Shown here: piece by piece, positions 1 through 64,000 of the stretch
How positions within the stretch are numbered: the first letter of the stretch is position 1
Layout of the letters: every line of letters begins with the position of its first letter
Source of the DNA: an uncultured Gammaproteobacteria bacterium
GTDB lineage: Bacteria; Patescibacteriota; Patescibacteriia; Magasanikbacterales; JBBTQS01
Direction: 5' to 3'
Length of the DNA: 64,000 nucleotides
NCBI GenBank assembly: GCA_964627525.1
Contig: CAZVIA010000003.1
Coordinates: forward strand, 21,367 to 85,366
The notes under the pieces: generated by a model
The model's database searches: none
Told to the model about the DNA's origin: nothing
The model's input: only the letters and a program-made list of their open reading frames with translations
Program-made: the position numbers and the translations under genes

Positions 1-264
1 GTTTTTAATAAGAAAAAAACAAAGCCATTTGAGTTGATGAAGTTTTGGGCTAAGTTTTTTATGGAAGGAAATTGTGATAAGTGCACGCCATGTCGTGAAG
101 GAGTGTTTCAAATTTTTAAGATGATGGAAAAACGGAAAATAGAAAAAAAGAAATTAGCTGAGTTGTTAGAAGTTTTAGAAAAAACAAGTTTTTGTGCTTT
201 GGGTAAGGGGGTTACTTTGCCTTACAGAAGTTTTATTAAAAAAATTTTAAATGAAAAAATTTAA
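1..264 (+). CDS. C-terminal fragment of a NuoF/HydB/HndC-like NADH-binding flavoprotein subunit, 5'-truncated by the window edge
   Basis: Frame is open from base 1. A CDKCTPCREG motif matches the NuoF-type C-terminal 4Fe-4S site, and the gene sits immediately upstream of hydA. Confidence 0.55.
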   Translation, partial: VFNKKKTKPFELMKFWAKFFMEGNCDKCTPCREGVFQIFKMMEKRKIEKKKLAELLEVLEKTSFCALGKGVTLPYRSFIKKILNEKI

Positions 265-1966
265 AATCACAATTAATGGTAAAAAAGTTCAGTGCGAGCA
301 AGGGCAAACTGTTTTGCAGGTTGCGCGAAAAAATGGAATAAATATTCCAGCTTTATGTTATCATCCTGATTTAAAAATTAAAGAAAATTGTCGTTTGTGC
401 TTAGTTGAAGTCAAAGGACAAAAAGGTTTGCAAACTGCTTGTTCAGTTAAGTGTGAACCAGGAATGATTGTAAAAACTAATTCTTCTGCAGTAAAATTTG
501 CACGAAAAATTAATTTTGAATTAATTTGGTCGCAACACAGTGTTAAGTGTGGTGATTGCACAAATGCATTTGATTGTAGTTTTAAAAAAATAGGAGCAGA
601 CGTTGGTGTTGATTTTAATAAATTTGAAAAGCGTGATAAAAAAAGTAAGATAATTAGATTTGGACCATCGATTGAATTTGATGTTTCAAAATGTATTGAT
701 TGTAGAAATTGTATTGATGCTTGTGAAAAGCAGGGAATTAATTTTTTTGAGCTTGCAGAAAAAGATAGTTTTCAGCAAGTGACTCCTTCTTGCTCAAAAG
801 ATATTGATTGTATTTATTGTGGTCAGTGTATTGTTCATTGTCCTGTTGGTGCTTTGCAAACAGTGAGCGAAGAAAAAGAAGTTGAGAAAGCCTTAAAAGA
901 TAAAAATAAAATTGTTGTGTTTCAGTTTGCGCCGTCAATTCGTGCAAGTATTGGTGAGGAATTTGGGATGAAGCATGGTTCTGTTGTAACAGATAAATTA
1001 TCTAATGCAATTCGTAAGTTGGGGGCGGATTATGTTTTTGATGTAAGTGTTGGTGCAGATTTTACAACTGTTGAAGAAGCAAAAGAATTAATTGAGCGCA
1101 TAAAAGAAAAAAAGCATTTACCAATGTTTACTTCTTGTTGTCCAGCTTGGGTAAAATATGTTGAGTTTTATAAACCAGAATTAATTCCAAATTTAACAAC
1201 AGTTCGTTCGCCACATATTATTTTGGGTGGTATTGTTAAAAATTATTGGGCAGAAAAAGAAAAAATAAATCCGAAAAAAATTGTTGTGGTTTCAATTATG
1301 CCTTGTACTTCAAAAAAATATGAAGTGCGGCGCAAAGAATTAAAAGTAAAAGGTTTGGCGCCAGTTGATTTGGTTTTAACAACAAAAGAATTGGCTTTGA
1401 TGATGAAAAAACATAGAATTGATTTGTCTAAAGTAAAAGCAAAGTCAGCAGATAATCCTTTGGGTGATCCATCAGGAGCTGGTGTAATTTATGGTGCAAG
1501 TGGGGGAGTGATGGAATCAGCTTTAAGAACTGCTTATGAAGAAATTACTGGTTGTAAGTTATGTAAATTAGATTTTAAAAATGTACGCGGGATTAAGGGT
1601 TTGAAAACAGCAGATGTAAAAGTTGGTAAATTAAAAGTTAAAGTTGCTGTTGCAAATGGTATTACAAATGCACAACAAATTTTAGAGGAACTTAAAAAAG
1701 ATCCTAAAAAATATCACTATGTAGAGGTTATGGCTTGTGAAGGTGGTTGTATAGGTGGGGGTGGCCAGCCAACGCCTGTTGATAATGATATTAGAAATAA
1801 AAGAGTTGCAGCTTTGTATAGTATTGACACAAAGAAAAAAGTTAGGCGTGCACATGAAAATCCAAATGTTAAAAAAACATATAAAGAATATTTTGTTTCA
1901 GAAAAAAAGATTAAACCAATTTGTCACACTAAATTTTTTAAAAAGAAAAAAGAATTTAAACCTTAA
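251..1966 (+). CDS. hydA: [FeFe]-hydrogenase catalytic subunit HydA with N-terminal ferredoxin-like Fe-S domains
   Basis: The three H-cluster signature motifs are present: TSCCPAW, MPCTSKK, and EVMACEGGCIGGGGQP. The N-terminal region is Cys-rich with 2Fe-2S/4Fe-4S motifs. Confidence 0.85.
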   Translation: MKKFKITINGKKVQCEQGQTVLQVARKNGINIPALCYHPDLKIKENCRLCLVEVKGQKGLQTACSVKCEPGMIVKTNSSAVKFARKINFELIWSQHSVKCGDCTNAFDCSFKKIGADVGVDFNKFEKRDKKSKIIRFGPSIEFDVSKCIDCRNCIDACEKQGINFFELAEKDSFQQVTPSCSKDIDCIYCGQCIVHCPVGALQTVSEEKEVEKALKDKNKIVVFQFAPSIRASIGEEFGMKHGSVVTDKLSNAIRKLGADYVFDVSVGADFTTVEEAKELIERIKEKKHLPMFTSCCPAWVKYVEFYKPELIPNLTTVRSPHIILGGIVKNYWAEKEKINPKKIVVVSIMPCTSKKYEVRRKELKVKGLAPVDLVLTTKELALMMKKHRIDLSKVKAKSADNPLGDPSGAGVIYGASGGVMESALRTAYEEITGCKLCKLDFKNVRGIKGLKTADVKVGKLKVKVAVANGITNAQQILEELKKDPKKYHYVEVMACEGGCIGGGGQPTPVDNDIRNKRVAALYSIDTKKKVRRAHENPNVKKTYKEYFVSEKKIKPICHTKFFKKKKEFKP

Positions 1967-1986
1967 AATTTTAAATTTATAAATAT

Positions 1987-2499
1987 ATGTCCCAAATAAA
2001 AGCCATTGCACTAAATAAACAAAACACAATTGCTTTGACACAATTTGTTGTATTAATAGGAATTGCAACTGTTGCACCTTTATTTCACAATCAGTGGACA
2101 ACAGGACCAATAGTAAATGCAACTTTGTTTGTGGCAGCAGCTTTGCTAGGAACACATAATGCAATTTTAGTTGGGTTATTTCCAAGTTTGATTGCAATGT
2201 CTGTTGGTTTACTTCCAGCACCTTTGGCGCCAATGATTCCATTTATTATGGTGAGTAATGCAATTTTAATAATCACTTTTTCTTATTTTTGGAAAAAACA
2301 ATTTTGGGGTGGAATGTTATCAGCTAGTATTTTAAAATTCGGATTTTTATTTGCAACAAGTACTTTAGTAACAGGTCTTTTGCTTAAGCCAGAACTTGCT
2401 GGAAAAGTTGCAGTAATAATGAGTTGGCCACAACTAGCAACAGCTTTGCTTGGTGGTGTTATTGCTTTTGGGGTTTTAAAAGTAATGAAGAAAGTTTAA
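1987..2499 (+). CDS. small polytopic membrane protein, possibly an ECF-transporter S-component-like protein
   Basis: About five hydrophobic helices in 170 aa; no catalytic motif. Confidence 0.3.
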   Translation: MSQIKAIALNKQNTIALTQFVVLIGIATVAPLFHNQWTTGPIVNATLFVAAALLGTHNAILVGLFPSLIAMSVGLLPAPLAPMIPFIMVSNAILIITFSYFWKKQFWGGMLSASILKFGFLFATSTLVTGLLLKPELAGKVAVIMSWPQLATALLGGVIAFGVLKVMKKV

Positions 2500-2506
2500 T
2501 TAAAAA

Positions 2507-3952
2507 TTATTTTTTTCTTACAATAATATAAACATGTGTAGCAACTGCCTCACTTCCAGGAATCCACATAAAAATTAAATCTAAAAATTTTAGCGGACCA
2601 ATAACCAACATTAAAATGTGTGTAATAAATGGCGCTGCTTTTCGTGAGCCAAAAGACAGAATAACACCAAGCCAATAAGCTAAAAACATCAGTAAAGCAC
2701 TCAAGGGTCCAGAGCGCACGCCTTTTTTTATAATTTCAAGATCACGAAACATGTGCTGTAATCCATTGATAGTGTAGCGATTAAAATCATCTGGAGAAGC
2801 GTGAAAAGGATGAATAAATGGCACACTAATATAAGCATAGCCACCTGGTTTTAAAACCCGAATCATTTCATTGGTCATTGCTTTGGGATTTGGTACATGC
2901 TCAAGAACAGATTCACTCACAAGAGCTTCAATAGAATTATTTTCAAAAGGCAAGTGTTCAGCATCAGCAACAATATCAACTTCATCAAAAGGAAAAACAT
3001 CTAAATTTATAAAATCTTCACCCCAACGATGTGGCCCAGAACCAATGTCTAAAATTTTTGTTTCAGGTTTTAAATACTTGCGAATTTTTTTCGGCCCATT
3101 AACCAACATCAACACAGGACAAAACAAATGCCAAATAAAATAATATAACGCGGGAAATTGTTTGAGAAAAGTTTTTAGCCAATTAATTCCAGTTTTGTGT
3201 TCTTGTGCATTTCTTTTAAAAACTTCCTTGTTAATAAAAACTTTTTTCGGGCGAGGTTTATTTTTTCTTAAATGTAATAAGCGATCACTTAAAATTACAG
3301 CGATTGCTTTAAAACCATCTGAATATTTTATTTTTTTGCCGTCCTCAATATCACGAGGTGAATGTGAAATTGGCGCTTCAACAATTTTATATCCATGACG
3401 TAAAGCTCCTAAAGTAAAATGAATTTCTGATTCAAATTTCCCTGGGCAAAAAAATCGCGCAGATTTTTTTGGAAAAAGTTTATAGCAAGTCCAAACATCT
3501 GTTAGTTTTACACGATACAGTGTGTTGATTAATTTTGTAATAATCCAAACACCAAGTCTAGGAATTATAAAACCTTTTCGTTTTACATGATGCAAATTGC
3601 GTGAACCATAAACACAAGTTTTTTCATCAATAATTTGCTTTACTAAAGAAGGGATTTCAGCAGGGTTGTATTCAAGGTCAGCGTCTTGAATAATAATATA
3701 ATCACCAGTCGCCAAACTCAAACCATCTGTAACTGCACTTCCTTTTCCGCCGTTTTTTTTGCGGTAATGTACAGTAATTTTGTCTTCAAAAGTTTTTAAA
3801 ATTTCACGCGTGCGATCTGTAGAAAAGTCATCAACAACAATAATTTCTTTTTCCCAATTAGGAATAAAAATATTTAAAACTTGCTGAAGAAGTTCAGCAA
3901 CAGTTTTTTCTTCGTTATAACAAGGAATTACTATGGATAATTTACGCATCAT
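2507..3952 (-). CDS. bifunctional family-2 glycosyltransferase fused to a class I SAM-dependent methyltransferase
   Basis: The N-terminus has LSIVIPCYNEE...DDFSTD...QDAD, the GT2 DxD pattern. The C-terminus has LDIGSGPHRW...LPFENNSIEALVSESVLEHV, a type-11 methyltransferase pattern. Confidence 0.7.
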   Translation of the reverse strand: MMRKLSIVIPCYNEEKTVAELLQQVLNIFIPNWEKEIIVVDDFSTDRTREILKTFEDKITVHYRKKNGGKGSAVTDGLSLATGDYIIIQDADLEYNPAEIPSLVKQIIDEKTCVYGSRNLHHVKRKGFIIPRLGVWIITKLINTLYRVKLTDVWTCYKLFPKKSARFFCPGKFESEIHFTLGALRHGYKIVEAPISHSPRDIEDGKKIKYSDGFKAIAVILSDRLLHLRKNKPRPKKVFINKEVFKRNAQEHKTGINWLKTFLKQFPALYYFIWHLFCPVLMLVNGPKKIRKYLKPETKILDIGSGPHRWGEDFINLDVFPFDEVDIVADAEHLPFENNSIEALVSESVLEHVPNPKAMTNEMIRVLKPGGYAYISVPFIHPFHASPDDFNRYTINGLQHMFRDLEIIKKGVRSGPLSALLMFLAYWLGVILSFGSRKAAPFITHILMLVIGPLKFLDLIFMWIPGSEAVATHVYIIVRKK

Positions 3953-5324
3953 AATTTATTTTTTTGCAACGACAAAGTTTTTTATATAAAACAGAAATAC
4001 CGTAAAAAGCAAACATAAATAAAATTGGATTTATTGGCATACGAAAACGACCGTTTACACCCAAGCCATTTACACAAGTTGTTGCCATAAAATATAAAAC
4101 TAACAATAACAATAGCACGACAGGTAATTTAAATCCAAATCTTTTCAAGTACACGGCAGTTCCAAAAATAAAAAATAAAGTAATCAAAATCCAAAGTATT
4201 CTTCCAAACAAAACCAAAGCCATTGGAGATTTCGCCAATCCCCACATCTCATGTAAAAATTCCATTGGATTATTTAATAATAAAACCAAGGCAGGTTTTT
4301 CTAAATAATTAGATGGACGAATGCCAGTATACTGCAAAACCATTAGCATTCCATCATGCGTGAAAAAAGTTATAGCACTTGTGCCAATACTTTGAACCAA
4401 GCCCATAGGGTGCGCCAAAATAACTGGAATTGCATCGCCAATATATTTACTACTATTTCCAAGATTAATATCAGTGGATTTTAAACCTGAAGCATAAAGC
4501 AAATCTCGTTCGTGTCTGTAGTTAGTGTCATTTTCAAAAGACAAAACAGATGGAACTAAATATGTTGCAACATTAAATGCAGGTTGTGCAGTCATTCCCG
4601 GAACTCCGAATTGTTTGTAATTTCTGTAAAACCACGGCATTGCAAATAGTAAGATAATAAAAACAAAAAGCACTGCTGGTCTTAAAGATTTTTTCCAAGA
4701 AAATTTGCGATGTTTGCGTAAAAAATATATTACAACCAACGGAAGAATAAAAGCAATATATTGAGTTGTTGGTTTTATCATTAAAGCTGCCCCAAAAGAA
4801 ATTGAAAGCCAGAACATTATTTTGAGATCAGGTTTTTCAAGAAATTTTAAGAAAAGTAAAATAGATAATAAAAATAATGCAATGAAAAAAGTTTCAGTCA
4901 CAAAAAGAAATGAGAAAAGCATTGAAAGTGGTTCTAAAGCCATGGCCAGCCCCACCCAAAAGGATATTTTTTCAGAAACAAAATAACGTGCAATTAAATA
5001 TGAAAAAACAGGGATTAAACAAGCCACAAGAATTTGTAAAATTGCTGCCAGCCAATATGAACCAGGTGCAGATAATAATCCAGCTAATAATAGGGGATAC
5101 AACGGCGGACGAAGTGGGTTTGGTGTGTAAGGGGGTTCAGTTTCAAAAGCAAAACCATTTCTATTGATTATATTTAGGGCAATTTCAAGATATCCATCAT
5201 CTCCATAGGTTGTTGCCTCAATAGAAAAATCATTGTGACTGAAATTAATTAAAAATAACCCAGCGCGTAACACCAAGGCAATTAAAAATAAAGCAAGTAT
5301 TGTTTTTGAAAAAAACTTTTTCAT
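3942..5324 (-). CDS. ArnT/PMT-like (GT39/GT83 family) polytopic membrane glycosyltransferase
   Basis: More than ten transmembrane helices and a dolichyl-phosphate-mannose / 4-amino-arabinose transferase-like topology. Overlaps the upstream GT2 gene by 11 bp. Confidence 0.5.
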   Translation of the reverse strand: MKKFFSKTILALFLIALVLRAGLFLINFSHNDFSIEATTYGDDGYLEIALNIINRNGFAFETEPPYTPNPLRPPLYPLLLAGLLSAPGSYWLAAILQILVACLIPVFSYLIARYFVSEKISFWVGLAMALEPLSMLFSFLFVTETFFIALFLLSILLFLKFLEKPDLKIMFWLSISFGAALMIKPTTQYIAFILPLVVIYFLRKHRKFSWKKSLRPAVLFVFIILLFAMPWFYRNYKQFGVPGMTAQPAFNVATYLVPSVLSFENDTNYRHERDLLYASGLKSTDINLGNSSKYIGDAIPVILAHPMGLVQSIGTSAITFFTHDGMLMVLQYTGIRPSNYLEKPALVLLLNNPMEFLHEMWGLAKSPMALVLFGRILWILITLFFIFGTAVYLKRFGFKLPVVLLLLLVLYFMATTCVNGLGVNGRFRMPINPILFMFAFYGISVLYKKLCRCKKINYDA

Positions 5325-5446
5325 GTTATCAGGGCTAAAAAGACTAATGTACTAAACTAAGCTAAATTGTACAGTTTTTATGAAATCTGCGCAAGATTTT
5401 TTTTGAAAAAAATGTGTAAAATAAGCTAAATTTAGGCAAAAATCCC

Positions 5447-5475
5447 TTGACAAAAGTGCCTAAATATGATATAAT
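5447..5475 (+). promoter_or_regulatory. perfect consensus sigma70 promoter, TTGACA-17 bp-TATAAT
   Basis: TTGACA at 5447-5452, a 17-nt spacer, and TATAAT at 5470-5475. The SD AAAGGGAGA lies 5 nt upstream of the ATG at 5536. Confidence 0.7.
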
Positions 5476-5535
5476 ACTATCAATTCGTGTGCTGACTTTG
5501 GCATTGTCAGCCACAACAAAGAAAGGGAGACAGAC

Positions 5536-5946
5536 ATGGAAGGGTTTTTTTACAATCAGTTGGCAGAAGGTTTGTTGCTGGGTATTTTCTCGGGAATCCT
5601 AGTCTTCGTTATCTGCTTCGGCAGAAAGGTGGGGATCGACTGGGCGTATGAGGAGATCAAAGGCAAGCTCGTAGTCGCAGCGTTCACGATGTTCGCGGCG
5701 GGATTCCTCATGATGCAGAGTTACCATGTGGGGCAGATGAACGAGTTCTACTATCTTGCCTACACGCACAACGACGTCTGGACAACTAACGTCCCGATTG
5801 TGGCGCCGTGGGGTTACTTGCTCGGAATGCTGGTGACAACCACTGCAGTGTCGATCGTGGGGGTTAGTTTCTTGAGTCTTGTCGAGTGGTGGTACGCTCG
5901 GCAGGTTCGCATGTCACCGCGCAACGGCAACGGCGGCACGGCGTAG
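5536..5946 (+). CDS. GC-rich (about 55-60%) small integral membrane protein, function unknown
   Basis: Clean ORF with 3-4 TM helices. GC content and codon usage differ sharply from its neighbours. It has its own promoter, SD and terminator. Confidence 0.6.
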   Translation: MEGFFYNQLAEGLLLGIFSGILVFVICFGRKVGIDWAYEEIKGKLVVAAFTMFAAGFLMMQSYHVGQMNEFYYLAYTHNDVWTTNVPIVAPWGYLLGMLVTTTAVSIVGVSFLSLVEWWYARQVRMSPRNGNGGTA

Positions 5947-5987
5947 ACTCCGACAGTCGCGCGCCGTCCTCAATAAGCCACAACACC

Positions 5988-6040
5988 GCGCCCCAGTAAG
6001 ATCGTCACAGGTCTTGCATCTGGGGCGTTCTTTTTTATTT
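5988..6040 (+). terminator. rho-independent terminator
   Basis: An 8-bp GC stem (CGCCCCAG/CTGGGGCG) followed by TTCTTTTTTATTT. Confidence 0.6.
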
Positions 6041-6307
6041 AAAATAAATATCTTTTCTGTGTTTAATTATAAGAATTGTCAACAAAATTAATTGACCATT
6101 TGAATTTTTTTTAAAAATTGCACGATAGTTTCCAATTCTAAATCTGTACAAGCCTTTAAAATAACCAACTAAAGGTTTGGTATGTTTGAGTGGGTTTTTA
6201 TCCTCACAAAAAAATTTAATTTTACTAATTATTTTTTGAGCTTCTTGTTTTTCAATTTTTTGTAAATCTTTTATAGCCTTTTGTGTGTACAAAATTTTAT
6301 ATTTCAT
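6035..6307 (-). CDS. relE: RelE/ParE-family type II toxin
   Basis: 90 aa with a YRFRIGNYRAIF...IIKHRKDIY motif typical of RelE/StbE. Overlaps the upstream antitoxin by 4 bp. Confidence 0.7.
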   Translation of the reverse strand: MKYKILYTQKAIKDLQKIEKQEAQKIISKIKFFCEDKNPLKHTKPLVGYFKGLYRFRIGNYRAIFKKNSNGQLILLTILIIKHRKDIYFK

Positions 6308-6555
6308 ACAACCCCAAGCATATTTTCAACTTCTTTTTGTGTGAGTAAGCGTTTATTTTTTACATCATCAAGAGCTTCATCAACATCCTTAATTAAGTTT
6401 TCAAGAATAGACTCTTTTTTTGAAAGGGGATGTAACTCAAAAATTGGTTGATTTTTTTTCAAAATAATTAGTTTTTGATTTTTGATTTGAGCTTGTGAAG
6501 AAATTTTAGCCATATTTTGACGGAATTCTTTTAAGCCAACAAAGCGGGTAGTCAT
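6304..6555 (-). CDS. Phd/YefM-family antitoxin
   Basis: 83 aa, Phd/YefM-like N-terminus, located immediately upstream of the relE-like gene with an ATGA overlap. Confidence 0.6.
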   Translation of the reverse strand: MTTRFVGLKEFRQNMAKISSQAQIKNQKLIILKKNQPIFELHPLSKKESILENLIKDVDEALDDVKNKRLLTQKEVENMLGVV

Positions 6556-6665
6556 ATGATTTTTTATATAAAAACTATGTGTACTTTAAGTGTACACCTC
6601 ACCAAAAGACGTGTCAAACAAATTTTATGCTACAATAAAACTGAAAAAACCCAAGATAAAATAAA

Positions 6666-7790
6666 ATGAATACAAAAAACAAAATTTATTTAGTAGTAGG
6701 TTTGGTTTTTTGCGTAATAATCGTGGGTTTTTGGGGTTTTGACAAAAAAACCCAGCAAACAATGCCAAAAGTTGAGATGCCAAAAATGTCTGAACAAAAG
6801 ATTCCACCAACAAAAGACGTTAATATAGAAACAGATATCCAGGATATATACAATAAATATTCTACGCACTTAGATAAACAATGGACAGGTGATGGCTGGA
6901 AATACAATGTGCCTTCAAGACATTATAAAGAAATAAATAAAAATTCCTCACAAAATCTGCGAATGCAAATGACTTTTGCGAGTTTTTATAAATACAGAGA
7001 AGATGGATCTTCAAAAGCAAAAATCAAAACAGTTTTTGATCAGGTTTTTAAAGAAGTTTTGCCAAATCAAATATTTTTTGTATCAAGAGATGATAAAATT
7101 ATTTCAACAAGATCATTTCACGACGCGATAGGTTTGTTTTTGGCTTTAGAAATTTTTGGACAAAACCAACATTTATTTACTGAATTAGAAAAAGTTCAAA
7201 TAAAAAGACAGGCAGAAAAAATGTTGCCATGGATTTTAAAAGCACCAGACACTGAAAATCGGGCATTATTGGGTGCTGCATATGGAAAAAAGATTTTGGA
7301 AAATCCTGTGATAAGTTTTTCAGAAAAAGAAAAACAAGAATACAGAGACTTGATAAATCAGAAAATTCAAACAGGTTTAAAAAATATAGACAGCAAAAAT
7401 ATTTATCATGAGGGTGGAAAAAATAATTTTAGTTTGCATTATCATGTTGTTTCAGCTGCGATGTTGTTTGTTTTGGGAGAAAATGAAATTGCCAGGAAAA
7501 TGTCTCAATATGTTCATGATAATTATGAGATAGGGAAGTTGAGTTGGGAGGGTTCGCACAGGCCTACGGGAATTGGACTACAGACAGTTTTACTAAGAAC
7601 ATTTTTGGAAAAAAACTTAAACACAATTTATTGGGCAGATTTTTGGGCTAAAGAGAAAAATGCAAGAGGTTTTATTGACCCAAAAAACGCTGACAGATTG
7701 GTTTGGTATGATGATATCGACAAAACCTATAATGATGACTATTCTTTTGCAAATATGGTGGAAATAATTGGGTTTGGTATGAGCTATTGA
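6666..7790 (+). CDS. hypothetical membrane-anchored exported protein
   Basis: N-terminal TM anchor followed by a 340-aa soluble domain with no recognisable motif. Confidence 0.4.
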   Translation: MNTKNKIYLVVGLVFCVIIVGFWGFDKKTQQTMPKVEMPKMSEQKIPPTKDVNIETDIQDIYNKYSTHLDKQWTGDGWKYNVPSRHYKEINKNSSQNLRMQMTFASFYKYREDGSSKAKIKTVFDQVFKEVLPNQIFFVSRDDKIISTRSFHDAIGLFLALEIFGQNQHLFTELEKVQIKRQAEKMLPWILKAPDTENRALLGAAYGKKILENPVISFSEKEKQEYRDLINQKIQTGLKNIDSKNIYHEGGKNNFSLHYHVVSAAMLFVLGENEIARKMSQYVHDNYEIGKLSWEGSHRPTGIGLQTVLLRTFLEKNLNTIYWADFWAKEKNARGFIDPKNADRLVWYDDIDKTYNDDYSFANMVEIIGFGMSY

Positions 7791-7908
7791 CAGAATTACC
7801 TAAATCTGCTATACTATAACCGGATTTAAGCTAATATTATCACATAGAAATAAGGTCGGATTTCTATTTTTATTAGGAGTCCGTATTAATTAATCATCAA
7901 AAGATACC

Positions 7909-8106
7909 ATGACTGGTTCAATCAAAAAGTTGACTGACAAAAATTTTGGTTTTATTGTTTTGGATGAGGGTGGAGACAATTTGTTTTTCCACGCTAACAA
8001 TCTAGTAGATGTCGATTTTGACTCTCTACAAGAAGGCGATAAAGTTGAATTTGACGTAGTAAGTACGCCAAAAGGTCAAGCAGCTGAAAACGTAAGAAAA
8101 GTTTAA
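7909..8106 (+). CDS. cspA: cold-shock protein (CspA family)
   Basis: 65 aa with FGFI...DNLFFHANNL RNP motifs of the cold-shock domain. Confidence 0.85.
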   Translation: MTGSIKKLTDKNFGFIVLDEGGDNLFFHANNLVDVDFDSLQEGDKVEFDVVSTPKGQAAENVRKV

Positions 8107-8204
8107 ATTAATTTAAATTTTTTATAAAAGCAAAAAACTCGCTTTCGGGCGGGTTTTTTGTTTGTAGGATATTTGTATTTTGGGCGCAAATCTCAAACCA
8201 ACAA

Positions 8205-9998
8205 TCACGAAGCTTTTTTTCTGTTAGATCTGATGCGATCAACTTCAGTAAGTTGTTGTTTTCTTAAACGAATATTTTTTGGAGTAACTTCTAAGTATTC
8301 GTCTTTTGCCATTAACTCTAGGCCACGTTCCAAAGTAACAGGAAGTGGTGGTGTTAAATTTAGCGCATCATCAGCACCTGAAGAACGCATATTGGTTAGG
8401 TGCTTTCCTTTAATAGGATTAACAGTCATGTCCATTCCCTTAGATGTATTTCCAATAACCATTCCTTCATATACCTCAATATTTGGTCCAATATATAAAG
8501 CACCTCGTTCCTGTAAATTTGCCAATGAATAACCCAAAACTTTTCCAGTCTCACCAGAAATCATTGAGCCAACGTCTCGTTTTTCAATTTCACCAGCATA
8601 AGGTTTAAAACCAATCATTTCACTTGCAAGAATTCCTTCGCCATGAGTATCAATTACAAATTCATTTCTATAACCAAGTAATCCTCGAGTTGGAATTATA
8701 AAGTTTAAACGAGTGTGTGATTGTTCTGGCGCCATGTTTAACATTTTACCTTTACGTTTTGCAAGTTTTTCAATAATTGTTCCCACAAAACTTTCTGGAA
8801 CATCAATAGTCAACTCTTCAAAAGGTTCGTGCTTTGTTCCGTCAATTTCTTTAATAATAGCTTGTGGTTGTGATACTTGAACTTCGTATCCTTCGCGTCT
8901 CATGTTTTCAAGCAAAACAGCAACGTGTAATTCTCCACGTCCAAGAACAGCAAACTTATCTGGTTGAGATAAATCAACTTTAATTCCAACGTTTACTTCT
9001 AATTCTTTTTCAAGGCGAGCACGAATTTGTCGGCTAGTTACATATTTTCCATCTTGTCCTGCAAACGGAGAAGTATTAACCAAAAACTGTAATGAAATAG
9101 TTGGCTCATCAATAGTAATAGCTGGAAGAGATTCTTGTGTTTTGTCTTCACAAATTGTGTCTCCAATATAAATATTTGAAATACCTGCGATCATTGCAAT
9201 GTCTCCAGCAAAAATTGTATCAACTTCTTTGCGTTGCACACCTTCAAAAGTAAATAATTTTGTAATATTGCTTTTTGAAATTTCACCATTAATTTTTTTC
9301 ACCTGCACAGTGTCGCCTAAAGAAATTTTTCCTTGATAAACTCTACCAATTCCCATTCGCCCAAGATAATTATCATATGCTAGATTAAACGGTTGAAATG
9401 CAAATTTATCTTCAGTATTATTTGAAGCTGGCTCAACATGTTTGATTATAGTTTCCAAAAGTGGTGTTAAATTTTTGTGTTTATCATTAAGATTAAGAAC
9501 TGCTGTTCCGACTTTTGCATTTGAATATACTGTCACAAAATCAAGTTGTTCATCATTGGCACCAAGATCCATAAATAATTCTAAAACTCGGTCATGTGCC
9601 CAGTCTGGTCTAGCAGCTGGCTTATCAATTTTATTTAAAACCACAATTGGTTTCAACCCAAGTTCTAAAGATTTTTTCAAAACAAATTTTGTTTGAGGCA
9701 TTGGCCCTTCTTGAGCATCAACAATAAGTAAAACAGAATCAATTGATCGCAAAACACGTTCAACTTCAGATCCAAAATCAGCATGCCCAGGTGTGTCTAC
9801 AATGTTGATTTTTGTATCATTAAAAATCACTGAAGTGTTTTTTGAATAAATCGTAATACCACGCTCTTTTTCAAGATCGTTTGAATCCATGCTAATATTC
9901 TCATCAGTAACCATTCCAGTTTGACGCATCAAAGCATCAGTAAGGCGGGTTTTTCCATGATCAACATGTGCAATAATCGCAATGTTTCGAATTTCCAT
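8205..9998 (-). CDS. typA: translational GTPase TypA/BipA
   Basis: [19 protein letters not shown] and NKIDK G-motifs within a BipA-length protein. The likely start is the internal MEIRNIA at 9998; the ORF-track start at 10094 adds a non-conserved 32-aa extension. Confidence 0.85.
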
Positions 9999-10133
9999 AT
10001 TTAATAAATTCAAAACGCCCACTAGTAGGGGACGTGACTGAGTGAGTATATAGGATGTAGAGGTATTTGTCAAGCTCGCGTTCCTGGTTGCCAAGCTTGG
10101 TCTGTGTTAGTATGAAGTATATAATTTACTACT

Positions 10134-10631
10134 ATGCGAATTCCTTCTAGAAAACCAGGTAAATATTCTAATCTTTCTCCAGATCCAAATATTACTCAGC
10201 AGAAAAAACTAGAATTAGAAACCAATCTTGCTCAGCTTAAAAAGAAAAAACCTCATGCAGCAAAAGAGGTTCAGCGTTTGGCGGAATTGGGTGATTTTTC
10301 AGAAAATGCTGAATATCAACTTGCCAAAGGACGTTTGCGAGGAATTAACCGTCGTATTCTTGAGATTGAAGATCATCTTAAGCGCGCCATTGTGATTTCA
10401 GTGCAGAAAAATATTAATGAGGTGCAATTAGGTGATACTGTTACAATTAAAATAGATGATCAGAAAAAAACTTATACTATTTTAGGTCCAACAGAAACCA
10501 ATCCTGCAAAAAGTATTATTTCTCATCTTTCGCCAATTGGCAGTGCGCTTATTGGTAAAAAACCCAATGACACTTTTCCAATTACTGTTGCTGGAAAAAC
10601 AAAACAGTGTACAATTATTTCAAAACATTAG
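10134..10631 (+). CDS. greA: transcription elongation factor GreA
   Basis: GDFSENAEY acidic finger motif and a C-terminal ISHLSPIGSALIGK FKBP-like motif. Confidence 0.8.
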   Translation: MRIPSRKPGKYSNLSPDPNITQQKKLELETNLAQLKKKKPHAAKEVQRLAELGDFSENAEYQLAKGRLRGINRRILEIEDHLKRAIVISVQKNINEVQLGDTVTIKIDDQKKTYTILGPTETNPAKSIISHLSPIGSALIGKKPNDTFPITVAGKTKQCTIISKH

Positions 10632-12016
10632 CTACGACTTCTTCGACTTGTTCCACTTCTGTTTCGACCACCACTTCGGCCACCGCCACTGCGACGACTT
10701 GCACCGCTTCTGCGACCAGCACTTCTTCGTGTTGCACCACTGCGTTTTCGTTTTTCGCCCGAACTATTATCACCACTGCGACCTGAATTTCCACCAGAAC
10801 CACGACGTGATTTGTTTCGCGAATTAAAATGTGATCTATTTGATCTGTGAGATTGTTTTTCTTGTGGAGGTTTTGGTCTTTCTGGAGAAAGTGTTGGAAG
10901 TGCCAAAACAGGAAGTGACTTACGAATAAGTCGCTCAATTTTTTTAACATCAGCTTTTTGAGACGGTGTAACAAAAGAAATTGCTTTTCCGTAGCGCCCT
11001 ACACGCCCAGTTCTTCCGATACGATGAACATAATCTTCTGAATTATCAGGTAAGTCAAAGTTGATCACCAAAGAAATATGTTTAACATCAATACCTCTAG
11101 CAGCAATATCAGTTGCAACAAGTACTCTGTATTTGCGTTTTGCAAAACCATTAAGAGCTAGTTCACGTTGTTTTTGAGAACGGTTTGAATGAATTTCTGT
11201 TGCAGTATGACCTATGTAACGAATGTCACGAGCAATACGTTTTGCGCCATGTTTAGTTCTTGAAAAAATAAGCACAGTGTCTTCTTTGTATTGTTCCAAA
11301 AGAGAATCAAGTAATCGCATTTTGTCATTTTTTCTAATAACAAAAATCTCTTGCACTACATTTTCTGGCAAAGTTCCTTGAGGTGCAATTTCAATACGCA
11401 ATGGAATTTTCATAAATTCACTTGCCAAAGATGAAATTGATTTTGGCATAGTAGCTGAAAACAACATTGTCTGTCGTTCTTTTGGAGCAGATTTTAAGAT
11501 CTGTTTAATTTGAGGTAAAAATCCAACATCAAGCATTCGATCTGCTTCATCAAGAGTAATAACGCTTGTGTTTTTAAGTGAATATAATTTTTGATCCATT
11601 AAATCAGCTAAACGTCCAGGAGTAGCAATAACAATATGAGGGTTTTGTCTTAAAGATTTTACTTGAGGTCTTTGAGAAACTCCTCCAATAATTACCGTGG
11701 TGCGAAGTCCGATTGGGCCACCAATTTGTTTAAGTGATTTTTCAACTTGTAAAGCAAGTTCTCTAGTAGGAACTACAACCAGTCCCTGTCCTTTATCAAG
11801 TGCAATGCGTTGAATCATTGGAATACCAAAAGCCAGTGTTTTTCCAGTACCAGTTTGCGCAACACCAACAACATCCTTACCTTTTATAGCAGCAGGAATG
11901 ATTTGGTTTTGGATTGGCATTGGGGAATTAAACCCGTTTTTTGTAAGAATAGTTAATATTTTTGTAGCTATTCCTAGGTCACTAAATTGACCTGCCTTTT
12001 GATTATTTTTATTCAT
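10628..12016 (-). CDS. DEAD-box ATP-dependent RNA helicase with an RG/RS-rich C-terminal tail
   Basis: Q motif, AQTGTGKT, PTRELA, DEAD, SAT and HRIGRTGR motifs. The C-terminal tail is a low-complexity arginine-glycine repeat. Confidence 0.85.
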   Translation of the reverse strand: MNKNNQKAGQFSDLGIATKILTILTKNGFNSPMPIQNQIIPAAIKGKDVVGVAQTGTGKTLAFGIPMIQRIALDKGQGLVVVPTRELALQVEKSLKQIGGPIGLRTTVIIGGVSQRPQVKSLRQNPHIVIATPGRLADLMDQKLYSLKNTSVITLDEADRMLDVGFLPQIKQILKSAPKERQTMLFSATMPKSISSLASEFMKIPLRIEIAPQGTLPENVVQEIFVIRKNDKMRLLDSLLEQYKEDTVLIFSRTKHGAKRIARDIRYIGHTATEIHSNRSQKQRELALNGFAKRKYRVLVATDIAARGIDVKHISLVINFDLPDNSEDYVHRIGRTGRVGRYGKAISFVTPSQKADVKKIERLIRKSLPVLALPTLSPERPKPPQEKQSHRSNRSHFNSRNKSRRGSGGNSGRSGDNSSGEKRKRSGATRRSAGRRSGASRRSGGGRSGGRNRSGTSRRSRS

Positions 12017-12117
12017 AAGTTGATAATGCAGTCTACCAGAAAAACGATATTATGTCAAGTTTTATAAACTTAAACACAAAAGTAACAAAAAAAGCCTAGA
12101 TTAAATAGGCTATTTTT

Positions 12118-12260
12118 TGTGATTAGATGGGCTATTTACGCTTACTTCTCTTTTTTGCCTTTTCCTCAAGCATTAGCTTTTTAATCTCAAGACGTTTTTT
12201 GGTTTTTCGTGAACGGGTTTTTTTCATTTTCCCGATTCCTGTTGTTCTTTTTGCCATATA
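12118..12260 (-). CDS. possible small, highly basic protein of 31-41 aa
   Basis: The reverse strand encodes M(AKRTTGIGK)MKKTRSRKTKKRLEIKKLMLEEKAKKRSKRK. The internal ATG has an AGGA SD 9 nt upstream. It is below the ORF-track length cutoff. Confidence 0.2.
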
Positions 12261-12397
12261 ACACACATTCTACTATCTATGATGGTTTTTGTAAAGGCCA
12301 GAGGACTATTATAACAAATTGACAAACCCTCTACATCCATTATACTTTATATATATTAAAAAGAGTTGATCAAATTTAGCCCTACCACAAAACTTGT

Positions 12398-14764
12398 ATG
12401 AATAAAGAATTACCCAAAAAATACGATCACAAAACAACTGAAGATAAAATCAAAAAACTTTGGGAAAAGGAAAAAGTTTTTGAATTTAATTTTGATGAGA
12501 GCAAACCAATTTACGCAGTAGATACACCTCCTCCTTATGTTTCTGCAGATCATTTGCATTCAGGTCATATAATGTCCTATGCTCAAGCAGAATTTATTGT
12601 GCGGTACAAACGCATGAAAGGATTTAATGTTTTTTATCCAATGGGTTTTGATGATAATGGTTTGCCTACAGAAAGATTTGTGGAAAAAAAATATAATATA
12701 GATAAGTCAAAAGTTACAAAGCAAGAGTTTATAAAAATTTGTCTGGAAGAAACAAAAAAAGGTGCGCAAACTTATAAAGAATTGTGGACCAATTTAGGGA
12801 TTTCAGTTGATTGGTCAAAAACTTATAGCACAATTAATCCAACAGCGATAAAAGTTTCGCAGTGGTCGCTGATAGATTTGTTTCAAAAAGGTGCTTTGCA
12901 CAGAAGTGAAGCTCCTGTTTTGTGGTGTCCGCATTGTCAGACAGCTTTGGCTCAAGCAGATTTAGAAGACAAAGAAGATGAGTCAAAATTAAATTATATT
13001 ACTTTTAAATCAAGTGAGGGCGATGATCTTACTATTGCAACTTCTAGACCAGAGTTGTTGCCAGCTTGTGTTGCTTTGTATGTAAATCCAGAGGACAAGC
13101 GATTTAAACATTTGATTGGAAAAACTGCGACAGTGCCTTTGTTTGATTATGAGATTCCAATTAAGCCAAGTGAAAAAGTTGATATGGAATTTGGGACTGG
13201 TTTAATGATGGTTTGTACTTGGGGAGATCAGGAGGATTTAGATAAATGGCGCACAGATAAATTAGATACACGACCTTTGATTAAAGAAGATGGAACTTTG
13301 GGTGAAAATGGTGGTAAGTACAAAGGTATGTATTTGTTAAAAGCTAGAAAAGTTATTTTAGAGGATCTTGATGCGGCAAAATTTCTCACAAAACAAGAAG
13401 ACATCACACATTCTTTAAATGTTCATGAAAGATGTTCAACTGCAACAGAATTTGTTCTTAGTAAGCAGTGGTTTATAAAAATTGATGGGATGAAAGATGT
13501 TTGGTTAAAATATGGTGAACAATTAAATTGGTATCCAAAGTTTAAAGCCAAAGATTATGAGATGTGGGTAAATTCAATTAAATGGGATTGGTGTATTTCA
13601 AGACAGCGATATTATGGTGTGCCTTTTCCAATTTGGTATTGTAAAAAATGTGATGAGCCAGTTTTTGCTGAAGAAAAAGATTTGCCAATTCATCCAACTG
13701 AAAAAAATGCACCTGTTGATAAATGTTCAAAATGCGATTCCACAGATTTTGTTCCAGAAAACGATGTAATGGATACTTGGGCAACTTCTTCTTGCACTCC
13801 ATTTTTATTAAAGGAGTTGGTTGAGGAAAAAGCTAAGGATGCTGTTTTTCCAGTGACACTAAGACCAAATGCTTTTGAGATTATTAGGACTTGGGATTTT
13901 TATTCAATGGTAAAAAGTCATTATCATTTTGGAAAATTGCCTTTTAAGGATGTGATGATTTCAGGTCATGGTTTAGATGAAAAGGGTAAAAAAATATCTA
14001 AGCGTTTGGCTAATTATATTCCAGCCGACAAGTTGATTGAGGAGTTTGGTGCAGATGCAATTCGTTATTGGGCAACAGGTGCAACACTTGGTCGGAATTT
14101 GCGTTTTAATAAACAGGAAATTCAAAAAGGGAAAAAAACTGTTACAAAGTTGTGGAATGTTGCGCAGTTTTTGATTGTGAATAATGCTGAATTTAAAGCT
14201 GAAGAACAACCGGTTTTGGAGTATGCGGATTTGTGGATTTTTGAAGAATTAAACAAAACTATAAAAAGAGCCACAGCTTTGTTTGATAAATATGAATACT
14301 CTAAAGCGCGTGATGAAATTGATGTTTTCTTTTGGTCAAAATTTACTGACTATTACATGGAGTTTATTAAACATCGCTTGTCTGGAGATGATGATCAGTC
14401 AAAAGTTGGTGCGCAATATTGTTTTACAAAAGTTTTTGAAAATATTTTGAAAATGTATGCGCCAATTATGCCGTTTGTTACAGAGGAGTTGTTTCAGGTA
14501 TTTTTTAAAGATGTTAAAGGTTCTGAAAAAACTATTCACTTGTGCGCTTGGCCAGAGCAAATTGATGTTGAGGGTGGGGAATTAGACATTTCTGATTTTG
14601 ATAGTGCGATTGAGGCGATTAATGAGGTTAGGGGATTTAAGTCTGTAAATAATATGTCTTTGGGGACTGAATTACCAGAATATAAATTAAAAACCAAAGT
14701 TGATTTAGAAAAATACGGGGATTTTATTAAAAAAGCTATAAAAGTAGGGGGGTTGTTGGCTTAA
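12398..14764 (+). CDS. valS: valyl-tRNA synthetase (short form)
   Basis: Class I HIGH-like motif (HLHSGH) and KMSKS-like motif (KISKR). The editing-domain stretch NPEDKRFKHLIGK...DMEFGTG closely matches the ValS CP1 consensus NPEDPRYKDLIGK...DMEKGTG. Confidence 0.7.
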   Translation: MNKELPKKYDHKTTEDKIKKLWEKEKVFEFNFDESKPIYAVDTPPPYVSADHLHSGHIMSYAQAEFIVRYKRMKGFNVFYPMGFDDNGLPTERFVEKKYNIDKSKVTKQEFIKICLEETKKGAQTYKELWTNLGISVDWSKTYSTINPTAIKVSQWSLIDLFQKGALHRSEAPVLWCPHCQTALAQADLEDKEDESKLNYITFKSSEGDDLTIATSRPELLPACVALYVNPEDKRFKHLIGKTATVPLFDYEIPIKPSEKVDMEFGTGLMMVCTWGDQEDLDKWRTDKLDTRPLIKEDGTLGENGGKYKGMYLLKARKVILEDLDAAKFLTKQEDITHSLNVHERCSTATEFVLSKQWFIKIDGMKDVWLKYGEQLNWYPKFKAKDYEMWVNSIKWDWCISRQRYYGVPFPIWYCKKCDEPVFAEEKDLPIHPTEKNAPVDKCSKCDSTDFVPENDVMDTWATSSCTPFLLKELVEEKAKDAVFPVTLRPNAFEIIRTWDFYSMVKSHYHFGKLPFKDVMISGHGLDEKGKKISKRLANYIPADKLIEEFGADAIRYWATGATLGRNLRFNKQEIQKGKKTVTKLWNVAQFLIVNNAEFKAEEQPVLEYADLWIFEELNKTIKRATALFDKYEYSKARDEIDVFFWSKFTDYYMEFIKHRLSGDDDQSKVGAQYCFTKVFENILKMYAPIMPFVTEELFQVFFKDVKGSEKTIHLCAWPEQIDVEGGELDISDFDSAIEAINEVRGFKSVNNMSLGTELPEYKLKTKVDLEKYGDFIKKAIKVGGLLA

Positions 14765-14802
14765 TTTAGAGATTAATTTAGGGGGAAATTAAAGTGCAAA
14801 GC

Positions 14803-14831
14803 TTGACAAAGTCAGGCTTATGTGCTATATT
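14803..14831 (+). promoter_or_regulatory. near-consensus sigma70 promoter, TTGACA-17-TATATT
   Basis: TTGACA at 14803-14808 and TATATT at 14826-14831, upstream of the GGGGGTAAAG SD and the ATG at 14878. Confidence 0.5.
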
Positions 14832-14877
14832 TTTGTGTCTGGCAATTTTGCCAAGACCAAGGAAACTGGGGGTAAAG

Positions 14878-15381
14878 ATGAGGGAGAGAATGATATTTTT
14901 CTGTGCTATTTTTGTGCTTATGGCCGCTCTAGTCTATGTCTTTGGTTCCAAAAAGGATTCACCAGAAGTTCAAGAAACAACAGGTGAGCCAAGAAGTGAA
15001 TATAGTGTGGTATTTTGCGAAGTGGGTGAGTTTACAAGTGCTAGGCTTGAGATCACTGGGAATTACTTTCATGATTTTGTTGATCTAAAAGAAGGTAAGT
15101 CTTTTCCTTTGGGAATGGTTTGTGGTAAATGGCACCCCATCAAAGAGTGGGAAGGTCATTTCCAGGTCAATCTTATTCCAAGTAGAAAATACAGTCAGGT
15201 TTTGGTGTGCCTAAAGGGTTTCCCAAATAAAAATAACGTAGGAAGTACGTGTTATAAAGTGATTGATCGCGAGGGTGATTTTGGGATTGTCAGGACCATA
15301 GAGCTTAACATTGGGGAAGAAAAAAACCCTGATCTTTGGCCAGTTCAAAGTTTTGATATGGCGCCACCACCGTCTAACTAG
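14878..15381 (+). CDS. hypothetical exported or membrane-anchored protein, first gene of a GC-richer three-gene operon
   Basis: N-terminal signal-anchor MRERMIFFCAIFVLMAALVYVFG and a strong SD. GC is about 43-45% against about 33% in flanking genes. Confidence 0.5.
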   Translation: MRERMIFFCAIFVLMAALVYVFGSKKDSPEVQETTGEPRSEYSVVFCEVGEFTSARLEITGNYFHDFVDLKEGKSFPLGMVCGKWHPIKEWEGHFQVNLIPSRKYSQVLVCLKGFPNKNNVGSTCYKVIDREGDFGIVRTIELNIGEEKNPDLWPVQSFDMAPPPSN

Positions 15382-15410
15382 GCATAAGACACAGAAACAA
15401 GGAGGCCAAA

Positions 15411-15890
15411 ATGACATCCACAGAGAAAAAGCCTCAGGCTAAAGTTCTTGTGGTCAGTGTGTCAGGTTCCGTTCGGCAATTTTTGGGGAGTGTTGTAGAA
15501 CAAAGAGGTCGTGCTGTAACCAAAGTCCGAAATATTGCTTTTGCTGTTGAATTCATGTTGCATCAAGATGTTGATTTGGTGCTAGTTGATTTGCACCTAG
15601 AAGGCTCGCTGGATTTGATGGTTGAAGCCAAACAAAGACAACCAAATGTGTGTTTGTTGGGGATTGCGCGACATGATACTAATCCAGTGATTGTGTTAGG
15701 TGCATTGCAATTAGGTGGTATGCTAAACTGCCTGGTCATACCTGAAGATGGTCTGGGTGTTGTGTCAGAATTTACACGTGGTTTATTTGCAGATATCATA
15801 GATTCTGGTTTGGAATCAATCAAAGTTGCTTGCCCTCAGTGTAAGGGTGAGGGAACTGTACAGCGTTTTCCTGGTAAAGAAACACCCTAA
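15411..15890 (+). CDS. receiver-like (CheY-fold, non-canonical) domain protein with a C-terminal CxxCxGxG zinc-finger motif
   Basis: VLVVS...DLVLVDL receiver-like pattern lacking the acidic pair. The C-terminal CPQCKGEG is a DnaJ-type CxxCxGxG motif. AAGGAGG SD is present. Confidence 0.45.
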   Translation: MTSTEKKPQAKVLVVSVSGSVRQFLGSVVEQRGRAVTKVRNIAFAVEFMLHQDVDLVLVDLHLEGSLDLMVEAKQRQPNVCLLGIARHDTNPVIVLGALQLGGMLNCLVIPEDGLGVVSEFTRGLFADIIDSGLESIKVACPQCKGEGTVQRFPGKETP

Positions 15891-16041
15891 AGTTGAGAGT
15901 TGCCAACAACTACTTGAGAGCCACTAAGCTTAACGCGCTGGTGGTTTTTAAGTTGTCTAAAAAACTTGACACATCAACCCAACAGTGCTATTGTTTTTTG
16001 TTAAACAAATTTGTTTAACACATGCACGGGAGGGGGAGAAA

Positions 16042-17067
16042 ATGAGGATACTTGAGGTTTTTGCTGTCTATGTTATGGATGTAGTGTTAGCTGGAGTTGG
16101 TTGGGTAAAATGGTTTTACTCTAGGTGTAGGTTTTACATTAAAACCAATATTCTGAATCAAGTGATGTACAAGATTAATCCTAAGCAAAGTGTGCGAATG
16201 TACATGCAAGCAAGTCTGTTGTCTTTACAAAAAGAAAAAGATGAGTTTGCTACATTGGATTTGTTGTTTAGTTTGCCACCACATCTGTCTGATGTTTTGA
16301 CGAATTTTATGATGTACATTCAAGGTGCAAAGGAAATCATGCAATCTTGTGGCACATGGCCATTTGAAAATGAGGATGAGGAATTTAGTAGTACCAAGCT
16401 CAAGCTTATTTATTCCAAACTTGCAAAGTTTTTTCTTGAAAACAAGTGTAGGGGTTTTTTGGAATATGATGAAGCTTTGGATTACCAAGATGCTTTATTG
16501 TGCGAACAACTAAGGCAGTTGATCGGTGCAATGTCTGCAATAGGTAATCCTAGTGCTAGATTTGATCCTTGGTTTTATTTTGCAATGTGGTCTGAGGAAT
16601 TGGATCTTGTTGAGATTGCTTTTTGCAGGTCTTTAGGTAATTACTTGATTGCGCGTGCTAATAAGCAAAGAGCTAACATAAAAGATTATGTACCACCTGG
16701 TTTACCACCAGAATTTGTGGTCAAGTTGATTGAAATGGTTGCAGAGATTAATTTGATTGAGTTGAGTTTGTCAGAAGCAGATAGATTTTATGATGACATT
16801 GGAGTGGATCATAAGACAAGTGATTTCAATACAGTGTGTTTGTTCTTGGGTGGTTATCTGTGTCATCTTTGTGTGGGGGAGTCATTTCCAATACTAGATT
16901 GTGAAATTGGTTTGTTATACCGTGGTCAGATTACAAAGTACTTGGCACATGTCATGTATTCTCTTGTAACTACTGTGCCTGGTGATGAACCAGATCTTTT
17001 ATTTTTCTCTCCTATGGATTGGAAGGATCAAACTTTTGAATTTGAAAGTGAATGGGATGGTGAATAA
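16042..17067 (+). CDS. hypothetical acidic cytoplasmic protein of 341 aa, no recognisable domain
   Basis: GGGAGGGGGAG SD followed by an ATG at 16042. The ORF-track start at 15985 is likely an upstream extension. Confidence 0.5.
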   Translation: MRILEVFAVYVMDVVLAGVGWVKWFYSRCRFYIKTNILNQVMYKINPKQSVRMYMQASLLSLQKEKDEFATLDLLFSLPPHLSDVLTNFMMYIQGAKEIMQSCGTWPFENEDEEFSSTKLKLIYSKLAKFFLENKCRGFLEYDEALDYQDALLCEQLRQLIGAMSAIGNPSARFDPWFYFAMWSEELDLVEIAFCRSLGNYLIARANKQRANIKDYVPPGLPPEFVVKLIEMVAEINLIELSLSEADRFYDDIGVDHKTSDFNTVCLFLGGYLCHLCVGESFPILDCEIGLLYRGQITKYLAHVMYSLVTTVPGDEPDLLFFSPMDWKDQTFEFESEWDGE

Positions 17068-17107
17068 GTTGGGGATTTTGAAAAAAACTTTAAAAAACAA
17101 CAAAGAG

Positions 17108-17140
17108 CCGTGCGTTTAACAGTGTACGGTTTTTTGATTG
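17108..17140 (+). terminator. probable rho-independent terminator of the three-gene operon
   Basis: An imperfect hairpin CCGTGCG...TGTACGG followed by TTTTTTG. Confidence 0.35.
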
Positions 17141-17151
17141 TTAGTTTTCTC

Positions 17152-17189
17152 TGTTCACTATTGTGAAGAATGTTAGAGTTGAGTTTTGT
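17152..17189 (+). repeat. 38-bp junction repeat, copy 1 (TGTTCACTATTGTGAAGAATGTTAGAGTTGAGTTTTGT)
   Basis: One of six copies of a conserved repeat containing the palindrome TTCAC-TATT-GTGAA and a GATGTTAG(A/G)A core. Confidence 0.8.
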
Positions 17190-17383
17190 TTAGAATTGCA
17201 CTAATCTTTCTTAAATAATAAGATTTTGGTACAGTATATTTGTACTGAATATTTTATGTCTAAAAAATATCAAAAACAATCTGTTATTTATCAAGGTAAA
17301 ACTGGAGCTATTAAAGGAAAAACCCGAAAGATAAAGATAAGATGATTGGGTTGGTTTTGTTGTTGTTGAAGAAATAGTTTTAG

Positions 17384-17421
17384 TGTTCACTGTTGTGAAG
17401 GATGTTAGAACTGGGTTTTGT
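17384..17421 (+). repeat. 38-bp junction repeat, copy 2
   Basis: TGTTCACTGTTGTGAAGGATGTTAGAACTGGGTTTTGT. Confidence 0.8.
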
Positions 17422-17492
17422 GTCATATAATAAGTTTTAATATCTTTATAAAAACACACTGCCCACGTTAATGAGCAGTGTGTGGTAAGAAT

Positions 17493-18014
17493 TCAATAAC
17501 GTTGTCTTTTTGGTTTAATACCTTTGAGATAATAATCAATCCTTTCTTTTTTCCACATTTTTTCAATATTAGCATCATCAGTTCTTGTGCCTGGATAAAC
17601 TCTATTTTTGCCTTTTTCTAAGGTTCTCTTTAATCCAAAACTTTTTGAATCAATATGTGCAATAGTAAGTTCATCAATCAGTTGATCTACTTTTTGTCTT
17701 GTGCTTTGATCTACCCCTTCTCTTTTGCGATCTATGCTATTAGATGTGTTTGGGTCATTACCATGTCCTTCACCTAATAATACTTTTAATTCATCTATGC
17801 TAATTGTTAAACCATGCTTGCTTTGTATTGTTTTACCAATTGCATACAAACAATCATATTTATTTAAACGCATGAAATAACCTTCTTTGTCCTTGAATAC
17901 GAATTTTACAAGGGTGTGATTTTCATCAACCTCTTGTTCAATATTATATTCTCTTTCTTCTCTGTATCGGGATCCTTGGTCATAATTATATCCATATTTT
18001 TTTGGTTCTGTCAC
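17493..18014 (-). CDS. hypothetical protein of 173 aa
   Basis: Clean ORF lying between repeat copies 2 and 3; no recognisable motif. Confidence 0.45.
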   Translation of the reverse strand: MTEPKKYGYNYDQGSRYREEREYNIEQEVDENHTLVKFVFKDKEGYFMRLNKYDCLYAIGKTIQSKHGLTISIDELKVLLGEGHGNDPNTSNSIDRKREGVDQSTRQKVDQLIDELTIAHIDSKSFGLKRTLEKGKNRVYPGTRTDDANIEKMWKKERIDYYLKGIKPKRQRY

Positions 18015-18204
18015 TACTTGCCACCCCTTTTTGTTGGTTAATGTTTGTTGAAATTTACCACCTAGTCTTTTCTGTGTTATTTTGATATTCGTAATTATAG
18101 TTTTTTTAATTTAAAATTAGCTATTTTTTTTGTATAAAAATATTTTGTTCGTGGTTATTGACAAAAAACTTGTTAAATGTTAAGTTGTTGTTCTATTAAA
18201 AACT

Positions 18205-19038
18205 ATGAAAATATTTGATGAAAACCAAAAATTAATTTTTAAATTACAGAAGTGTGGTTTAACAAAAAAACAGACCACTGTTTATCTTGGTCTTTTAGAA
18301 TTAGGAGGTGCTTTTCCTTCAAAAGTTTCTGATTATGTAAACATGAATAGATCAACTGTTTATAAAATTCTTAGTGATTTATCTATTAAAAATTTAATTG
18401 TTGAAACAAAAAAAAGAGGTAAGTGGTTTTATTGTGTTGAAAAACCAGAAAAACTATTGTCTCACAACAAACGCAGGATTAATATATTAAATAAAGAAAT
18501 TAAAAGTACTGAAAATGTTTTAAAGGATTTAAATAGTTTATTTTCTTTAAATTTACAAAAACCAAAAATTAAATTTTATGAGGGTGTTGAAGGGGTCTTA
18601 GAAGTGTTTCGTAGTCATCTGAATATTGAAAAGCCGTATGAAATGTTGGCTGTTTGTAATGCATCTAAGTTTTTAAAATTTATTCCTAATAAGGAATTAA
18701 AAAAATATTTGAAAGCAAAAGAAAAGTTGGAGATTACAACCAGGGGATTAGTGCCAGATACAAATACAGACATCAAATATAATAATAGTGCTTGTAAAAA
18801 TGCTGGGGTTAGCAAAAAAACATGGCCAAAGTTGAGGTTTGTTTCTTCAGAGGTTTTTAATATGGGAAGTGATATAACTGTTTATGGTGAGGATAAAATA
18901 TCAATTATAAATTTTACTAATGATAAATTGATAGGGATTATCATCGAAGATAAAACTATACACGATATGTTTAAAATGGTCTTTAATCTTGCGTGGAAAG
19001 GTGCTGAGAGGGGTTGTTTAAGATGTTCACTATTGTGA
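18205..19038 (+). CDS. TrmB-family-like HTH transcriptional regulator; paralogue of the gene at 24712
   Basis: The N-terminal LTKKQTTVYLGLLELG...STVYKILSDLSIKNLI winged-HTH pattern resembles TrmB. The last six codons and the stop lie inside repeat copy 3. Confidence 0.5.
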   Translation: MKIFDENQKLIFKLQKCGLTKKQTTVYLGLLELGGAFPSKVSDYVNMNRSTVYKILSDLSIKNLIVETKKRGKWFYCVEKPEKLLSHNKRRINILNKEIKSTENVLKDLNSLFSLNLQKPKIKFYEGVEGVLEVFRSHLNIEKPYEMLAVCNASKFLKFIPNKELKKYLKAKEKLEITTRGLVPDTNTDIKYNNSACKNAGVSKKTWPKLRFVSSEVFNMGSDITVYGEDKISIINFTNDKLIGIIIEDKTIHDMFKMVFNLAWKGAERGCLRCSLL

Positions 19039-19061
19039 AGGATGTTAGGATTGGGTTTTTT
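19024..19061 (+). repeat. 38-bp junction repeat, copy 3
   Basis: TGTTCACTATTGTGAAGGATGTTAGGATTGGGTTTTTT. Confidence 0.8.
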
Positions 19062-19125
19062 TAGATATTTTATAATTTCAGTCGGTATGGTAGTATAGAT
19101 TATATAAGTTTAATCAAATAAATAT

Positions 19126-19557
19126 ATGAATTTTCAAATAGAAAATTGTGGTTTTTGCCAATATAATAAAACCAAAAATACATTCAAAAAAATGAATTTT
19201 CAGCCAAGTGGAATTGAAGGTGGAGGTCAAAATAGCGCAGAAAGAGCTGGTTTTTGTAAAGATGGGAATAATCCAGAGACGTGCGAGACATGTAAAACAG
19301 AAAATGAAATTAAATTAATGGAAGCTCAAGCTGAAATTGATAATAGAGCAAAAATAGTGGACGCAGAAGCAGGTGAGTTAAGAGCACAAAGTATTAGGGC
19401 TACTGGTGAGCAAATGCATAGACAGATGGCAGATGATGCAGAAATGACTGCAAGGCAAATGGAGAGGTTTGGTTATGGAAAAGGTAAAGAAAGGTTAAAT
19501 ACATTTCATGACAAAAACGAAGAATTTTACGATCAAAGAGGTAGAAAAAAAGAATAA
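19126..19557 (+). CDS. hypothetical zinc-ribbon protein (CGFC...CETC) with a coiled-coil C-terminus, copy 1
   Basis: 143 aa with two CxxC pairs and an A/E/R-rich helical tail. Confidence 0.5.
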   Translation: MNFQIENCGFCQYNKTKNTFKKMNFQPSGIEGGGQNSAERAGFCKDGNNPETCETCKTENEIKLMEAQAEIDNRAKIVDAEAGELRAQSIRATGEQMHRQMADDAEMTARQMERFGYGKGKERLNTFHDKNEEFYDQRGRKKE

Positions 19558-19627
19558 TAGTTATATAAGGTTATTAAACAGAAGTTTTTTTGTTTGTGTT
19601 AATATAGTAAATATTTAATCAAAAACC

Positions 19628-20200
19628 ATGAGAGGAGAAAGAAGACCTGGAGAAGGTTCTAATGCGCGTGAGTTTAAAGCGCCCTCATCACTTTCTGAAG
19701 AAGATCATTATTCTACTTTGGGAGTTTCTAGAAATTCTAGCCCTGCTGAACTTAAAGCAGCTTATCGTGCGTTGGCACAAATCCATCATCCAGATAAAGG
19801 TGGTAATGAGGAAGATTTTAAACTTGTTGGTCAAGCTTTTGAAGTTCTTAGTGATCCAGGTCAGCGTGAGACATATGATCTTACTAAGTTTGCGCCTAGC
19901 AGTCCTGAACAACAAACATACGAAACAGGTGTTAGGCAGCCTACTGAAGAAGAAAAGAGAAGAATGGATGAGGAACTTGCCAAAGATAGAGCCAGAAGAG
20001 AAAAAGAGAGAAAAGAGAGAAAAGAAAAATGGAGAAAAGAACATCCAGAACTTGCAAGACAGCAAGATGAAATTGGGGCAGCTAAAAAAGAAGCAGTAAG
20101 CCAAGTAAAGGAAGATTTAGCCAAAGCAAAGGAAGATTTAGCAAAAATGAAAACTGATTTAAGAGCTAGGGCAGCTGAAATGAAAAGTAAACGGTTCTAA
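19628..20200 (+). CDS. J-domain (DnaJ-like) protein with a K/E-rich coiled-coil tail, copy 1
   Basis: DHYSTLGVSRNSSPAELKAAYRALAQIHHPDKGG...FKLVGQAFEVLSDPGQRETYD is a canonical J-domain with the HPD motif. Confidence 0.75.
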   Translation: MRGERRPGEGSNAREFKAPSSLSEEDHYSTLGVSRNSSPAELKAAYRALAQIHHPDKGGNEEDFKLVGQAFEVLSDPGQRETYDLTKFAPSSPEQQTYETGVRQPTEEEKRRMDEELAKDRARREKERKERKEKWRKEHPELARQQDEIGAAKKEAVSQVKEDLAKAKEDLAKMKTDLRARAAEMKSKRF

Positions 20201-20241
20201 TATTAACATTACCTATCTCAATTTTTACTTGAACTTAGTAG

Positions 20242-20279
20242 TGTTCACTATTGTGAAGGATGTTAGGATTGGGTTTTTT
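20242..20279 (+). repeat. 38-bp junction repeat, copy 4
   Basis: Identical to copy 3. Confidence 0.8.
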
Positions 20280-20343
20280 TAGATATTTTATAATTTCAGT
20301 CGGTATGGTAGTATAGATTATATAAGTTTAATCAAATAAATAT

Positions 20344-20775
20344 ATGAATTTTCAAATAGAAAATTGTGGTTTTTGCCAATATAATAAAACCAAAAATACA
20401 TTCAAAAAAATGAATTTTCAGCCAAGTGGAATTGAAGGTGGAGGTCAAAATAGCGCAGAAAGAGCTGGTTTTTGTAAAGATGGGAATAATCCAGAGACGT
20501 GCGAGACATGTAAAACAGAAAATGAAATTAAATTAATGGAAGCTCAAGCTGAAATTGATAATAGAGCAAAAATAGTGGACGCAGAAGCAGGTGAGTTAAG
20601 AGCACAAAGTATTAGGGCTACTGGTGAGCAAATGCATAGACAGATGGCAGATGATGCAGAAATGACTGCAAGGCAAATGGAGAGGTTTGGTTATGGAAAA
20701 GGTAAAGAAAGGTTAAATACATTTCATGACAAAAACGAAGAATTTTACGATCAAAGAGGTAGAAAAAAAGAATAA
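20344..20775 (+). CDS. hypothetical zinc-ribbon protein, copy 2 (identical)
   Basis: 100% identical duplicate. Confidence 0.5.
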   Translation: MNFQIENCGFCQYNKTKNTFKKMNFQPSGIEGGGQNSAERAGFCKDGNNPETCETCKTENEIKLMEAQAEIDNRAKIVDAEAGELRAQSIRATGEQMHRQMADDAEMTARQMERFGYGKGKERLNTFHDKNEEFYDQRGRKKE

Positions 20776-20845
20776 TAGTTATATAAGGTTATTAAACAGA
20801 AGTTTTTTTGTTTGTGTTAATATAGTAAATATTTAATCAAAAACC

Positions 20846-21418
20846 ATGAGAGGAGAAAGAAGACCTGGAGAAGGTTCTAATGCGCGTGAGTTTAAAGCGC
20901 CCTCATCACTTTCTGAAGAAGATCATTATTCTACTTTGGGAGTTTCTAGAAATTCTAGCCCTGCTGAACTTAAAGCAGCTTATCGTGCGTTGGCACAAAT
21001 CCATCATCCAGATAAAGGTGGTAATGAGGAAGATTTTAAACTTGTTGGTCAAGCTTTTGAAGTTCTTAGTGATCCAGGTCAGCGTGAGACATATGATCTT
21101 ACTAAGTTTGCGCCTAGCAGTCCTGAACAACAAACATACGAAACAGGTGTTAGGCAGCCTACTGAAGAAGAAAAGAGAAGAATGGATGAGGAACTTGCCA
21201 AAGATAGAGCCAGAAGAGAAAAAGAGAGAAAAGAGAGAAAAGAAAAATGGAGAAAAGAACATCCAGAACTTGCAAGACAGCAAGATGAAATTGGGGCAGC
21301 TAAAAAAGAAGCAGTAAGCCAAGTAAAGGAAGATTTAGCCAAAGCAAAGGAAGATTTAGCAAAAATGAAAACTGATTTAAGAGCTAGGGCAGCTGAAATG
21401 AAAAGTAAACGGTTCTAA
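20846..21418 (+). CDS. J-domain protein, copy 2 (identical)
   Basis: 100% identical duplicate. Confidence 0.75.
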   Translation: MRGERRPGEGSNAREFKAPSSLSEEDHYSTLGVSRNSSPAELKAAYRALAQIHHPDKGGNEEDFKLVGQAFEVLSDPGQRETYDLTKFAPSSPEQQTYETGVRQPTEEEKRRMDEELAKDRARREKERKERKEKWRKEHPELARQQDEIGAAKKEAVSQVKEDLAKAKEDLAKMKTDLRARAAEMKSKRF

Positions 21419-21459
21419 TATTAACATTACCTATCTCAATTTTTACTTGAACTTAGTAG

Positions 21460-21497
21460 TGTTCACTATTGTAGAGGATGTTAGAACTGGGTTTTAT
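21460..21497 (+). repeat. 38-bp junction repeat, copy 5 (variant TGTTCACTATTGTAGAGGATGTTAGAACTGGGTTTTAT)
   Basis: The palindrome is disrupted (GTAGA instead of GTGAA); this copy ends the duplicated block. Confidence 0.75.
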
Positions 21498-21539
21498 TTG
21501 ACTTGATTTAGTAAATATGCTAATTTCAATATAGATTAC

Positions 21540-21700
21540 AATTTAATATAAACGTATCCAGAGAGTAGAGATGTTAAGGGAATTGACCCAAAGCTCTACC
21601 CGCAACCTATTTGTTTAGGTGCGAAATTCAACCCTATTGGGATAGATACTAGGAATCACTGGATGACGTCGCCCTTAAGGTGACTTTTTATTTTAGTTAT
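21540..21700 (+). promoter_or_regulatory. structured GC-richer leader ending in an intrinsic terminator (riboswitch- or attenuator-like)
   Basis: Several local hairpins (GTAGAG...CTCTAC; CGCAACCT...AGGTGCG). A terminator GUCGCC-cuuaa-GGUGAC followed by TTTTTATTTT lies at about 21665-21700, immediately upstream of the ORF at 21711. Confidence 0.35.
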
Positions 21701-21710
21701 CAAGGTCATC

Positions 21711-21962
21711 TTGTGGGCGACATCATCAAAAAACAGCCTTGCATCAATTCCGATGCAAGGTGTTGTTTTTTGTAAAAAGCCCAAAAAGAGAGTGACTATG
21801 GCCTGGGAAGGAATGAGAAAGTGTGTTTTCTGTCGCAGTGCTTGGTGTAAGTGTGGAAATCTGAGAAGAGAAAGAGAAAGGGTAAAGGCTGGTGGGAAGA
21901 GAAATAAATCAAGAACCTACACCAACAAGACTCCTCGGCTAGGGATTGTGAGGGTAAACTAA
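21711..21962 (+). CDS. small Cys- and K/R-rich hypothetical protein of 83 aa
   Basis: ORF with FCKKPKK...CVFCRSAWCKCGN. Weak evidence; could be non-coding. Confidence 0.25.
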   Translation: MWATSSKNSLASIPMQGVVFCKKPKKRVTMAWEGMRKCVFCRSAWCKCGNLRRERERVKAGGKRNKSRTYTNKTPRLGIVRVN

Positions 21963-21977
21963 ATAAACAACACAAAC

Positions 21978-22018
21978 AAGAAAACCGTTGTGTATAACAC
22001 ATAGCGGTTTTTCTTTTA
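21978..22018 (+). terminator. rho-independent terminator
   Basis: ACCGUUGUGU-auaa-CACAUAGCGGU stem with G-U pairs, followed by TTTTTCTTTT. Confidence 0.5.
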
Positions 22019-22022
22019 AAAA

Positions 22023-22060
22023 ATGTTCACTATTGTGAAGGATGTTAGAACTGGGTTTTG
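22023..22060 (+). repeat. 38-bp junction repeat, copy 6
   Basis: TGTTCACTATTGTGAAGGATGTTAGAACTGGGTTTTGT; the last copy, abutting the ABC-transporter operon. Confidence 0.8.
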
Positions 22061-22118
22061 TGTACCCCATGGTGTGTAACACTATATTATTTAGATTGGG
22101 TATGTCATTTCTATTTTC

Positions 22119-22910
22119 TTAACAGAGGATGTCAAGATCAGTTTTAGTGGCATTGCCAGTCCAATGTATAATTTTTCTTTCCAAAATACTGAATAATTTG
22201 TTCAGAGTAAAACCTAATAATCCGACAATAATTATATAAGCATAAAGTTCAGCGATTTTATAAGTAATGTAACTGTCGTAAATTTTTTGTCCTAAACCAA
22301 ATTTTGTTCCTATAAACATTTCTGTAACCACTACCACAATTAATGCTAAAGAGATTGCTACTCGTAAACCGATTGCAATTTGAGGCAGTGCAGCAGGAAT
22401 AATTATTCTTTTGATCAGCTGATATTTCGATGCATTATATATTTTTCCAACTTTAATCATTAGATGGTGGATATTCCAAACACCGAGTATTGTGTTTATT
22501 TGTATAATCCAAAAGCAAATAAAGACAGTAATAACTATTTTTGATAAGTCTCCAATTCCAAAGAATAGCAAAAATAAAGGGAAAAGAGCTGTGGCAGGAA
22601 GTGCGCGAAAGAATTCAATAGTTCCTTCTAAAAGAGAAAAGAGTTTTTTGTTTAGTCCAATTATAATTCCACACGATATGCCAAAGAAAGCGGCAATGAG
22701 AAATCCTGTAAAAGTTCTATAAAATGTTTCTTGTAAATCAATTAAGTAGTCATGACTCACAATGATGAGAAAGACTTCTTTTATGTTTGGAAGATAGAAT
22801 TGATTTATCTTGAATAGATAATTTGAAGCTGCCCAAATTAATAAGAACGAGATAGGTATCAAAAGAGGGGTGATGAATTTTTTACATTTTAATAGTTTAG
22901 TTTTCATCAT
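22119..22910 (-). CDS. ABC transporter permease (nitrate/sulfonate/bicarbonate, SsuC/TauC-like family)
   Basis: Six TM helices with an EAA-like loop; overlaps the upstream substrate-binding protein gene by 14 bp. Confidence 0.7.
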   Translation of the reverse strand: MMKTKLLKCKKFITPLLIPISFLLIWAASNYLFKINQFYLPNIKEVFLIIVSHDYLIDLQETFYRTFTGFLIAAFFGISCGIIIGLNKKLFSLLEGTIEFFRALPATALFPLFLLFFGIGDLSKIVITVFICFWIIQINTILGVWNIHHLMIKVGKIYNASKYQLIKRIIIPAALPQIAIGLRVAISLALIVVVVTEMFIGTKFGLGQKIYDSYITYKIAELYAYIIIVGLLGFTLNKLFSILERKIIHWTGNATKTDLDILC

Positions 22911-23886
22911 TGGCTTTTTTTAAGTACCGTGGCTCTATTAAGTTTATGTAGTCAATTTTTTGTTTAGGATCAAACCATTCTTTTTCTAGTGTCAATTCAT
23001 CAAGTAAATCATCTTCGAGACTAATTTTAAAAGTATATTTATCCCAACTATCTTTAAGCTGGTCTTTATCCATTCCAGTTATATCAGAGACTATTTCTAT
23101 TGATTTGTTTCGATCTTGTTGGATAAAGTCAGTCGCATCAATTAAAGCTTTTTGAAATGCAATTATTGTTGTCTGGTTAGCCTCATTTTCAAGAAAAGAA
23201 TCAGTTGCCATTGTTAGATATGGTAAGGCATGCAATCCTTTTTCTTTGCCAAAAATTATTATTTTGTCAGCTCCGATTAAATTAGTTGTGTTTGTTATAA
23301 ATGGTTCCCATGCACAGAAAGCATCGAGCTCCTTATTTTGTAGTGCACTTGGTAATGCTAGTGGCTGATTAAGTTTAATCAATTCATAAGTATCTTTTTC
23401 AATTCCAACTTCCTTTAGAGTATTGATAATAGCTAATTGTGTTATTGTTCCTTTTACATAACCAATCTTTTTGTTTTGTAAGTCAGATAATGTATTAATG
23501 TTTGAATCAATTCGTGCAATTATTTGAAAATCATCAGCCAATGTGACTTGATTAATTATTTTTACATCTCCTCTCTGAAATGAAAAATGCACAAAAGGAG
23601 TAACTCCAGTTGATGCAAATTGAGCTTTATTAGATGTTAGTGCATGCAGTGTTTCAAGACCTGTTGTAAAATAAACCATCTCAACATCTAGACCGTTTTT
23701 TTTAAAGAATTCTTTTTCCTTGGCGATGATATATGGTGCTGCCAAAGGAATTTTATGTGTAGCAAAAACAATAGAGCGTGTTTCTTGTTGAGATTCTTGA
23801 ATCGAATTGTTGGGTAAGAGATAGAATAGTCCAAAAATGGCTATTAAAGATAATATTACAAGTATTGGGTAGAGAATTTTTTTCAT
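22897..23886 (-). CDS. ABC transporter substrate-binding protein (NMT1/SsuA-like)
   Basis: N-terminal signal anchor plus a periplasmic binding-protein fold pattern. Located between the ATPase and permease genes. Confidence 0.6.
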   Translation of the reverse strand: MKKILYPILVILSLIAIFGLFYLLPNNSIQESQQETRSIVFATHKIPLAAPYIIAKEKEFFKKNGLDVEMVYFTTGLETLHALTSNKAQFASTGVTPFVHFSFQRGDVKIINQVTLADDFQIIARIDSNINTLSDLQNKKIGYVKGTITQLAIINTLKEVGIEKDTYELIKLNQPLALPSALQNKELDAFCAWEPFITNTTNLIGADKIIIFGKEKGLHALPYLTMATDSFLENEANQTTIIAFQKALIDATDFIQQDRNKSIEIVSDITGMDKDQLKDSWDKYTFKISLEDDLLDELTLEKEWFDPKQKIDYINLIEPRYLKKANDEN

Positions 23887-23905
23887 ATGTTTATTTAATT
23901 ATTGG

Positions 23906-24661
23906 TTATAATTGATTAAGATATGACAATAAAATTTTATTTTTAAATGTTGCAAAGTTTGAACTACCAATGATTTTTGTGTTTCTTGGATAAGGTAGTG
24001 GATTTTTAAATATATTTGATATGGTTGTTGGTTTATTGCTTAATAGAACAATTTTTTGTGCCAGAAAAATCGCTTCATCTATATCATGAGAAACATATAT
24101 TGTAGTGATCTTTTTTTTCATCCATATATCATGTAGTTTTGTTAATAAAAATAATTTTGTTTGATAATCAAGTGACGAAAGAGGTTCATCAAGTAGATAT
24201 AAGTCTGGTTCAATAATTAATCCTCGTAAAATAGATATCATTTGTTGTTGCCCACCACTTAGTTGATAAGGGTATTGATTGAGATCTGTGTTTATGTTTA
24301 AGTTTTTACATATTTGGGAAAAAAGTTTTTTTTGCTCCAACTTGTTAATGTGTCTTAGTTTGAGAGGGAATAGTATATTGTCTTTTACTTTAAGCCAAGG
24401 GAAAAGTGATTTTCTGTAATCTTGGAATACCATTGCAATATTAGGTTTTTTCTTATTTTGGTTATTAATAGAAAACACTCCATTTGTTGCTTTGGTCAAA
24501 TTACTTATTATTTCAAGTAAGGTAGTCTTTCCACATCCGTTTGGACCTAAGAGAGCAACAAATTCACCTTGTTGAATGTTTAGATTTATCTGTTTGAGAA
24601 CCTCGACAGGGTGGTCTTTGTTTGAAGTGTAATTTTTACTAATATTAGTTAGTTTAAGCAT
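23906..24661 (-). CDS. ABC transporter ATP-binding protein
   Basis: Walker A GPNGCGKTT, signature LSGGQQQ, Walker B LLDEP. Confidence 0.85.
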   Translation of the reverse strand: MLKLTNISKNYTSNKDHPVEVLKQINLNIQQGEFVALLGPNGCGKTTLLEIISNLTKATNGVFSINNQNKKKPNIAMVFQDYRKSLFPWLKVKDNILFPLKLRHINKLEQKKLFSQICKNLNINTDLNQYPYQLSGGQQQMISILRGLIIEPDLYLLDEPLSSLDYQTKLFLLTKLHDIWMKKKITTIYVSHDIDEAIFLAQKIVLLSNKPTTISNIFKNPLPYPRNTKIIGSSNFATFKNKILLSYLNQL

Positions 24662-24711
24662 ATTTGTCTTTATATACTTTACAATACTATACTAATCTAG
24701 TATGTTAAATA

Positions 24712-25560
24712 GTGTCGTCGACATGCGACAACAAATATAAATTTATGCTTGAAAAGGTATTTATTAAATTAAATTTGGATGAAAAACATACTAGGGTTTA
24801 CTTAACACTTTTTGAAGAGAGTGTTTCGACTGCTGGTAAATTATCAAAGAAGTTAAGTATTCCTCGTTCTACTTTGTATGGTTTGCTATATGATTTAAAT
24901 AAAAAAGGCTTGGTAATTCAAAGTGAAAAACAAGGAATAAAAGTATGGCAGGCTGAATCACCTGATAAGTTAAAACATTTAATCAATAATGAAATTAATA
25001 ATTTGGAAGATTTAAATTTGAACTTATCTACATTAATTACTGAATTGAAAAACAAGGAAAAACAAGATTTTGTTAGTCCTAAATTTAGCTATTTTGAAGG
25101 TCCTGATGCTTTAAGGCAAATGCTTAAAGATGTGTTATGTTATAGAAATATCGATACTATTGCTTTTTGGCCAATTAGTGAAATGATAAAAATATTAGGA
25201 AAAGATTTTTTTATATATTCTAATAAGGAAAGAATTAAGCGTAACATTTCTGCAAAAGTACTTTGGCCAAATGATAGGCAGGTGGATTTAAAAGATAATG
25301 TATTTTTAGGAGTGGGGAATGATTTTAAAAGAGAAATTAGAATTGCTCCCAAAAACATAGATTGTTCTATGGGATATTGGGCATATGAAAACAAAGCAGC
25401 TTTTTTGTCTTCAAAAAAAGAAAGCTTTGGTTTTATTGTTGAAAGTGTTGAATTAAAGCAGTTGTTAGAAACTCAATTTAATGTTTTGTGGGAATTATCA
25501 AAGTCTATAAAACCACAAAAAGCTCACACACAAAAATTTATTAATGAGCTGAACTTGTAA
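24712..25560 (+). CDS. TrmB-family-like HTH regulator, paralogue of 18205-19038; divergent from the ABC operon
   Basis: Same architecture and alignable residues (RVYLTLFE...STLYGLLYDLNKKGLV...PDKLKHLIN). The true start may be the internal Met at about 24745. Confidence 0.5.
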   Translation: MSSTCDNKYKFMLEKVFIKLNLDEKHTRVYLTLFEESVSTAGKLSKKLSIPRSTLYGLLYDLNKKGLVIQSEKQGIKVWQAESPDKLKHLINNEINNLEDLNLNLSTLITELKNKEKQDFVSPKFSYFEGPDALRQMLKDVLCYRNIDTIAFWPISEMIKILGKDFFIYSNKERIKRNISAKVLWPNDRQVDLKDNVFLGVGNDFKREIRIAPKNIDCSMGYWAYENKAAFLSSKKESFGFIVESVELKQLLETQFNVLWELSKSIKPQKAHTQKFINELNL

Positions 25561-25830
25561 ATAGTTCTAATTTCCACATAAGTTATTTCGATTATCCTTT
25601 AAGTTTACAAAAATGGTTTCCACTTTTGGATGCGCTCAGAACTATGAATTGAGGTAATTATAAAGATTTTTTCAAGGTGACTAACCTTTCAATTGAAGAA
25701 GTTTTTGTTTGATTATTTCTTTTAGACCTGCTTTTTCTAATTTTATTTTTTTGTTTGTAAGAGATTATACCTAAAATTTCTACTATGAATCCTATTAATG
25801 TTCCTGTGATCGATAATTTTTATATTAAAA

Positions 25831-26901
25831 TTAACTATTACCTTTTTTAATATTACAAGGTCTACACAAGAGTTGTGCATTTGAAAGCACTGTTCTACCC
25901 CCTTTACTCCACGGATCTACGTGATCCATAGAAAGCTCTTCAGTGTAAAAGTATTTATTACAAATTTTGCATTTATATTTGCCTTCATTGTTAGGCTTTT
26001 GTTTTTTTAAGAATTCTTTTTTATCATCAATAGAAAATAGTCGTTTATCATCAACACTAATATTTTTCACTATAGCTTGGATAATGTCTTCGATCTCCTG
26101 TGCCTTATTAGTCAACTTTGCATCATCGCTTTTTAAATATTTTTTGACTCTTAAATTAATTTCATCTTTATTCTTTTTCCATATTACTGAATCTTTGATA
26201 TATTTTCTGGCCAAGTTGAAATAAATATCCAACTGGCCATAACTGTTAAATATATTACTTATAAATTTAATGTATTTAGTAATATCTTTTTGATCAGTAA
26301 CAAACGATTCATTTTGGTTTTGACTTACATAATCATTTATATTAGCTGTGTCTTTTGGTAAATTTCTTAAGATCATTAGTAGTTTTAATATTTTATATTG
26401 ATTTTTTCCACGACTATTAGAGCCCAACACTTTTATGGCATCTCTGTCTTGTTTTGCGTATGTAGATAACCCTCTTAAATATTCACCATAAAAAAGACCA
26501 TTTAACACTTCGTAGTTAGATAAAGGTACGCCTAAGGTGTTTATTCTTCTAAAGATTTCTCTTTTCAACTCCTCCTTTCCTTCACAAATTATTATTGAGA
26601 GTTCGGTTTTATTTATTATTTCTTGAGTTTTTTTGTCTGTCTGTTTCCAAAGTTTTTCCTCGAATAGTATGTCATTTTCAATGAATTTTTTTATTGCTTC
26701 AATTCTTTGTTTTCCATCTAAAACTTCTAGTATGCCCTTTTTATTTTTCCAAAAGTAAAAAGCTGGCAATGGAATTCCTTTAACAATACTGTCTACAACC
26801 AATATTTGCTTATTAGTGTCGTAGACAATTTCCCTTTGAAGTTCAATATCACTAATAATTTTGCCATCCCTTACTTCCTCGTATAAGTGTTTTATGTTCA
26901 T
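25831..26901 (-). CDS. DUF262 (ParB/GmrS-like) N-terminal domain fused to a C-terminal HNH nuclease; GmrSD-like putative restriction endonuclease
   Basis: LEVLDGKQRIEAI, the DGQQR motif of DUF262, at the N-terminus. The C-terminal CKICNKY...DHVDPWSKGG...CRPCNIKKG is an HNH motif. Confidence 0.65.
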   Translation of the reverse strand: MNIKHLYEEVRDGKIISDIELQREIVYDTNKQILVVDSIVKGIPLPAFYFWKNKKGILEVLDGKQRIEAIKKFIENDILFEEKLWKQTDKKTQEIINKTELSIIICEGKEELKREIFRRINTLGVPLSNYEVLNGLFYGEYLRGLSTYAKQDRDAIKVLGSNSRGKNQYKILKLLMILRNLPKDTANINDYVSQNQNESFVTDQKDITKYIKFISNIFNSYGQLDIYFNLARKYIKDSVIWKKNKDEINLRVKKYLKSDDAKLTNKAQEIEDIIQAIVKNISVDDKRLFSIDDKKEFLKKQKPNNEGKYKCKICNKYFYTEELSMDHVDPWSKGGRTVLSNAQLLCRPCNIKKGNS

Positions 26902-27905
26902 ATTTTTGGATTTTTAAACAAGTCCTTGTTTTTTATTATTATTCTTTCAAAAGGTGCTTTAAATGGCTTTCCGTCTTTTTCAATCCATAGTGTCGCTTTG
27001 TCTCCTTTAAATCTAATGGTTTTTTCAACCTGCACACCTTTACCTATAATTTCAAATTGGTCAGGGTTATATTTTGTTAAAAATGTTATTGGAACTCCCA
27101 TCTCGCCTTTATAATCATATGGTATGTTTTTTGTTTTGTTGACATCAATTCCATTGTAATTATAGTAATTTGGATATTTCTCGGAGTCGTAAGATTCGGT
27201 CAATATCATTCTGTCGTGACGATACGATACATCTAGGTTTGTATACCATTTACATGCTCTAGGCACAGAACCTTCTGGGTTTTTTGAAAGTAGTAGAGTA
27301 TTATCAATTAAACGAAAGCCAGTTAACTGCTTGGCGTAACCAAGCCACATTTTGTCGTCTTTTATGTGACTAAAGATTTCTTTATATGTTATGGCTGTTA
27401 AGGGGCCAATGACTAAAAAATTCATTTTATTTTTAAACATTGTGTCAATGAATTCTCTAAATTGACTAAATGGCGGGTTTGTTATTACTAAGTCATATTT
27501 TGAATAATCAACATCCTGAAATTTAACACCTTTACCTGTTGCAGGATTATATCCGCTGGCAGAAATAGATGATATGTCATAAGTGTCAGCGTGAGCCACT
27601 AGAAATTTAACAAAATTACATTTAATCAAAGACAACTCTTTTTCTATTTTCTTTTTTGATGCTTTAATATTTATTTTTTTTATTGTTCCTCCGCTGTCTA
27701 GTAGATTTGATGGGGTGATGTAACCTTCTTCTTTGAAAACAATTTCTTCTTCATAACTTTCATCCCAATCACAAGGGCATAATATTCTTTTACTTTTTAG
27801 TTGCTCCTTATATAAAGAAACTTCTTTTGATATGTCTTCGTATAAAGTGTAGAATTCATCGTCCTTGGCCTTATTTGCTTTGTATAGTGATTTTTTAGTG
27901 CCCAT
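26898..27905 (-). CDS. EcoRI-methylase-family N6-adenine DNA methyltransferase
   Basis: Collinear with M.EcoRI as recalled: DEFYT, CPCDWDE, DLVITNPPFSQFREF, KMWLG, CKWYTNLDV, GVPITFLTKYNPDQFEII. Overlaps the downstream nuclease gene by 4 bp. Confidence 0.8.
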   Translation of the reverse strand: MGTKKSLYKANKAKDDEFYTLYEDISKEVSLYKEQLKSKRILCPCDWDESYEEEIVFKEEGYITPSNLLDSGGTIKKINIKASKKKIEKELSLIKCNFVKFLVAHADTYDISSISASGYNPATGKGVKFQDVDYSKYDLVITNPPFSQFREFIDTMFKNKMNFLVIGPLTAITYKEIFSHIKDDKMWLGYAKQLTGFRLIDNTLLLSKNPEGSVPRACKWYTNLDVSYRHDRMILTESYDSEKYPNYYNYNGIDVNKTKNIPYDYKGEMGVPITFLTKYNPDQFEIIGKGVQVEKTIRFKGDKATLWIEKDGKPFKAPFERIIIKNKDLFKNPKI

Positions 27906-27919
27906 ATAAATTTATTTTG

Positions 27920-28030
27920 GGCAAACAAAAAAGGGTGCCCGAGTTGCGAACACACCTTTCAGAATCCTTGCGGATCCCTACAAGCGGTTTTCGGGACACC
28001 CATCTCTACGCTCGTAGAGCGGGTGCCAAA
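27920..28030. other. GC-rich structured intergenic element of about 110 bp between divergent genes
   Basis: Nested complementary segments GGGUG-CCCGA...UCGGG-A-CACCC, and a CTCTAC-gctc-GTAGAG hairpin; composition is unlike the flanks. Confidence 0.3.
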
Positions 28031-28159
28031 AAAGACCCAAAATCCGCATTAAATTTTTAATTCTGAAAAATGTGTTCGCACTAATATGATAACAGAAATG
28101 TACATATAAAGTAAATGTGCATATTGATTTTTCTACCATTTTTGTTATGGTTTAGGTAA

Positions 28160-29296
28160 ATGAAAATTAAAATTATTATGGATATAACAGATATCGAAAA
28201 TGAATTGAATTCCTTGTATAAGAGTGCAAAGCGTTCTATTGAAAAAGGCTTGTCTTTTGATGTGTGCGTAGATATATACAAATATATAGATTTCATTGAT
28301 AAAAATGAAATATTGCATAAAATAGCAATTGATATTATATCTGTGCGTGAACCATTGTCGGATGAAAATAGGAATCTTGTGGAGAAAACAAAGTATTCGA
28401 TAGTAAAAAAATATGATTTTGCTAAAAAATTTATAGATAGAAGTAATGATTTAGAATTATTAAAACTTTCAAAACAGTTTGTTGAATATTCCGACGAGAG
28501 ACAAACAGGTCTTCCTAGGGAGTTTGATAGGTGTAGGGTAATGCAAAGTAGTCTACACTCAATCATGCGTAGACTTGAACAACTCAATTTAACAAATGAG
28601 ATTTTTCAAAATGAGAATTGGTTGTTTTTAAATAAAAAAATGGATGAGTGTTTTAAGTTGCTTTTTGAATCAGAGAGAAAATTATCCCTAGAAGCAATAC
28701 TAGAACCTTGGGGCGCGTTTATAAAATTAAATGATATGCACACAGGTATTGAAGAGTATAGAGTGGGCAAAAGAGAATACGATGATGGTTTTTATGCATC
28801 AAGTGTTTCTATAATCAGAGATGAGTTTGATGAATTAAGAAATAATATTAAAAGTAACTATAGGTGGGTATTTGTGGATGAGGATTGGGGCAGGATTTTA
28901 GACCTGGTTCAAAAAGAATTTGTAAAGAGATTAGAAAATCAAAAACTCTATTTTATTACTAAAAAAGGAAAAAAGTTTTTTTATTTAAACAAACTGATTA
29001 ATTTTGATTACAAAAACCCGCCTAGATATTTAAGGTCATTTATTGTTTTGTTTAAACTTCAACCATTTGGCGGTTCTGTGTCTTATGATGAGTGCCTATT
29101 AAAGGCAAAAGAATTAGGTTTTTCAGATATTTTAGAAAAAAAAGACTTGCAGAATGACTTAACAGTTTATTCATCCAGTCTCTACAGGAACACTGGTCTC
29201 CCAGCTAAAAATGAAAATAGTGTTTACTTGATTAAGACCGATAGGAAACAAAAAGGTTTTTTATTTAACAATTCCATCATCATAAATAACAACTAG
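28160..29296 (+). CDS. hypothetical protein of 378 aa on the mobile element
   Basis: Clean ORF; the antisense ORF 28081-28587 is rejected as non-coding. Confidence 0.5.
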   Translation: MKIKIIMDITDIENELNSLYKSAKRSIEKGLSFDVCVDIYKYIDFIDKNEILHKIAIDIISVREPLSDENRNLVEKTKYSIVKKYDFAKKFIDRSNDLELLKLSKQFVEYSDERQTGLPREFDRCRVMQSSLHSIMRRLEQLNLTNEIFQNENWLFLNKKMDECFKLLFESERKLSLEAILEPWGAFIKLNDMHTGIEEYRVGKREYDDGFYASSVSIIRDEFDELRNNIKSNYRWVFVDEDWGRILDLVQKEFVKRLENQKLYFITKKGKKFFYLNKLINFDYKNPPRYLRSFIVLFKLQPFGGSVSYDECLLKAKELGFSDILEKKDLQNDLTVYSSSLYRNTGLPAKNENSVYLIKTDRKQKGFLFNNSIIINNN

Positions 29297-29441
29297 TAAA
29301 GTCTTATTTACGCTAGTGGATGGCTATCAAAGTAGCTGTTTTTTTGTTTAATTTAAGCCTGTGTATGGGTGGTGTTAGTGTTTTGATAGCATAAGAAATA
29401 GGTTGGATACTAGAGATATTAATTATTAATATAATATTAAT

Positions 29442-29690
29442 ATGGAATATCTCAAAGAATCAGACCATTTCAAAACCACAGACATGTCTTTGGTTTCGAC
29501 ATTAATTTACTTAGGTTATCAAATAACTGCAATTGATGATCACAATCCATCAAAAGTGCATTTTGTAATAAAGCGAGATGGTAAAACAGATGAGGTGATT
29601 CAGTCTTACTGGAATAAAGAATTATCTGTTGAGCCACTTGCTTTTTTTAATTGTATTAAAGAAGTAAAAACAAGAATACGTAATACATAA
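29442..29690 (+). CDS. small hypothetical protein of 82 aa (DUF5659-like, phage-associated small protein)
   Basis: FKTTDMSLVSTLIYLGYQITAID...VHFVI pattern. Confidence 0.3.
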   Translation: MEYLKESDHFKTTDMSLVSTLIYLGYQITAIDDHNPSKVHFVIKRDGKTDEVIQSYWNKELSVEPLAFFNCIKEVKTRIRNT

Positions 29691-29856
29691 AGCATGTTAT
29701 CAGAAAAGTCAATTCAGAAATTTCAAGAACTGTACAAAAAACAGTTTGGGATTGGTTTGTCTGAAAAAGAATCTCAAGAAAAAGCAATACAATTACTTGA
29801 GTTATTTAAAAAAGTTTACAAGCCAATAACAATTAGAAAAATTAGATTAAAATTAT

Positions 29857-31146
29857 ATGACAATAAATAAATTTGAACCTTTGGGTTCAGAAGAGCTTGT
29901 AAAAATACTAGGCACCACAATAAAGCAAGATGAGACAAACAAAGTTGTAACTTTCTTATGCCAGCTTTCTGCCTATGGAGCTGACAATCAATTTAATATT
30001 TCATTCAATGCACCTAGTAGTACTGGTAAGAGTTTTATCCCAACTGAGGTTGCAAGGCTTTTTCCAAAAGAAGATGTAGTTAAAATAGCTTATTGTTCTC
30101 CAACAGCTTTTTTCCACGACGTTGGTAGAGCAGATGAGAAATCAAAAGGTAAAATAATTGTTGATTTATCAAGAAAAATAATGATCTTTTTAGATCAGCC
30201 ACACATGCAACTATTAGAAAGGTTGAGACCATTACTTTCACATGATGAAAAGGAAATAAATATAAAAATTACAGATAAATCTCAGAAGCAGGGTCTGAGA
30301 ACCAAAAACGTAATTATCAGAGGTTATCCGTCCGTGATTTTTTGTACCGCAGGGCTACGAATCGACGAGCAAGAAGCCACACGTTTTCTTTTGCTCAGTC
30401 CAGAAATTAATGAAGAAAAAATACGCCAATCTATTGAAGAAACAATAAAGAAGGAAGAGGACGATGATTATTACAGAAAAGTCCTTGAAGGTGATCCAGA
30501 CAGGGTGTTGCTAATGGAGCGAATAGTTGCAATAAAAGAAATGGGGATTGAGAATATAAAACTACACAATGCGAGTTCTCTAAAAGAACAATACTTGTCA
30601 AAAAATAAAAAATTACTCCCAAGACATCAAAGAGACATAAAGCGTTTTATTTCAATTGTTAAGTGTTTTGCTTTGCTTAATTGTTGGTGGAGAAGTGTTG
30701 AGGGTAAGACAATATTAACAAGCGAGGATGATGTTAAGGAGGCTTTCAAAATTTGGGATGTGCTTTCAATTAGTCAGAGTCATAATTTACCACCATATAT
30801 ATTCCGTTTCTATAACGACGTGCTGATTACTGCGTGGGATGAGTTAGGTCTTAAAAACAAAGATGAGATGTTGGTTGATATAGACTCGAAGGGATTAACA
30901 ATGAAGCAAATATTAGATAAACATTATAAAGTTTATGGAAGAATGTTGGATGCATATCAATTAAGAACACAAATACTTCCGATGCTGGAAACTTCTGGCT
31001 TGATAATTCGTGAAAAAGATGAAAGTGATAAGCGTAAAAATCTGATTTGCCCGAGTTCTATTTATTTTCAACAAAACAGTGTTGTACTGGCTGATAATGA
31101 GGAAGAGATTGAAGAATGTAATTCATTAGATAATATAGTGTTTTAA
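29857..31146 (+). CDS. P-loop NTPase, phage/plasmid replication-associated (primase-helicase or VirE-like), putative
   Basis: Walker A NAPSSTGKSF and Walker B IMIFLDQ; mobile-element context. Confidence 0.4.
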   Translation: MTINKFEPLGSEELVKILGTTIKQDETNKVVTFLCQLSAYGADNQFNISFNAPSSTGKSFIPTEVARLFPKEDVVKIAYCSPTAFFHDVGRADEKSKGKIIVDLSRKIMIFLDQPHMQLLERLRPLLSHDEKEINIKITDKSQKQGLRTKNVIIRGYPSVIFCTAGLRIDEQEATRFLLLSPEINEEKIRQSIEETIKKEEDDDYYRKVLEGDPDRVLLMERIVAIKEMGIENIKLHNASSLKEQYLSKNKKLLPRHQRDIKRFISIVKCFALLNCWWRSVEGKTILTSEDDVKEAFKIWDVLSISQSHNLPPYIFRFYNDVLITAWDELGLKNKDEMLVDIDSKGLTMKQILDKHYKVYGRMLDAYQLRTQILPMLETSGLIIREKDESDKRKNLICPSSIYFQQNSVVLADNEEEIEECNSLDNIVF

Positions 31147-31149
31147 AGG

Positions 31150-31758
31150 GTGGGGTGTATGAAAAAACAATCAAAAGAATTAACAAAGTATTTAGATAAA
31201 AACGAGTTGAAAAAGGTGAAAAAGAAATTAATACACGCTGACATAGAATTCACCCCTAGACACGTTCTTAGTGATTTTGATATCAAACTAGAGAAGTACG
31301 AGAAAAGCACGGGAAAACAAAAAATAAAGGCTAAAAAAGCACTTCTGGAGTCGTTAGAGAGGGCTGTTTTTGTTGTGGGTTTGGATAATCATTTTCCATT
31401 AACAGAAATAATAAGTTCTGATAGAAACAGGGGGTTGATGGTTGATTTTGCTGACAGTCTTGTTGAAGAATATAAATGTAAAACATCTTATGAAAAAGCA
31501 TTGGTTCACTTAGTGGTTGGGTCGTATGCTAAATATTTAGAGTATTCAAAGTTTTTTAATACATGTAGAAAAATTGAGTATTTAACAAAAGAAAAAGTTG
31601 ACTATTACTCCATGATAGCCAAAGAAGCAGATAGGGCTCATCGTAGTTTTATTTCAGCACTTACTACATTACAACAAATTAAATCTCCACCAATAAAAGT
31701 AAGTGTTAAAGCCAATACAGCTTTTGTTGCTGAGAATCAGCAATTGAATAAGAACTAA
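31150..31758 (+). CDS. hypothetical protein of 202 aa
   Basis: ORF with a GGGTGGGG SD. Confidence 0.4.
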   Translation: MGCMKKQSKELTKYLDKNELKKVKKKLIHADIEFTPRHVLSDFDIKLEKYEKSTGKQKIKAKKALLESLERAVFVVGLDNHFPLTEIISSDRNRGLMVDFADSLVEEYKCKTSYEKALVHLVVGSYAKYLEYSKFFNTCRKIEYLTKEKVDYYSMIAKEADRAHRSFISALTTLQQIKSPPIKVSVKANTAFVAENQQLNKN

Positions 31759-31759
31759 T

Positions 31760-32095
31760 ATGAAATCATTGTCTAACAATAATTCAGGAAAAAAATTATT
31801 AACTGATCAGTGTGAACAGATTAAGATTTCTGACGTTTTTAAACGTGTTAAAACAGGTTATATCAGGTGTTTGAAAGAAAAAATGGTGGTAAATGGTGGA
31901 AATATTAGTTTGAAAAAAAGTAGTGTAAACAATGGTGGGGTGCGTTATTGGTTCGCATGCCCCTTATGCGGTGTTAGATGTGGGATTTTGTACAAAAGTC
32001 CTTTAGGTGAAAATATTGGTTGTAGAAAGTGTTTAAATCTTGATTATAGATCTAGGAGATATAAAGGAATGATTGAAAATATAAAAATTAAGTAA
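31760..32095 (+). CDS. hypothetical zinc-ribbon protein of 111 aa
   Basis: CPLCGVRCG...CRKC. Confidence 0.4.
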   Translation: MKSLSNNNSGKKLLTDQCEQIKISDVFKRVKTGYIRCLKEKMVVNGGNISLKKSSVNNGGVRYWFACPLCGVRCGILYKSPLGENIGCRKCLNLDYRSRRYKGMIENIKIK

Positions 32096-32224
32096 TATAA
32101 TAAAAGTGCTTACCCAACTTATTAAATACACATGCCAGCTTGCTAATTGTAAAGGGTGGTTCTACCAGCAAGCGCTTTGTGTGTGAGTTGGGTAAGCTAG
32201 AACCATCCTTTTTAGATTTGTTTT

Positions 32225-33832
32225 ATGAAAAAAGATAATAGTAAAACTTATTTCCTTTATGCACGAAAAAGCTCAGAGTCAGAAGATAGACAAATGCAAA
32301 GTATTGAAGATCAAACAGAGAAATTGGAAGAGCTAGCCAAGTTAAAAGGATTAAAAATCAAAGACATATTTACAGAAGCAAGATCAGCCAAAAAACCAGA
32401 CAATAGACCTGCTTTTACTGAAATGCTTGATAGGTTGAGTAAAGGCGAAGCTGATGGTATTTTGTGTTGGAAAATAAATCGTCTTACAAGGAATCCTATT
32501 GATAGCGGTAAGTTAAGTTGGATGCTGCAACAAGGAATTATTAAATCAATTCAAACTTATGATAGGGAATATTTACCAACTGATAATGTGATTCTTTTTA
32601 ATGTTGAGAGTGGAATGGCTAATCAATATATTTTAGATTTGAGCAAAGATGTAAAAAGAGGAATGGAAAAAAGAATAAGAAGTGGTTGGAAAAATGGACA
32701 AGCTAATATTGGTTATTTGAACCATAGAGATCCAATAGAAGGTTTAAAAACAATTATTAAAGACCCCGATCGTTTTGGTTTGGTGAGAAAAATGTGGGAC
32801 ATGATGCTAACAGGAAATCATTCTGTTTCAGATATTTTAGATATAGCAAACAATAAGTGGGGTTTTCGCACGAAAAGAACAAGAAAAAAAGGTGGGACAC
32901 CATTATCAAAAAGTACTCTTTATAAAATATTCAATAGTCAGTTTTATGCTGGGATTATTGAGCATAAAGAAGAAGTGATCATTGGTAAACATGATTCAAT
33001 GGTTACATTGGATGAATTTGACCGTGTTCAAGAATTACTAGGCAAAAAAGGGAAGCCAAGACCTAAAACACATAAGTTTCCATATACAGGCACAATAAGA
33101 TGTGGTGGTTGTGGTGCAATGATTACAGCAACAAAGAAAAGGAAGTATATAAAAGTTGATAATTGTTATAGGGAATATGTTTATTATCACTGCACAAAAC
33201 AAAGAAAGTATGTTAAATGCAATCAACCAAGTTTGAAAGTTGAAGAGTTGGAAGAACAAATAGATAAACAACTACAAAGTATTACTATTTTGCCAGAATT
33301 TAGAGATTGGGCTTTAGAAGCTCTTAATGAAATGAATGATCAAGAGATTCTTGATAGAGGTAAGATATATGAATCACAACATAAAACATTAGTACAAACA
33401 CAAAGAGAATTGGATAATCTAACTAAGATGAGATATAGAGATCTTATAGATGATGAAATGTATGTAAAAGAAAAAATAGATTTACAAAATAAAATTACAA
33501 AACTAGAAGTTTCGTTAAGAGATACAGAATCAAGAGCGAAAGAGTGGTTAGAATTAACTGAGAAGACTTTTGATTTTGCAACTTATGCAAGAGTTCATTT
33601 TAAAAACGGAGATTTAGAGACAAAAAAACAAATCCTTAGAACTATTGGAACTGAATACACACTAAGGGACAAAGTATTGGAAATTAAGCCAAAAGAATGG
33701 TTAGTGCCTATTAAAGAGGGTTATCCAGCACTTGAAGAAAAATATTACGCATTAGAACTGGATAAAACCCCTATAAATAAAGAACAAAACAAGGCTTTTG
33801 CCTTGCTTCGTTCACAATGGTTCGGGGACTAG
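32225..33832 (+). CDS. large serine recombinase (phage-integrase type)
   Basis: N-terminal resolvase catalytic domain YARKSSESEDRQMQSIEDQ...RLTRN, a recombinase domain, a Cys4 zinc ribbon (CGGCGAM...HCTKQ) and a coiled-coil tail. Confidence 0.85.
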   Translation: MKKDNSKTYFLYARKSSESEDRQMQSIEDQTEKLEELAKLKGLKIKDIFTEARSAKKPDNRPAFTEMLDRLSKGEADGILCWKINRLTRNPIDSGKLSWMLQQGIIKSIQTYDREYLPTDNVILFNVESGMANQYILDLSKDVKRGMEKRIRSGWKNGQANIGYLNHRDPIEGLKTIIKDPDRFGLVRKMWDMMLTGNHSVSDILDIANNKWGFRTKRTRKKGGTPLSKSTLYKIFNSQFYAGIIEHKEEVIIGKHDSMVTLDEFDRVQELLGKKGKPRPKTHKFPYTGTIRCGGCGAMITATKKRKYIKVDNCYREYVYYHCTKQRKYVKCNQPSLKVEELEEQIDKQLQSITILPEFRDWALEALNEMNDQEILDRGKIYESQHKTLVQTQRELDNLTKMRYRDLIDDEMYVKEKIDLQNKITKLEVSLRDTESRAKEWLELTEKTFDFATYARVHFKNGDLETKKQILRTIGTEYTLRDKVLEIKPKEWLVPIKEGYPALEEKYYALELDKTPINKEQNKAFALLRSQWFGD

Positions 33833-33891
33833 GATTTGAACCTAGATTGGCGGTACCAGAAACCGCAGTCCTACCATTAGACGATCCCCGA
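33818..33891 (-). tRNA. tRNA-Gln (anticodon CUG)
   Basis: Cloverleaf with acceptor TCGGGGA/TCCCCGA, a 3-bp D stem, anticodon loop TTCTGGT, T-arm CTAGG-TTCAAAT-CCTAG, and an encoded CCA. Overlaps the recombinase 3' end by 15 nt. Confidence 0.85.
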
Positions 33892-33938
33892 GGTTGGGCG
33901 AAATTTGTTGAACAAATTTCGCCCATAAAACAAAATTT

Positions 33939-35642
33939 TTACATAACTTCACCACCAAAAGCTTCTGCTAGATCACTTAAGTCCTTCGGTGCTTCAGAAG
34001 GCTTTAAACCATCAGAAGGTCTCACAACAGCAGGTGAGGACGATCCAAAAGCTGTGGCAGTATCTTGTACCATACCATCTTTCACAACACAGTCAAGTTC
34101 AATTCTTTCGCCAAATAATTCTTTTAAAGCATCTTCAACACAGGCTTTGTTTTTTATTTCCTTAATTTTGTCAGCATGAAAAGAAAAAGGCAAATTCACA
34201 ATCAACTTACACCCTTCAATTTTTGCTGGTTCAGCCATTTTTAAAACAAAACTCAAAGAATTATTTTCTTTTTGTACTAAGCTTACACACTCACTCCAAC
34301 GCGATTTAATATCTTCAACAGATGATTTTATATCTCCATGAAAACTATGCACAATTTTTTCCTTAACTTCTTCAACAACTTCACCAACTTTTTCTTTAAT
34401 AGATGTTTTTTGTGCGAGAGGTTGGGGCTCGTTAGGTTTAGGTTCAGCTTTTACCTCTTGGGCATTGGTTTGAACGTCAGTAGTAGTCCTAGTATTAGCT
34501 TCAGTCCTAGTTTCAGCCCCAGCTACAACTTGGCCATCGTCACACAATTCAACAATCGCCATTTCCAACGGCAAATTTGGCAAAGGAGCGCTTGGTGTCT
34601 TAGTTCGCGCTTCTAAAAATTTACTTAAAATTTGTACAAAATTATTATTAGAAAATCCTACAGCCAACTTACGCATTTTATCCATAGTTTCTACATCATA
34701 AACACTCAACTCCTCATCATTTGCAGCATCAAATTTTATCAACATTGTTGTGCGCACTAAATCAATTAAGTGTGTACAAAAAACATAAAAATTTATAGCA
34801 ACATTATCTAATTCAAAAATAATTTTTAAACCTGTGCTTGCATTTTTTTCACTAACAGCTTCCAGAATTTTTACAGCTTCATCAGTAAAAAGTTTTGGCA
34901 AAATGTTTTCACAATCACTAACACTAATTTTTCCATCCTTAATACTTAAAACTTGCCCCAACAAACTTTCTGCATCACGCAAACATCCTTCAGACAAACC
35001 AGCTATGCGATTCAAAACTTTTTCATCAACTTCACGCGATTCATCTTTTAAAATCCTCAACATTTTTTCTTTAATCAAACCATGTCCAACTCGTCTAAAA
35101 GAATATTCTTCACAACGTGACCGAATAGTAGCTAATAATTTATGAGCTTCGGTTGTTGCTAAAATAAAAATCACATGTTCAGGTGGCTCTTCCAAAGTTT
35201 TTAACAAAGCATTAAAAGCACTTGTTGAAAGCATGTGCACTTCATCAATAATAAAAACTTTATACTTAGATGAAGTTGGCGCAAACTGAACATTATCAAT
35301 TACATATTCCCGCACTTTATCAACACCAGTATGACTTGCTGCGTCAATTTCAATAACATCAATAATTTGTCCGTTTTTATAAGCAATACATTGCGGACAT
35401 TTTTCACAAGGTTCAGCAGTGTCTGTTCCATCATCACCACTTTTACGATCAGTACAATTTACAGCTTTAGCTAACAACCGAGCGATTGTAGTTTTACCAA
35501 CACCTCTTGGTCCAGCAAACAAAAAACTGTGCGCCATGCTATTTTTTTTCAGCGCATTAGTTAAAGTTTGTACAATATGATCCTGCCCAATAATATCCCC
35601 CCAACGTTGTGGGCGGTATTTGCGGTATAAAACCGAACTCAT
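33939..35642 (-). CDS. dnaX: DNA polymerase III subunit gamma/tau
   Basis: FLFAGPRGVGKTT Walker A, an AAA+ clamp-loader signature and a Cys4 zinc module. Confidence 0.85.
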   Translation of the reverse strand: MSSVLYRKYRPQRWGDIIGQDHIVQTLTNALKKNSMAHSFLFAGPRGVGKTTIARLLAKAVNCTDRKSGDDGTDTAEPCEKCPQCIAYKNGQIIDVIEIDAASHTGVDKVREYVIDNVQFAPTSSKYKVFIIDEVHMLSTSAFNALLKTLEEPPEHVIFILATTEAHKLLATIRSRCEEYSFRRVGHGLIKEKMLRILKDESREVDEKVLNRIAGLSEGCLRDAESLLGQVLSIKDGKISVSDCENILPKLFTDEAVKILEAVSEKNASTGLKIIFELDNVAINFYVFCTHLIDLVRTTMLIKFDAANDEELSVYDVETMDKMRKLAVGFSNNNFVQILSKFLEARTKTPSAPLPNLPLEMAIVELCDDGQVVAGAETRTEANTRTTTDVQTNAQEVKAEPKPNEPQPLAQKTSIKEKVGEVVEEVKEKIVHSFHGDIKSSVEDIKSRWSECVSLVQKENNSLSFVLKMAEPAKIEGCKLIVNLPFSFHADKIKEIKNKACVEDALKELFGERIELDCVVKDGMVQDTATAFGSSSPAVVRPSDGLKPSEAPKDLSDLAEAFGGEVM

Positions 35643-35644
35643 AA

Positions 35645-36445
35645 TTATTCTTCGTTAATAAAATATTCAACCGCAGCCCATTTGCTTGGTGCGTCTTTTG
35701 GTGTTAAAACCACAACCTGCTGACCAGCTCTTCCTTTATGATAAGTAATAGCTGCAGTTAAAACTCGATACGGACTGTTCTCACATATTACACGATAAGT
35801 ACCATCTTCCTCAAGTACTAATTCTCCAACCCTGCGATCTCGTTCAATTGGCCCAATTTGTTTGAAAATCAACGTGCCGTTTATGGTTACTGTAACTTTT
35901 AATAAATCTCCCTCAACCAACTTGGATTTTGAAGCATAATTAGGTGGGATTGGATATGATTTTCCATCATGACCAACCATTCCTTCGCCATTAAAAACAC
36001 CTTCATGAATATCTGCAGAACTTTCTGTTGTTGTAAAAACAGGGGAGTGTGTTTTTGGAATTAAATTGTCTGGAGTGTCTGGCAATGGTGGGTTTGAAGA
36101 ATTTGAAAAATCCGAAATATTTGAAACTACTTGTTCGTTTTTTTCTCCTAAAACGGTTTTAAGTTTAAAAAGTAAATTTTCAATTTGTGAAATATAGTTG
36201 CCAACTGTTTGGGCTTGTGTTTGAGTTTGGTTGAGAGTTTCAGTCTTGATTGAAATAGACTCATCTAAAATCGCAGTTGGAGTTTCAGTCTCGGCTGAAA
36301 TAGGCACTGAAGTAACAAATTCATTTTCTTCTTGAGCTATTGTACTTGGAAGCCCAGTATCTTTTTCGGTTTGCCCAGATGCGTTTTCTTCTTCAGGCAT
36401 GATGTCATTAATATGCGATTGTAAAATATCGTTTATACCATTCAT
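35645..36445 (-). CDS. hypothetical protein of 266 aa, co-transcribed with the VirB4-like ATPase and dnaX
   Basis: Its stop abuts the dnaX start. Confidence 0.45.
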   Translation of the reverse strand: MNGINDILQSHINDIMPEEENASGQTEKDTGLPSTIAQEENEFVTSVPISAETETPTAILDESISIKTETLNQTQTQAQTVGNYISQIENLLFKLKTVLGEKNEQVVSNISDFSNSSNPPLPDTPDNLIPKTHSPVFTTTESSADIHEGVFNGEGMVGHDGKSYPIPPNYASKSKLVEGDLLKVTVTINGTLIFKQIGPIERDRRVGELVLEEDGTYRVICENSPYRVLTAAITYHKGRAGQQVVVLTPKDAPSKWAAVEYFINEE

Positions 36446-36480
36446 ATTTTTTTTGGTTTTATTAAAATTTGTTTTAAGTT

Positions 36481-39057
36481 TTAAGTAGTAGGTTCAGTAG
36501 GTTGAGCCTCACCCAATGTATCTGAAACACCAAGAGCAGAACGATCCATTACTTCTTCTGCAACAATTTTTCTGTCACGACCATATTTTATTCGTGACAA
36601 TTTAATTATACTTTTTGCATACTCTTCATTTTCTGGAAGAGGTGGTTCTGTTGCCATATTAAATGGTTTGGCAGCAGTGTTATCTATCAACAATTTAACG
36701 TATGCAGTAAATTTTTCTACATTAATTAAATCATAAGCATTAAACACAGGTGCAAATTCTTTTGCTAAAATTTCTGAATCATCAGGTCCAATTCTAAATG
36801 CACACATAGTACCAGCATTACCTAGCACAGCGTCACGAACAGAAGAATCTCCTTTGGTAGAATCTGAAAGCTGTCCCATATATTGGTGAGCCATTATTAA
36901 ATTCAAACGATATTTACGAGCTTCAGACAAAATTGTTGAAATTGAATCTGTAATAAAGTTTTGAAATTCATCAATATATAAATAAAAATCATGGCGTTTG
37001 TCTTCAGAAATATCAGCACGACCAAGCGCAGCCATTTGTAATTTGGCAACAATAATCAAACCTAACAGCTTTGCATTAACTTCACCAGTTGTACCTTTGG
37101 CCAAATTAATTAACAAAATCTTTTTCTTATCCATTATTTCGCGAAAATCAAAACCAGATTTATTTTGTCCAATAATATTTCTCATCATTTCATTTCCAAC
37201 AAAACGCCCAACTTTTGAAATCAAATAACCAAGTGTTTCTGATTTGTGGAAGTCAGAAGTTTTTGCCATTTCTTTTTCCCAAAAAGCACGCACAACAGGA
37301 TCTTTAACTTTTTTAACCCAACCTTGTGCAAAAGCATCATCTGAAAACATTCTTGGAATTTCAGCAATTGTTCCAGGTTCTTTGATATCCGCCATTAATG
37401 TAAGCATCACATTTCTCATTTGATGTTCAAAAATAGGGCCAATCATTTCAGCTCCAAAAAGTTTGTAAAAAATTGAAATCATTTCCTGCACAACAAAATC
37501 TTTTTGGTCTTCTGTTTTTGCTTCAAGCATATTCAAACCAACAGGACGATCCATGTCTGAAGGATTGAAAATAATTACATCATCTTTTCTTTCTTCTGGA
37601 ATATTAGCTAAAACATGCATTACCAAATCTCCATGAGGATCTAACACACAAACACCTTCGCCATTTTTAACATCTTGAATTATCATGTTTTCCATGTACA
37701 CAGATTTTCCAGAACCAGACTTACCAATAATGTACATGTGACGACGACGATCTCCACGTTTAATTCGTACAGGAGTTTTTTCATTTCTATATAAAGCTTT
37801 ACCCAAAAGCAAGCCTTCTTCTGGCATGTTTGAAGGTGGGGGAGCTTTACGCGCAGACAACCAATTAATATTTGGAGTTTCAGTTGAAGGCAAAGGCAAA
37901 TGCCACATGCTTGTAATTTCTTCTGTATTTAAAATTATGGTTTTATTATCATGAAAAGCTCGATAAATAAAATCTTCTATTAAATGTCCTTGACCTCGCG
38001 GAGCTAAAGCTGAAAAAGAATTTCCGTATTGATAATTATTAAATTGTGAAAATGCATTTAATAAAGAATCTAAGTGTTGGCGCGCAGTTGTGTCATTATC
38101 TGTAGCAACAACAATTCTAATGTTTACATCTAAGCCAGCTTTTGAAGACTTAGCTTCAATTCTTTTTACAATCTCTTCTTCAGTTGCATTCATTCTAAAT
38201 GAATCTGGTGTTGATTGCATTTGCTGCTGCTGATCTTTTTGCCCAGTACCCAAAGCTTGTCCAAGAGCATTTCCAGCACTACTGCTTCCAGCTCCACCTC
38301 CCATTAATCCCGCATGCTTTTGTCCTTTGTATCTTCCTTTTTGCATTTTCTTTGAAATCATGGAAGTTTGTGACCGCCATTTTTTCTTAGAACTTCTTAT
38401 CACAAACTGAATTGCTGCACCTTCTTCTTTTGCTAATTTGCTCAAGGGATTTGTTAGGCCAGACAAAGGATCGCTTTCAAGTTCTTTGTATGTTTTTAAT
38501 GTGTGTGAAAAATGTTTTTTAAAAACCAAATACGCACCAATAATTGAACTGTCTTTTTTGAAAAAATTATAATCCTCGGTTTCATCAATTTGTGCATTAG
38601 GATATTGTGCAAGAATTTGTTGTGTTAAAAATTGTTGCAGTTTATTTGGCACAACAATATAAAAAGAAATCAAACCTTTGTTCATCACCATTTCAAAACT
38701 AATGTGATCTGTTCTTCCACGCAACCATGTCATAAACCCTCTTTGTGCGCGCAAACCACCAATTGTTGCAAACAAAGTTTCAGCAACAGCAATATCTTGA
38801 CGTATTCCATCAATTGAAACCTCTTCTTGTTTGTCTTTTTCAGCTTTTTCTTTTGGAATGCGAACAAGCAAAGTTTTCATGTTCAAACTTACGTGTTTGC
38901 GAAATTTTTGTTTAAGAACAGAACGTAAAATAAACAAAGATCCAACACCTGCCAAAATGCTAGCAATTCCAATAATTAATGAGAATATTAAAACTTCAGT
39001 ACTTGTTCCACTGCTCGCATAATTAGCTTGAGTGGTTAGTGTTAATTGTAAAAACAT
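36481..39057 (-). CDS. VirB4/TrbE-like (DUF87 P-loop) type IV secretion / DNA-translocation ATPase
   Basis: Two N-terminal TM helices; Walker A IIGKSGSGKS at about aa 440; Walker B LYIDEFQNF; RKYRLNLIMAHQ resembles the RKxN...ATQ motif. Confidence 0.5.
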   Translation of the reverse strand: MFLQLTLTTQANYASSGTSTEVLIFSLIIGIASILAGVGSLFILRSVLKQKFRKHVSLNMKTLLVRIPKEKAEKDKQEEVSIDGIRQDIAVAETLFATIGGLRAQRGFMTWLRGRTDHISFEMVMNKGLISFYIVVPNKLQQFLTQQILAQYPNAQIDETEDYNFFKKDSSIIGAYLVFKKHFSHTLKTYKELESDPLSGLTNPLSKLAKEEGAAIQFVIRSSKKKWRSQTSMISKKMQKGRYKGQKHAGLMGGGAGSSSAGNALGQALGTGQKDQQQQMQSTPDSFRMNATEEEIVKRIEAKSSKAGLDVNIRIVVATDNDTTARQHLDSLLNAFSQFNNYQYGNSFSALAPRGQGHLIEDFIYRAFHDNKTIILNTEEITSMWHLPLPSTETPNINWLSARKAPPPSNMPEEGLLLGKALYRNEKTPVRIKRGDRRRHMYIIGKSGSGKSVYMENMIIQDVKNGEGVCVLDPHGDLVMHVLANIPEERKDDVIIFNPSDMDRPVGLNMLEAKTEDQKDFVVQEMISIFYKLFGAEMIGPIFEHQMRNVMLTLMADIKEPGTIAEIPRMFSDDAFAQGWVKKVKDPVVRAFWEKEMAKTSDFHKSETLGYLISKVGRFVGNEMMRNIIGQNKSGFDFREIMDKKKILLINLAKGTTGEVNAKLLGLIIVAKLQMAALGRADISEDKRHDFYLYIDEFQNFITDSISTILSEARKYRLNLIMAHQYMGQLSDSTKGDSSVRDAVLGNAGTMCAFRIGPDDSEILAKEFAPVFNAYDLINVEKFTAYVKLLIDNTAAKPFNMATEPPLPENEEYAKSIIKLSRIKYGRDRKIVAEEVMDRSALGVSDTLGEAQPTEPTT

Positions 39058-39058
39058 T

Positions 39059-39592
39059 TTATTTTCGTAAATTCAGAATTTTTTCAGCTTTGATTTTTGC
39101 TTTTTTTTCTAAGAAAAACTTATTGACTCCAGGTATCATCTTTAGCCAATTAGAAATAATAGATAATACTTTTTTAATTTTAACAACACCAGATTTTAAA
39201 ATTTGTCTTATTGTTGACGTAGCTTTTTCACCCTCAAGTTTAAATTCAGTTTGTTGTTCAGGACTCATTGTAAAATAAACTTCTTCTAAATCATCTTCTA
39301 ATATTTTTTCAATTTCTTTTGTGAGCTCGTCTTTTGGAATTTGAATTTGTTGAGTGGAAGTTTCTTGGGTTTGTGTTGTAGTTGTTGTCGGAGCTGGAGC
39401 TGGATCTAAAGTCGTAGTTTCAGTCGCAACTTCTTGTGTTAAATTTTCAACAATAGCTTCTGTTGTTTCTGTTTCAACTTTTTTGTCAGGTGTTTTAGGT
39501 AAAGCAAAACCACCCTTTTGTTCAGGATTTTTTTTCGTAACCTTTTCAGGTTTTGTTTTTGTATTTACCATATTTGCATTATACCAGTTCAA
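39059..39592 (-). CDS. hypothetical T/E-rich protein of 177 aa
   Basis: Low-complexity acidic, threonine-rich middle section; upstream of the VirB4-like gene with a 1-bp gap. Confidence 0.35.
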   Translation of the reverse strand: MNWYNANMVNTKTKPEKVTKKNPEQKGGFALPKTPDKKVETETTEAIVENLTQEVATETTTLDPAPAPTTTTTQTQETSTQQIQIPKDELTKEIEKILEDDLEEVYFTMSPEQQTEFKLEGEKATSTIRQILKSGVVKIKKVLSIISNWLKMIPGVNKFFLEKKAKIKAEKILNLRK

Positions 39593-39631
39593 GAAAAATT
39601 ATGGTATACTTATTTTATTAAAAAGCTGTGC

Positions 39632-40564
39632 ATGGCATCTAAATACATTCACACTTTAAAATTAAATAAAATTGATTGGGTGCATGTCACTAAATCTGAT
39701 CCAGAGATTTTGGAGGAGCTAACAGAGAAATTTGATTTAGATCCACAAGATGTACAAGAGGTGTTACCACCTAATCGTCGTTCAAAAATGGTCAAAAGGG
39801 AGGGCTATGTATTTTTGATTTTACATTTTCCTGTTTATAATCGTACAACTGGCAGAATGGTGAGCCATGAGTTGTACTTTTTTGTTACAAAAAACACATT
39901 GATCAGCATAAGTCCACAAGGCACTCCGGCTTTAACAAAAATTTATAAAGAAGTTCATGATGGTGATTGGCTTGATGAAGCTGGAAAGGCAAGTGAGTTT
40001 TTGTTGTGGATAATTCATGAATTATTAAATGAGGTGTTTCCAATGTTAAGGCATGTTGGAAATGATTTAGAGGAAATTCAGGATCAGATTTTTGAAGTAA
40101 AGCATAAGCACAAGAAAAATGTGCTGGAAATTTTGAGAATTAAAACAAACATTGTACTTGTAAAGCGTGCAATGCAACCACACAAAAATTTAGTGGAAAA
40201 ATTTGCTGATAATTTAAAGGGAACTGTTTTGGGTGGGGGAGTGAATTTGGAATATGAAACACAACACATTAGGGAGATTGCAGTTGAGTTGTGGCAGTTG
40301 TTGGCTTCTCAAGAAAGCACGATTAATGATTTGCACGAAACAAATGAGTCGCTGATTAATAGCCGAACAAATGATATTATGCGGACTTTGACGATTTTTT
40401 CTGTGATTGTTTTTCCTTTGACGCTGTTGGCTTCAATGTTTGGAATGAATACTGTGAATACTCCGATTGTTGGGCATGCAATTGATTTTTGGATGATTGT
40501 GATTGTGATGATTGTTGGAACTATTGGAATGATTGCGTTTTTCAGGGCGAAAAAGTGGATTTAG
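39632..40564 (+). CDS. corA: CorA-family magnesium/cobalt transporter
   Basis: Two C-terminal TM helices and the MFGMN signature. The internal Met at 39632 is taken as the start. Confidence 0.8.
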   Translation: MASKYIHTLKLNKIDWVHVTKSDPEILEELTEKFDLDPQDVQEVLPPNRRSKMVKREGYVFLILHFPVYNRTTGRMVSHELYFFVTKNTLISISPQGTPALTKIYKEVHDGDWLDEAGKASEFLLWIIHELLNEVFPMLRHVGNDLEEIQDQIFEVKHKHKKNVLEILRIKTNIVLVKRAMQPHKNLVEKFADNLKGTVLGGGVNLEYETQHIREIAVELWQLLASQESTINDLHETNESLINSRTNDIMRTLTIFSVIVFPLTLLASMFGMNTVNTPIVGHAIDFWMIVIVMIVGTIGMIAFFRAKKWI

Positions 40565-40674
40565 GTGGGGAAAATTTAATAATTATGCAAAAACATAAGC
40601 AGTTTAGCGACTGTTTGTTTTTATATTACCAACCATACGCTTTTATCGACACGTTTGTCTGTTTTGGAGTGGCT

Positions 40675-40703
40675 CTTGACAAAATCTTTAATTTGTGCTA
40701 TAC
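40675..40703 (+). promoter_or_regulatory. near-consensus sigma70 promoter, TTGACA-17-TATACT
   Basis: TTGACA at 40675-40680 and TATACT at 40698-40703. No ORF follows. Confidence 0.5.
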
Positions 40704-40709
40704 TAGTTT

Positions 40710-40902
40710 AGTCAATCAGGTGAAAGCCTTTATTGCTTGACCATGTTGGGTCAGGTGGGCAGAGATACGAAACCAGTCAAATGGGAGTAGGGTTTGGCCA
40801 CGGCATCAAAGGTGGAAAGCTGATTGTACTTTCCCGCTAGTTACAGGTCTGAAAACCTGGGCGGAAGAGGCGGTCTGAACATCGGATCGCCTATTTTTTT
40901 TT
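40710..40902 (+). ncRNA. candidate small RNA of about 190 nt, class unknown, with its own promoter and intrinsic terminator
   Basis: GC-richer than the flanks. Ends in an 8-bp stem (AGGCGGTC/GATCGCCT) plus T9 at 40868-40902. No ORF with an SD. Confidence 0.4.
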
Positions 40903-40914
40903 ATAAATTTTTAA

Positions 40915-41265
40915 TTTAAATAAAAAAGAAGGGGTTCCGTGGGAAAACCCCTTCTTTAATGCCTACTAGCTTTTCGTAGTGATAGTGATGGCATGCAGAG
41001 CTTCGTGTTACAGAAGGTCCTCACATCTACAAAAAGACTAGCTCAGCTAGGTTAGTAAGGGCTTGCTGCAGTATGACCAATGTATTTACTACACTTTCTC
41101 ACCCAAAGATAGGGTGCTCGCGGGATTCGAACCCGGGCTGCAGGGCTGATCAGGCCAACACCCAATCTCTTCCTCCGTTAATCGTCGCGCGGTTTCCAGT
41201 GGCAGACTGATGATAAGATAGCATGTTGGGTTTGGGTGTGCAAGAGGTGTGGGTTTTCAAGAAAT
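40915..41265 (-). ncRNA. candidate structured RNA on the minus strand containing a tRNA-like T-arm (GGTTCGAATCC); possible tmRNA-like or other RNA
   Basis: GC-rich in an AT-rich genome. The minus strand reads ...CCCGGGTTCGAATCCCGCGAGCACC... A perfect 11-bp hairpin (AAGAAGGGGTT/AACCCCTTCTT at 40926-40956) followed by a T-run on the minus strand acts as its terminator. Confidence 0.35.
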
Positions 41266-41317
41266 AGTTTTTTATAGTAAGATGCAGAAGGAGTTAAACT
41301 TGGGGAGGGTGTTTCAG

Positions 41318-41545
41318 ATGACGAGGTATTTTTTGGTTTCTTTGGCAATGGTGCTGATTGGTCTTGGGTCTGTTGTTGTAGATCGATTCTATGGTGTTTC
41401 ACCTTTTCCAAGTGGAGCACTGGCTGGTGGCGGTGTTGCTTTGGTTTTGGTTGGGTTTTGCAGTGCGGCGGCAATACTAAAGATGGTGGTAGCTCGTGAT
41501 CGTGACGCCCGTACAAATCGTGTAAATGAGGAAACACGGACTTGA
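41318..41545 (+). CDS. GC-rich small two-TM membrane protein of about 75 aa
   Basis: GGAGGGTG SD followed by the ATG at 41318. It encodes MTRYFLVSLAMVLIGLG... GC is about 50%. Confidence 0.4.
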   Translation: MTRYFLVSLAMVLIGLGSVVVDRFYGVSPFPSGALAGGGVALVLVGFCSAAAILKMVVARDRDARTNRVNEETRT

Positions 41546-41659
41546 ACCTATGCATAACAGCATAAACAAACTCCATGTTGGCGTCCTTGAGAGGGGAGGG
41601 TCAGTATGGAGTTTTGTGATTATTTGGGGCGGTGGTGTTTTGGTCAATTAATTAAAAAA

Positions 41660-41980
41660 TTAGTCCCACAATGTCCCGTCCAGCCCTAAAACAATACCTA
41701 ACCAAAGTGCGACGATAAAAGCTAATGCGCTAAATAAAAAAACCAAAAAAATTGTTAATTTCTTTTTGGGGCGAATAAAGTTTTTAAGATAAAAAGATAA
41801 AATACCCAATGCTCCAGCTAGGGGTGTAATAATTAAAGGTCTGATTTTCCAGAGTTTTCCCCAATTTGGATCTGGTTCATCAACTGAAAATACAAGAAGA
41901 GAAATAATAATCAAACCTATTACTGCGCCTAGGAGCATTCTTTTAAGTAGTGATTTTGGGCTTGGGGGTTGTGGGGTCAT
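41660..41980 (-). CDS. small membrane protein of 106 aa
   Basis: Three predicted TM helices. Confidence 0.45.
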   Translation of the reverse strand: MTPQPPSPKSLLKRMLLGAVIGLIIISLLVFSVDEPDPNWGKLWKIRPLIITPLAGALGILSFYLKNFIRPKKKLTIFLVFLFSALAFIVALWLGIVLGLDGTLWD

Positions 41981-42129
41981 AAATCATTCTCACAAATCTA
42001 TTAACAAATTTTCCCTAAATTTAACCAAAAAATTTAATCATTCTAAAAACTTGACATTGTTATTTTGTTGTGTTAATGTTTTATGTCACGAAAGGTTTGT
42101 GGCAACTCTTTAAAAGAAGGAGGATAAAG

Positions 42130-42582
42130 ATGTCATTTGATCGGGCAAATATTGACCGTGCCATTGTGATGACTCAGTATGATTTGCGTGGTTTTCTTAG
42201 TCCTCTGGGTTTTAGGTATAAGGAGCACACACCTAAGACGTTGGATGCAACAACATGCAATCTTGTTGCTTTTGCTATTGGGTTGGGTAAAGATGATAAA
42301 ACACAATTGACTGAAAATGATTATGTAGATTATTTTACTAGTACTTATGATGAGTACCTTGCTATGTGTAAGCGGTTGGTTGAGGTTTGCGACTGTTCGC
42401 AGAAGGAGGCAATCCAACTGATCATCCAAGATATTGTTAGGCGTAGCAACCAAATGAAGGTTGAAGTTGCTGATGGCGATATGGAACCCTCTCCGTACCT
42501 TTTGCCTCTTTCCAAGGACAATCGTTGGGGAAGGGCAATTTGTGTCTTGGCTGAAGTATTTGAGGTTGACATCAGTAAATAA
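42130..42582 (+). CDS. hypothetical protein of 150 aa, GC-richer than its surroundings
   Basis: Strong SD GAAGGAGGATAAAG followed by the ATG at 42130. Confidence 0.5.
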   Translation: MSFDRANIDRAIVMTQYDLRGFLSPLGFRYKEHTPKTLDATTCNLVAFAIGLGKDDKTQLTENDYVDYFTSTYDEYLAMCKRLVEVCDCSQKEAIQLIIQDIVRRSNQMKVEVADGDMEPSPYLLPLSKDNRWGRAICVLAEVFEVDISK

Positions 42583-42656
42583 ACAATTTTAACTCTCTGT
42601 CTTAACACCCTAACAAGAAGCTTTGTGCTGTCTGAGTGCAGTCAAGGTTTCTTTTT

Positions 42657-44165
42657 TTAAACTCTCCCCAAAACCTGCCCATTCTCACCATCCTTAACAT
42701 CCCAACCTTTTTTCTTTAACAAATCCCGCAACTTATCAGAACTTTCCCAATCTTTGTTTGCACGAGCTTTGGCACGCTCATCCAAAATCTTTTGCACATA
42801 TTTTGGAATTTCGCCAGCACTAATAGCCCCACCACTGCCACTACCAGATCCAATCCCAGCCCCACTGCTGGGGTTTTTTATTTTATTTAATAAATTCAAT
42901 CCCAACACATCGTCCAAAATCAAAACCGTAGCAACAACTTCAGGATTTACATCACCAGATTTTCCAAGAGCTTTCCAAATAAATCCCAAAGCCTTAGAAG
43001 TGTTTAAATCATCATTAAAAGATTTTATAACTTGTTTGTACAGTGTTTCATCACGTTTAGACGCTGGCTTAACCAAACTTAATCGAGCAACTAATTTTTC
43101 TAAACCAGCTTTTGCACCATCTAAAGCATCCCAAGAAAAACTAATCTGCTTGCGGTAATGAGTTTGTAACAAAAAATAACGATAAGTCAAAGCATCATAA
43201 CCTCGCTCAATCACATCATTTAAAGTAATAAAATTCCCAGCAGATTTTGCCATTTTGGTTTCAGCCTCAGTTTTAGAATCATCCTTAGCCCCCGCTCCAG
43301 CACCACCACTAATAACAACAAACTCATTATGCATCCAAAACCGCGCAAACTCTTTACCAGTCGCACTCTCACTTTGTGCAATTTCATTTGTGTGATGAAT
43401 TGGAATATGATCAACACCACCGCAATGAATATCAATTGTCTGACCCAACTCTTTCATTGCCATTGCAGAACATTCAATATGCCATCCAGGAAAACCTTTA
43501 CCCCAAGGAGAATCCCATTCCATTTGTCGTTTTTTCGCTCCAGCCTTAGCCCCACCAGCCCCAATAACATCAGAAAATTTCCACAAAGCAAAATCAGTCG
43601 CACCACGCTTTTCCTTAATATCAACACGCGCGCCTTCTTGAATTCCTTTTATATAATCAGCCCCAGCCAATTTTCCATAATCAGCCAACTTAGAAGTATC
43701 AAAATAAATTCCATCAGAAGTTTTATATGTAAAACCTTTTTCCTCCAAAACTCCAACCAATTTAATTTGTTCCTTAATATAATCAGTGGCACGAGTAAAT
43801 TTTGTTGGCTCCAAAATATTTAAATCCACCAAATTTTGTTGAAAAGCCTTAAAATAAAATCTAGACAATTCCCAAACATCCTTTTTCTCTTTCAAAGCCG
43901 CGCGCTCCAACTTATCTTCACCATCATCTGCATCATCTGTTAAATGCCCAACATCTGTGATATTCATCACATGTTTTACTTTAAATTTATTCATCAGCAA
44001 AACTCGTTTTAAAATATCTTCAAAAATATAACTGCGCAAATTTCCAATGTGCGCATAATTATAAACAGTTGGTCCGCAAGTGTATAAATTTATAGTCTTA
44101 CCTTTCAAAGGTTTGAAAGTTTGCTTTTTGCGTTTGAGTGTGTTGAAAAGTTTTAATTCCATATG
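42657..44165 (-). CDS. cysS: cysteinyl-tRNA synthetase
   Basis: CGPTVYNYAHIGNLRSY (HIGH) and KMAKSAGN (KMSKS). The start is probably the internal MELKLFN; the annotated upstream extension is not conserved. Confidence 0.85.
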   Translation of the reverse strand, partial: HMELKLFNTLKRKKQTFKPLKGKTINLYTCGPTVYNYAHIGNLRSYIFEDILKRVLLMNKFKVKHVMNITDVGHLTDDADDGEDKLERAALKEKKDVWELSRFYFKAFQQNLVDLNILEPTKFTRATDYIKEQIKLVGVLEEKGFTYKTSDGIYFDTSKLADYGKLAGADYIKGIQEGARVDIKEKRGATDFALWKFSDVIGAGGAKAGAKKRQMEWDSPWGKGFPGWHIECSAMAMKELGQTIDIHCGGVDHIPIHHTNEIAQSESATGKEFARFWMHNEFVVISGGAGAGAKDDSKTEAETKMAKSAGNFITLNDVIERGYDALTYRYFLLQTHYRKQISFSWDALDGAKAGLEKLVARLSLVKPASKRDETLYKQVIKSFNDDLNTSKALGFIWKALGKSGDVNPEVVATVLILDDVLGLNLLNKIKNPSSGAGIGSGSGSGGAISAGEIPKYVQKILDERAKARANKDWESSDKLRDLLKKKGWDVKDGENGQVLGRV

Positions 44166-44226
44166 CATATTGCTATGTGTATATACTAACACAACAAATA
44201 TATTTTGTGGTATACTATTTTCATCT

Positions 44227-45315
44227 ATGGGATTATTTTCAAAATCAAATGAACATGTTTTAGGTGTAGATATTGGTGCTGGTGGAGTAAAAATGGTTGA
44301 GCTTGTAAAAAGTGGCAAGCGACCAAAACTTTTTACTTATGGAATTGCAAATGCAAGTGCGCCAATTATCCACATGCAATCTGAAACTCCTGAAGAAGAG
44401 GAAAAAGCTATTGGTTTACAAGCTACGCGTTTGCGTAAGGTTTTTGATGCGTCAAAATGTCAGGCAACAAAAGCTGCAGCTAGTATTCCTGTGTCGCATG
44501 TTTCTAGTCTAATGGTAAGAGTTCCAGAAGGTGAGCCAAAAACAATGCAAGAGCAAGCAGAAGCTCAAGCAATAAAATTATTACCATACCCTGTGGAAGA
44601 AATGGTTTTGGACACAAGAATTATGAAAGAGCGAATGGCGGATCTTGGTGAGAAAAAATCTAAAAAAACACGTGAGGTAATGGTTGTGGCAACTTTAAGT
44701 AAAATTGTTGAGCGTTACAGTAAAATTTTTGCAAAAGCAAATATTCCTTTGGACAGTTTAGAAACAGAGGCTTTTGCTTTGGTGCGTGCTTTGGTTGGAA
44801 ATGATCCATCAGCTGTTATGATTGTGGATATTGGAACTGAACGTACAAATTTTTTCATGGTAGAGCGCGGAATTCCAAGAACACAAAGAAGTATAAGTTT
44901 GGGTGGGGCTACTTTTACAAAAACTATTCAGGAAATTGTGCAAGTGGAAAAAGATGAGGCAGAGCAAATTAAAAAAGACTTAAGTAGATCTGAAAATCCT
45001 GATGCGCAAAAAATTGTTCGCGAGTTGTTGGATAGAAGTTTGAAACCAATAATCAAGGAAATTGATTATGGTTTTATGTTATTTTCAGAACAAATCCATC
45101 GCAAAAATACCAAACCAGAGAAAATTATCTTAACTGGTGGTAGTTCTGGAATTCCACAACTTGGTCATATGCTTGAACAAAATTTTCAGATCAAGTCATA
45201 TATTGGAGATCCATGGGCACGTGTTTTGCATGCAAGTGATTTAAAACCAGTTTTGCATAGTATAGGTCCGAGAATGAGTGTAACACTTGGGTTGGCAATG
45301 CGTTTGGCGATGTAA
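44227..45315 (+). CDS. pilM: type IV pilus assembly ATPase-fold protein PilM
   Basis: VLGVDIGAGGVKMVEL actin-like N-terminus. The internal Met start is at 44227. Confidence 0.7.
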   Translation: MGLFSKSNEHVLGVDIGAGGVKMVELVKSGKRPKLFTYGIANASAPIIHMQSETPEEEEKAIGLQATRLRKVFDASKCQATKAAASIPVSHVSSLMVRVPEGEPKTMQEQAEAQAIKLLPYPVEEMVLDTRIMKERMADLGEKKSKKTREVMVVATLSKIVERYSKIFAKANIPLDSLETEAFALVRALVGNDPSAVMIVDIGTERTNFFMVERGIPRTQRSISLGGATFTKTIQEIVQVEKDEAEQIKKDLSRSENPDAQKIVRELLDRSLKPIIKEIDYGFMLFSEQIHRKNTKPEKIILTGGSSGIPQLGHMLEQNFQIKSYIGDPWARVLHASDLKPVLHSIGPRMSVTLGLAMRLAM

Positions 45316-45332
45316 AAATAAAAACAAAGGCT

Positions 45333-45686
45333 ATGTCAAAAATATTATTTGTTGAGCCAGATAAATTTTTAGCAGAAATTTTACAAAAAAAATTGGAATT
45401 AGAAAACCATCAGGTGCATATTGAGCCAAGTGCCAAGCGCATGGTGGATTATTTAAAAAAGAAAGTTCCAGATATAATAGTTGTGGATAATAGTGTTGGC
45501 GCAGTAGAGGTTTTGGAAAATTTGTCTGAAAATACAAAATTTAGTAAGATTCCAGTTGTGGTGCAAGCTCCACATATGAGTAGGGAAGAGATAAAACAAA
45601 TTTATGATGCTGGTGCTGTTTCAATAATAATTTCAACGCAAGCAACACCAACAGAAATTGTTAAACAAATTACAAAACATATTTAA
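45333..45686 (+). CDS. single-domain receiver-like (CheY-fold) protein
   Basis: ILFVEPD...IIVVDNS pattern; possibly a pseudo-receiver. Confidence 0.5.
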   Translation: MSKILFVEPDKFLAEILQKKLELENHQVHIEPSAKRMVDYLKKKVPDIIVVDNSVGAVEVLENLSENTKFSKIPVVVQAPHMSREEIKQIYDAGAVSIIISTQATPTEIVKQITKHI

Positions 45687-45692
45687 AAAAAT

Positions 45693-46163
45693 ATGATGAA
45701 TAAGCGCAAAAGCAAACGAAAAGGTTTTACATTGATTGAATTATTAGTAGTAATAGCTATTATCGGGATTTTGGCGACTCTCGCTGTGGTGGCTTTGGGC
45801 CAAGCAAGAGAGCAAACTCGGGATAAAGTTAGGATTGCAGATTTAACAATTGTTCATGCAAATCTTGAGTTGTTTTTTGCAAATAAAAAAGAATATCCAC
45901 GAGCAGATCAAGTTGTATCAATTGGAGTTGGGGAGTATAGATTGATTTGTGATGATGAAGCCGATGGTTTTGCAATAAATAATGAGGATTGTGTGGATAC
46001 AGATTTGGCAAGTATAATTCCAGTGGCTCCTAATGGTACTGGGTCGTATCAATACGAATCAAAAGAACCGTACACAAGTTATAGTGTTAGTGCGACTTTG
46101 GAAGGTGAAATTGATGGTTTGACTGGAACAGTGCGAATTGGTCCTGGAGGAGTTATACAATAA
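45693..46163 (+). CDS. type IV pilin / pseudopilin
   Basis: Class III signal KGFTLIELLVVIAIIGILA. Confidence 0.85.
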   Translation: MMNKRKSKRKGFTLIELLVVIAIIGILATLAVVALGQAREQTRDKVRIADLTIVHANLELFFANKKEYPRADQVVSIGVGEYRLICDDEADGFAINNEDCVDTDLASIIPVAPNGTGSYQYESKEPYTSYSVSATLEGEIDGLTGTVRIGPGGVIQ

Positions 46164-46189
46164 TTTTGGTTTAATTTTGGGCGAAATTT

Positions 46190-46978
46190 ATGAATGAGTA
46201 CGAATGGGGGAAAATCGTATTAATTTTTGTTTTAGGTGCGAGTATTGGAAGTTTTTTGCATGCAATGGTTTGGAGAATTCAAAACAATTTTCCAATTATT
46301 TTGTCGCGTTCGCGTTGTGAAAAATGTGGTGTAGAATTAAAATGGTATGAATTAATTCCTTTGATAAGTTATTGGATTTGCCGTGCAAAATGTGCAAAGT
46401 GTAAACAAAAATTAAGTATCTCGTTGTTTTTGGTTGAGGTAGTAACTGGTTTAGTTTTTGTTGGTTTGTATTATCATCATTTTTATAATTTAGGATGTGT
46501 AGATTTTAGAGAAATGTGTGGAACAGCTTTTTGGTTACAGCTGTTTTTCTTTTGCGGATTATTTGCTTTATTTTTGTCTGACTTGTGGTATCAAACTTTG
46601 CCAGATTCGCTAACAATAACTTTGATTGCAATTTTATTATTATTAAATTTGTTTGCACATATAAATCCTTTGGGAGAAGTATTGATTGGCGCAGCAATTG
46701 GAGGTGGTGTGTTTTTGTTTCAATGGTTGATTAGTAAAGGAAAGTGGATTGGTTCAGGAGATATAATTTTGGGAGTAATTTTAGGTTTGTTATTAGGTAT
46801 AAAAGTTATTGGAGCAATTGCAGCTGCTTATATTTTTGGCGCGATCGTAGCAATTTTCTTGTTAGTTTTCGGGAAAAAGAAAAAAGGGGACACAATGCCA
46901 TTGGGAGTGTTTTTAACTTTTTTTGGTCTTGTGTTTTTTATGTTTGGTGATAGGATTGTTGAGTGGTTTATTAAGTAG
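46190..46978 (+). CDS. pilD: prepilin peptidase PilD
   Basis: N-terminal CxxC...CxxC zinc motif and the polytopic A24 peptidase pattern. Confidence 0.75.
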   Translation: MNEYEWGKIVLIFVLGASIGSFLHAMVWRIQNNFPIILSRSRCEKCGVELKWYELIPLISYWICRAKCAKCKQKLSISLFLVEVVTGLVFVGLYYHHFYNLGCVDFREMCGTAFWLQLFFFCGLFALFLSDLWYQTLPDSLTITLIAILLLLNLFAHINPLGEVLIGAAIGGGVFLFQWLISKGKWIGSGDIILGVILGLLLGIKVIGAIAAAYIFGAIVAIFLLVFGKKKKGDTMPLGVFLTFFGLVFFMFGDRIVEWFIK

Positions 46979-48976
46979 TTGGTTTTATACAATATGAATA
47001 AACATCAAGCTAAAAAAAGAGCTGAAAAGTTGAAACAAACAATAGATGATTTGCGATACCGTTATCATGTTCTTGATGATCCAACAGTTACAGATGAAGT
47101 TTATGATTCTTTAACGCGCGAGTTGCGTGAAATTGAAAAAGATTTTCCAGAGTTAGTAACAAATGATTCTCCAACACAAAGAATTGGTGGTTTGCCTTTG
47201 GAAAAGTTTCAAAAAATAAAACACACTGTTACGCAGTGGTCTTTTAATGATGCTTTTTCAGAAAAAGAAGTTGAGGATTGGGAAGTGCGCATTAAAAAAA
47301 TGTTAGCAAAAAAACTTGGGCATGAAGTTCACGACATGACTTATGTTTGTGAATTAAAAATTGATGGTTTGCATGTTGTTTTGACTTATGAAAAAGGTTT
47401 GTTAAAAACCGCTGCAACTCGTGGTGATGGAAAAGTTGGTGAAAATGTTACTAGCAATATAAAAACAATTCAAAGTATTCCTTTGCGCTTGCGTGAACCA
47501 TTAAATTTAGTTGTTGAAGGTGAAATTTGGTTAAGTGAAAAAGAATTAAAACGTATAAACAAGCAACGTGAAAAAGATGGGATTGCGGTTTTTGCAAATC
47601 CTCGCAATGCAGCAGCTGGGACAATTCGTCAGCTAGATCCAAAAATTGCAGCTTCCCGCAAATTAGATGCATTTTTATATGATATTTCTGGTGGCGATCA
47701 AAGGGTTTTACCAAAAACTCAAGTTCAAGAATTAGAATTATTAGATAAATTGGGTTGTAAGGTTAATAAGTTATGGAAAGAGTGTGGAAAAATTAGTCAG
47801 GTTTTAGATTTTTGGAAAAAATGGGAGCCACAACGAAATTCTAAGGATTTTTGGATTGATGGAGTTGTGGTTAAGGTTAATCAAAGAAAATATCAAGAAG
47901 CACTTGGTTACACTGGAAAAGCTCCGCGCTGGGCTTTGGCAATTAAGTTTGCAGCAGAAAAAGCAACAACTGTTTTGCGTGAAGTGCATTGGCAAGTTGG
48001 GCGCACGGGTGCAATTACTCCTGTTGCTACTTTTGAGCCGGTTTTGGTTGCTGGTTCAACTGTTACTCATGCAAGTTTGCATAATGAAGATCAAGTTGAG
48101 CGTCTTGGTGTTAAAGTCGGAGACACTGTTGTAATTGAAAAAGCTGGGGATATTATTCCAAAAGTAATTCAGGTTTTGCCAAAAATGCGCACAGGAAAAG
48201 AAAAGAAAATTATTTCACCAACTAAATGTCCGATTTGTGATTCAGATGTTATGCGTCGTAAAGGTGAAGTTGCAATAGTTTGTACAAATAAAAAATGTTT
48301 TGCACAACAAAAACGTCAGTTAATTCATTTTGCTGGGAAAAAAGGTTTTGATATTGAAGGTCTTGGTAAAAAAATTGTTGAGCAATTAATTATTCAAGGT
48401 TTAGTTTCTGAACCAGCAGATTTTTTTAAATTAACAAAAGGGGATTTAGAGCCTTTGGAAAGATTTGCAGAAAAATCAGCTGAAAATTTGGTTGATGCTA
48501 CTAAAGCAAAAAAACAAATTCCAATGTGGAAGTTTATAAATGCTTTGGGAATTCGTTTTGTTGGTGAAGGTGTTGCGCAGTTGTTGGCAGATAATTTTTC
48601 AGGTATAGAAAAAATGAAAAAAGCCGAAGCAGGGGATTTTGAGAAAATTGATGGCATTGGAGAGAAAGCGGCACAGGCTTTAGAAAGTTTTTTTCAAGAA
48701 AATAAAATTTTAGATAATTTGTTAGATGTTGGTGTAATGCCAATTTCAGAACACACTAGCGGGAAGTTTAAGGGAAAGGTTTTTGTTTTTACAGGAAGTT
48801 TGCAAAATATGAGTCGTGATGATGCAAAAGAACTAGTTCATGATCAGGGTGGAACAGTTTCAAATACTTTAAGTAAAAAAACTCATTATTTGGTTGTTGG
48901 TGAAAATCCTGGATCTAAATTAAAAAAAGCCAAAGCTCTCGGCATAAAAATTATAAACGAAAAGGACCTTAGGTAG
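46979..48976 (+). CDS. ligA: NAD-dependent DNA ligase
   Basis: KxDG adenylation motif (CELKIDGLHV), a Cys4 zinc finger, HhH motifs and a C-terminal BRCT domain. An alternative start at 46994 is possible. Confidence 0.9.
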   Translation: MVLYNMNKHQAKKRAEKLKQTIDDLRYRYHVLDDPTVTDEVYDSLTRELREIEKDFPELVTNDSPTQRIGGLPLEKFQKIKHTVTQWSFNDAFSEKEVEDWEVRIKKMLAKKLGHEVHDMTYVCELKIDGLHVVLTYEKGLLKTAATRGDGKVGENVTSNIKTIQSIPLRLREPLNLVVEGEIWLSEKELKRINKQREKDGIAVFANPRNAAAGTIRQLDPKIAASRKLDAFLYDISGGDQRVLPKTQVQELELLDKLGCKVNKLWKECGKISQVLDFWKKWEPQRNSKDFWIDGVVVKVNQRKYQEALGYTGKAPRWALAIKFAAEKATTVLREVHWQVGRTGAITPVATFEPVLVAGSTVTHASLHNEDQVERLGVKVGDTVVIEKAGDIIPKVIQVLPKMRTGKEKKIISPTKCPICDSDVMRRKGEVAIVCTNKKCFAQQKRQLIHFAGKKGFDIEGLGKKIVEQLIIQGLVSEPADFFKLTKGDLEPLERFAEKSAENLVDATKAKKQIPMWKFINALGIRFVGEGVAQLLADNFSGIEKMKKAEAGDFEKIDGIGEKAAQALESFFQENKILDNLLDVGVMPISEHTSGKFKGKVFVFTGSLQNMSRDDAKELVHDQGGTVSNTLSKKTHYLVVGENPGSKLKKAKALGIKIINEKDLR

Positions 48977-48993
48977 TTAAACTTAAGATCCTC

Positions 48994-49281
48994 TTAGTCA
49001 TCATTGCCCCAATCTGCGTCAGAAATCTCGGCTTCATTAAAGGCAAGAGTAGCAGCGACTAGGAATGTCGTGTCTTCAGAAAGGTCACGATCAACCACAT
49101 TATCAGGACTATCCTGACACAAAGTCCATTTTTTCGTGAATCGACCGTCTGGTGGGTAAATTTGAAGACTGGGCATGTCAACGCAAGTCCAATAACCGCG
49201 TTGTCCTTTTTCTCCAAATTCGGGTTTTACCCAGTAAAACTCAAAACCATTGACGTGTTTCTTTTTTATGTTGTCCCCCAA
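48994..49281 (-). CDS. hypothetical protein of 95 aa, GC-richer
   Basis: Clean ORF; composition is unlike its neighbours. Confidence 0.35.
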   Translation of the reverse strand: MGDNIKKKHVNGFEFYWVKPEFGEKGQRGYWTCVDMPSLQIYPPDGRFTKKWTLCQDSPDNVVDRDLSEDTTFLVAATLAFNEAEISDADWGNDD

Positions 49282-49349
49282 AAGTCACCCCCACTTATGG
49301 TTGAGTTAACACCTTAACATATATGCTAAAAAAATGCTATAGTGGGTCT

Positions 49350-49640
49350 ATGAAATTGGAAAAAACAGAAATTGAGCGTATTGCAGGGTTAGCTTGCTTG
49401 AAATTAAGTTCAGAAGAGGTGGAAAAGTTTCAACAACAGCTTTCTGCGGTTTTAGAGTACATGGAAGTGCTAAATGAGGTGGATACTTCGCAAATTGAGA
49501 TTACTGCACAGGTGACTGGTCTGGAAGATGTGCTGCGCACTGATGTTATTCAGGATTGTCCAGAATCACAAAAACGAAAAATCATTGAACAATTTCCTTT
49601 TGAGCAAAAAGATGCATTAGAGGTGCCAAAGATTTTGTGA
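49350..49640 (+). CDS. gatC: Asp/Glu-tRNA amidotransferase subunit C
   Basis: IERIAGLACLKLSSEEVEKFQQQL...DTSQIE pattern; located immediately upstream of gatA. Confidence 0.8.
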   Translation: MKLEKTEIERIAGLACLKLSSEEVEKFQQQLSAVLEYMEVLNEVDTSQIEITAQVTGLEDVLRTDVIQDCPESQKRKIIEQFPFEQKDALEVPKIL

Positions 49641-49655
49641 TGGTTTAGAAATTTT

Positions 49656-51101
49656 ATGACGATTCCAGATTTTAGAAAAAAATTAGATAGCAAAGAAATT
49701 AGCTCTGTTGAATTAACAAAGCAATATCTTGAGACCACAAAAAAATTAAATCCAGATATTAATGCTTTTATTACAATTTCTGAAGAAACTGCTTTGTCTC
49801 ATGCAAAAAAAGCAGATGACATGATTGCTAAAGGTGAGGCAAAAGAGCTCACGGGAATTCCTTATGCAATTAAAGATGTAATTTGCACACAAGAAATTCG
49901 TACAACTGGTGCTGCAAAAATTTTAGATAATTATATACCACCTTATGATGCAACTGTAATTGCACGAATTCAAGATCAGGGTGGGGTTATTATTGGAAAA
50001 CAAAACTGTGATGCGTTTGGTCATGGAGGTTCAAATGAAAATACACATTATGGTTCAGTAAAAAATCCTTGGGACAAAACAAAAATTCCCGGAGGAAGTA
50101 GTGGTGGTTCAGCTGCTGCAATTGCAGCAGACATGTGTGTTTATTCAATTGGTGGAGATACAGGTGGTTCAGTTCGTCAACCAGCTGGGATGTGTGGTGT
50201 AACTGGTTTGCGTGCAAGTTATGGACGAAACTCTCGCTATGGTTTAATGCCAATGGCGTCTTCTTTAGATACAATTGGTCCTTTGGCACAAACAGCTGAA
50301 GAAGTTGCAATGATAATGGATGTGATTGCTGGGCAAGATTTATTAGATGCAACAACAGTTCCTGAACCAGTGCCAAATTATTCTTGGGAAATTAAAAAAC
50401 CTTTGGAGCAGTGTACAATTGGAATTCCTAAAGAATATTTTGAGGAAGATGGAATTGAATCAGATGTTTTAGAAGCAGTGGATAAGGGGATTGAGCAATT
50501 AAAACTAATGGGATGTAAAGTGCGAAATGTTTCTTTGCCACACACAAAATATGCGATCGCAACTTATTATATTATTATTTCATCAGAAGATAGTAGTAAC
50601 TTGGCGCGCTTAGAAGGAATTCGTTATGGTGTTCGCGGGGAAGGTGAGTCTTTGTTTGATGTTTATAAAGATGCGCGCGCAAAAGGTTTTCCAGATGAAG
50701 TAAAGCGAAGAATTATGATTGGAACTTATGCTTTATCTTCTGGATATTATGATGCTTTTTATAAAAAAGCTCAAAAAGTGCGCACTTTGATTAAGCAGGA
50801 TTTTAATGATGTTTTTGAGGATGATGTGGATTTGTTGATTATGCCAACTGCACCAACAACTGCTTTTGGGTTGGGTGAAAAAATTGATGATCCTTTGCAA
50901 ATGTATTTAGCAGATACTTATTGTGTGTCTGCTGGGTTAGCTGGAGTTCCAGGAATTTCTGTGCCATGTGGTTTTGATTCAAAAAAATTGCCAATTGGTA
51001 TGCAGATTATTGGTCAGCGAATGCAAGAATCAAAAGTTATGCAGTTAGCTCATAATTATCAACAACATACAGACTGGCACAAGCAAAAGCCAAAATTATA
51101 A
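49656..51101 (+). CDS. gatA: Asp/Glu-tRNA amidotransferase subunit A
   Basis: Amidase signature GGSSGGSAAAIAA; typical length. Confidence 0.9.
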   Translation: MTIPDFRKKLDSKEISSVELTKQYLETTKKLNPDINAFITISEETALSHAKKADDMIAKGEAKELTGIPYAIKDVICTQEIRTTGAAKILDNYIPPYDATVIARIQDQGGVIIGKQNCDAFGHGGSNENTHYGSVKNPWDKTKIPGGSSGGSAAAIAADMCVYSIGGDTGGSVRQPAGMCGVTGLRASYGRNSRYGLMPMASSLDTIGPLAQTAEEVAMIMDVIAGQDLLDATTVPEPVPNYSWEIKKPLEQCTIGIPKEYFEEDGIESDVLEAVDKGIEQLKLMGCKVRNVSLPHTKYAIATYYIIISSEDSSNLARLEGIRYGVRGEGESLFDVYKDARAKGFPDEVKRRIMIGTYALSSGYYDAFYKKAQKVRTLIKQDFNDVFEDDVDLLIMPTAPTTAFGLGEKIDDPLQMYLADTYCVSAGLAGVPGISVPCGFDSKKLPIGMQIIGQRMQESKVMQLAHNYQQHTDWHKQKPKL

Positions 51102-51124
51102 TTTTTTAAAGTTCAGAATTTTTT

Positions 51125-52501
51125 ATGTCAAAATCCCAACCTCGGTCAAAACCCCAACCTCAGCCAAAATCCCAGCCTAAGAAAAAACTAGATCCATCAA
51201 ATCCATATTCATTTACATATGAACACGCGCAACCAAACTTTCGTGATACTTGGCGAATTTTTAGAATCATGGCAGAGTTTGTGGATGGTTATCAGTTTTT
51301 GGGGTCATTTAATAAAGCTGTAACGGTTTTAGGTTCTTCGCGTTTACCAAAAAACTCTAAATGGTGTAAAGAGGCAGAGAAGTTGGGTCAGCTTTTGGCA
51401 AAAAATAAATTTGCAACAATTACTGGTGGTGGGCCTTCTATAATGGAAAGTGCAAATAAAGGTGCTTTTGAAGCAGGTGGGGAGTCAGCGGGTTTAAATA
51501 TTCAACTGCCTTTTGAGCAACGAATAAATCCTTATGTAAAAAAATCAATTGCGTTTTATTATTTTTTCACGCGTAAGGTAATGATGACTGCGCCGTCGCA
51601 GGCTTTTGTTTTTTTTCCGGGAGGGTATGGAACTTTAGATGAGTTTTTTGAGGTTTTTGATAATATTGAGTTGGGTAAAACAACTAAGACTCCGATTGTT
51701 TTGGTTAGTAAGGAATTTTGGAATCCTGTTTTGGATTTTATGAAAAAACAGTGTGCTGTTGTTGGGGCTGTTAAAGAAAAATCTATAAATGAAATTATTG
51801 TTGTTGATTCTGCAGAAGAAGCAATTAAGTACGTTCGTAAAAGTAAAAGTAAAAAACAGATGTGTGACTTGGATCCATCGGCTTTTTATTGTGGAAAAAA
51901 TGTTAACTGGCGGATTTTTAGAATTATGGCGGAGTTGGTGGATGGTTTTGAGTTTTTGACTAGTATTAAGGATGATGTAACTGTGCTTGGAAGTAGAAGC
52001 ATAGCGCGAGATTCAGATTATTATGAAGTTGCGTATCAATTGGGTAAGAAGTTGGCTAAGAAAAAATTGACTGTGGTTAGTGGTGGGGCAGATGGTGTGA
52101 TGGAGGCAGTTAGTAAAGGTGCGCATGAGTCAGGTGGAAAACCTATTGGAATTACAATGAAGTTTGATGGTCGTCAAAGAATGAATGAGTTTGTGGACAA
52201 AAGCGTTGGTTTTGATTTTCCATTTGTGCGTAAGGTGGTTTTAACTGCGCCGTCAAAATTGTTTGTTGTTTTTCCTGGAGGGTTGGGGACTTTGCATGAG
52301 TTATTTGAGATTTTGACTTTAGAGCAAACTGGAAAAATGGGCAAGGTGCCGATTTTGCTTTATGATTCAAAATATTGGAATCCTTTGGTTGATATTATTA
52401 AAAGTGGTTTAGCTAAGGAGTATAAGACAATTTCTCCAGAAGATGTACAGTTGTTTAAGGTTGTGGATTCTTTGGATGAGGTAATGAAGTTTAAAGCATA
52501 G
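51125..52501 (+). CDS. tandem double LOG-family (TIGR00730 Rossmann-fold) protein
   Basis: Two internal repeats, each carrying WRIFRIMAE(F/L)VDG and PGG(Y/L)GTL(D/H)E(F/L)FE motifs, plus a low-complexity N-terminal tail. Confidence 0.75.
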   Translation: MSKSQPRSKPQPQPKSQPKKKLDPSNPYSFTYEHAQPNFRDTWRIFRIMAEFVDGYQFLGSFNKAVTVLGSSRLPKNSKWCKEAEKLGQLLAKNKFATITGGGPSIMESANKGAFEAGGESAGLNIQLPFEQRINPYVKKSIAFYYFFTRKVMMTAPSQAFVFFPGGYGTLDEFFEVFDNIELGKTTKTPIVLVSKEFWNPVLDFMKKQCAVVGAVKEKSINEIIVVDSAEEAIKYVRKSKSKKQMCDLDPSAFYCGKNVNWRIFRIMAELVDGFEFLTSIKDDVTVLGSRSIARDSDYYEVAYQLGKKLAKKKLTVVSGGADGVMEAVSKGAHESGGKPIGITMKFDGRQRMNEFVDKSVGFDFPFVRKVVLTAPSKLFVVFPGGLGTLHELFEILTLEQTGKMGKVPILLYDSKYWNPLVDIIKSGLAKEYKTISPEDVQLFKVVDSLDEVMKFKA

Positions 52502-52533
52502 TTTTTATTTTGTGAGGCATAATTTGTAAAGCC

Positions 52534-53397
52534 ATGATTCCTTATTTTGAGTTAACAAGTTTTAATTTAGGTCCTATTTTTGGACTAGGTCCAATCCCCA
52601 TACAAGTGTGGGGATTGTGTGTTGCTATTGGGGTTTTGGTTGGGTTGTGGATTGGTGGTCGCAAATTTCAGTTTATTTTTGGGGTTGATAAAGGATTTTC
52701 AAAAGAGGTTTTTTGGAATATCGGATTTTGGTTAGTGATTGCTGGGTTTGTTGGTGCAAGGTTGGGTCATGTTTTTTTATATGAGCCTGGGTTTTATTTG
52801 GGGGATTGGGTGGAAATTTTTAAAGTTTGGAAAGGTGGTTGGTCTTCAGTTGGCGGTTTTGTTGGGGCTGTGGTTTTTGTGGTTTGGTATTTGCGTTTTT
52901 TAAATATTAAAGCTGTTAAGAGTAAAGGCAAAAAAATTAATTTGTGGAAATTTGCTGATGCAGTTGCTTTTGGTTTGCCAATTGGTTGGGGGATTGGAAG
53001 GCTTGGGTGTTTTTTTATTCATGATCATTTGGGCAAGGTGACGGATTTTTTCTTGGGCATTACTGGAGCTGATGGGGTTGTAAGGCATGATTTGGGTTTA
53101 TATGATGCTTTGCTAGGATTTGGAATTGGAGTTGTGGTTTTTGTTTTGAGTTGGATTTTTTCGCAGAGACAAAACTTTTTGTGGGGTAAGCACAAGGTTT
53201 TTGATGGATTTTTTATTTTATTAGTGGGATTTTTATATGCAGTGCCAAGATTTTTTTTGGATTTTTTAAGAGTGGAAGATTTGGCAGGAGCAGATGCTCG
53301 ATATTTGGGACTGACTCCAGCGCAATATGTGATGATTGGAATAGTTGTGTTGGTTGGCTGGGTTTGGTATAAAAAAGTAAAGGTAAAATCAGCTTGA
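52534..53397 (+). CDS. lgt: prolipoprotein diacylglyceryl transferase
   Basis: GARLGHVFLYEP and WKGGWSSVGG motifs with a polytopic topology. Confidence 0.8.
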   Translation: MIPYFELTSFNLGPIFGLGPIPIQVWGLCVAIGVLVGLWIGGRKFQFIFGVDKGFSKEVFWNIGFWLVIAGFVGARLGHVFLYEPGFYLGDWVEIFKVWKGGWSSVGGFVGAVVFVVWYLRFLNIKAVKSKGKKINLWKFADAVAFGLPIGWGIGRLGCFFIHDHLGKVTDFFLGITGADGVVRHDLGLYDALLGFGIGVVVFVLSWIFSQRQNFLWGKHKVFDGFFILLVGFLYAVPRFFLDFLRVEDLAGADARYLGLTPAQYVMIGIVVLVGWVWYKKVKVKSA

Positions 53398-53416
53398 TAG
53401 TTGGAGGGTTTAAATA

Positions 53417-53501
53417 GGAGAGATGGCTGAGTGGTTTAAAGCGCACGCTTGGAAAGTGTGTTGGGCGCAAGTCCACGCAGGTTCGAATCCTGTTCTCTCC
53501 G
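53417..53501 (+). tRNA. tRNA-Ser (anticodon GGA)
   Basis: Class II tRNA with a long variable arm; anticodon loop TTGGAAA; T-arm GGTTCGAATCC; acceptor GGAGAGA/TCTCTCC. Confidence 0.85.
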
Positions 53502-53577
53502 CAAGTTTTATTTTTATCTTAAGTAGTGGAATTTGAAGCAAAAATAGTTTAAATAATCATTAATTAAACAAAAAATT

Positions 53578-53976
53578 ATGAAGGGATTTAATGCAAATAT
53601 AGAAAAAGACACTTTGGAAAATAATAATTTTCGTAAAGTGCTCTACACTGGTAAGGGAAGTCAACTTGTCCTTATGAGTCTGAAGCCTGGCGAAGAGATT
53701 GGTCTTGAGGTGCATGATGAAAACGATCAGTTTTTTCGCATAGAGGCAGGGCGAGGTGTGTGCGCTATCGATGGAAATGAATATGAGATCAAAGATGGTT
53801 CGGCTATTGTTGTGCCTATGGGTGCAGAACATAATGTTACTAACACCAGTGAAACAGAAGATCTTAAGCTTTATACTATTTACTCACCACCCCATCATAA
53901 GGATGGTATAGTTCGTGCTACCAAAGAAGAAGCTGAAGCTAATGAAGCAGATTTTGATGGTGTGGCGAGCGAGTAG
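53578..53976 (+). CDS. cupin-domain protein
   Basis: Conserved barrel motifs G.E...H.H...F and GAEHNV. Confidence 0.6.
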   Translation: MKGFNANIEKDTLENNNFRKVLYTGKGSQLVLMSLKPGEEIGLEVHDENDQFFRIEAGRGVCAIDGNEYEIKDGSAIVVPMGAEHNVTNTSETEDLKLYTIYSPPHHKDGIVRATKEEAEANEADFDGVASE

Positions 53977-54117
53977 TTTCTATTATTAAAAATTTAGAAA
54001 TTCTCCTAAATAAAATTGATCAGGCTCCCGAAGAAGAAATAGTAGAATAACATCAGAAAATATGTTATTTTAAAAATAGTATTTTGTAAAAAATATACGC
54101 AAAATTAAAACACTTTT

Positions 54118-54573
54118 ATGAAAGATAAAATTTTGGATTTTTTAAAGAGTCAGCAAATAATGACTCTATCCACAGTAAACACAAAGCACCATCCTCAAAG
54201 TAGGCCTATTTTTTATGTGATGGGTGAGGGATTTGATATATATTTTGTCACTCATAGTAATTCAAGAAAAGTTGAAGATATAAAAACTAATAGTGCAGTT
54301 AGTGTCTCTGTGTGGAAGCATGATAAAATGTCGCTTCAAATAGAGGGAAAAGCCGAGTTGATTTCTGATAAAAAAATTATTTCAGATATGTTAGACAAAC
54401 TTGCACAAGTACCAATAGAAGAATCTTCAAGTTTGCATCCTCCTATTTTAAGAGTAAGTCAGGATTCAGATTATGGTGTGTTTAAAATAAAAACTAACGA
54501 GGTTAGGCATTTGGATTTATCAAATGCAAATGTTCAAGAGTCTAAATCAGCAATAGAAATAATTAAACTTTAA
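54118..54573 (+). CDS. pyridoxamine-5'-phosphate-oxidase-like FMN-binding split-barrel protein
   Basis: Length and MTLSTVN...PQSRPIFYV pattern. Confidence 0.45.
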   Translation: MKDKILDFLKSQQIMTLSTVNTKHHPQSRPIFYVMGEGFDIYFVTHSNSRKVEDIKTNSAVSVSVWKHDKMSLQIEGKAELISDKKIISDMLDKLAQVPIEESSSLHPPILRVSQDSDYGVFKIKTNEVRHLDLSNANVQESKSAIEIIKL

Positions 54574-54577
54574 ATAT

Positions 54578-54958
54578 ATGTTAAAAAAAGTTTTATTAGT
54601 AGAAGATGACGCTTTTCTCATTAGATTTTATAAAGCAAAATTAGAGCAAAAGAAATTTCAAACAGTTTCTGTTGAAGATGGTGGTCTTGCAAATCAAACA
54701 GCAAAAGAAGAACAACCAGATGTAATTGTTTTGGATGTGATGTTGCCAAATAAAAATGGTTTTGAAATTTTGAAAGATCTTAAAAAAGATTCTGCAACTG
54801 AGAAAATTCCTGTTATTGTTTTTACAAAATTATCACAAGAGTCAGACAAAAAAGAGTTAACAAGATTGGGTTGCCAAGCTTACATGGTTAAAACCGAACA
54901 CAAATTAGATGATTTGATTCTTGAAATTGAAAAAATAACAATGGGTGGCAAAGCCTAA
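54578..54958 (+). CDS. single-domain response regulator (CheY-like receiver)
   Basis: LLVEDD, VIVLDVMLP and a conserved K; a full receiver. Confidence 0.8.
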   Translation: MLKKVLLVEDDAFLIRFYKAKLEQKKFQTVSVEDGGLANQTAKEEQPDVIVLDVMLPNKNGFEILKDLKKDSATEKIPVIVFTKLSQESDKKELTRLGCQAYMVKTEHKLDDLILEIEKITMGGKA

Positions 54959-54959
54959 A

Positions 54960-55420
54960 AAAATAAAAAAAGAGCCAGACATTACGGAGTGTTATGCTTC
55001 TACGTTTTGTCTGGCCCCTCTCCAGGGGAGTTGTGTGTTTTGCCTAGATCAAGAGCTTGTCATTGCCCTAACTGTTCACAGTGTCTCTTTCTTTTGCTTT
55101 TCAGACAATTCTACCGAGGTAGAAGGGGAGGGAAAAACCAAGGTAGTTTGCCTCAGGCTGGGAGGAGAAACTTGTTGGTAAACAGCAGCTCTTGCAGGCA
55201 CTCTAGACTAACACATTGTCCTGCGAGGAGCACGCGCCGTCGGCGTACTAGAATATTTCAGTGTCGTTGCAGGGGAGCTAGACACCTTGACACTCTTCAA
55301 TCCCTTTATCCGTTCTTACAGGACTAGATACGCGCGCACACTTCCCCAGCACACACGCATCCACACTTTGGAGCAACATAGTGTGCAGGGACAATTTGCA
55401 AGAAAATTATAAATCTTTTT
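54960..55420. other. GC-rich (above 50%) non-coding island of about 460 bp; candidate large structured RNA or a decayed foreign gene
   Basis: No credible ORF (no SD, junk-like composition) and several strong local hairpins (GCCAGACA...TGTCTGGC; CCCCT-ctcc-AGGGG; ACGCC-gtc-GGCGT). Confidence 0.3.
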
Positions 55421-55483
55421 GAAAGTGTTGTCAAGTCCTAGTTGTGTATAGTATTATATATATAGTAATTAAGAAAAAAATTC

Positions 55484-56134
55484 ATGCGTCACAAAAATAA
55501 ACTAGCCTTACAATGGCTTGGTTTTATCATTATTTTAGTCGTTATTTTTGGCGGCTTAATTTGGTTGGGCCAACCCAAAGATCAAGGAGAAGCAAATTTT
55601 AAGGTAGCCGAAGTAACCGAAGATGAGCATATTAAAGGAGATCCAGATGCTGAAATTACAATTATTGAATATAGTTGTTTTGAGTGTCCTGCTTGTTCAC
55701 GTTTTTATTCAGTTTCAAAAACTATTCTCCAAGAAAATCCAAATGTTAGATTGGTGTACAGAAGTTTTCCGTTAAAAAATACACACATGAATGCATTGCT
55801 TTCTGCTCAAGCAGCTGAAGCAGCATCATTGCAAGGAAAGTTTTGGGAAATGTATGATAAGCTTTTTGAAAACCAAGTTGTTTGGTCAAAAAATTCTAAT
55901 GCTCAAAATGTTTTTATAAAATTTGCTGAAGAATTAGAGCTTGATGTGGAAAAGTTTTCACAAGATTTAAATTCAAAAGAAATAGTAAAAAAGGTTGATC
56001 AAAGTTATCGCGATGCAGTGCGATCAAATATTGAATCAACACCTTCTATTTTCTTAAACAATAAAAAAATTAACACACCAGGTAGTTATGCAGCTTTTAA
56101 TGAAATGCTGGAACAATCTTTGGAACAGAAATAA
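55484..56134 (+). CDS. DsbA-family thiol:disulfide oxidoreductase, membrane-anchored
   Basis: N-terminal TM helix and a CFECPAC thioredoxin-fold active site. Confidence 0.75.
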   Translation: MRHKNKLALQWLGFIIILVVIFGGLIWLGQPKDQGEANFKVAEVTEDEHIKGDPDAEITIIEYSCFECPACSRFYSVSKTILQENPNVRLVYRSFPLKNTHMNALLSAQAAEAASLQGKFWEMYDKLFENQVVWSKNSNAQNVFIKFAEELELDVEKFSQDLNSKEIVKKVDQSYRDAVRSNIESTPSIFLNNKKINTPGSYAAFNEMLEQSLEQK

Positions 56135-56564
56135 AATACTTCCAAAGTGGTTGATCCTGACAATTTTGGGATTAGGATTGGTAGGATTTTTGGATACAGG
56201 ATATTTAACTGTGGCACACTTTTATGGTTTAGAAGTTGGGTGTGGTTTGATTCAAGGTTGTGACATTGTTTTGACTAGTAAGTATTCTGTGATTTTAGGA
56301 AAAATTCCAATGGCTTTGTTAGGGATGTTATTTTATTTAGGAGTTTTGATTTTTGCGTATAGTGCTCTTATAAATAAAAATAGTAAATGGCTATTGAGGT
56401 ATTGTTGGGTTTTGGTTTGTGGATGGATTTTTACATTATACTTGATTTATTTGCAAGTATTTGTGTTGCATCAGATCTGTCAGTACTGTATGCTTTCAGC
56501 AGTGACAAGTACATTATTATTTGCTTTTGCACTTGTTGCTTTAAATTTAAAAACATTTAAATAA
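56088..56564 (+). CDS. VKOR-family (DsbB-analogue) disulfide oxidoreductase
   Basis: Polytopic protein with a loop Cys pair (CGLIQGC) and a CQYC active site. Overlaps the DsbA-like gene by 47 bp. Confidence 0.65.
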   Translation: MQLLMKCWNNLWNRNKILPKWLILTILGLGLVGFLDTGYLTVAHFYGLEVGCGLIQGCDIVLTSKYSVILGKIPMALLGMLFYLGVLIFAYSALINKNSKWLLRYCWVLVCGWIFTLYLIYLQVFVLHQICQYCMLSAVTSTLLFAFALVALNLKTFK

Positions 56565-56578
56565 AACTCTAAATAAAT

Positions 56579-56995
56579 ATGGATTATCCATTATCAGATG
56601 ATATACAACAGAATCCTAAAATTTTGATGCAGCGTGCAGGTTATCATGAGTTTATTGACCCAAATACAGGTGAGACAAGTTATATTCGTCGTTTGACTAC
56701 TGAATTCTATCCGCGGTTTCATGTTTATGTTGATGAAACTCGTAAGGGTCGTGTGGTTTCTTTGCATATTGATCAAAAACATGCGTCTTATGCTGGTTCA
56801 AAAAAACATGCTGGGGAATATAGTGGTCCTATTGTTGAGGAAGAATTAGAACGAATTAAAGCTGTGATTAATGGAGAGATTTCCGGAAAAGCTGTTTTAA
56901 CAGGTGTTGAAGAAGTCAAAGATGAAGATGAAGTGGGTGGAGGGGTTTTGCCAAAAGATGGACCAGTTGATTTAAAGAAAAAGTTAGGATTATAA
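56579..56995 (+). CDS. hypothetical protein of 138 aa
   Basis: Clean ORF; no motif recognised. Confidence 0.4.
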   Translation: MDYPLSDDIQQNPKILMQRAGYHEFIDPNTGETSYIRRLTTEFYPRFHVYVDETRKGRVVSLHIDQKHASYAGSKKHAGEYSGPIVEEELERIKAVINGEISGKAVLTGVEEVKDEDEVGGGVLPKDGPVDLKKKLGL

Positions 56996-57033
56996 TTTAG
57001 GGATTAAGTAAGGGTTAAATTAAAACAAACCGC

Positions 57034-57756
57034 ATGGAATATTTCCTTGCCCCATTTCAAGCATTGGAGTATTTAAAAGAGCATAAAAAACTGTGGCGAT
57101 TTGTTGCATGGCCACTTGGAATTACAACAGTGGTTATGTTGTTGTCTTTGCGTTTTATTTATACTTGGGGCAAAGATACTATTTTTGGGTTTTTGGGGAT
57201 TGAAAGTGTTTGGGCTGCAGTGATTTTATTTATAGGAACAGTTGGTTTGTTGTTTATATCTTTTTATGTTTTTGTTTTTTTCTTAAACATGGTTTCTGGG
57301 CCTTTTAATGAAATTTTGTCTGAAAAAATTGAGGACTATGAAGATGGTGAGTTAGATTCTGGTTCTGGGTTTGGGAAAAAATTTAATTTAAAAAATCTTG
57401 GGCGCGAATATCTTCATACAATTACAACTGAAGTTACCCGCTTGGTTATTTTTGCAGTTGTGTCCTTTGTTGTGTTTATGGTTTCTCTAGCTTCAGCAGG
57501 TGTATTTTTTGCTTTGCTAAATGGGGGAGTGGCTTTGTTTTTTATGGTTTTTGAATTTGTTGATTATACTTTGGGACGCAAAAATTATAGTTTTGGGACA
57601 AAGGTAAAATTTATTTTTAAAAATGCCGGGCCGTTTGCTTTGTATGGGTTGGGGTTGTGGGTGTTTTTAATGATTCCTATTTTAAATTTTTTGTTTATTC
57701 CGGTTGCAGTTGTTTCAGCAACTCGCTTGAGTTTGAAGTTTTTGCCGAAAAAATAA
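57034..57756 (+). CDS. polytopic membrane protein (EI24/CysZ-like, putative)
   Basis: Four or five TM helices. Confidence 0.35.
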   Translation: MEYFLAPFQALEYLKEHKKLWRFVAWPLGITTVVMLLSLRFIYTWGKDTIFGFLGIESVWAAVILFIGTVGLLFISFYVFVFFLNMVSGPFNEILSEKIEDYEDGELDSGSGFGKKFNLKNLGREYLHTITTEVTRLVIFAVVSFVVFMVSLASAGVFFALLNGGVALFFMVFEFVDYTLGRKNYSFGTKVKFIFKNAGPFALYGLGLWVFLMIPILNFLFIPVAVVSATRLSLKFLPKK

Positions 57757-57795
57757 AGACTTGTCAAGTTAACAAAAAAAACGTAGTGTTAACAC

Positions 57796-59571
57796 ATGAC
57801 AGACACATCACAAATTAAAGAAAGAATAGATGTTGTAGATTTTTTGTCTGAATATCTTCAGCTAAAACAGGCAGGTGCAAATTGGAAAGGCAACTGTCCT
57901 TTTCATAATGAAAAAACCCCATCATTTATGGTGAGTCGCGAAAAGCAGATGTGGCATTGTTTTGGTTGTGGTAAGGGTGGTGATATTTTTGAGTTTTTAA
58001 TGGAAATGGAAGGAATGGAATTTGTTGAAGCTCTTAAGGTTTTGGCAGAGCGCGCTGGTATTGAGATTAGTTTTTCTGGTGGTGGTTCAGGAGTTTCAGC
58101 AGATAAAAAAACTCGGTTGCGTGAAATTAATTCTTTGGCTACGAAGTTTTTTCAAAAAGTTTTAAAAGAATCTTCAGCTTCAGTTGAGGCGCGGACATAT
58201 TTGGAAAATCGCGGAGTGTCACAAGAAATGATTGAACAATTTCAAGTTGGTTTTATTCCAGAATTAAGTTGGACAGTTTTGACGGATTTTTTGGTGAAGA
58301 AAAAAGGTTTTGGGATTGAAGAGTGTTATGAAGCTGGCACAACAAAACGTTCACAGCAGGGGAGGTATTTTGATTCATTTCGTGGGCGTGTGATGTTTCC
58401 GATTTTTGATGTGCATAATTCTGTTGTTGGTTTTACTGGTCGTTTGTTAAAAGAAAAAGAAGGTGTTGGAAAATATATTAACACTCCGGAAACTCCTTTG
58501 TTTGATAAAAGTCGTTTAGTGTATGGTTTGAATTTTGCAAAACAAGAAGCAAAGCAAAAAGGTTATTTGGTTGTGGCTGAAGGTCAGTTGGATGTAATTT
58601 CTGCACATCAAATTGGTATGACAAATGTTGTGGCTGCATCTGGAACTGCTTTAACTCAACATCATATTCAAATTTTAAAAAGATATGTCCCGCAAATTCG
58701 TGTGGCATTTGATTCTGATTCAGCAGGGGAGCGTGCGGCAAAAAGAGGAATTGATTTGGCTTTAGAAGCTGGGTTGGATGTAAAAGTAATTACAATTCCT
58801 CCAGATGCTGGTGATGATCCAGATGATTGTATTCAAAAAAATCCACAAGTGTGGCGCGATGCAGTTGAAAATGCTGAACCTGTTTTTGATTATTATATAA
58901 ATAGGTATGTTACTTCAGAAGTTCGTGGCAATTCACAAAAATTAAAACAAGTAAGTGATTTGTTAGCAGATGAATTGTCTCGTGTTGGTGATCCAGTTGT
59001 TGCAGATTTTTGGGCGCAAAAAATTAGTGGAGCTTTGGGTACAAGTGTTGAAAGTGTAAAAAATAAAGCTGTGCAAATGTCTGCACAAAAAAATAAATAT
59101 TCTCGTCAAGATAGTGGTGCGCCAAATGGTGCGCCGTCAGAAGTTTTTCAGGAGAAAAAAGTTTTATCAAGAGCTGAAAAATTATCACAATATATAATGT
59201 GTATTTTTGTGAAAATGCCTGAATTAACAAAAGAATGTGCTGTGGATCCATTGCAATTGGCGAGTGAACAAGATCGTTTGCTTTACAGTTTTTTAACAAA
59301 TGATTATAATGAACAACATGGAGATAGTTCTATCTCGTCTTATAAAGAGGTAATTGAACTTCTCGCTTCAGAGAAGTTATTTGGTTTTTCTGAAAAGGAA
59401 ATCAAGCAAGAGTTACAAACCGCGATCGCCGAACTTGCCAAGTTATGGCAAAAGCAACAGCAACAAGTTTTGCTGTTTGAAATTAAACAGGCGGAGGAAC
59501 GTGGAGACAATACTCTTGCAGCAGAATTAACTCAAAAATATCACGAGCTGACCAAAGGTAATTATGCCTAA
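57796..59571 (+). CDS. dnaG: DNA primase
   Basis: [11 protein letters not shown] zinc ribbon and TOPRIM ([17 protein letters not shown]). Confidence 0.9.
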
Positions 59572-60949
59572 GAAAAAACCTACTACAAAAGTGCGCAAAA
59601 AAGTTGCGCCAAAAAAATCTGTTGCACAAGTTAAAGTTAAGTCAAAACCTAAAACTAAATTAAAGTCCGCAAAATCTGTTTCTAAAAAAACTACTTCTAA
59701 AAAAGTAGTTGTTAAGCGCGGAAAGGTTTTGAAAAAAAGTGCAAAAGTTGATAAAAAAGTTTTGAAAAAGTCCGGGAAAAAATCTGGGAAAAAAGTTTTG
59801 AAAAAATCCACAAAACATGCGCCAAAAAAACGTGGGCGTAGACCTTTTATTCCACCTCCAATAGTTTATGAAGTGGAAATGATTTTGCGTAAAGCTAAGA
59901 CGCGTGGATTTTTAACTGAAACAGAAGTTTTGCATATTTTTCCTGAAGTGGAAGAGCATGTACATTATTATGAAGGGTTTTTAAATGAATTGGAAAAGCG
60001 TGGTTTGTCTATTGTTGAAATGAAAGAGGGGTTGTTGGGTCAGATAGATCATAAACAAGATGTGCGTGATGAGTTTCATATTGAGAAAATTACAGACATG
60101 GCGAAGGCATTTAATTTTACGGATATTTCTGCGGATTCAATTCAAATGTATTTGCGTGAGATTGGAAAGATTCCTTTGTTAAATGCTGAACAAGAAGTTG
60201 CTTTGGCAAAGCGTAAAGAGAAAATGGATCGTTTGGCAGAAATGGCTTTGATTGTGGCAAACTTGCGTTTGGTTGTTTCAATTGCCAAAAAATTTGTGGG
60301 AAAAAATTTGACTTTACTTGATTTAATTCAAGAAGGAAATATTGGTTTGTTCCGTGCAGTGAAAAAATTTGAATATCGTAAAGGGTATAAGTTTTCAACA
60401 TATGCAACTTGGTGGATTCGGCAGGCGATTACACGTGCTTTGGCAGATCAGTCGCGAACAATTAGAATTCCAGTGCATATGGTTGAGACTATTAATAAGT
60501 TTATGCAGATTCAGCGAAGGTTGTTGCAGGATTTGGGACGTGATCCAACTCCAGAGGAAATTGCGGCTGAAATGGGACAGGATGTGAAAAAAGTTCGGCA
60601 CATTATTAAGATTTCGCAGGATACTGTTTCGCTTGAGGTTTCTGTTGGGGAAGATGACGATGATTCAAGTTTACAAGACTTTATTGAGGATGTAAAAAAT
60701 GTTACGCCAGATCGTGCGGCAGCGTTGGAGTTGTTGGGAGATTATGTGCGTGATGCAATTGTGGATTTGGCTCCGCGTGAGCAAAAGATTTTGGAGATGC
60801 GTTTTGGTTTGAAAGATGGAATTGCGCATACTTTGGAAGAAGTTGGTCGTGAGTTTGATGTGACTCGTGAACGTATTAGGCAGATTGAGGCAAAAGCTTT
60901 GGAGAAAATTCAAGCAATGCCGATTATTGAGAAGTTGCGGGATTACTAA
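59564..60949 (+). CDS. rpoD: RNA polymerase primary sigma factor with a lysine-rich N-terminal extension
   Basis: Region 2 ([39 protein letters not shown]), region 3 and region 4. Overlaps dnaG by 8 bp. Confidence 0.9.
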
Positions 60950-61000
60950 TTTGTTTGTTTTTTTTGTTTCGGATTTTTTAGGTGTTTTTTAGGATTTTGT

Positions 61001-61028
61001 TTGACAAATTTCAAAAAGAGCGTACAAT
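61001..61028 (+). promoter_or_regulatory. sigma70 promoter, TTGACA-16-TACAAT, for tRNA-Asn
   Basis: TTGACA at 61001-61006 and TACAAT at 61023-61028. A hairpin plus T-run that may terminate rpoD overlaps it. Confidence 0.45.
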
Positions 61029-61058
61029 ATGAGTGCGTTCTTTTTAATAATAAAAAAT

Positions 61059-61133
61059 TCCGGGGTAGCTCAGCGGTAGAGCAGTTGGCTGTTAACCAAT
61101 TGGCCGCCGGTTCGAATCCGGCCCCCGGAGCCA
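61059..61133 (+). tRNA. tRNA-Asn (anticodon GUU)
   Basis: Acceptor TCCGGGG/CCCCGGA, anticodon loop CTGTTAA, T-arm GGTTCGAATCC, encoded CCA. Confidence 0.9.
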
Positions 61134-61201
61134 ATATAAAAAATCACCAAAAGTGTTTTTTTATTGATATATGGTATAGTAAGACAATTTAAAAAGTTTA
61201 T

Positions 61202-61639
61202 TTGTTAAATATGACTAGGCGAAATAAATTTTATATACTTTTGATTATAATTGTTTTTGTGGTTGGGATTATTTTAGCTACACCGTTTTTATTGTTTGGT
61301 TATGTGCGTTTTATGAATAAACTTGTTGTTCATCCTGTTCCTGTTGAGTTGCTTAATCCTGCAGAGCGTGGATTTTTCTCCTCATTGGATGTTATAGAAG
61401 GATTTGATTACCGTCAGTTTGCAACATGCAGGTTTGCATATTGTGAGTATAATACCAGTGCTTCACCTCGTAACGCAGAAGCTGTAGTGATTTATAGAGA
61501 TAATAATAAATTGCATGATCGTAGTTTTGGGAGAGTTCTTGAGGTTTTGGATGGTGGATACAGAATTTCTTATGTGAATGAGCGGGGTGAAATAGAAGAA
61601 CGTGTGATTAAGCGTGAATGGGTTTTGGGTAAGGACTAG
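61202..61639 (+). CDS. hypothetical membrane-anchored protein of 145 aa
   Basis: N-terminal TM helix. Confidence 0.4.
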   Translation: MLNMTRRNKFYILLIIIVFVVGIILATPFLLFGYVRFMNKLVVHPVPVELLNPAERGFFSSLDVIEGFDYRQFATCRFAYCEYNTSASPRNAEAVVIYRDNNKLHDRSFGRVLEVLDGGYRISYVNERGEIEERVIKREWVLGKD

Positions 61640-61647
61640 CAAAATCT

Positions 61648-62451
61648 ATGAAAAAATCTAAAAAATTCAAAAGATCAAAAATTGGTCTGGCTCTGGGAAG
61701 TGGTGGTTCAAAAGGTTTGGCGCATATTGGTGTGATAAAAGTTTTGGAAAAAAATAATATTCCAATTGATTATATTGCCGGCTCAAGTATTGGGGCTATG
61801 GTTGGTGGTTATTATGCAGCTACAAAAAATCTTAAGGAAATGGAAAAAATTGCCATGGGTACTGATTGGAAATTGTTGTTGTCTTTGATTGATCCTTCTG
61901 TGCGTCAAGGTTTGGTTGGTGGTAAAAAAATGGAAAAATTTATGCTGAGCCACATCGGCAAAATAAATTTTAAGGATTTACAAATACCTTTTTCAGTGGC
62001 AGCAACTGATTTAAAAAGTGGTGATGCTGTTGTTTTAAATAAAGGCGATGTTGTTTCTGCGGTTAGGGCAAGTATTTCATATCCTTTGTTTTTAAAACCT
62101 GTGGAATGGAAAAATAAATTATTAACAGACGGTGGTCTGTCTTTACCAGTGCCAGTTGATGTTGTGAGAGAGATGGGGGCAGACATAATAATTGCGGTGA
62201 ATTTAGATGCAAATTATTTTAATGATACTGGTACAAAAAACTCAAAATTTGGTTTTTATAAAATCGCAAACAACTCAATCAATGTTTTGCGTCATCATCT
62301 TGCTTCTTGGAATATTTTAAGTGCTGATGTTGTAGTTGAGCCACAAACAGGTGATATTCATTTAAAAAAACTTGTTGATGGTGAAGATGTAATTTTGGCA
62401 GGTGAAAAAGCAATGAAAGTTCAGATGGTCCGATTAAAAAAATTATTATAA
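61648..62451 (+). CDS. patatin-like phospholipase
   Basis: GSGGSKG oxyanion motif, the GSSIGA GxSxG nucleophile, and a catalytic DGG. Confidence 0.8.
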   Translation: MKKSKKFKRSKIGLALGSGGSKGLAHIGVIKVLEKNNIPIDYIAGSSIGAMVGGYYAATKNLKEMEKIAMGTDWKLLLSLIDPSVRQGLVGGKKMEKFMLSHIGKINFKDLQIPFSVAATDLKSGDAVVLNKGDVVSAVRASISYPLFLKPVEWKNKLLTDGGLSLPVPVDVVREMGADIIIAVNLDANYFNDTGTKNSKFGFYKIANNSINVLRHHLASWNILSADVVVEPQTGDIHLKKLVDGEDVILAGEKAMKVQMVRLKKLL

Positions 62452-62549
62452 AGTTTTAAAGTAAAAATTTCTGCGCGCAAAGCCCCAGACTTGACAATTT
62501 TGTTTAAATTTGATTAGCTTGTCATAACCTTTGGGCTAAGGGGGGTAGA

Positions 62550-63113
62550 ATGGACATTCTAAGATGGTGGGGCGGTTTGTTCTACTTGTTTAACAAGGTT
62601 TTCTTGTGGAGAATGATCCGTGTACTGGATTCGAACAAGAAAAAGTGGCAGATATCTGCTTGGTTAATTTACCTTTTGGGTTTGCCTCCCTGGTTGGTGC
62701 TTTTTGCGTTCAAAAGTGAGTGGATAGTTTTCTGTGTTGAGCTAGGTGGTGCACCATCAATGGCACTTGGTTTGATCATTGGAATTCGTGGAAAAGGCAA
62801 AGAACCAAAATGGATGAATCTAATTGCATACATTGGTGTTGTAATTGGGATTGTCTTGAGTGTTTATCATGTTGGATTTTTTACTAAATTCACCCAAGGA
62901 CTTGAGCTAATGGTTTCTATTGGATTTCTTGTGGGTACAATATTGCTCGCAAAAAAGAATTTTAATGGATTCATTTGCTACATGTTCATGAATGCTGCAA
63001 TGGGCACATTGTTGGTTGTAGACGGAGAATGGTTGCTTGCAGTTCAGCAAGCAATATCAATTTGTTTTGTTTTCGACAGCTACAGGGTTTACAAAAAAAT
63101 CCAATCGGGCTAA
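62550..63113 (+). CDS. hypothetical polytopic membrane protein
   Basis: Five or six TM helices. Confidence 0.4.
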   Translation: MDILRWWGGLFYLFNKVFLWRMIRVLDSNKKKWQISAWLIYLLGLPPWLVLFAFKSEWIVFCVELGGAPSMALGLIIGIRGKGKEPKWMNLIAYIGVVIGIVLSVYHVGFFTKFTQGLELMVSIGFLVGTILLAKKNFNGFICYMFMNAAMGTLLVVDGEWLLAVQQAISICFVFDSYRVYKKIQSG

Positions 63114-63123
63114 GGGAGGGGAA

Positions 63124-63402
63124 ATGAACTCAGAGCAGCAAGACAATTACACTCGATTCTTGGGTGCTGTTAGAGAAAAATGGAGGGAGGACAAGTTCCT
63201 TGATCGTATGGCAAGGTTGTTAAAACAACCTAGGGACAAGATAAATCTTCAAACAAGGGTTTCTCTTGAGCTGGTTGAGGCGGTAATCAATGATTTGACT
63301 TGGCATGGTTGCTCAATTGATCGAGGGTTATTGCCAAAGGGTCGATCTCCTACACTTGGGGAAATTCGAGATATCTTTAGCTATCATTCTGGAGGCGATT
63401 GA
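63124..63402 (+). CDS. hypothetical protein of about 92 aa, GC-rich (about 47%)
   Basis: Strong SD AGGGAGGGG 5 nt upstream of the ATG at 63124. The track ORF starts upstream at a TTG codon. Confidence 0.4.
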   Translation: MNSEQQDNYTRFLGAVREKWREDKFLDRMARLLKQPRDKINLQTRVSLELVEAVINDLTWHGCSIDRGLLPKGRSPTLGEIRDIFSYHSGGD

Positions 63403-63515
63403 TATTTTGTGTGGATTGACACAACATATTTCAGTGTGTGGACAAAATTGTCCATGCGCTGTTTTTTTATGTTATAATTTTTTTAGAATAAAATATTTGG
63501 CCACAATTAAAAAGT

Positions 63516-63905
63516 ATGCAAAAAATTAAGGAGGCTCCAAAACCAATGCGTTTGTTTTATTTTTGGATTGGTCTTATAGCAACATTTGCATACCGCGTTA
63601 TTATTGTTTTAAATTTTTTTGAACCAATTTGGGTTAAGGTTGCGTGGTATGTTGGTACAATAGGTTTTATTTTTTATTTTTGGAGCCGATATTCTGTTGT
63701 AAAACAATTTGATTTTTTGATTGAAAAATATAAGTTGGTGAGTGCAGTTAAAAAAGCATCTGGTATTTCAAAAGATCAAAAAACAGCACTCTCACACATT
63801 GTTAAAACTCTTGATAAAACCAAAGCTCAAATAAATTATGTGGCGATTTTTATTTTGTCAGCAATAGCTTTGATTGCAGGAATAATTTTGGATTTTTTAG
63901 TTTAA
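63516..63905 (+). CDS. hypothetical membrane protein of 129 aa
   Basis: Three TM helices. Confidence 0.4.
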   Translation: MQKIKEAPKPMRLFYFWIGLIATFAYRVIIVLNFFEPIWVKVAWYVGTIGFIFYFWSRYSVVKQFDFLIEKYKLVSAVKKASGISKDQKTALSHIVKTLDKTKAQINYVAIFILSAIALIAGIILDFLV

Positions 63906-64000
63906 ATTTTAGGTAGTCGTAAAAATTTTTACAAACCAAAAACCGAGCAAATGCACGGTCCTTGTTTGGTTTTTGTTGTGGTGGGGGAACTTACTTTTTT

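Follow-up and report, generated by a model that had tools for sequence, protein, structure and literature searches.

The 190-aa protein encoded at 19628-20200 of the window (the whole 64-kb stretch of DNA that was analyzed) carries a complete J-domain followed by a charged helical tail and is, by exclusion, a class C (J-domain-only) J-domain protein (JDP). The role that we favor for it, with confidence that we would put at roughly even, is that of a lineage-specific class C co-chaperone of the bacterium's own DnaK/Hsp70. Its gene forms a cassette with that of a 143-aa ORFan, and this cassette is present as two exact tandem copies within an array of 38-nt direct repeats (Table 1). The architecture of the J protein is not itself unusual, and the protein is an orphan addition to a well-known kind, being one of thousands of uncharacterized class C JDPs.

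Table 1. Positions in the window of the J cassette, the repeat array that surrounds it and the CPQCKGEG gene.
Feature	Position	Strand	Basis or remark
159-aa ORFan, weak pseudo-receiver with one CPQCKGEG	15411-15890	+	Pfam, PDB search, motif count
38-nt repeat copy 1	17152-17189	+	4 mismatches to reference copy at 22024
38-nt repeat copy 2	17384-17421	+	Repeat search
38-nt repeat copy 3	19024-19061	+	Left edge of J cassette; TrmB ORF end inside
Tandem duplication unit 1, 1218 bp	19024-20241	+	Exact identity run
143-aa ORFan upstream partner, copy 1	19126-19557	+	ORF
J-domain protein copy 1, class C JDP, 190 aa	19628-20200	+	ORF, Pfam DnaJ, AF2, Foldseek
J-domain, residues 26-84	19703-19879	+	Pfam stretch, invariant columns; HPD codons 19787-19795
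C-terminal charged helical region, residues 107-189	19946-20194	+	AF2 helices, charge, 21-nt repeat
Tandem duplication unit 2	20242-21459	+	Exact identity run
38-nt repeat copy 4	20242-20279	+	Duplication junction
143-aa ORFan, copy 2	20344-20775	+	ORF, identity run
J-domain protein copy 2, 100% identical to copy 1	20846-21418	+	ORF, identity run
38-nt repeat copy 5	21460-21497	+	Right edge of second J cassette
38-nt repeat copy 6	22024-22061	+	Array end; adjoins 3' end of ABC permease gene
Repeat-bounded unit 1			29-codon K-rich ORF
Repeat-bounded unit 2			Divergent pair, 173-aa ORFan and TrmB-family regulator
Repeat-bounded units 3 and 4			J cassette, first and second copy
Repeat-bounded unit 5			69-codon Cys/Arg-rich ORF and SAM-I riboswitch match

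The J-domain and the class of the protein

The initial annotation had credited the protein with a textbook J-domain, and both the sequence and the predicted structure bear this out. The Pfam DnaJ profile (PF00226, cut-off 27.8 bits) matches with 69.5 bits and an E-value of 2.7e-19, with residues 26-84 spanning profile positions 1-63 of 63. The HPD motif (H54-P55-D56, nt 19787-19795) aligns with the HPD of 16 of the 16 comparison J proteins and is located between the model helices 39-53 (helix II) and 61-75 (helix III), while the full set of positions that are invariant in the alignment with these 16 other J proteins comprises Y28, L31, G32, R47, H54, P55, D56, F64, A70 and L74. In the AlphaFold2 (AF2) model the J-domain (residues 27-88), with its four-helix fold, has a pLDDT of ~96, and a Foldseek search of the PDB with the model of the 190-aa protein returns J-domains exclusively, at an rmsd of 1.3-2 Å to the solved J-domains 4j7z, 2och and 5nro_B. 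Of these, 4j7z is Thermus thermophilus DnaJ (rmsd 1.3 Å over 64 columns), and 5nro_B shows DnaJ of E. coli complexed with DnaK. A sequence search of the PDB likewise gives 54 J-domain sequences at E ≤ 1e-3. Helix II shares only two basic residues with E. coli DnaJ, K43 and R47, so the affinity for DnaK could be low.

At E ≤ 0.1, Pfam finds neither the DnaJ C-terminal domain (DnaJ_C, PF01556) nor the zinc finger of DnaJ (PF00684) in the 190-aa protein, and its sequence holds neither a G/F-rich stretch nor any Cys, in agreement with the earlier statement that the G/F and zinc-finger domains are absent. The protein thus has none of the features of a class A DnaJ (G/F region, four CxxCxGxG motifs, DnaJ_C), nor those of a class B protein of the CbpA/DnaJB type, as there is no PF01556 match and the C-terminus is all-helical in the model. 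Since no DnaJ_C, zinc-finger or G/F module is found, the assignment to class C is made by exclusion.

The remainder of the protein consists, in the AlphaFold2 model, of a disordered linker of 18 residues (89-106, pLDDT <50) and two helices (107-138 and 140-189, pLDDT ~95). Of the last 84 residues 60% are charged (28 K+R and 22 D+E), and they end in the heptads KEDLAKA, KEDLAKM and KTDLRAR, the KEDLAKA-type heptads being encoded by a 21-nt in-gene repeat (family D3) at 20086-20161. The K/E-rich tail described in the initial annotation is therefore recovered as two confidently predicted helices with heptads at the end, and it corresponds to an ER/K-type helix with a probable short coiled coil after it.

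A tail of this kind also brings up a skeptical reading, in which a J-domain from a duplicated dnaJ or cbpA gene has been fused to low-complexity sequence, the product is functionless and the copy number of the gene reflects nothing but repeat instability. The lack of homologues, the low complexity of the tail with its internal 21-nt repeat and the presence of tiny ORFs of doubtful reality in the surrounding units speak for such a history, but the J-domain has kept every invariant residue, both copies and all of the metagenome contigs preserve an intact ORF, and the tail is predicted as confident regular-heptad helices rather than as disorder. We regard this explanation as improbable.

Comparison with characterized J-domain proteins and proposed role

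Class C JDPs are a heterogeneous group that is common in bacteria, with lengths from 54 to more than 1000 aa, and E. coli alone has four (PMC8215388; PMC10410713). The premise of the initial annotation, in which J-domain-only proteins belong typically to eukaryotes and to some phages and symbiont effectors, consequently does not hold (PMC8215388, PMC6715715). A close parallel in architecture among the systems that we compared is AtcJ of Shewanella oneidensis, a short class C JDP encoded in the atcJABC operon, whose C-terminal extension binds an operon-encoded partner (PMC6715715). Both proteins are small, with a functional-looking N-terminal J-domain, a non-DnaJ extension and no G/F region, zinc finger or C-terminal domain (CTD), and in each case the locus also encodes small proteins whose function is unknown. 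The extension of AtcJ is 21 aa long, however, compared with the charged helix of ~100 aa seen here, and there is no similarity outside the J-domain; AtcJ is moreover conserved across its genus, whereas the J protein described here is an orphan that is known from its sequence and a model.

The E. coli proteins DjlA, DjlB, DjlC and HscB likewise combine an HPD J-domain with a specialized targeting region (PMC8215388), and their existence marks a J-only architecture as normal for bacteria. They differ from the present protein in that DjlA, DjlB and DjlC are membrane proteins while no transmembrane segment is found here, in that the J-domain is C-terminal in DjlA and N-terminal here, and in that the HSCB_C domain of HscB is absent.

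It is generally the J-domain protein that determines the site at which Hsp70 acts. In the role that we propose, the J-domain would dock on ATP-bound DnaK and trigger hydrolysis, and the helical tail would dimerize or bind a specific partner, for which the 143-aa neighbor is the obvious candidate. By analogy with AtcJ, DjlA and HscB, the tail could in this way direct DnaK to one lineage-specific client or site. That the J protein and its 143-aa neighbor interact is something that we purely infer. A lineage-specific JDP in a bacterium with a reduced genome would mark a process that is worth dedicated chaperone power, and the 143-aa ORFan would be the first candidate for its client or adaptor.

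DnaK is encoded in 98.9% of bacterial genomes (PMC11019930). Neither dnaK, grpE nor dnaJ is found in the 84 kb examined (the 64-kb window and 10 kb on each side), a stretch that says little about the genome as a whole, and the partner Hsp70 is therefore an assumed one. Further observations that point against a role with the cell's own DnaK are that the region is accessory, rich in ORFans and cassette-like, and that the closest J-domains found are in jumbo-phage-like contigs.

The duplicated cassette and the 143-aa ORFan

The J gene is co-oriented with the 143-aa ORF and begins 70 nt downstream of it. The product of the latter has CxxC pairs at residues 8-11 and 53-56, followed by long helices; its AlphaFold2 model, predicted from a single sequence, has a mean pLDDT of 62 with low-confidence helices at 59-114 and 117-138. 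The 143-aa protein has no match in Pfam, PHROG or PADLOC and no sequence similarity to the J protein.

The claim of the initial annotation that this cassette is duplicated stands, as the J protein and the 143-aa ORF occur in exact tandem copies with a period of 1218 bp. The sequence at 20242-21472 is an exact match of 19024-20254 (1231 nt at an offset of 1218), and the junction of the duplication falls within 13 nt that are common to the flanking copies of the 38-nt repeat. The duplication may have arisen by unequal recombination between two copies of this repeat, which would have doubled the gene dose.

Metagenome contigs of the same population match the window at essentially 100% identity and contain a single copy of the cassette; the samples that yield this population are JGI 3300009405, 3300009375, 3300009106 and 3300009374 and ENA ERZ23499038, ERZ23499059 and ERZ23499079. 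A single copy is the usual outcome when repeats of this kind are assembled from short reads. A metagenome unitig (L010) found in 3 samples corresponds exactly to 19024-20254, and the sequence is conserved at 100%, with the ORF intact, across contigs of at least 10 metagenome assemblies. Because L010 matches exactly one unit, as expected for the unitig that results from a loop in the assembly graph, we take the junction between the units to be natural rather than an artefact of this assembly, with the true copy number uncertain.

Relatives of the cassette and the question of phage origin

A search of 5.8 billion protein clusters gives one full-length match to the J protein, namely the identical sequence from the same population, and all other matches cover the J-domain alone (26-48% of the query). 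The 143-aa ORFan has no relative besides itself among 1.84 billion representatives, all of them searched with HMMER. Synteny was sought by way of the homologues of the TrmB-family regulator, whose relatives are at most 48% identical and stand in unrelated contexts. Ubiquitous syntenic orthologues, which the initial annotation had named as a sign of ordinary core content, were not found, and the cassette is accessory.

The closest J-domain sequences found, at 59-61% identity over 59 residues, come from jumbo-phage-like contigs, although the first protein search retrieves its candidates through shared 5-residue words and the phage matches are thus a biased sample. Identities of ~60% are ordinary between J-domains. 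These matches belong to a set of CbpA-like class B proteins (P0003-P0011) whose genes adjoin that of ClpB in contigs of jumbo-phage type. They are 54-61% identical to the present protein over 59-68 residues and share with it the stretch DHYSTLGVSR, but they carry the DnaJ C-terminal substrate-binding domain that is absent here, with a query coverage of 31-36%.

The J protein of the T4-like phage RB43, Rki, binds DnaK and stabilizes sigma32 (PMC3486835). Rki and the J proteins of phages and giant viruses (IMG/VR L091 and L092; BFVD) resemble the protein described here in being of ORFan type, comparable in size and built from a J-domain at the N-terminus and a remainder that is helical, and the viral J proteins have in common with it a short-loop "HHPDKGG(N/D)EE.F" turn between helices II and III. 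The similarity stops after the J-domain, however, and the context here is not viral.

By analogy with Rki, the cassette might be cargo of a mobile element or a phage, or what remains of one, with the J protein acting on DnaK for the benefit of the element. Such an origin would agree with the ORFan partner and lack of orthologues, with the repeat-bounded and recently duplicated state of the cassette, and with an accessory stretch that also holds a GmrSD/methylase pair, a large serine recombinase adjoining tRNA-Gln and a VirD4-like ATPase. It would also agree with the placement of the closest J-domains found beside ClpB in a 336-kb phage-like contig and with the frequency of J-only proteins of ~190-230 aa in IMG/VR, INPHARED and BFVD, Rki being the documented precedent (PMC3486835). 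Against it, every viral match ends at the J-domain, so that the check for phage homologues proposed in the initial annotation comes out positive for the J-domain and negative for everything beyond it; no viral match was obtained for either the 143-aa partner or the 38-nt repeat. The phage matches are moreover subject to the retrieval bias and the ordinary level of identity mentioned above, and phage genes, which would be expected next to an Rki-like phage or prophage JDP, do not adjoin the cassette locus.

The neighboring genes likewise give no sign of a prophage. PHROG gives no match for the 143-aa partner or the other cassette neighbors scanned, its only two matches being to families of unknown function and both on the unrelated 159-aa protein. 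PADLOC has no match for the J protein, for its partner or for the 173-, 195-, 159- and 360-aa ORFs, and the TrmB-family regulator gives a weak match to a CARF model (E = 0.00098). Finally, the GC3 and the translation-initiation context of the J gene are host-like (see the following section), unlike those of the operon at 14794-17067. On balance we consider the mobile-element or phage explanation unlikely, though it is the alternative to which we give the most weight.

Genome context and the host of the cassette

The genes for GreA, BipA, DnaX, an NAD-dependent ligase, DnaG, sigma-70, Lgt and PilM/type IV pilus in the window identify the organism as a bacterium. The ValRS adjoining the region is of the archaeal type (42-48% identity to DPANN archaea) and suggested an archaeal origin, which was rejected on the evidence of GreA, BipA, DnaX, NAD-ligase, DnaG, sigma-70, Lgt and PilM. 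TGA is used as a stop codon in the window, the GC content is ~33%, and the named homologues of the TrmB-family regulator are from Patescibacteria (Kuenenbacteria and Taylorbacteria, at no more than 48% identity). The GTDB species representatives include no close relative. Episymbiosis is known in Patescibacteria, and the description of the source as a small-genome, episymbiont-like bacterium in the initial annotation appears plausible as to phylum.

The J gene has a GC3 of 0.199, compared with 0.17-0.25 in housekeeping genes, and an A/T-rich leader without a Shine-Dalgarno sequence, as is also the case for TrmB, ValRS, DnaG and GreA. Since both the GC3 and the Shine-Dalgarno-less leader match those of the host genes, the J gene looks native.

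A further reading would make the J protein an effector, secreted or injected, by which an episymbiont enlists the Hsp70 of its host cell, in analogy to HopI1, a type III effector of Pseudomonas syringae. The Patescibacteria-like nature of the organism, the strain-specific and duplicated gene, and the genes for type IV pili and a VirD4-like protein that the window also contains would fit such a function. The N-terminus of the J protein is charged, though, with no signal peptide and no hydrophobic segment in its sequence or composition; no secretion-system gene is adjacent, as the VirD4-like gene is 15 kb away from the J cassette; and there is no homology to known effectors. We therefore judge an effector function to be very improbable. 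Neither the phage-factor reading nor that of a host-hijacking effector, both of which had been raised in the initial annotation, is required or supported by these results, and a co-chaperone of the cell's own DnaK stays our preferred assignment.

The CPQCKGEG protein

The initial annotation had also pointed, separately, to the nearby 159-aa protein at 15411-15890, which was said to end in a DnaJ-type zinc-finger repeat attached to a degenerate receiver fold. The CPQCKGEG motif is indeed present as a single copy at 15831-15854, 13 residues before the stop codon, where ~0.015 C..C.G.G motifs would be expected in the coding sequence of the window and ~0.26 per Mb of genome. A DnaJ zinc centre takes two CxxCxGxG motifs per zinc and four in all. 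With a single CxxCxGxG, a DnaJ-type zinc centre is impossible in the 159-aa protein, and Pfam gives no match to PF00684, so the motif was correctly noted but its interpretation as a DnaJ-type zinc finger was not upheld.

The receiver resemblance of this protein is real but weak as far as sequence comparison can tell. Its match to Response_reg (PF00072) reaches 21.8 bits (E = 2e-4), below the cut-off of 30.2, while among solved structures the ArcA receiver 1xhe matches best (E = 0.0019), with receivers making up nearly all of the 21 weak PDB matches. The Asp at the phospho-acceptor position is aligned between the two proteins (VDL vs. MDI in ArcA), and the acidic pocket is replaced by VSVSGS, with the acidic pair changed to Ser and Val.

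No homologues of the 159-aa protein were found, making it an ORFan. Its gene belongs to a three-gene unit (14794-17067) located 3.7 kb from the J gene, with a GC3 of 0.32-0.37 and a strong Shine-Dalgarno sequence. Because this unit differs in GC3 and Shine-Dalgarno from the host and from the J cassette, it looks foreign. The data show no functional tie between the CxxCxGxG protein and the J protein, and on this evidence their association is coincidental.

The 38-nt repeat array

The cassette is bounded by a 38-nt direct repeat, TGTTCACTATTGTGAAGGATGTTAGAACTGGGTTTTGT, which has 6 copies, all on the + strand, where none is expected by chance. The conservation ends sharply on either side of each repeat, and no further copies turn up in the rest of the window or in its two flanks of 10 kb. 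The GTDB representative genomes and IMG/VR each give 0 matches. The full pattern also gives 0 matches in the JGI metagenome contigs, a collection that evidently lacks samples carrying this genome, and a looser pattern gives 9 single matches there, none of which extends, so that they are attributed to chance. Rfam has no family that matches the repeat, which folds into a 5-bp hairpin at most, with z-scores that are mostly insignificant.

Several known kinds of repeat were compared and rejected. As in integron attC arrays, short and mostly ORFan units (0.2-1.6 kb here) are separated by a conserved direct site, with one unit duplicated at that site; in contrast to integrons, there is a hairpin of only 5 bp, no IntI, and one unit with two divergent genes. 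An integron with attC sites was rejected in view of the missing long hairpin, the missing R''/L''-L'/R' stem and the lack of a tyrosine integrase in the Pfam results for the window. A CRISPR-like repeat was rejected because the "spacers" are 0.2-1.6 kb long and contain genes, there is no Rfam CRISPR-DR match and no cas gene was seen. The size of 36-38 nt and the hairpin of 5 bp with 4 nt recall type V CRISPR repeats. A dif/IMEX site was rejected since the cumulative GC skew shows a monotonic rise across this part of the window, which is therefore not a replication terminus.

An array that bounds five small ORFan units is the part of this locus that is of more general interest and its most interesting loose end. 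The endpoint of the duplication is compatible with recombination within the 38-nt repeat. In the most far-reaching interpretation, the repeats would be the recombination sites of a non-integron cassette system that captures, shuffles and amplifies ORFan units, and the amplified J cassette would be an adaptive payload in which a zinc-ribbon/helix adaptor and the J protein redirect Hsp70, possibly that of the cell on which the bacterium lives. We hold this to be a long shot, and if the repeat were a recombination site it would represent a further way for Patescibacteria to vary their accessory genes.

A second interpretation of the repeat is regulatory. It starts 102-104 nt before the first ATG in two independent units and 91 nt before the SAM-I riboswitch match, which is sub-threshold in Rfam (21551-21652; 32.2 bits, E = 2e-4). 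This spacing to the ATGs and the riboswitch would fit an operator that the units share on their upstream side. The units of the array include tiny ORFs of doubtful reality, and the TrmB-family ORF extends five codons into the 38-nt repeat.

A Direct Repeat Array Bounds the J Cassettes

The copies of the 38-nt direct repeat have sharply defined edges and delimit five small units, made up for the most part of ORFans, with the two J cassette copies (a 143-aa ORFan plus the 190-aa J-domain protein) forming the third and fourth. No occurrence of the repeat turned up elsewhere in the searchable collections (GTDB representatives, IMG/VR and JGI metagenome contigs). The repeat is neither attC-like nor CRISPR-like, and the array does not lie at a replication terminus. 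It may act as an operator in gene regulation or serve as a site of recombination, with neither reading favored over the other.

The sole ORF of the first unit is a putative, lysine-rich one (MSKKYQKQSVIYQGKTGAIKGKTRKIKIR). A single later unit holds a full-length match to the SAM-I (S-box) riboswitch, which is below threshold (32.2 bits at E = 2e-4; gathering score 44.4), together with a terminator-like hairpin and a 69-codon ORF; no recognizable methionine or SAM gene adjoins this putative riboswitch.

Features of the window, with coordinates and strand
Feature	Position	Strand	Remark
[FeFe]-hydrogenase large subunit adjoining NuoF-like flavoprotein gene	251-1966 and upstream locus L129 9025-10014	+ (window)
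Valyl-tRNA synthetase	12398-14764	+	archaeal type
Three-gene ORFan unit	14794-17067	+	195 aa, 159-aa pseudo-receiver, 360 aa
38-nt direct repeat array	17152-22061	all +	six copies; starts 17152, 17384, 19024, 20242, 21460, 22024
Lys-rich ORF	17256-17345	+	29 codons; putative gene
TrmB-family regulators (two)	18205-19038, 24712-25560	both +
SAM-I (S-box) riboswitch match	21551-21652	+	full-length, sub-threshold
Terminator-like hairpin	21668-21684		3' of riboswitch match
Small ORF	21753-21962		69 codons, Cys/Arg/Lys-rich; after hairpin
GmrSD/HNH nuclease and EcoRI-like methylase	25831-27905	-
Several ORFans	28160-32095		precede recombinase
Large serine recombinase	32225-33832	+	3' end overlaps tRNA-Gln
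tRNA-Gln	33818-33891	-
VirD4/TraG-like coupling ATPase	36481-39057	-

Genes Surrounding the Array

Two divergent TrmB-family regulators (23% identical to each other) flank the J cassettes and an ABC transporter. The first of them has a frame that stops within the 38-nt repeat, which makes it 277 aa long, compared to 262-270 aa in the majority of its nearest homologues. Traces of mobile or defense elements also lie near the cassette, namely the nuclease and methylase, the serine recombinase with its preceding ORFans, and the coupling ATPase.

The three-gene ORFan unit, whose 195-aa protein has an N-terminal membrane anchor, looks recently acquired; its GC3 is 0.32-0.37 vs. approximately 0.2 in the host genes, and it carries a strong Shine-Dalgarno sequence (AAGGAGG) while the host genes have none. 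Among GTDB representatives, the valyl-tRNA synthetase finds its best matches in DPANN archaea (42-48% identity), and its bacterial matches do not exceed about 29%. Two independent metagenome contigs (L125 and L126) each stop at approximately 13281 within this gene, and this shared end hints at a strain-level breakpoint there.

The [FeFe]-hydrogenase large subunit and a NuoF-like flavoprotein are encoded side by side, indicating that the bacterium lives anaerobically by fermentation.

Follow-up and report, generated by a model that had tools for sequence, protein, structure and literature searches.

The window, a stretch of 64,000 nt from a Patescibacteria (CPR) chromosome, carries a large serine recombinase (LSR) gene that runs into the 3' end of a tRNA gene on the opposite strand. 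This raises the question whether a mobile element was integrated at this tRNA and, if so, where it ends and what it carries. Positions 25614-33822 very probably represent an integrated, plasmid-like element of ~8.2 kb with a serine integrase.

The tRNA-Gln(CUG) gene that served as attB target (33818-33891, minus strand; ARAGORN, ctg) is intact and encodes CCA, and the Rfam tRNA model scored 58.5 bits across 33821-33891. Upstream of the tRNA gene lies dnaX, and this synteny is kept across Patescibacteria. The LSR gene (32225-33832, plus strand; 535 aa in the integrated form) was identified by Pfam (Resolvase 1.4e-20, Recombinase 3.3e-8, Zn_ribbon_recom 2.5e-9) and by PHROG (phrog_95 'integrase', 1.3e-68). 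The final 15 nt of its ORF (33818-33832, TGGTTCGGGGACTAG) read the tRNA 3' end in antisense. The ARAGORN, Rfam, ORF and Pfam results confirmed the overlap with an intact tRNA gene, as described in the earlier note. Residues 1-532 of the integrated form are native, while the three terminal residues (FGD) are the antisense readout of the tRNA. The codon for Trp532 (TGG, antisense of CCA) was invariant in all 34 of 34 aligned LSR homologues, and in the aligned homologues the reading frame entered the tRNA antisense in the same frame, which argues against an overlap by chance. The integrase start is preceded by a structured leader (32108-32200, plus strand; MFE -40.9 kcal/mol, z = -3.84) with the outer stem GCTTACCCAACT/AGTTGGGTAAGC. 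Homologous leaders are present in the related loci L096, L101 and L110, and the four sequences showed 9 covarying pairs.

For the left end, the tRNA 3' segment had been expected to recur as a direct repeat left of 28.2 kb, but no such repeat longer than 7 bp was found. The common core AATGGTT is identical in attL (25612-25618, plus strand; TGG at 25614-25616) and attR (33816-33822, plus strand), and only 5 bases of the tRNA fall within these 7 bp. The attL region spans 25612-25652, within the first (25561-25830) of two intervals that the earlier note had considered for the boundary. Integration at the tRNA 3' end was supported, but not the 'classic' signature with a reconstituted tRNA, which is that of tyrosine integrases, since there was no displaced tRNA fragment. 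The assignment of attL in the window was based on the 7-bp core, the exact spacing and an 11-residue peptide of modest similarity; the dyad symmetry of the P and P' arms was weak. The same arrangement was seen in two relatives, with TGGCTCC in L101 and ACTGGCTGCG in L102. What the identity blocks of the three att pairs have in common is TGGYT, which reads the five terminal bases of the tRNA, with CCA among them, in antisense; we therefore infer a crossover within TGGYT in general and TGGTT in the window. No attL was found in the 10 kb examined for L093, L096 and L104. Outside the element, the left host flank is formed by a gene for a TrmB-family regulator (24745-25560, plus strand; Pfam TrmB). 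Its orthologues in L097 and L106 (69% and 51% identity) are likewise accompanied by this divergent NMT1-type ABC transporter operon and lack the restriction-modification (R-M) pair of the window, and it was this conserved module that defined the host flank. Since the host synteny at the TrmB side is not kept in relatives, attB was reconstructed and not observed.

When the left part of attR was joined to the right part of attL, the integrase frame continued from ...LLRSQW into FPLLDALRTMN and a stop codon, giving a predicted free-form integrase of 543 aa compared to 535 aa in the integrated form. By this joining and by tail homology, the P' arm of attP (25614-25652, plus strand) corresponds to the displaced final 11 codons and stop of the integrase (W-FPLLDALRTMN-stop). 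A conserved AGAAC (Arg-Thr codons) is located at 25638-25642, in frame and exactly 24 nt past TGG, and no other occurrence of this motif preceded by W was seen in ~109 loci. Homologues of this tail are found in the attL peptides of L101 and L102 and in P0046, P0077 and P0069, where they form the native C-terminus of the protein (compare FPLLDALRTMN with LPILDAFRM... of P0069). Reconstruction of the integrase by end-joining also worked in the integrated elements L101 and L102. Their left ends share ~100 nt of homologous sequence. In each of the two elements this sequence opens with the core found at its attR, and it extends the integrase frames as WLRIVNNVRTII.../WLRVVNNVRTII...; these peptides match the tails that are intact in P0046 and P0077. 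The tail differences between L101 and L102 were distributed 4/8/16 over the three codon positions, with 11 synonymous codon changes. This preference for third positions suggests that the tail is under selection at the protein level. An LSR with intact tail and without an adjacent tRNA was present in L110 and L111 (putative free forms); L112 also has a free-type LSR tail, yet host-like genes are found ~8 kb away. The end-joining and the tail homology place the putative attP inside the ORF of the integrase itself. The 15-nt overlap would then result from this location of attP and not from a tRNA 3' half carried by the element, and integration would exchange the tail of the enzyme and at the same time supply the tRNA with a new terminator.

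A predicted intrinsic terminator for the tRNA (33782-33813, minus strand; hairpin of 14 pairs and T-run in the terminator scan) begins 4 nt past CCA and lies within the ~12 terminal codons of the integrase gene. Across 8 family members, the hairpin was paired in 91% of the cells and compensatory changes occurred in 4 of 7 pairs; the covariation score was reached by none of 500 shuffles. The last LSR codons thus double as a conserved, covarying terminator hairpin on the tRNA strand.

The LSR has 3575 homologues at E<=1e-20, and these several thousand proteins are mostly from CPR bacteria. Among the best 120 of the 3575, tRNA-antisense tails were found in at least 107: 75 showed a T-loop antisense signature at a fixed offset and 32 stopped within 4 codons, as in the window. 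Another 7 of the best 120 had an intact, mutually related 'free' tail. The integrase of L093 (82% identity) is located at tRNA-Gln with the same dnaX synteny. Homologues at tRNA-Gln 3' ends are also present in L096 and L102, and L104 has one at tRNA-Ile. These four loci represent independent occurrences of the integrase at tRNA 3' ends, with differing cargo and hosts.

The cargo list of the earlier note, comprising a Walker A/B NTPase, small DUF-type and zinc-ribbon proteins and a methyltransferase-nuclease pair on the opposite strand, was confirmed by Pfam, PADLOC and motif analysis. The pair consists of a restriction endonuclease (25831-26901, minus strand; DUF262/GmrSD_N with a C-terminal HNH domain; Pfam GmrSD_N 5.3e-15, HNH 3.1e-12; PADLOC REase_II 7.7e-28, full length) and an EcoRI-type N6-adenine DNA methyltransferase (26898-27905, minus strand; Pfam EcoRI_methylase 3.3e-68; PADLOC MTase_II 5.8e-64). 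The methyltransferase stop and the nuclease start overlap by 4 nt, indicating an operon. As judged from its domains, this is a predicted Type II R-M pair, and the position of attL makes it cargo inside the element. Directly upstream of the methyltransferase start we found a GC-rich candidate for a structured leader or small RNA (27915-28045, minus strand). It had an MFE of -58.2 kcal/mol and a z of -5.45 on the minus strand versus -2.83 on the plus strand, and it ends in a terminator-like hairpin followed by U6 (27953-27935; terminator scan). It had no match in Rfam and no homologue in the other loci.

The remaining genes are on the plus strand. An orphan ORF of 378 aa (28160-29296), placed where related elements have their 'large first ORF', had no Pfam, PHROG, NCBIfam or PADLOC match. 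Among 1.8 billion representatives it matched P0333, a truncated copy of itself (100% identity over residues 1-261), and gave only four further hits, all of them weak and in the C-terminal ~120 aa. Two small core genes of the element family follow. The first encodes a DUF5659 protein of 82 aa (29442-29690; Pfam DUF5659 6.5e-10) and has the same position in L096, L101, L102, L104, L110 and L111; the second encodes a 58-aa protein (29694-29870) with tblastn/tblastx matches in L093 (56%), L096, L101, L102, L104 and L021. The NTPase (29857-31146, 429 aa) is an MCM-like AAA+ replicative helicase with Walker A/B motifs and a C-terminal winged helix, as assigned by homology and Foldseek. The top Foldseek matches of its AlphaFold model (pLDDT 76.8) were MCM subunits (E about 1e-7), and residues 360-409 gave a weak MarR-type wHTH match. 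It is a short form without Toprim primase domain and matches, at 61% identity, the C-terminal 400 aa of a fusion with Toprim in L096 (744 aa); its 2895 homologues include both long and short forms. Downstream lie an ORF of 199 aa (31159-31758), called in all same-strain assemblies and without Pfam, PHROG or NCBIfam family match, and a gene for a 111-aa zinc-ribbon protein (31760-32095; CPLC...CRKC, i.e., CxxC...CxxC), which aligned over 63 aa (41% identity) with the 195-aa ORF in front of the L096 integrase. The PHROG search detected no virion genes among the ORFs of the element. The cargo is therefore plasmid-like rather than phage-like, and of the 'phage or plasmid-like' character proposed before only the second part was retained.

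Neither an empty attB nor a circular junction was recovered for the window strain. The 12 contigs examined that encode the dnaX or TrmB protein of the flanks (L081-L092; JGI, ENA and Logan assemblies) were 99.8-100% identical and none had an empty site. This lack of polymorphism among same-strain contigs from several projects would fit a copy of the same serine-integrase origin that is now a fixed, immobile remnant (domesticated island), no longer excising or replicating and persisting through the R-M addiction module and its supply of the tRNA terminator. We consider such a fixation possible but rather unlikely. The window copy lacks the HTH_17 (excisionase-like) gene found in most relatives (L096, L101, L102, L110) and the Toprim domain of the helicase, its displaced tail is short (11 aa versus ~30), and the GC content of the element is indistinguishable from that of the host. 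However, HTH_17 is also absent from L104 and L111, the short helicase is a common natural variant and not a one-off truncation, and low-abundance junctions are rarely recovered by metagenome assemblies. Moreover, all ORFs are intact, the integrase retains every family-invariant residue, and frame and stop of the attL tail are preserved. The extent of the element could also be questioned: if it ended at 27906-28160, only 28160-33822 would be mobile and the R-M pair would be host DNA or part of an older island of its own. The 255-bp gap holds the unusual GC-rich structured sequence, the R-M genes are transcribed in the opposite direction, and R-M systems are often independently mobile. This shorter version is nevertheless very improbable, since this second interval of the earlier note contained no core repeat or tail-coding remnant, the in-frame tail remnant sits at 25614, and the R-M pair is missing from the TrmB orthologue loci. 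In addition, the defence genes of L101 (R-M fusion), L102 (Z1 + C5 methylase) and L110 (MmeI-like) have the equivalent position, inside their mapped attL.

Membership of the integrase in phrog_95, and a distant LSR relative that occupies this tRNA in L021 as part of an inovirus-like prophage with HUH Rep and Zot-like ATPase, might suggest a prophage or a phage satellite packaged by a helper. With capsid, terminase, portal, tail, Zot and coat-like genes absent among the 9 ORFs, no relative found in IMG/VR, and at most 28% identity to integrases of phage and plasmid collections including GenBank phages, we regard this origin as very unlikely. CPR genomes are compact, overlapping genes are common in them, and JGI labels some homologues 'DNA invertase Pin-like', as expected if a chromosomal invertase or resolvase overlapped the tRNA by chance. 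The comparative data refuted this extremely improbable reading: the LSR architecture of the protein is complete, the same-frame overlap is repeated in >100 homologues at different tRNAs, and cargo differs between copies. The earlier note had regarded the same genes at tRNA-Gln throughout, with no empty-site variant, and a chromosomal invertase as evidence against integration; instead, ~20 relatives had tRNA-Gln after dnaX but no recombinase beyond the tRNA. No invertible segments flanked by inverted sites were seen.

For the integrated plasmid-like element, we propose the following mechanism. The free form, presumably circular, would carry attP within the 3' end of the integrase gene. The integrase would pair attP with the 3' terminus of the tRNA gene and exchange strands at a dinucleotide within TGGYT, corresponding to tRNA positions 72-76 (...N-N-CCA). 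The host would keep encoding the tRNA body, with the element contributing at most the last few bases and the new terminator. The native integrase tail would be lost to attL 8.2 kb away and three tRNA-antisense codons would be read instead. The Type II R-M operon would be cargo between attL and the core genes, probably a defence or addiction module, and the MCM-like helicase, the DUF5659 protein and the 58-aa protein would form the conserved maintenance/replication core of the free form.

The LSRs of phiC31, Bxb1, A118, SPbeta (SprA), CcrAB and XisF have the same Resolvase, Recombinase and Zn ribbon architecture as the window LSR, and in NCBIfam it matched XisF and CcrB/C weakly. A common core of only 7 bp agrees with the 2-bp crossover of LSRs, which needs no long repeats. 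The usual targets of characterised LSRs are protein-coding genes, while the window LSR targets the CCA end of tRNA genes. Unlike in phiC31-type systems, attP would lie inside the integrase ORF, and the coding sequence doubles as tRNA terminator. An attP in a coding sequence and a C-terminus altered by integration are shared with the integration-dependent immunity of mycobacteriophages, reportedly described by Broussard et al. in 2013, in which a tyrosine integrase uses an attP in the repressor gene and a degradation tag is lost. There the split gene is the repressor and a functional consequence was reportedly demonstrated, whereas here the split gene would be that of the integrase.

Prochlorococcus tycheposons likewise occupy tRNA genes of a streamlined genome and have a site-specific integrase, a replication module with primase/helicase and variable cargo; a minority have large serine recombinases (bioRxiv 10.1101/2020.12.28.424599). 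Unlike the window element, they have partial tRNAs at their ends, and most have tyrosine recombinases. In P4/Islander tyrosine-integrase islands the integrase lies beside the 3' end of a functional tRNA and the cargo is distal to the integrase (PMC4383910). The window element shares the integrase adjoining the tRNA 3' end, the tRNA gene that stays intact and the distal cargo, but has no displaced tRNA fragment at the far end, only 5 tRNA bases in the core, and a recombinase of another class. Archaeal 'suicidal' integrases of the SSV1/pTN3/pT26-2 type have the attachment site in their own gene and insert into tRNA genes, whereby part of the ORF is separated from the rest of it (PMC8371274). Attachment site, tRNA target and small plasmid- or virus-like carriers are common to both systems, but the window enzyme is a serine recombinase and occurs in Bacteria. 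In contrast to the SSV1 type, only the last 11 to ~30 codons are displaced, and the catalytic, recombinase and zinc-ribbon domains stay together in one ORF.

The minus-strand tRNA-Gln(ctg) gene (33818-33891) was called by ARAGORN with its CCA encoded, and Rfam agreed at 58.5 bits. The 15-nt overlap between this tRNA and the large serine recombinase (LSR) gene, described in the earlier note, is real: the ORF 32225-33832 (+) ends in 15 nt that are antisense to the tRNA 3' end. The 535-aa LSR matched the PHROG integrase family phrog_95 (1.3e-68). It harbors a resolvase catalytic domain (PF00239, 1.4e-20, residues 10-154), C-terminal to this a Recombinase domain (PF07508, 3.3e-8, residues 185-273), and a Zn_ribbon_recom domain (PF13408, 2.5e-9, residues 286-350). 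The catalytic domain contains the conserved YARKSSESEDRQ, in which R14 and S16 hardly vary among 34 homologues. By its predicted domain content the enzyme is a large serine recombinase.

Trp532 is invariant in a 34-sequence alignment and is followed by four variable residues and D-S-N-[PLQ]. This pattern corresponds to TGG (the antisense of CCA), the acceptor and T-stem, and the T-loop GGTTCGAATCC, read backwards in the LSR frame. At the DNA level, five further loci of other genomes (L093, L096, L101, L102, and L104) confirmed that TGG is the tRNA CCA read in antisense. L093, with an 82% identical integrase and a syntenic dnaX neighbourhood, has tRNA-Gln(CTG), and L096 and L102 have tRNA-Gln(TTG). 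L104 has tRNA-Ile(TAT) (11585-11677), and its integrase ORF crosses the whole tRNA antisense. In L101 a tRNA-like 3' end (…GGTTCGAATCCGACCCCGGGAGCCA) at 11606-11690 adjoins the integrase and was not called by ARAGORN; it may belong to an intron-containing or fragmented tRNA.

A total of 3575 LSR homologues were found at E<=1e-20, more than 100 of them at 57-62% identity; nearly all named ones belong to Patescibacteria. Among the tails of the best 120 of the 3575, 75 show the T-loop signature, 32 reach a stop after at most 4 codons and 7 are different; the window LSR, ending in FGD*, is one of the early-stop tails. IMG/VR yielded no close relative, whether searched with the single protein, with an alignment of the family or with a DNA pattern from the attP arm; L098 (42% identity) lacks a tRNA. 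No integrase of a deposited phage or plasmid exceeds 28% identity. Full-text literature searches returned no description of this integrase family; an existing description is still possible.

The direct repeat of the tRNA 3' end that the earlier note suggested looking for left of 28.2 kb was found neither in the window nor in five relatives (12- to 25-mers, up to 4 mismatches). The 25-nt tRNA 3' end has no second copy at up to 3 mismatches, and pieces of 12-24 nt from the last 45 nt of the tRNA have no copy at 0-4 mismatches (from 12 nt exact to 24 nt with 4); the sole 14-nt match, at 15588, is unrelated. Local alignment and ungapped scans of the window for an attL formed by an inverted copy of the P arm of attP gave nothing convincing. 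Two other matches, one of 11 out of 11 nt in L093 and one of 10/11 at window position 22030, were discarded as att sites since both belong to a host repeat, TGTTCACTATTGTGAAGGATGTTAG, which occurs 6 times at 17152-22048. This intergenic repeat, TGTTCACTATTGTGAAGGATGTTAG(GATTGGGTTTTTT), is 25-40 nt long, and its six copies lie within 5 kb (17152, 17384, 19024, 20242, 21460, and 22024, all on the plus strand), mostly just 3' of plus-strand genes, with a related copy in L093 at 1606-1645. It carries the dyad TTCAC..GTGAA and may act as an operator or a terminator.

The comparison of L101 and L102 showed that, at the far left and past their restriction/defence genes, the two share about 100 nt of homologous sequence. 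Each of these stretches opens with the attR core of its own element, TGGCTCC in L101 and ACTGGCTGCG in L102. Read in the integrase frame they encode WLRIVNNVRTIIERQTGYIYIPDLREYTNT (L101) and WLRVVNNVRTIIQQQNECIYIPDLRIYVSI (L102), each closed by a stop codon; these are the C-terminal tails of the intact family members P0046 and P0077. Because the stretches continue the LSR frame as the tails of intact members, attP lies inside the integrase ORF. The DNA of the two tails differs at 4, 8, and 16 sites by codon position, with 11 synonymous codon changes; since the differences fall mostly at third positions, the tail is a translated and selected peptide. Joining attR to attL restores the frame in all three elements (window, L101, and L102), and the tail is intact in P0046, P0077, P0069, L110, and L111. 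These comparisons indicate that integration carries the last integrase codons to the opposite end of the element.

In the window, the TGG of attL is located at 25614-25616, 54 nt past the TrmB stop codon. Exactly 24 nt after it follow the Arg-Thr codons AGAAC, and an in-frame stop is found at 25650-25652. The rejoined ORF would end ...LLRSQW|FPLLDALRTMN*, comparable to LPILDAFRM... in P0069. A six-frame motif search of about 109 loci found the tail peptide preceded by W only at the attL sites of the window, L101, and L102; in L093, L096, and L104 no attL was found within the 10 kb examined. The core AATGGTT is common to attL (25612-25618) and attR (33816-33822). In the three elements, attL and attR are identical over just 7-10 bp, there is no long repeat and dyad symmetry is weak. 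As the three identity blocks intersect on TGGYT, crossover probably takes place in the five bases antisense to the tRNA end, which would require a target gene with CCA already encoded. The crossover is thereby narrowed to a putative dinucleotide in TGGYT, and the att sites are of predicted extent; the predicted attP junction is ...GCCTTGCTTCGTTCACAATGGTTTCCACTTTTGGATGCGCTCAGAACTATGAATTGA... and the predicted attB junction ...CTAGTCCCCGAACCATTTTTGTAAACTTAAAGGATAATCG....

Of the two gaps considered for the left boundary in the earlier note, 25561-25830 holds the attL, while 27906-28160 is very unlikely. As delimited by these predicted ends, the element is about 8.2 kb long and includes the restriction-modification (R-M) pair. 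Consistent with this, relatives without the R-M pair retain TrmB next to its divergent ABC transporter as a conserved module of the host, and L101, L102, and L110 have other defence genes at the matching position, in L110 an MmeI-like R-M gene.

L110 and L111 have an intact integrase tail, no adjacent tRNA and a core gene order shared with the element. By these features, they appear to represent the un-integrated state. No terminal overlap indicating circularity was found for either (the first 480 nt of the L110 contig lay outside the comparison). The integrase of L112 (203-8756) also has a free-type tail; behind it come PD-(D/E)XK and OLD-like Toprim genes, next an rve transposase, and finally host-like glycosyltransferase genes. 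Instead of a free episome, L112 may represent an insertion in tandem or at a secondary site.

On the tRNA strand, the last ~12 LSR codons form a hairpin followed by a T-run, starting 4 nt after CCA; the terminator scan placed this candidate at 33813-33782 (-). Across eight family members 91% of positions are paired, with compensatory changes in 4 of 7 pairs, and none of 500 shuffles reached the hairpin score. Since the element displaces the native downstream region of the tRNA, the hairpin plausibly restores termination, and we infer that it serves as a replacement tRNA terminator. Directly 5' of the LSR start codon lies a structured leader (32108-32200) with 9 covarying pairs among 4 sequences and counterparts in L096, L101, and L110 at about 9868-10000. 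This leader is a candidate translational switch for integrase expression. A second, mutually exclusive leader pairing seems possible, of AAAGGG.GG.CTG..CAG with CCAGACCGTCCCTTTAAG beside the start codon.

The genomes nearest by DnaX are Patescibacteria MAGs of about 39% identity, for example Magasanikiibacteriota. A tRNA-Gln follows dnaX in about 25 of 39 such loci and can thus be regarded as a conserved chromosomal landmark. The earlier note asked for a comparison with related genomes that have an unoccupied tRNA-Gln: in most of these dnaX-tRNA-Gln loci, no recombinase follows the tRNA. The three exceptions (L016, L018, and L021) carry distant LSRs, and their ORFs likewise extend into the tRNA. 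In L021 (9297-14352) the LSR is 26% identical, sits at the same dnaX-proximal tRNA-Gln, and reaches 61 nt into it. It is part of an inovirus-like prophage with a HUH Rep-like 259-aa protein, a Zot-like P-loop protein of 238 aa, and small hydrophobic ORFs; a small protein of ~60 aa is common to this prophage and the window element. The closest related genome, L093 (1-11677), carries a larger element (>10 kb) at the same tRNA-Gln site, with a different replication module (DnaG zinc-ribbon primase and DnaB-like AAA_25 helicase). It also encodes ParB and, besides the integrase, another serine recombinase (445 aa). An 858-aa VirD4/TrwB-like coupling-protein homologue (DUF8128, T4SS-DNA_transf, TrwB_AAD_bind; window 36481-39057, minus strand) is a conserved dnaX neighbour in L001, L005, L007, and L093 (52-69% identity), with or without an element.

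Neither an empty site nor an excision junction was found for the same strain. The 12 contigs examined (L081-L092), retrieved by exact look-ups of the DnaX or the left-flank TrmB protein, are 99.8-100% identical to the window, and each is either occupied or cut off. The hunt by TrmB synteny (metagenome scan, homologue search, and two contig look-ups) also revealed no attB in relatives, because the tRNA-Gln/dnaX side is not adjacent to the TrmB module there. A 1218-bp tandem duplication at 19126-21501 (98-100% identity) spans a 143-aa ORF and a DnaJ-domain 190-aa ORF. The same-strain assemblies L086-L091 have one copy of this unit; the copy number is either truly polymorphic or differs through assembly.

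The cargo is largely as the earlier note had it. The methyltransferase-nuclease pair on the opposite strand consists of a GmrSD_N+HNH nuclease (25831-26901) and an EcoRI-type methyltransferase (26898-27905), adjacent genes of one operon overlapping by 4 nt at 26898-26901. PADLOC (MTase_II 5.8e-64, REase_II 7.7e-28) and Pfam (EcoRI_methylase, GmrSD_N, HNH) matches, together with gene adjacency, predict a Type II system. The remaining genes are plus-strand ORFs of 378, 82 (DUF5659), 58, 429, 199, and 111 aa. The DUF5659 and ~60-aa proteins are the most conserved accessory genes of the element family, the 378-aa ORF is an orphan, and the HTH_17 gene of most relatives is lacking in the window copy. 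The description of the cargo as phage or plasmid-like held for its second half only: PHROGs gave only HNH nuclease, methyltransferase, and integrase families, and no virion or packaging genes. The element as a whole is best described as integrative and plasmid-like.

The 429-aa protein (2895 homologues, long and short forms both common) shares 61% identity with the last 400 residues of ~740-aa Toprim fusions in relatives. Its Walker A (SSTGKS, residues 54-59) and Walker B (IFLDQP, 110-115) motifs are invariant in 25 homologues. The AlphaFold model (pLDDT 76.8) resembles the MCM ATPase core plus a C-terminal winged helix, and the top 24 Foldseek PDB matches were all MCM subunits (E 8e-8 to 1e-5, TM about 0.4-0.48). 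Global fold and Walker motifs point to an MCM-type AAA+ helicase, with 429 aa being too short for the full MCM N-terminal domain.

In front of the R-M operon, a GC-rich segment of ~130 nt (27915-28045, minus strand) stands out from the AT-rich genome (window GC low, about 33%) and has a very stable predicted fold (-58 kcal/mol, z = -5.45). It ends in a terminator-like hairpin and U6, 10-30 nt before the methyltransferase start. It has no Rfam match and no homologue in the other loci compared; a known RNA, a displaced tRNA piece, and a small HTH_17 ORF were rejected, the 53-aa ORF looking non-coding. The segment could be an attenuator or a small RNA controlling the R-M operon.

To our knowledge, few mobile elements have been delimited in CPR/Patescibacteria, and one is now defined with coordinates in such a genome. 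It belongs to a very large uncharacterised serine-integrase clade of several thousand homologues (E<=1e-20) that appears to follow one integration logic, with the tRNA CCA end as target, attP inside the integrase gene, and coding sequence doubling as replacement terminator. The predictable attB (tRNA genes with encoded CCA) and the short attP make these enzymes candidate tools for stable insertion in Patescibacteria, and the clade adds candidate orthogonal serine integrases for synthetic biology.

It is possible, though in our judgement rather unlikely, that attP within the ORF acts as a built-in directionality or commitment switch. Only the free form would then make full-length integrase with the conserved tail of ~10-30 residues, and only this form would be competent for attP x attB. 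Integration would swap the tail for tRNA-antisense junk and leave the enzyme inactive, unstable, or excision-prone, so that the element would record its own state without a separate directionality factor.

Such a switch, if true, would give Bacteria a serine-recombinase counterpart of the 'suicidal' tyrosine integrases that a recent review describes as exclusive to Archaea (PMC8371274). A serine-recombinase analogue in Bacteria would widen the concept of integrases disrupting their own gene, restricted there to Archaea and tyrosine recombinases, and offers a testable idea of how directionality could be controlled. In 'suicidal' (SSV-type) integrases the att site lies within the integrase ORF, as in the window element. 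However, these are Phage_integr_3 tyrosine recombinases whose gene is broken into N and C parts that do not function, whereas the window LSR is a serine recombinase that has only its last 11 codons displaced and keeps all three Pfam domains in one ORF. Classical tRNA islands with a tyrosine integrase share the targeting of tRNAs, but the only recombinase of the window is of the serine type, and the displaced tRNA 3' fragment (a repeat of at least 15 nt) that defines such islands contrasts with a core of 7 bp. The overlap can therefore not be read as their classic signature, as the element has neither a tyrosine recombinase nor a displaced tRNA fragment. Tycheposons, which combine an integrase, a replication module, and cargo at tRNAs, are a functional analogue.

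Follow-up and report, generated by a model that had tools for sequence, protein, structure and literature searches.

Genes at the locus

The window analysed here, a 64,000-nucleotide stretch of DNA, carries on its minus strand a DNA methyltransferase gene followed by a gene for a putative restriction nuclease. The methyltransferase gene (26898..27905, minus strand) was delimited from its open reading frame together with Pfam, PADLOC and BLAST matches. Its 335-aa product (M) matches the Pfam family PF13651 EcoRI_methylase (E 3.3e-68) and the PADLOC model MTase_II PDLC03297 (E 5.8e-64), and is collinear with the genuine plasmid-borne M.EcoRI of E. coli, to which it is 36% identical (E 1e-56). 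The initial annotation had placed it in the EcoRI adenine methylase family on five motifs, all of which are present: DEFYT (residues 16-20), an intact NPPF (143-146), WLG, GVPITFL and YNPDQFE. By its sequence, the product is an EcoRI-family (gamma-class) N6-adenine DNA methyltransferase, with NPPF as the predicted catalytic motif.

The nuclease gene (25831..26901, minus strand) encodes a 356-aa protein (R) with a DUF262/ParB NTP-binding-type domain, a helical middle and a zinc-finger HNH. The methylase stop codon and the nuclease start codon form an ATGA overlap at 26898..26901 (minus strand), in the order M then R. At this junction (...AAAATATGAACATA) TGA and ATG share 4 bp, as had been noted earlier. 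The overlap points to translational coupling, with M before R. A PDB sequence search gave no match for the methylase and only the Gme HNH domain for the nuclease. An NCBIfam search with both proteins assigned no family, the sole match being a sub-threshold IscB HNH.

Domain structure of the nuclease

The initial annotation had described the 356-aa protein as an N-terminal DUF262 domain joined to a C-terminal HNH, and had proposed a Pfam search. That search returned PF13651 for the methylase and, in agreement with the description, PF03235 GmrSD_N (residues 6-93, E 5e-15) and PF01844 HNH (residues 311-355, E 3e-12) for the nuclease. Residues 1-140 (26482..26901, minus strand) correspond to a ParB/Srx-fold DUF262 domain, as indicated by alignment, by Foldseek and by a match to NsnA. 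The NsnA model (ParB-DUF262 + ParBDB) covers residues 1-220 with an E-value of 2.4e-28, and Foldseek matches the N-terminal domain to BrxU and to CTP-bound ParB, that is, to ParB clamps. The fold of the protein matches BrxU and SspE in addition to a classical HNH, and the BrxU/GmrSD type is the best structural match.

The HNH domain occupies residues 301-356 and, with the stop codon, positions 25831..26001 (minus strand). It is a PF01844/PF14279 HNH with two CxxC pairs, and its characteristic residues are C311-x2-C314, D326-H327, N341 and C346-x2-C349-N350. These HNH and zinc residues are invariant in an alignment of 20 homologues, as is the VLDGKQR motif (60-66) of the N-terminal domain. The HNH is thus intact, including the catalytic His and Asn whose absence on alignment would, according to the initial annotation, have spoken against a nuclease. 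In an alignment of 70 sequences from two subfamilies, QR (22-23), DGKQR (62-66), N121, G124, E131 and N134 are invariant as well. Mean column identity across the nuclease family alignment is 72%, and the family appears to be under strong purifying selection. Both genes of the window are, as far as can be read from them, intact, and every predicted catalytic and nucleotide-pocket residue is conserved.

Residues 141-300 (26002..26481, minus strand) make up a middle region that is all-helical, as judged from the identity profile and the AF2 model. This is the part of the nuclease that is least conserved between subfamilies: identity to BanLI-type proteins is 17-19% in the middle, 24-34% in the ParB domain and 43-46% in the HNH. 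The nuclease shows no domain that can be recognised as reading sequence, and residues 141-300 are a candidate DNA-binding or specificity region. DNA binding has been reported for the SspE-M/ParBDB domain, to which the middle region is homologous (PMC12065111).

Conservation and mobility of the pair

Nuclease homologues, either full-length or truncated by a contig end, were compared at 72 loci from different species. Every one of them (72/72) has a methylase gene upstream of the nuclease gene, in the same orientation, and at 68 of the 72 the two genes abut or overlap, with a gap of -32 to +19 bp. Given this arrangement, the pairing of M and R is far beyond chance. M and R diverge from the window copies in parallel, identity declining from about 80% to about 50%. 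Clustering of open reading frames across the 72 loci showed that only M and R are conserved, apart from antisense shadow ORFs; no third component, whether a controller protein, a second methylase or an ATPase, was conserved. Lactic acid bacteria carry the same pair on complete plasmids of 9-11 kb that encode no further methylase. At every locus examined, these complete small plasmids among them, there is just one methylase. The data show two genes with a single methylase to be the usual form and not a degenerate one. The family comprises thousands of proteins in hundreds of 50%-identity clusters, and across many phyla the pair forms an obligate two-gene unit with a mobility of its own.

A more distant set of relatives, an uncharacterised sister family of 388-aa DUF262+HNH proteins paired with EcoRI-family methylases, shares this two-gene organisation and likewise has a single methylase. 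The pair is present in all its sampled members, which come from plasmids of lactic acid bacteria and from gut and rumen metagenomes. These nucleases score 290-319 bits against the PADLOC REase_II model and are 27-30% identical to the window nuclease; their methylases are longer (372-426 aa).

In the window, the pair lies beside a probable integrative island (28160..33891, plus strand) that contains hypothetical genes, a DUF5659 gene, a gene whose product has 429 aa, a large serine recombinase (32225-33832) with Pfam and PHROG integrase matches, and a tRNA-Gln (33818-33891, minus strand). A search for the ends of the island found no att-like direct repeat. We considered whether the pair travels with these island genes; none of them recurs beside the pair at other loci, and the island is not a conserved part of the M-R module.

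The cassette has spread among widely differing phyla and genomic settings and adjoins integrases, which could indicate a selfish or addiction-type element, whose host cell dies once the methylase is lost, or a decayed cassette with an inactive copy, in either case with no present role in defence. R fragments without M (at L073-L075 and L077) and the weak restriction by BanLI, the only tested relative, fit this explanation, as does an R gene interrupted by an insertion on the Bifidobacterium choerinum plasmid pBC. However, both open reading frames in the window are full length and keep every invariant residue, and the family alignment suggests strong purifying selection. Selfishness and defence are, moreover, not mutually exclusive in R-M systems. 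We regard the absence of a defence role as the least probable of the readings weighed here.

Relationship to BanLI

PADLOC called the pair a Type II MTase and a Type II REase. The nuclease matches the REase_II model PDLC03418 over residues 20-355 (model positions 37-371 of 372, E 7.7e-28). This model is in effect R.BanLI itself, which scores 905 bits against it over 1-372/372. By BLASTP, the window nuclease is 27% identical to R.BanLI (E 3e-33, residues 22-355), and the methylase is 36% identical to M.BanLI in a full-length alignment (E 1e-53).

The BanLI locus of Bifidobacterium animalis subsp. lactis was recovered through exact matches to all four published primers. Plasmid pBC was rejected as a proxy, its R being interrupted and its M not that of BanLI. 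In the BanLI locus, Pfam identified an integrase, then PF13651, then PF03235 + PF01844, and the stop and start codons overlap as TAATG. The window locus has the same order of methylase and nuclease, a stop/start overlap and an adjoining integrase or recombinase, and both of its proteins align with those of BanLI over their full length and match the same PADLOC models. There are also differences. The window methylase has 335 aa as opposed to 370 aa in BanLI, and its variable segment (46-135) shows 10% identity. The second zinc pair of the nuclease is kept as CxxC (CRPC) in the window, whereas BanLI has CVKD. The recombinase of the window island is a serine enzyme and that of BanLI a tyrosine one.

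BanLI produces m6A at RTC(m6A)GG on one strand only, reduces plating of unmodified phage P1 tenfold (EOP about 0.1), and transformation was 1.8-fold better when the plasmid had been pre-methylated by M.BanLI (PMC3990576). REBASE lists BanLI as Type II, with 'DUF262 domain-containing protein' as the annotation of the R gene (PMC13091528). In the literature, we found no characterised DUF262 + HNH Type II enzyme besides BanLI, which is the only tested relative of the window pair, is distant from it (27% in R, 36% in M) and restricted weakly. The BanLI authors suggested that a second methylase had been lost (PMC3990576), an idea made unlikely by the one methylase at every locus examined, small plasmids included.

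Obligate co-occurrence, translational coupling, co-divergence, the PADLOC calls and the full-length homology to BanLI together indicate that the window pair is probably a BanLI-type Type II R-M module. The initial annotation had offered, as one option, a new type II-like system with a GmrSD-type subunit. The evidence supports that proposal as regards a type II-like system and a restriction subunit with a GmrSD-type N-domain; the claim of novelty does not hold, the architecture being that of BanLI (PMC3990576). Judged by sequence, the pair belongs, as a divergent representative, to a type that is already known though little studied, and is not a new system.

Comparison with other DUF262 systems

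GmrSD and BrxU are solitary enzymes that act on modified cytosines and carry DUF1524. The window nuclease resembles them in its N-terminal ParB/Srx-fold DUF262 domain with a DGxQR motif and in the order of an NTP-binding N-domain, a helical region and a C-terminal His-Me nuclease. It differs from them in its nuclease domain, which is a zinc-finger PF01844 HNH and not DUF1524 (Pfam gave no match to PF07510 in the window nuclease), in being about 200 aa shorter, and in the methylase attached to nucleases of its type in 72/72 loci.

It is nevertheless conceivable that the nuclease is a Type IV enzyme that attacks foreign modified DNA, while the methylase protects the host by a different mark, the other option of the initial annotation, or is an epigenetic or orphan enzyme. 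The naming of PF03235 after GmrSD and the only tenfold restriction of unmodified P1 by BanLI are consistent with such a role. Strict pairing and the BanLI data make it very unlikely. Pairing at all 72 loci, translational coupling and co-divergence are not Type IV properties, the C-terminal nuclease is PF01844 as opposed to the DUF1524 of GmrSD, and the family is classed as Type II in both REBASE and PADLOC. The better transformation of a plasmid pre-methylated by M.BanLI also argues for attack on unmethylated DNA.

The premise that DUF262 nucleases are normally Type IV enzymes without a cognate methyltransferase, on which the initial annotation relied, has a counter-example in SspE, a DUF262 nuclease that serves a modification module of its host as restriction partner and is regulated by the host's own modification (PMC12707154). 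The SspABCD-SspE system differs from the window pair in that its phosphorothioate is made by four proteins, as opposed to a predicted m6A made by one methylase, and in the DUF1524 of SspE; there are no ssp genes at the window locus. The Menshen system (NsnABC) shares with the nuclease the NsnA match to residues 1-220. In contrast to Menshen, the window protein ends in an HNH, and neither an NsnB ABC-ATPase nor an NsnC effector follows it in the window or at related loci. To our knowledge, every relative of the N-terminal domain with a solved structure (BrxU, SspE and DndI) senses modified DNA or host modification and not unmodified sequence. This counts against the BanLI-type reading, as do the distance and weak restriction of BanLI, the want of a clear sequence-reading domain in the nuclease and the lack of a depleted candidate site in the k-mer analysis.

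Recognition site

EcoRI shares with the window pair a methylase of the same family, collinear and 36% identical. However, the EcoRI endonuclease is an unrelated PD-(D/E)XK enzyme, and its gene lies upstream of the methylase gene. On the genuine EcoRI plasmid the methylase partner is the 'type-2 restriction enzyme EcoRI', while in the window it is a DUF262 + HNH protein. The notion that a DUF262 nuclease here replaces an EcoRI-type endonuclease is not supported, the methylase being 36% identical to M.EcoRI and to M.BanLI alike. Since M.BanLI recognises RTCAGG and is equally close, the recognition site of the window pair cannot be read from its sequence as GAATTC.

GAATTC occurs at 25 sites in the window against 25 expected (the k-mer tally is doubled, both strands being counted). 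It is thus not depleted, as stated earlier; the accompanying interpretation as a sign of protective methylation is not supported, because with the site not inferable the lack of depletion is uninformative. Observed/expected ratios of all 4-6-mers were calculated for the window, for the 10 closest candidate-phyla loci and for all 73 sequences. The only depleted words are generic palindromes (GATC, CTAG, TCGA and GGCC). No avoided word specific to the family was found among the 4-6-mers, and both GAATTC and RTCAGG are at expectation. Word avoidance, with no family-specific candidate, was therefore set aside as a guide to the recognition site.

Possible mechanism of restriction

As a BanLI-type module, the pair would act as follows. 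The EcoRI-family methylase would place N6-methyladenine at a specific site in host DNA. The nuclease would be made after it from the same transcript by translational coupling, an order that would protect a new host before restriction starts. The ParB-like and helical middle domains would bind DNA, and the zinc-finger HNH would cut or nick DNA without the mark of the methylase. Nucleotide binding in the DGKQR pocket, which is of the ParB/GmrS type, would probably control cutting. We infer the activity of the window copy, its NTP dependence and its sequence-reading domain.

A variant of this scheme resembles Type III systems or SspE. The methylase would mark an asymmetric site on one strand, and the nuclease would not itself read sequence. 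It could be complexed with the methylase, which supplies recognition, or its ParB nucleotide switch could load, slide or dimerise and compare the methylation of distant sites. Such logic would account for a single methylase being enough once DNA has replicated. Several observations point in this direction: methylation of RTCAGG by M.BanLI is confined to one strand (PMC3990576), a single methylase is present at every locus examined, complete small plasmids too, the overlapping M then R order resembles mod-res, the motifs of the nucleotide pocket do not vary, CTP-bound ParB clamps are among the Foldseek matches, and the nuclease lacks an obvious specificity domain. SspE, in turn, is a DUF262 nuclease under the control of the host's own modification (PMC12707154). 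On the other hand, specificity could simply reside in the variable helical middle domain, as in an ordinary enzyme, and the helicase-type motor of Type III Res is missing: Pfam found neither a ResIII helicase-type ATPase nor a PD-(D/E)XK nuclease at the pair. The likeness to Type III is confined to gene order and the one-strand methylation of BanLI, and we consider the variant unlikely.

BanLI-type systems, the window pair included, could also form a mechanistically distinct R-M class and not an ordinary Type II, a proposal that we consider unlikely. A ParB-fold nucleotide switch would replace the helicase-type ATPase of Type III, and the HNH would act only on truly unmodified DNA. One methylase may mark the site, possibly on one strand only, and discrimination could come from NTP-gated clamping or sliding between sites or from recognition borrowed from the methylase. 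If true, a ParB-type switch would here be used for the first time to tell self from non-self by missing methylation.

Implications for annotation

Genes labelled 'DUF262 domain-containing protein' or 'McrA' that lie behind an EcoRI-family methylase are better annotated as the restriction half of a BanLI-type system than as Type IV. This bears on genetic tractability, as many gut, rumen and candidate-phyla bacteria carry the module. The family is large, yet it rests on one weakly active tested example, BanLI. The window copy adds a subfamily that is divergent and compact and retains the whole zinc-finger HNH, which makes it a reasonable subject for biochemistry.

The methylase and nuclease genes

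Two overlapping genes on the reverse strand encode an EcoRI-family methylase of 335 aa (26898-27905) and a nuclease of 356 aa (25831-26901). At their junction, AAAATATGAACATA, four bases are common to the TGA stop of the methylase and the ATG of the nuclease, and reading of the ORFs and the junction confirmed the positions and the overlap reported in the initial annotation. The assignment of the two proteins was also borne out by Pfam searches. The methylase matches PF13651 (EcoRI_methylase, E 3.3e-68), carries the motifs DEFYT (residues 16-20) and NPPF (143-146), and aligns collinearly with genuine M.EcoRI (36% identity, E 1e-56), taken from an E. coli plasmid on which R.EcoRI is encoded as well. 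The nuclease matches PF03235 (GmrSD_N, formerly DUF262, E 5e-15) and PF01844/PF14279 (HNH, E about 1e-12). VLDGKQR spans its residues 60-66, and its zinc-finger HNH is complete (C311, C314, D326-H327, N341, C346, C349 and N350). All of these residues are invariant among 20 nuclease homologues, and the HNH histidine and asparagines (H327, N341 and N350) are thus retained. GAATTC occurs 25 times in the window against 25 expected; it is not depleted, as had been noted. The EcoRI and GAATTC inferences of the initial annotation are unsupported.

Conservation of the pair across genomes

A database search returned 629 nuclease relatives, all with both domains, and many are 60-80% identical though their hosts are very different bacteria. 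A scan limited to a single genome of each species yielded 77 loci. By tblastn, an EcoRI-family methylase lies upstream on the same strand in all 72 loci with a full-length or contig-end-truncated nuclease homologue. In 68 of these 72, the nuclease gene starts between -32 and +19 bp from the methylase stop. The identities of the two proteins to the window copies drop in parallel from ~80% to ~50%. Among the hosts are Patescibacteria, Clostridia, Bacteroidales, Spirochaetia, Actinomycetota, Planctomycetota, Fibrobacter and Pelagibacteraceae. Clustering of all ORFs in the 72 loci identified the methylase and nuclease as the only conserved genes, and none of the island genes that neighbour the window pair recurs beside it in related loci. 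As a two-gene module, the pair is thus conserved, self-contained and mobile. The methylase is absent from the remaining five of the 77 loci, which hold mere fragments or very distant nuclease matches and look like decayed copies. A purely selfish or inactive cassette is improbable for the window pair, in which both genes are intact and strongly constrained.

The two genes do not abut in loci L009 and L027, where gaps of 832 and 1249 bp suggest insertions into the junction. The gap in a further locus, L003, is 114 bp.

Relationship to BanLI

PADLOC identified the methylase as a Type II MTase (PDLC03297, E 5.8e-64) and the nuclease as a Type II REase (PDLC03418, E 7.7e-28), the latter match spanning residues 20-355 against positions 37-371 of 372 in the model. 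The BanLI locus of Bifidobacterium animalis subsp. lactis consists of an integrase gene followed by banLI.M, which its authors aligned with M.EcoRI, and banLI.R, encoding a 43.5 kDa protein (PMC3990576). According to a 2026 paper (PMC13091528), the Type II REase with RTCAGG as its site that REBASE lists for B. animalis subsp. lactis is encoded by a gene annotated as a DUF262 domain-containing protein.

The BanLI locus was retrieved by searching metagenome contigs with the published reverse primer. All four published primers match one gut metagenome locus (L088) exactly and in the correct orientation, and L088 is identified as BanLI by this primer identity rather than by a labelled genome record. 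Its methylase matches PF13651 (E 4e-153), its 372-aa nuclease matches PF03235 and PF01844, and the two genes overlap (TAATG). Since this nuclease scores 905 bits over positions 1-372 of 372, PDLC03418 is in effect R.BanLI. The window nuclease aligns with R.BanLI over residues 22-355 (27% identity, E 3e-33), and the methylases are 36% identical (E 1e-53). Judged by these identities to the tested example, the window pair is a divergent member of the BanLI kind. Obligate pairing, the PADLOC Type II calls and full-length BanLI homology support the restriction-modification reading of the initial annotation. Its claim of an unusual or new system does not stand, since this architecture already has a Type II entry in REBASE, a PADLOC model and a 2014 experimental paper, and is very common. 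The remaining value of the window pair lies in how the BanLI-type class works.

The BanLI features in L088 lie within 2200-5817. The published 'RM.BanLI' forward primer anneals at the integrase start codon (MAKRET..., 2200), not at banLI.M (3498). The phage-assay construct therefore apparently carried integrase, methylase and nuclease genes behind the lac promoter, which could be relevant to the weakness of the published restriction.

Nuclease structure and proposed mechanism

An AlphaFold model of the nuclease, computed from 70 sequences, is of high confidence (mean pLDDT 87). It comprises an alpha/beta N-domain (residues ~1-140), a helical region (~140-300) and a C-terminal beta-beta-alpha HNH beyond ~300. 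The ParB-like pocket residues R23, D62, G63, Q65, R66, N121, G124, E131 and N134 are invariant across both subfamilies, as are the HNH residues. In GmrS, NTP is predicted to bind at the DGQQR motif (PMC4619093). Compared with BanLI-type nucleases, the window nuclease is 24-34% identical over the ParB domain, 17-19% over the middle region and 43-46% over the HNH. A DNA-binding or specificity role is reported in PMC12065111 for the SspE-M/ParBDB domain, a homologue of the middle region. The lowest regional identity, in the middle region, would fit a similar function there, making it the candidate DNA-binding or specificity part.

In the window, both genes are intact, the catalytic and pocket residues are kept, and the pair is obligate and homologous to BanLI. 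For this copy, we infer activity, a recognition site, NTP dependence and a sequence-reading domain. Probably, the methylase would place m6A on a specific DNA site, and the nuclease, itself probably under nucleotide control, would cut DNA that does not carry this mark. Methylase-then-nuclease coupling would protect a new host prior to the onset of restriction. In BanLI, SMRT sequencing assigned RTC(m6A)GG to M.BanLI, on one strand only (PMC3990576). Several observations also fit a Type III-like or SspE-like variant, which we consider unlikely, in which the nuclease would rely on the methylase or a ParB-type switch to handle one-strand methylation. The cloned BanLI system lowered P1 plating about tenfold, and pre-methylation gave 1.8-fold higher transformation (PMC3990576). 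The latter result conflicts with a Type IV reading of the nuclease, as does obligate pairing with a methylase; structural kinship with BrxU favours that reading, but the nuclease domain differs, and we regard it as improbable.

The wider family

Plasmid records hold the same pair at 26-30% identity, including copies on complete 9-11 kb Pediococcus and Lactiplantibacillus plasmids, none with a second methylase, and on large Enterococcus faecium plasmids. A search seeded by a Bifidobacterium choerinum plasmid copy gave at least 8000 matches, nearly all 388-aa DUF262 + HNH proteins. A PF13651 methylase abuts every sampled member upstream, and no second methylase lies beside any of them. Among representatives at 50% identity, searched exhaustively, 589 clusters matched at E <= 1e-10, most of them at full length (360-420 aa). 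The two-gene form with a single methylase is thus the norm. On our reading, this argues against the BanLI authors' proposal of an incomplete Type IIS system from which a second methylase was lost (PMC3990576). H327 is retained in at least 90% of 70 aligned family members.

On the B. choerinum plasmid pBC (NZ_CP018045.1; L082-L084), the EcoRI-family methylase is intact and the downstream DUF262-HNH gene is split. Of the nuclease gene, only the C-terminal 272 codons are left, annotated as 'HNH endonuclease'; between them and the methylase lies an insertion with cmx, a chloramphenicol-efflux gene, and a transposase-like ORF. The nuclease appears to have been inactivated naturally, and the methylase kept. 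In P0121, a 388-aa homologue 99% identical to this remnant, 'DL' takes the place of the HNH dipeptide 'DH' (EMEADLVTAWSKGG), and its lineage thus has another residue at the catalytic histidine position.

Neighbouring sequence

The window pair lies next to what is probably an integrative island, with a large serine recombinase and tRNA-Gln(CTG) at its end. The recombinase (535 aa, 32225-33832) matches PF00239, PF07508 and PF13408 and a PHROG integrase (E 1e-68). Because its end (33832) falls inside the 3' end of the tRNA gene (33818-33891, opposite strand), an island of ~6-8 kb integrated at or beside tRNA-Gln(CTG) is suggested; no att direct repeat was found for it. Pfam, PHROG and NCBIfam assign no family to a 429-aa island protein (29857-31146), and its single match, to the helicase HamB, is marginal (PADLOC E 0.003, residues 45-155). 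This may be a P-loop protein that serves the island in replication or packaging.

Elsewhere in the window, 36-nt direct repeats (21460-21495 and 22024-22059; 94% identical, 564 bp apart) flank a stretch that shows no convincing gene. Immediately upstream of them, ORFs 19628-20200 and 20846-21418, 1218 bp apart, have identical 190-aa J-domain-like translations with 'HPDKGG', and their overlapping shadow ORFs are also identical. These ORFs reflect either a perfect tandem duplication of ~1.2 kb or an assembly artefact.
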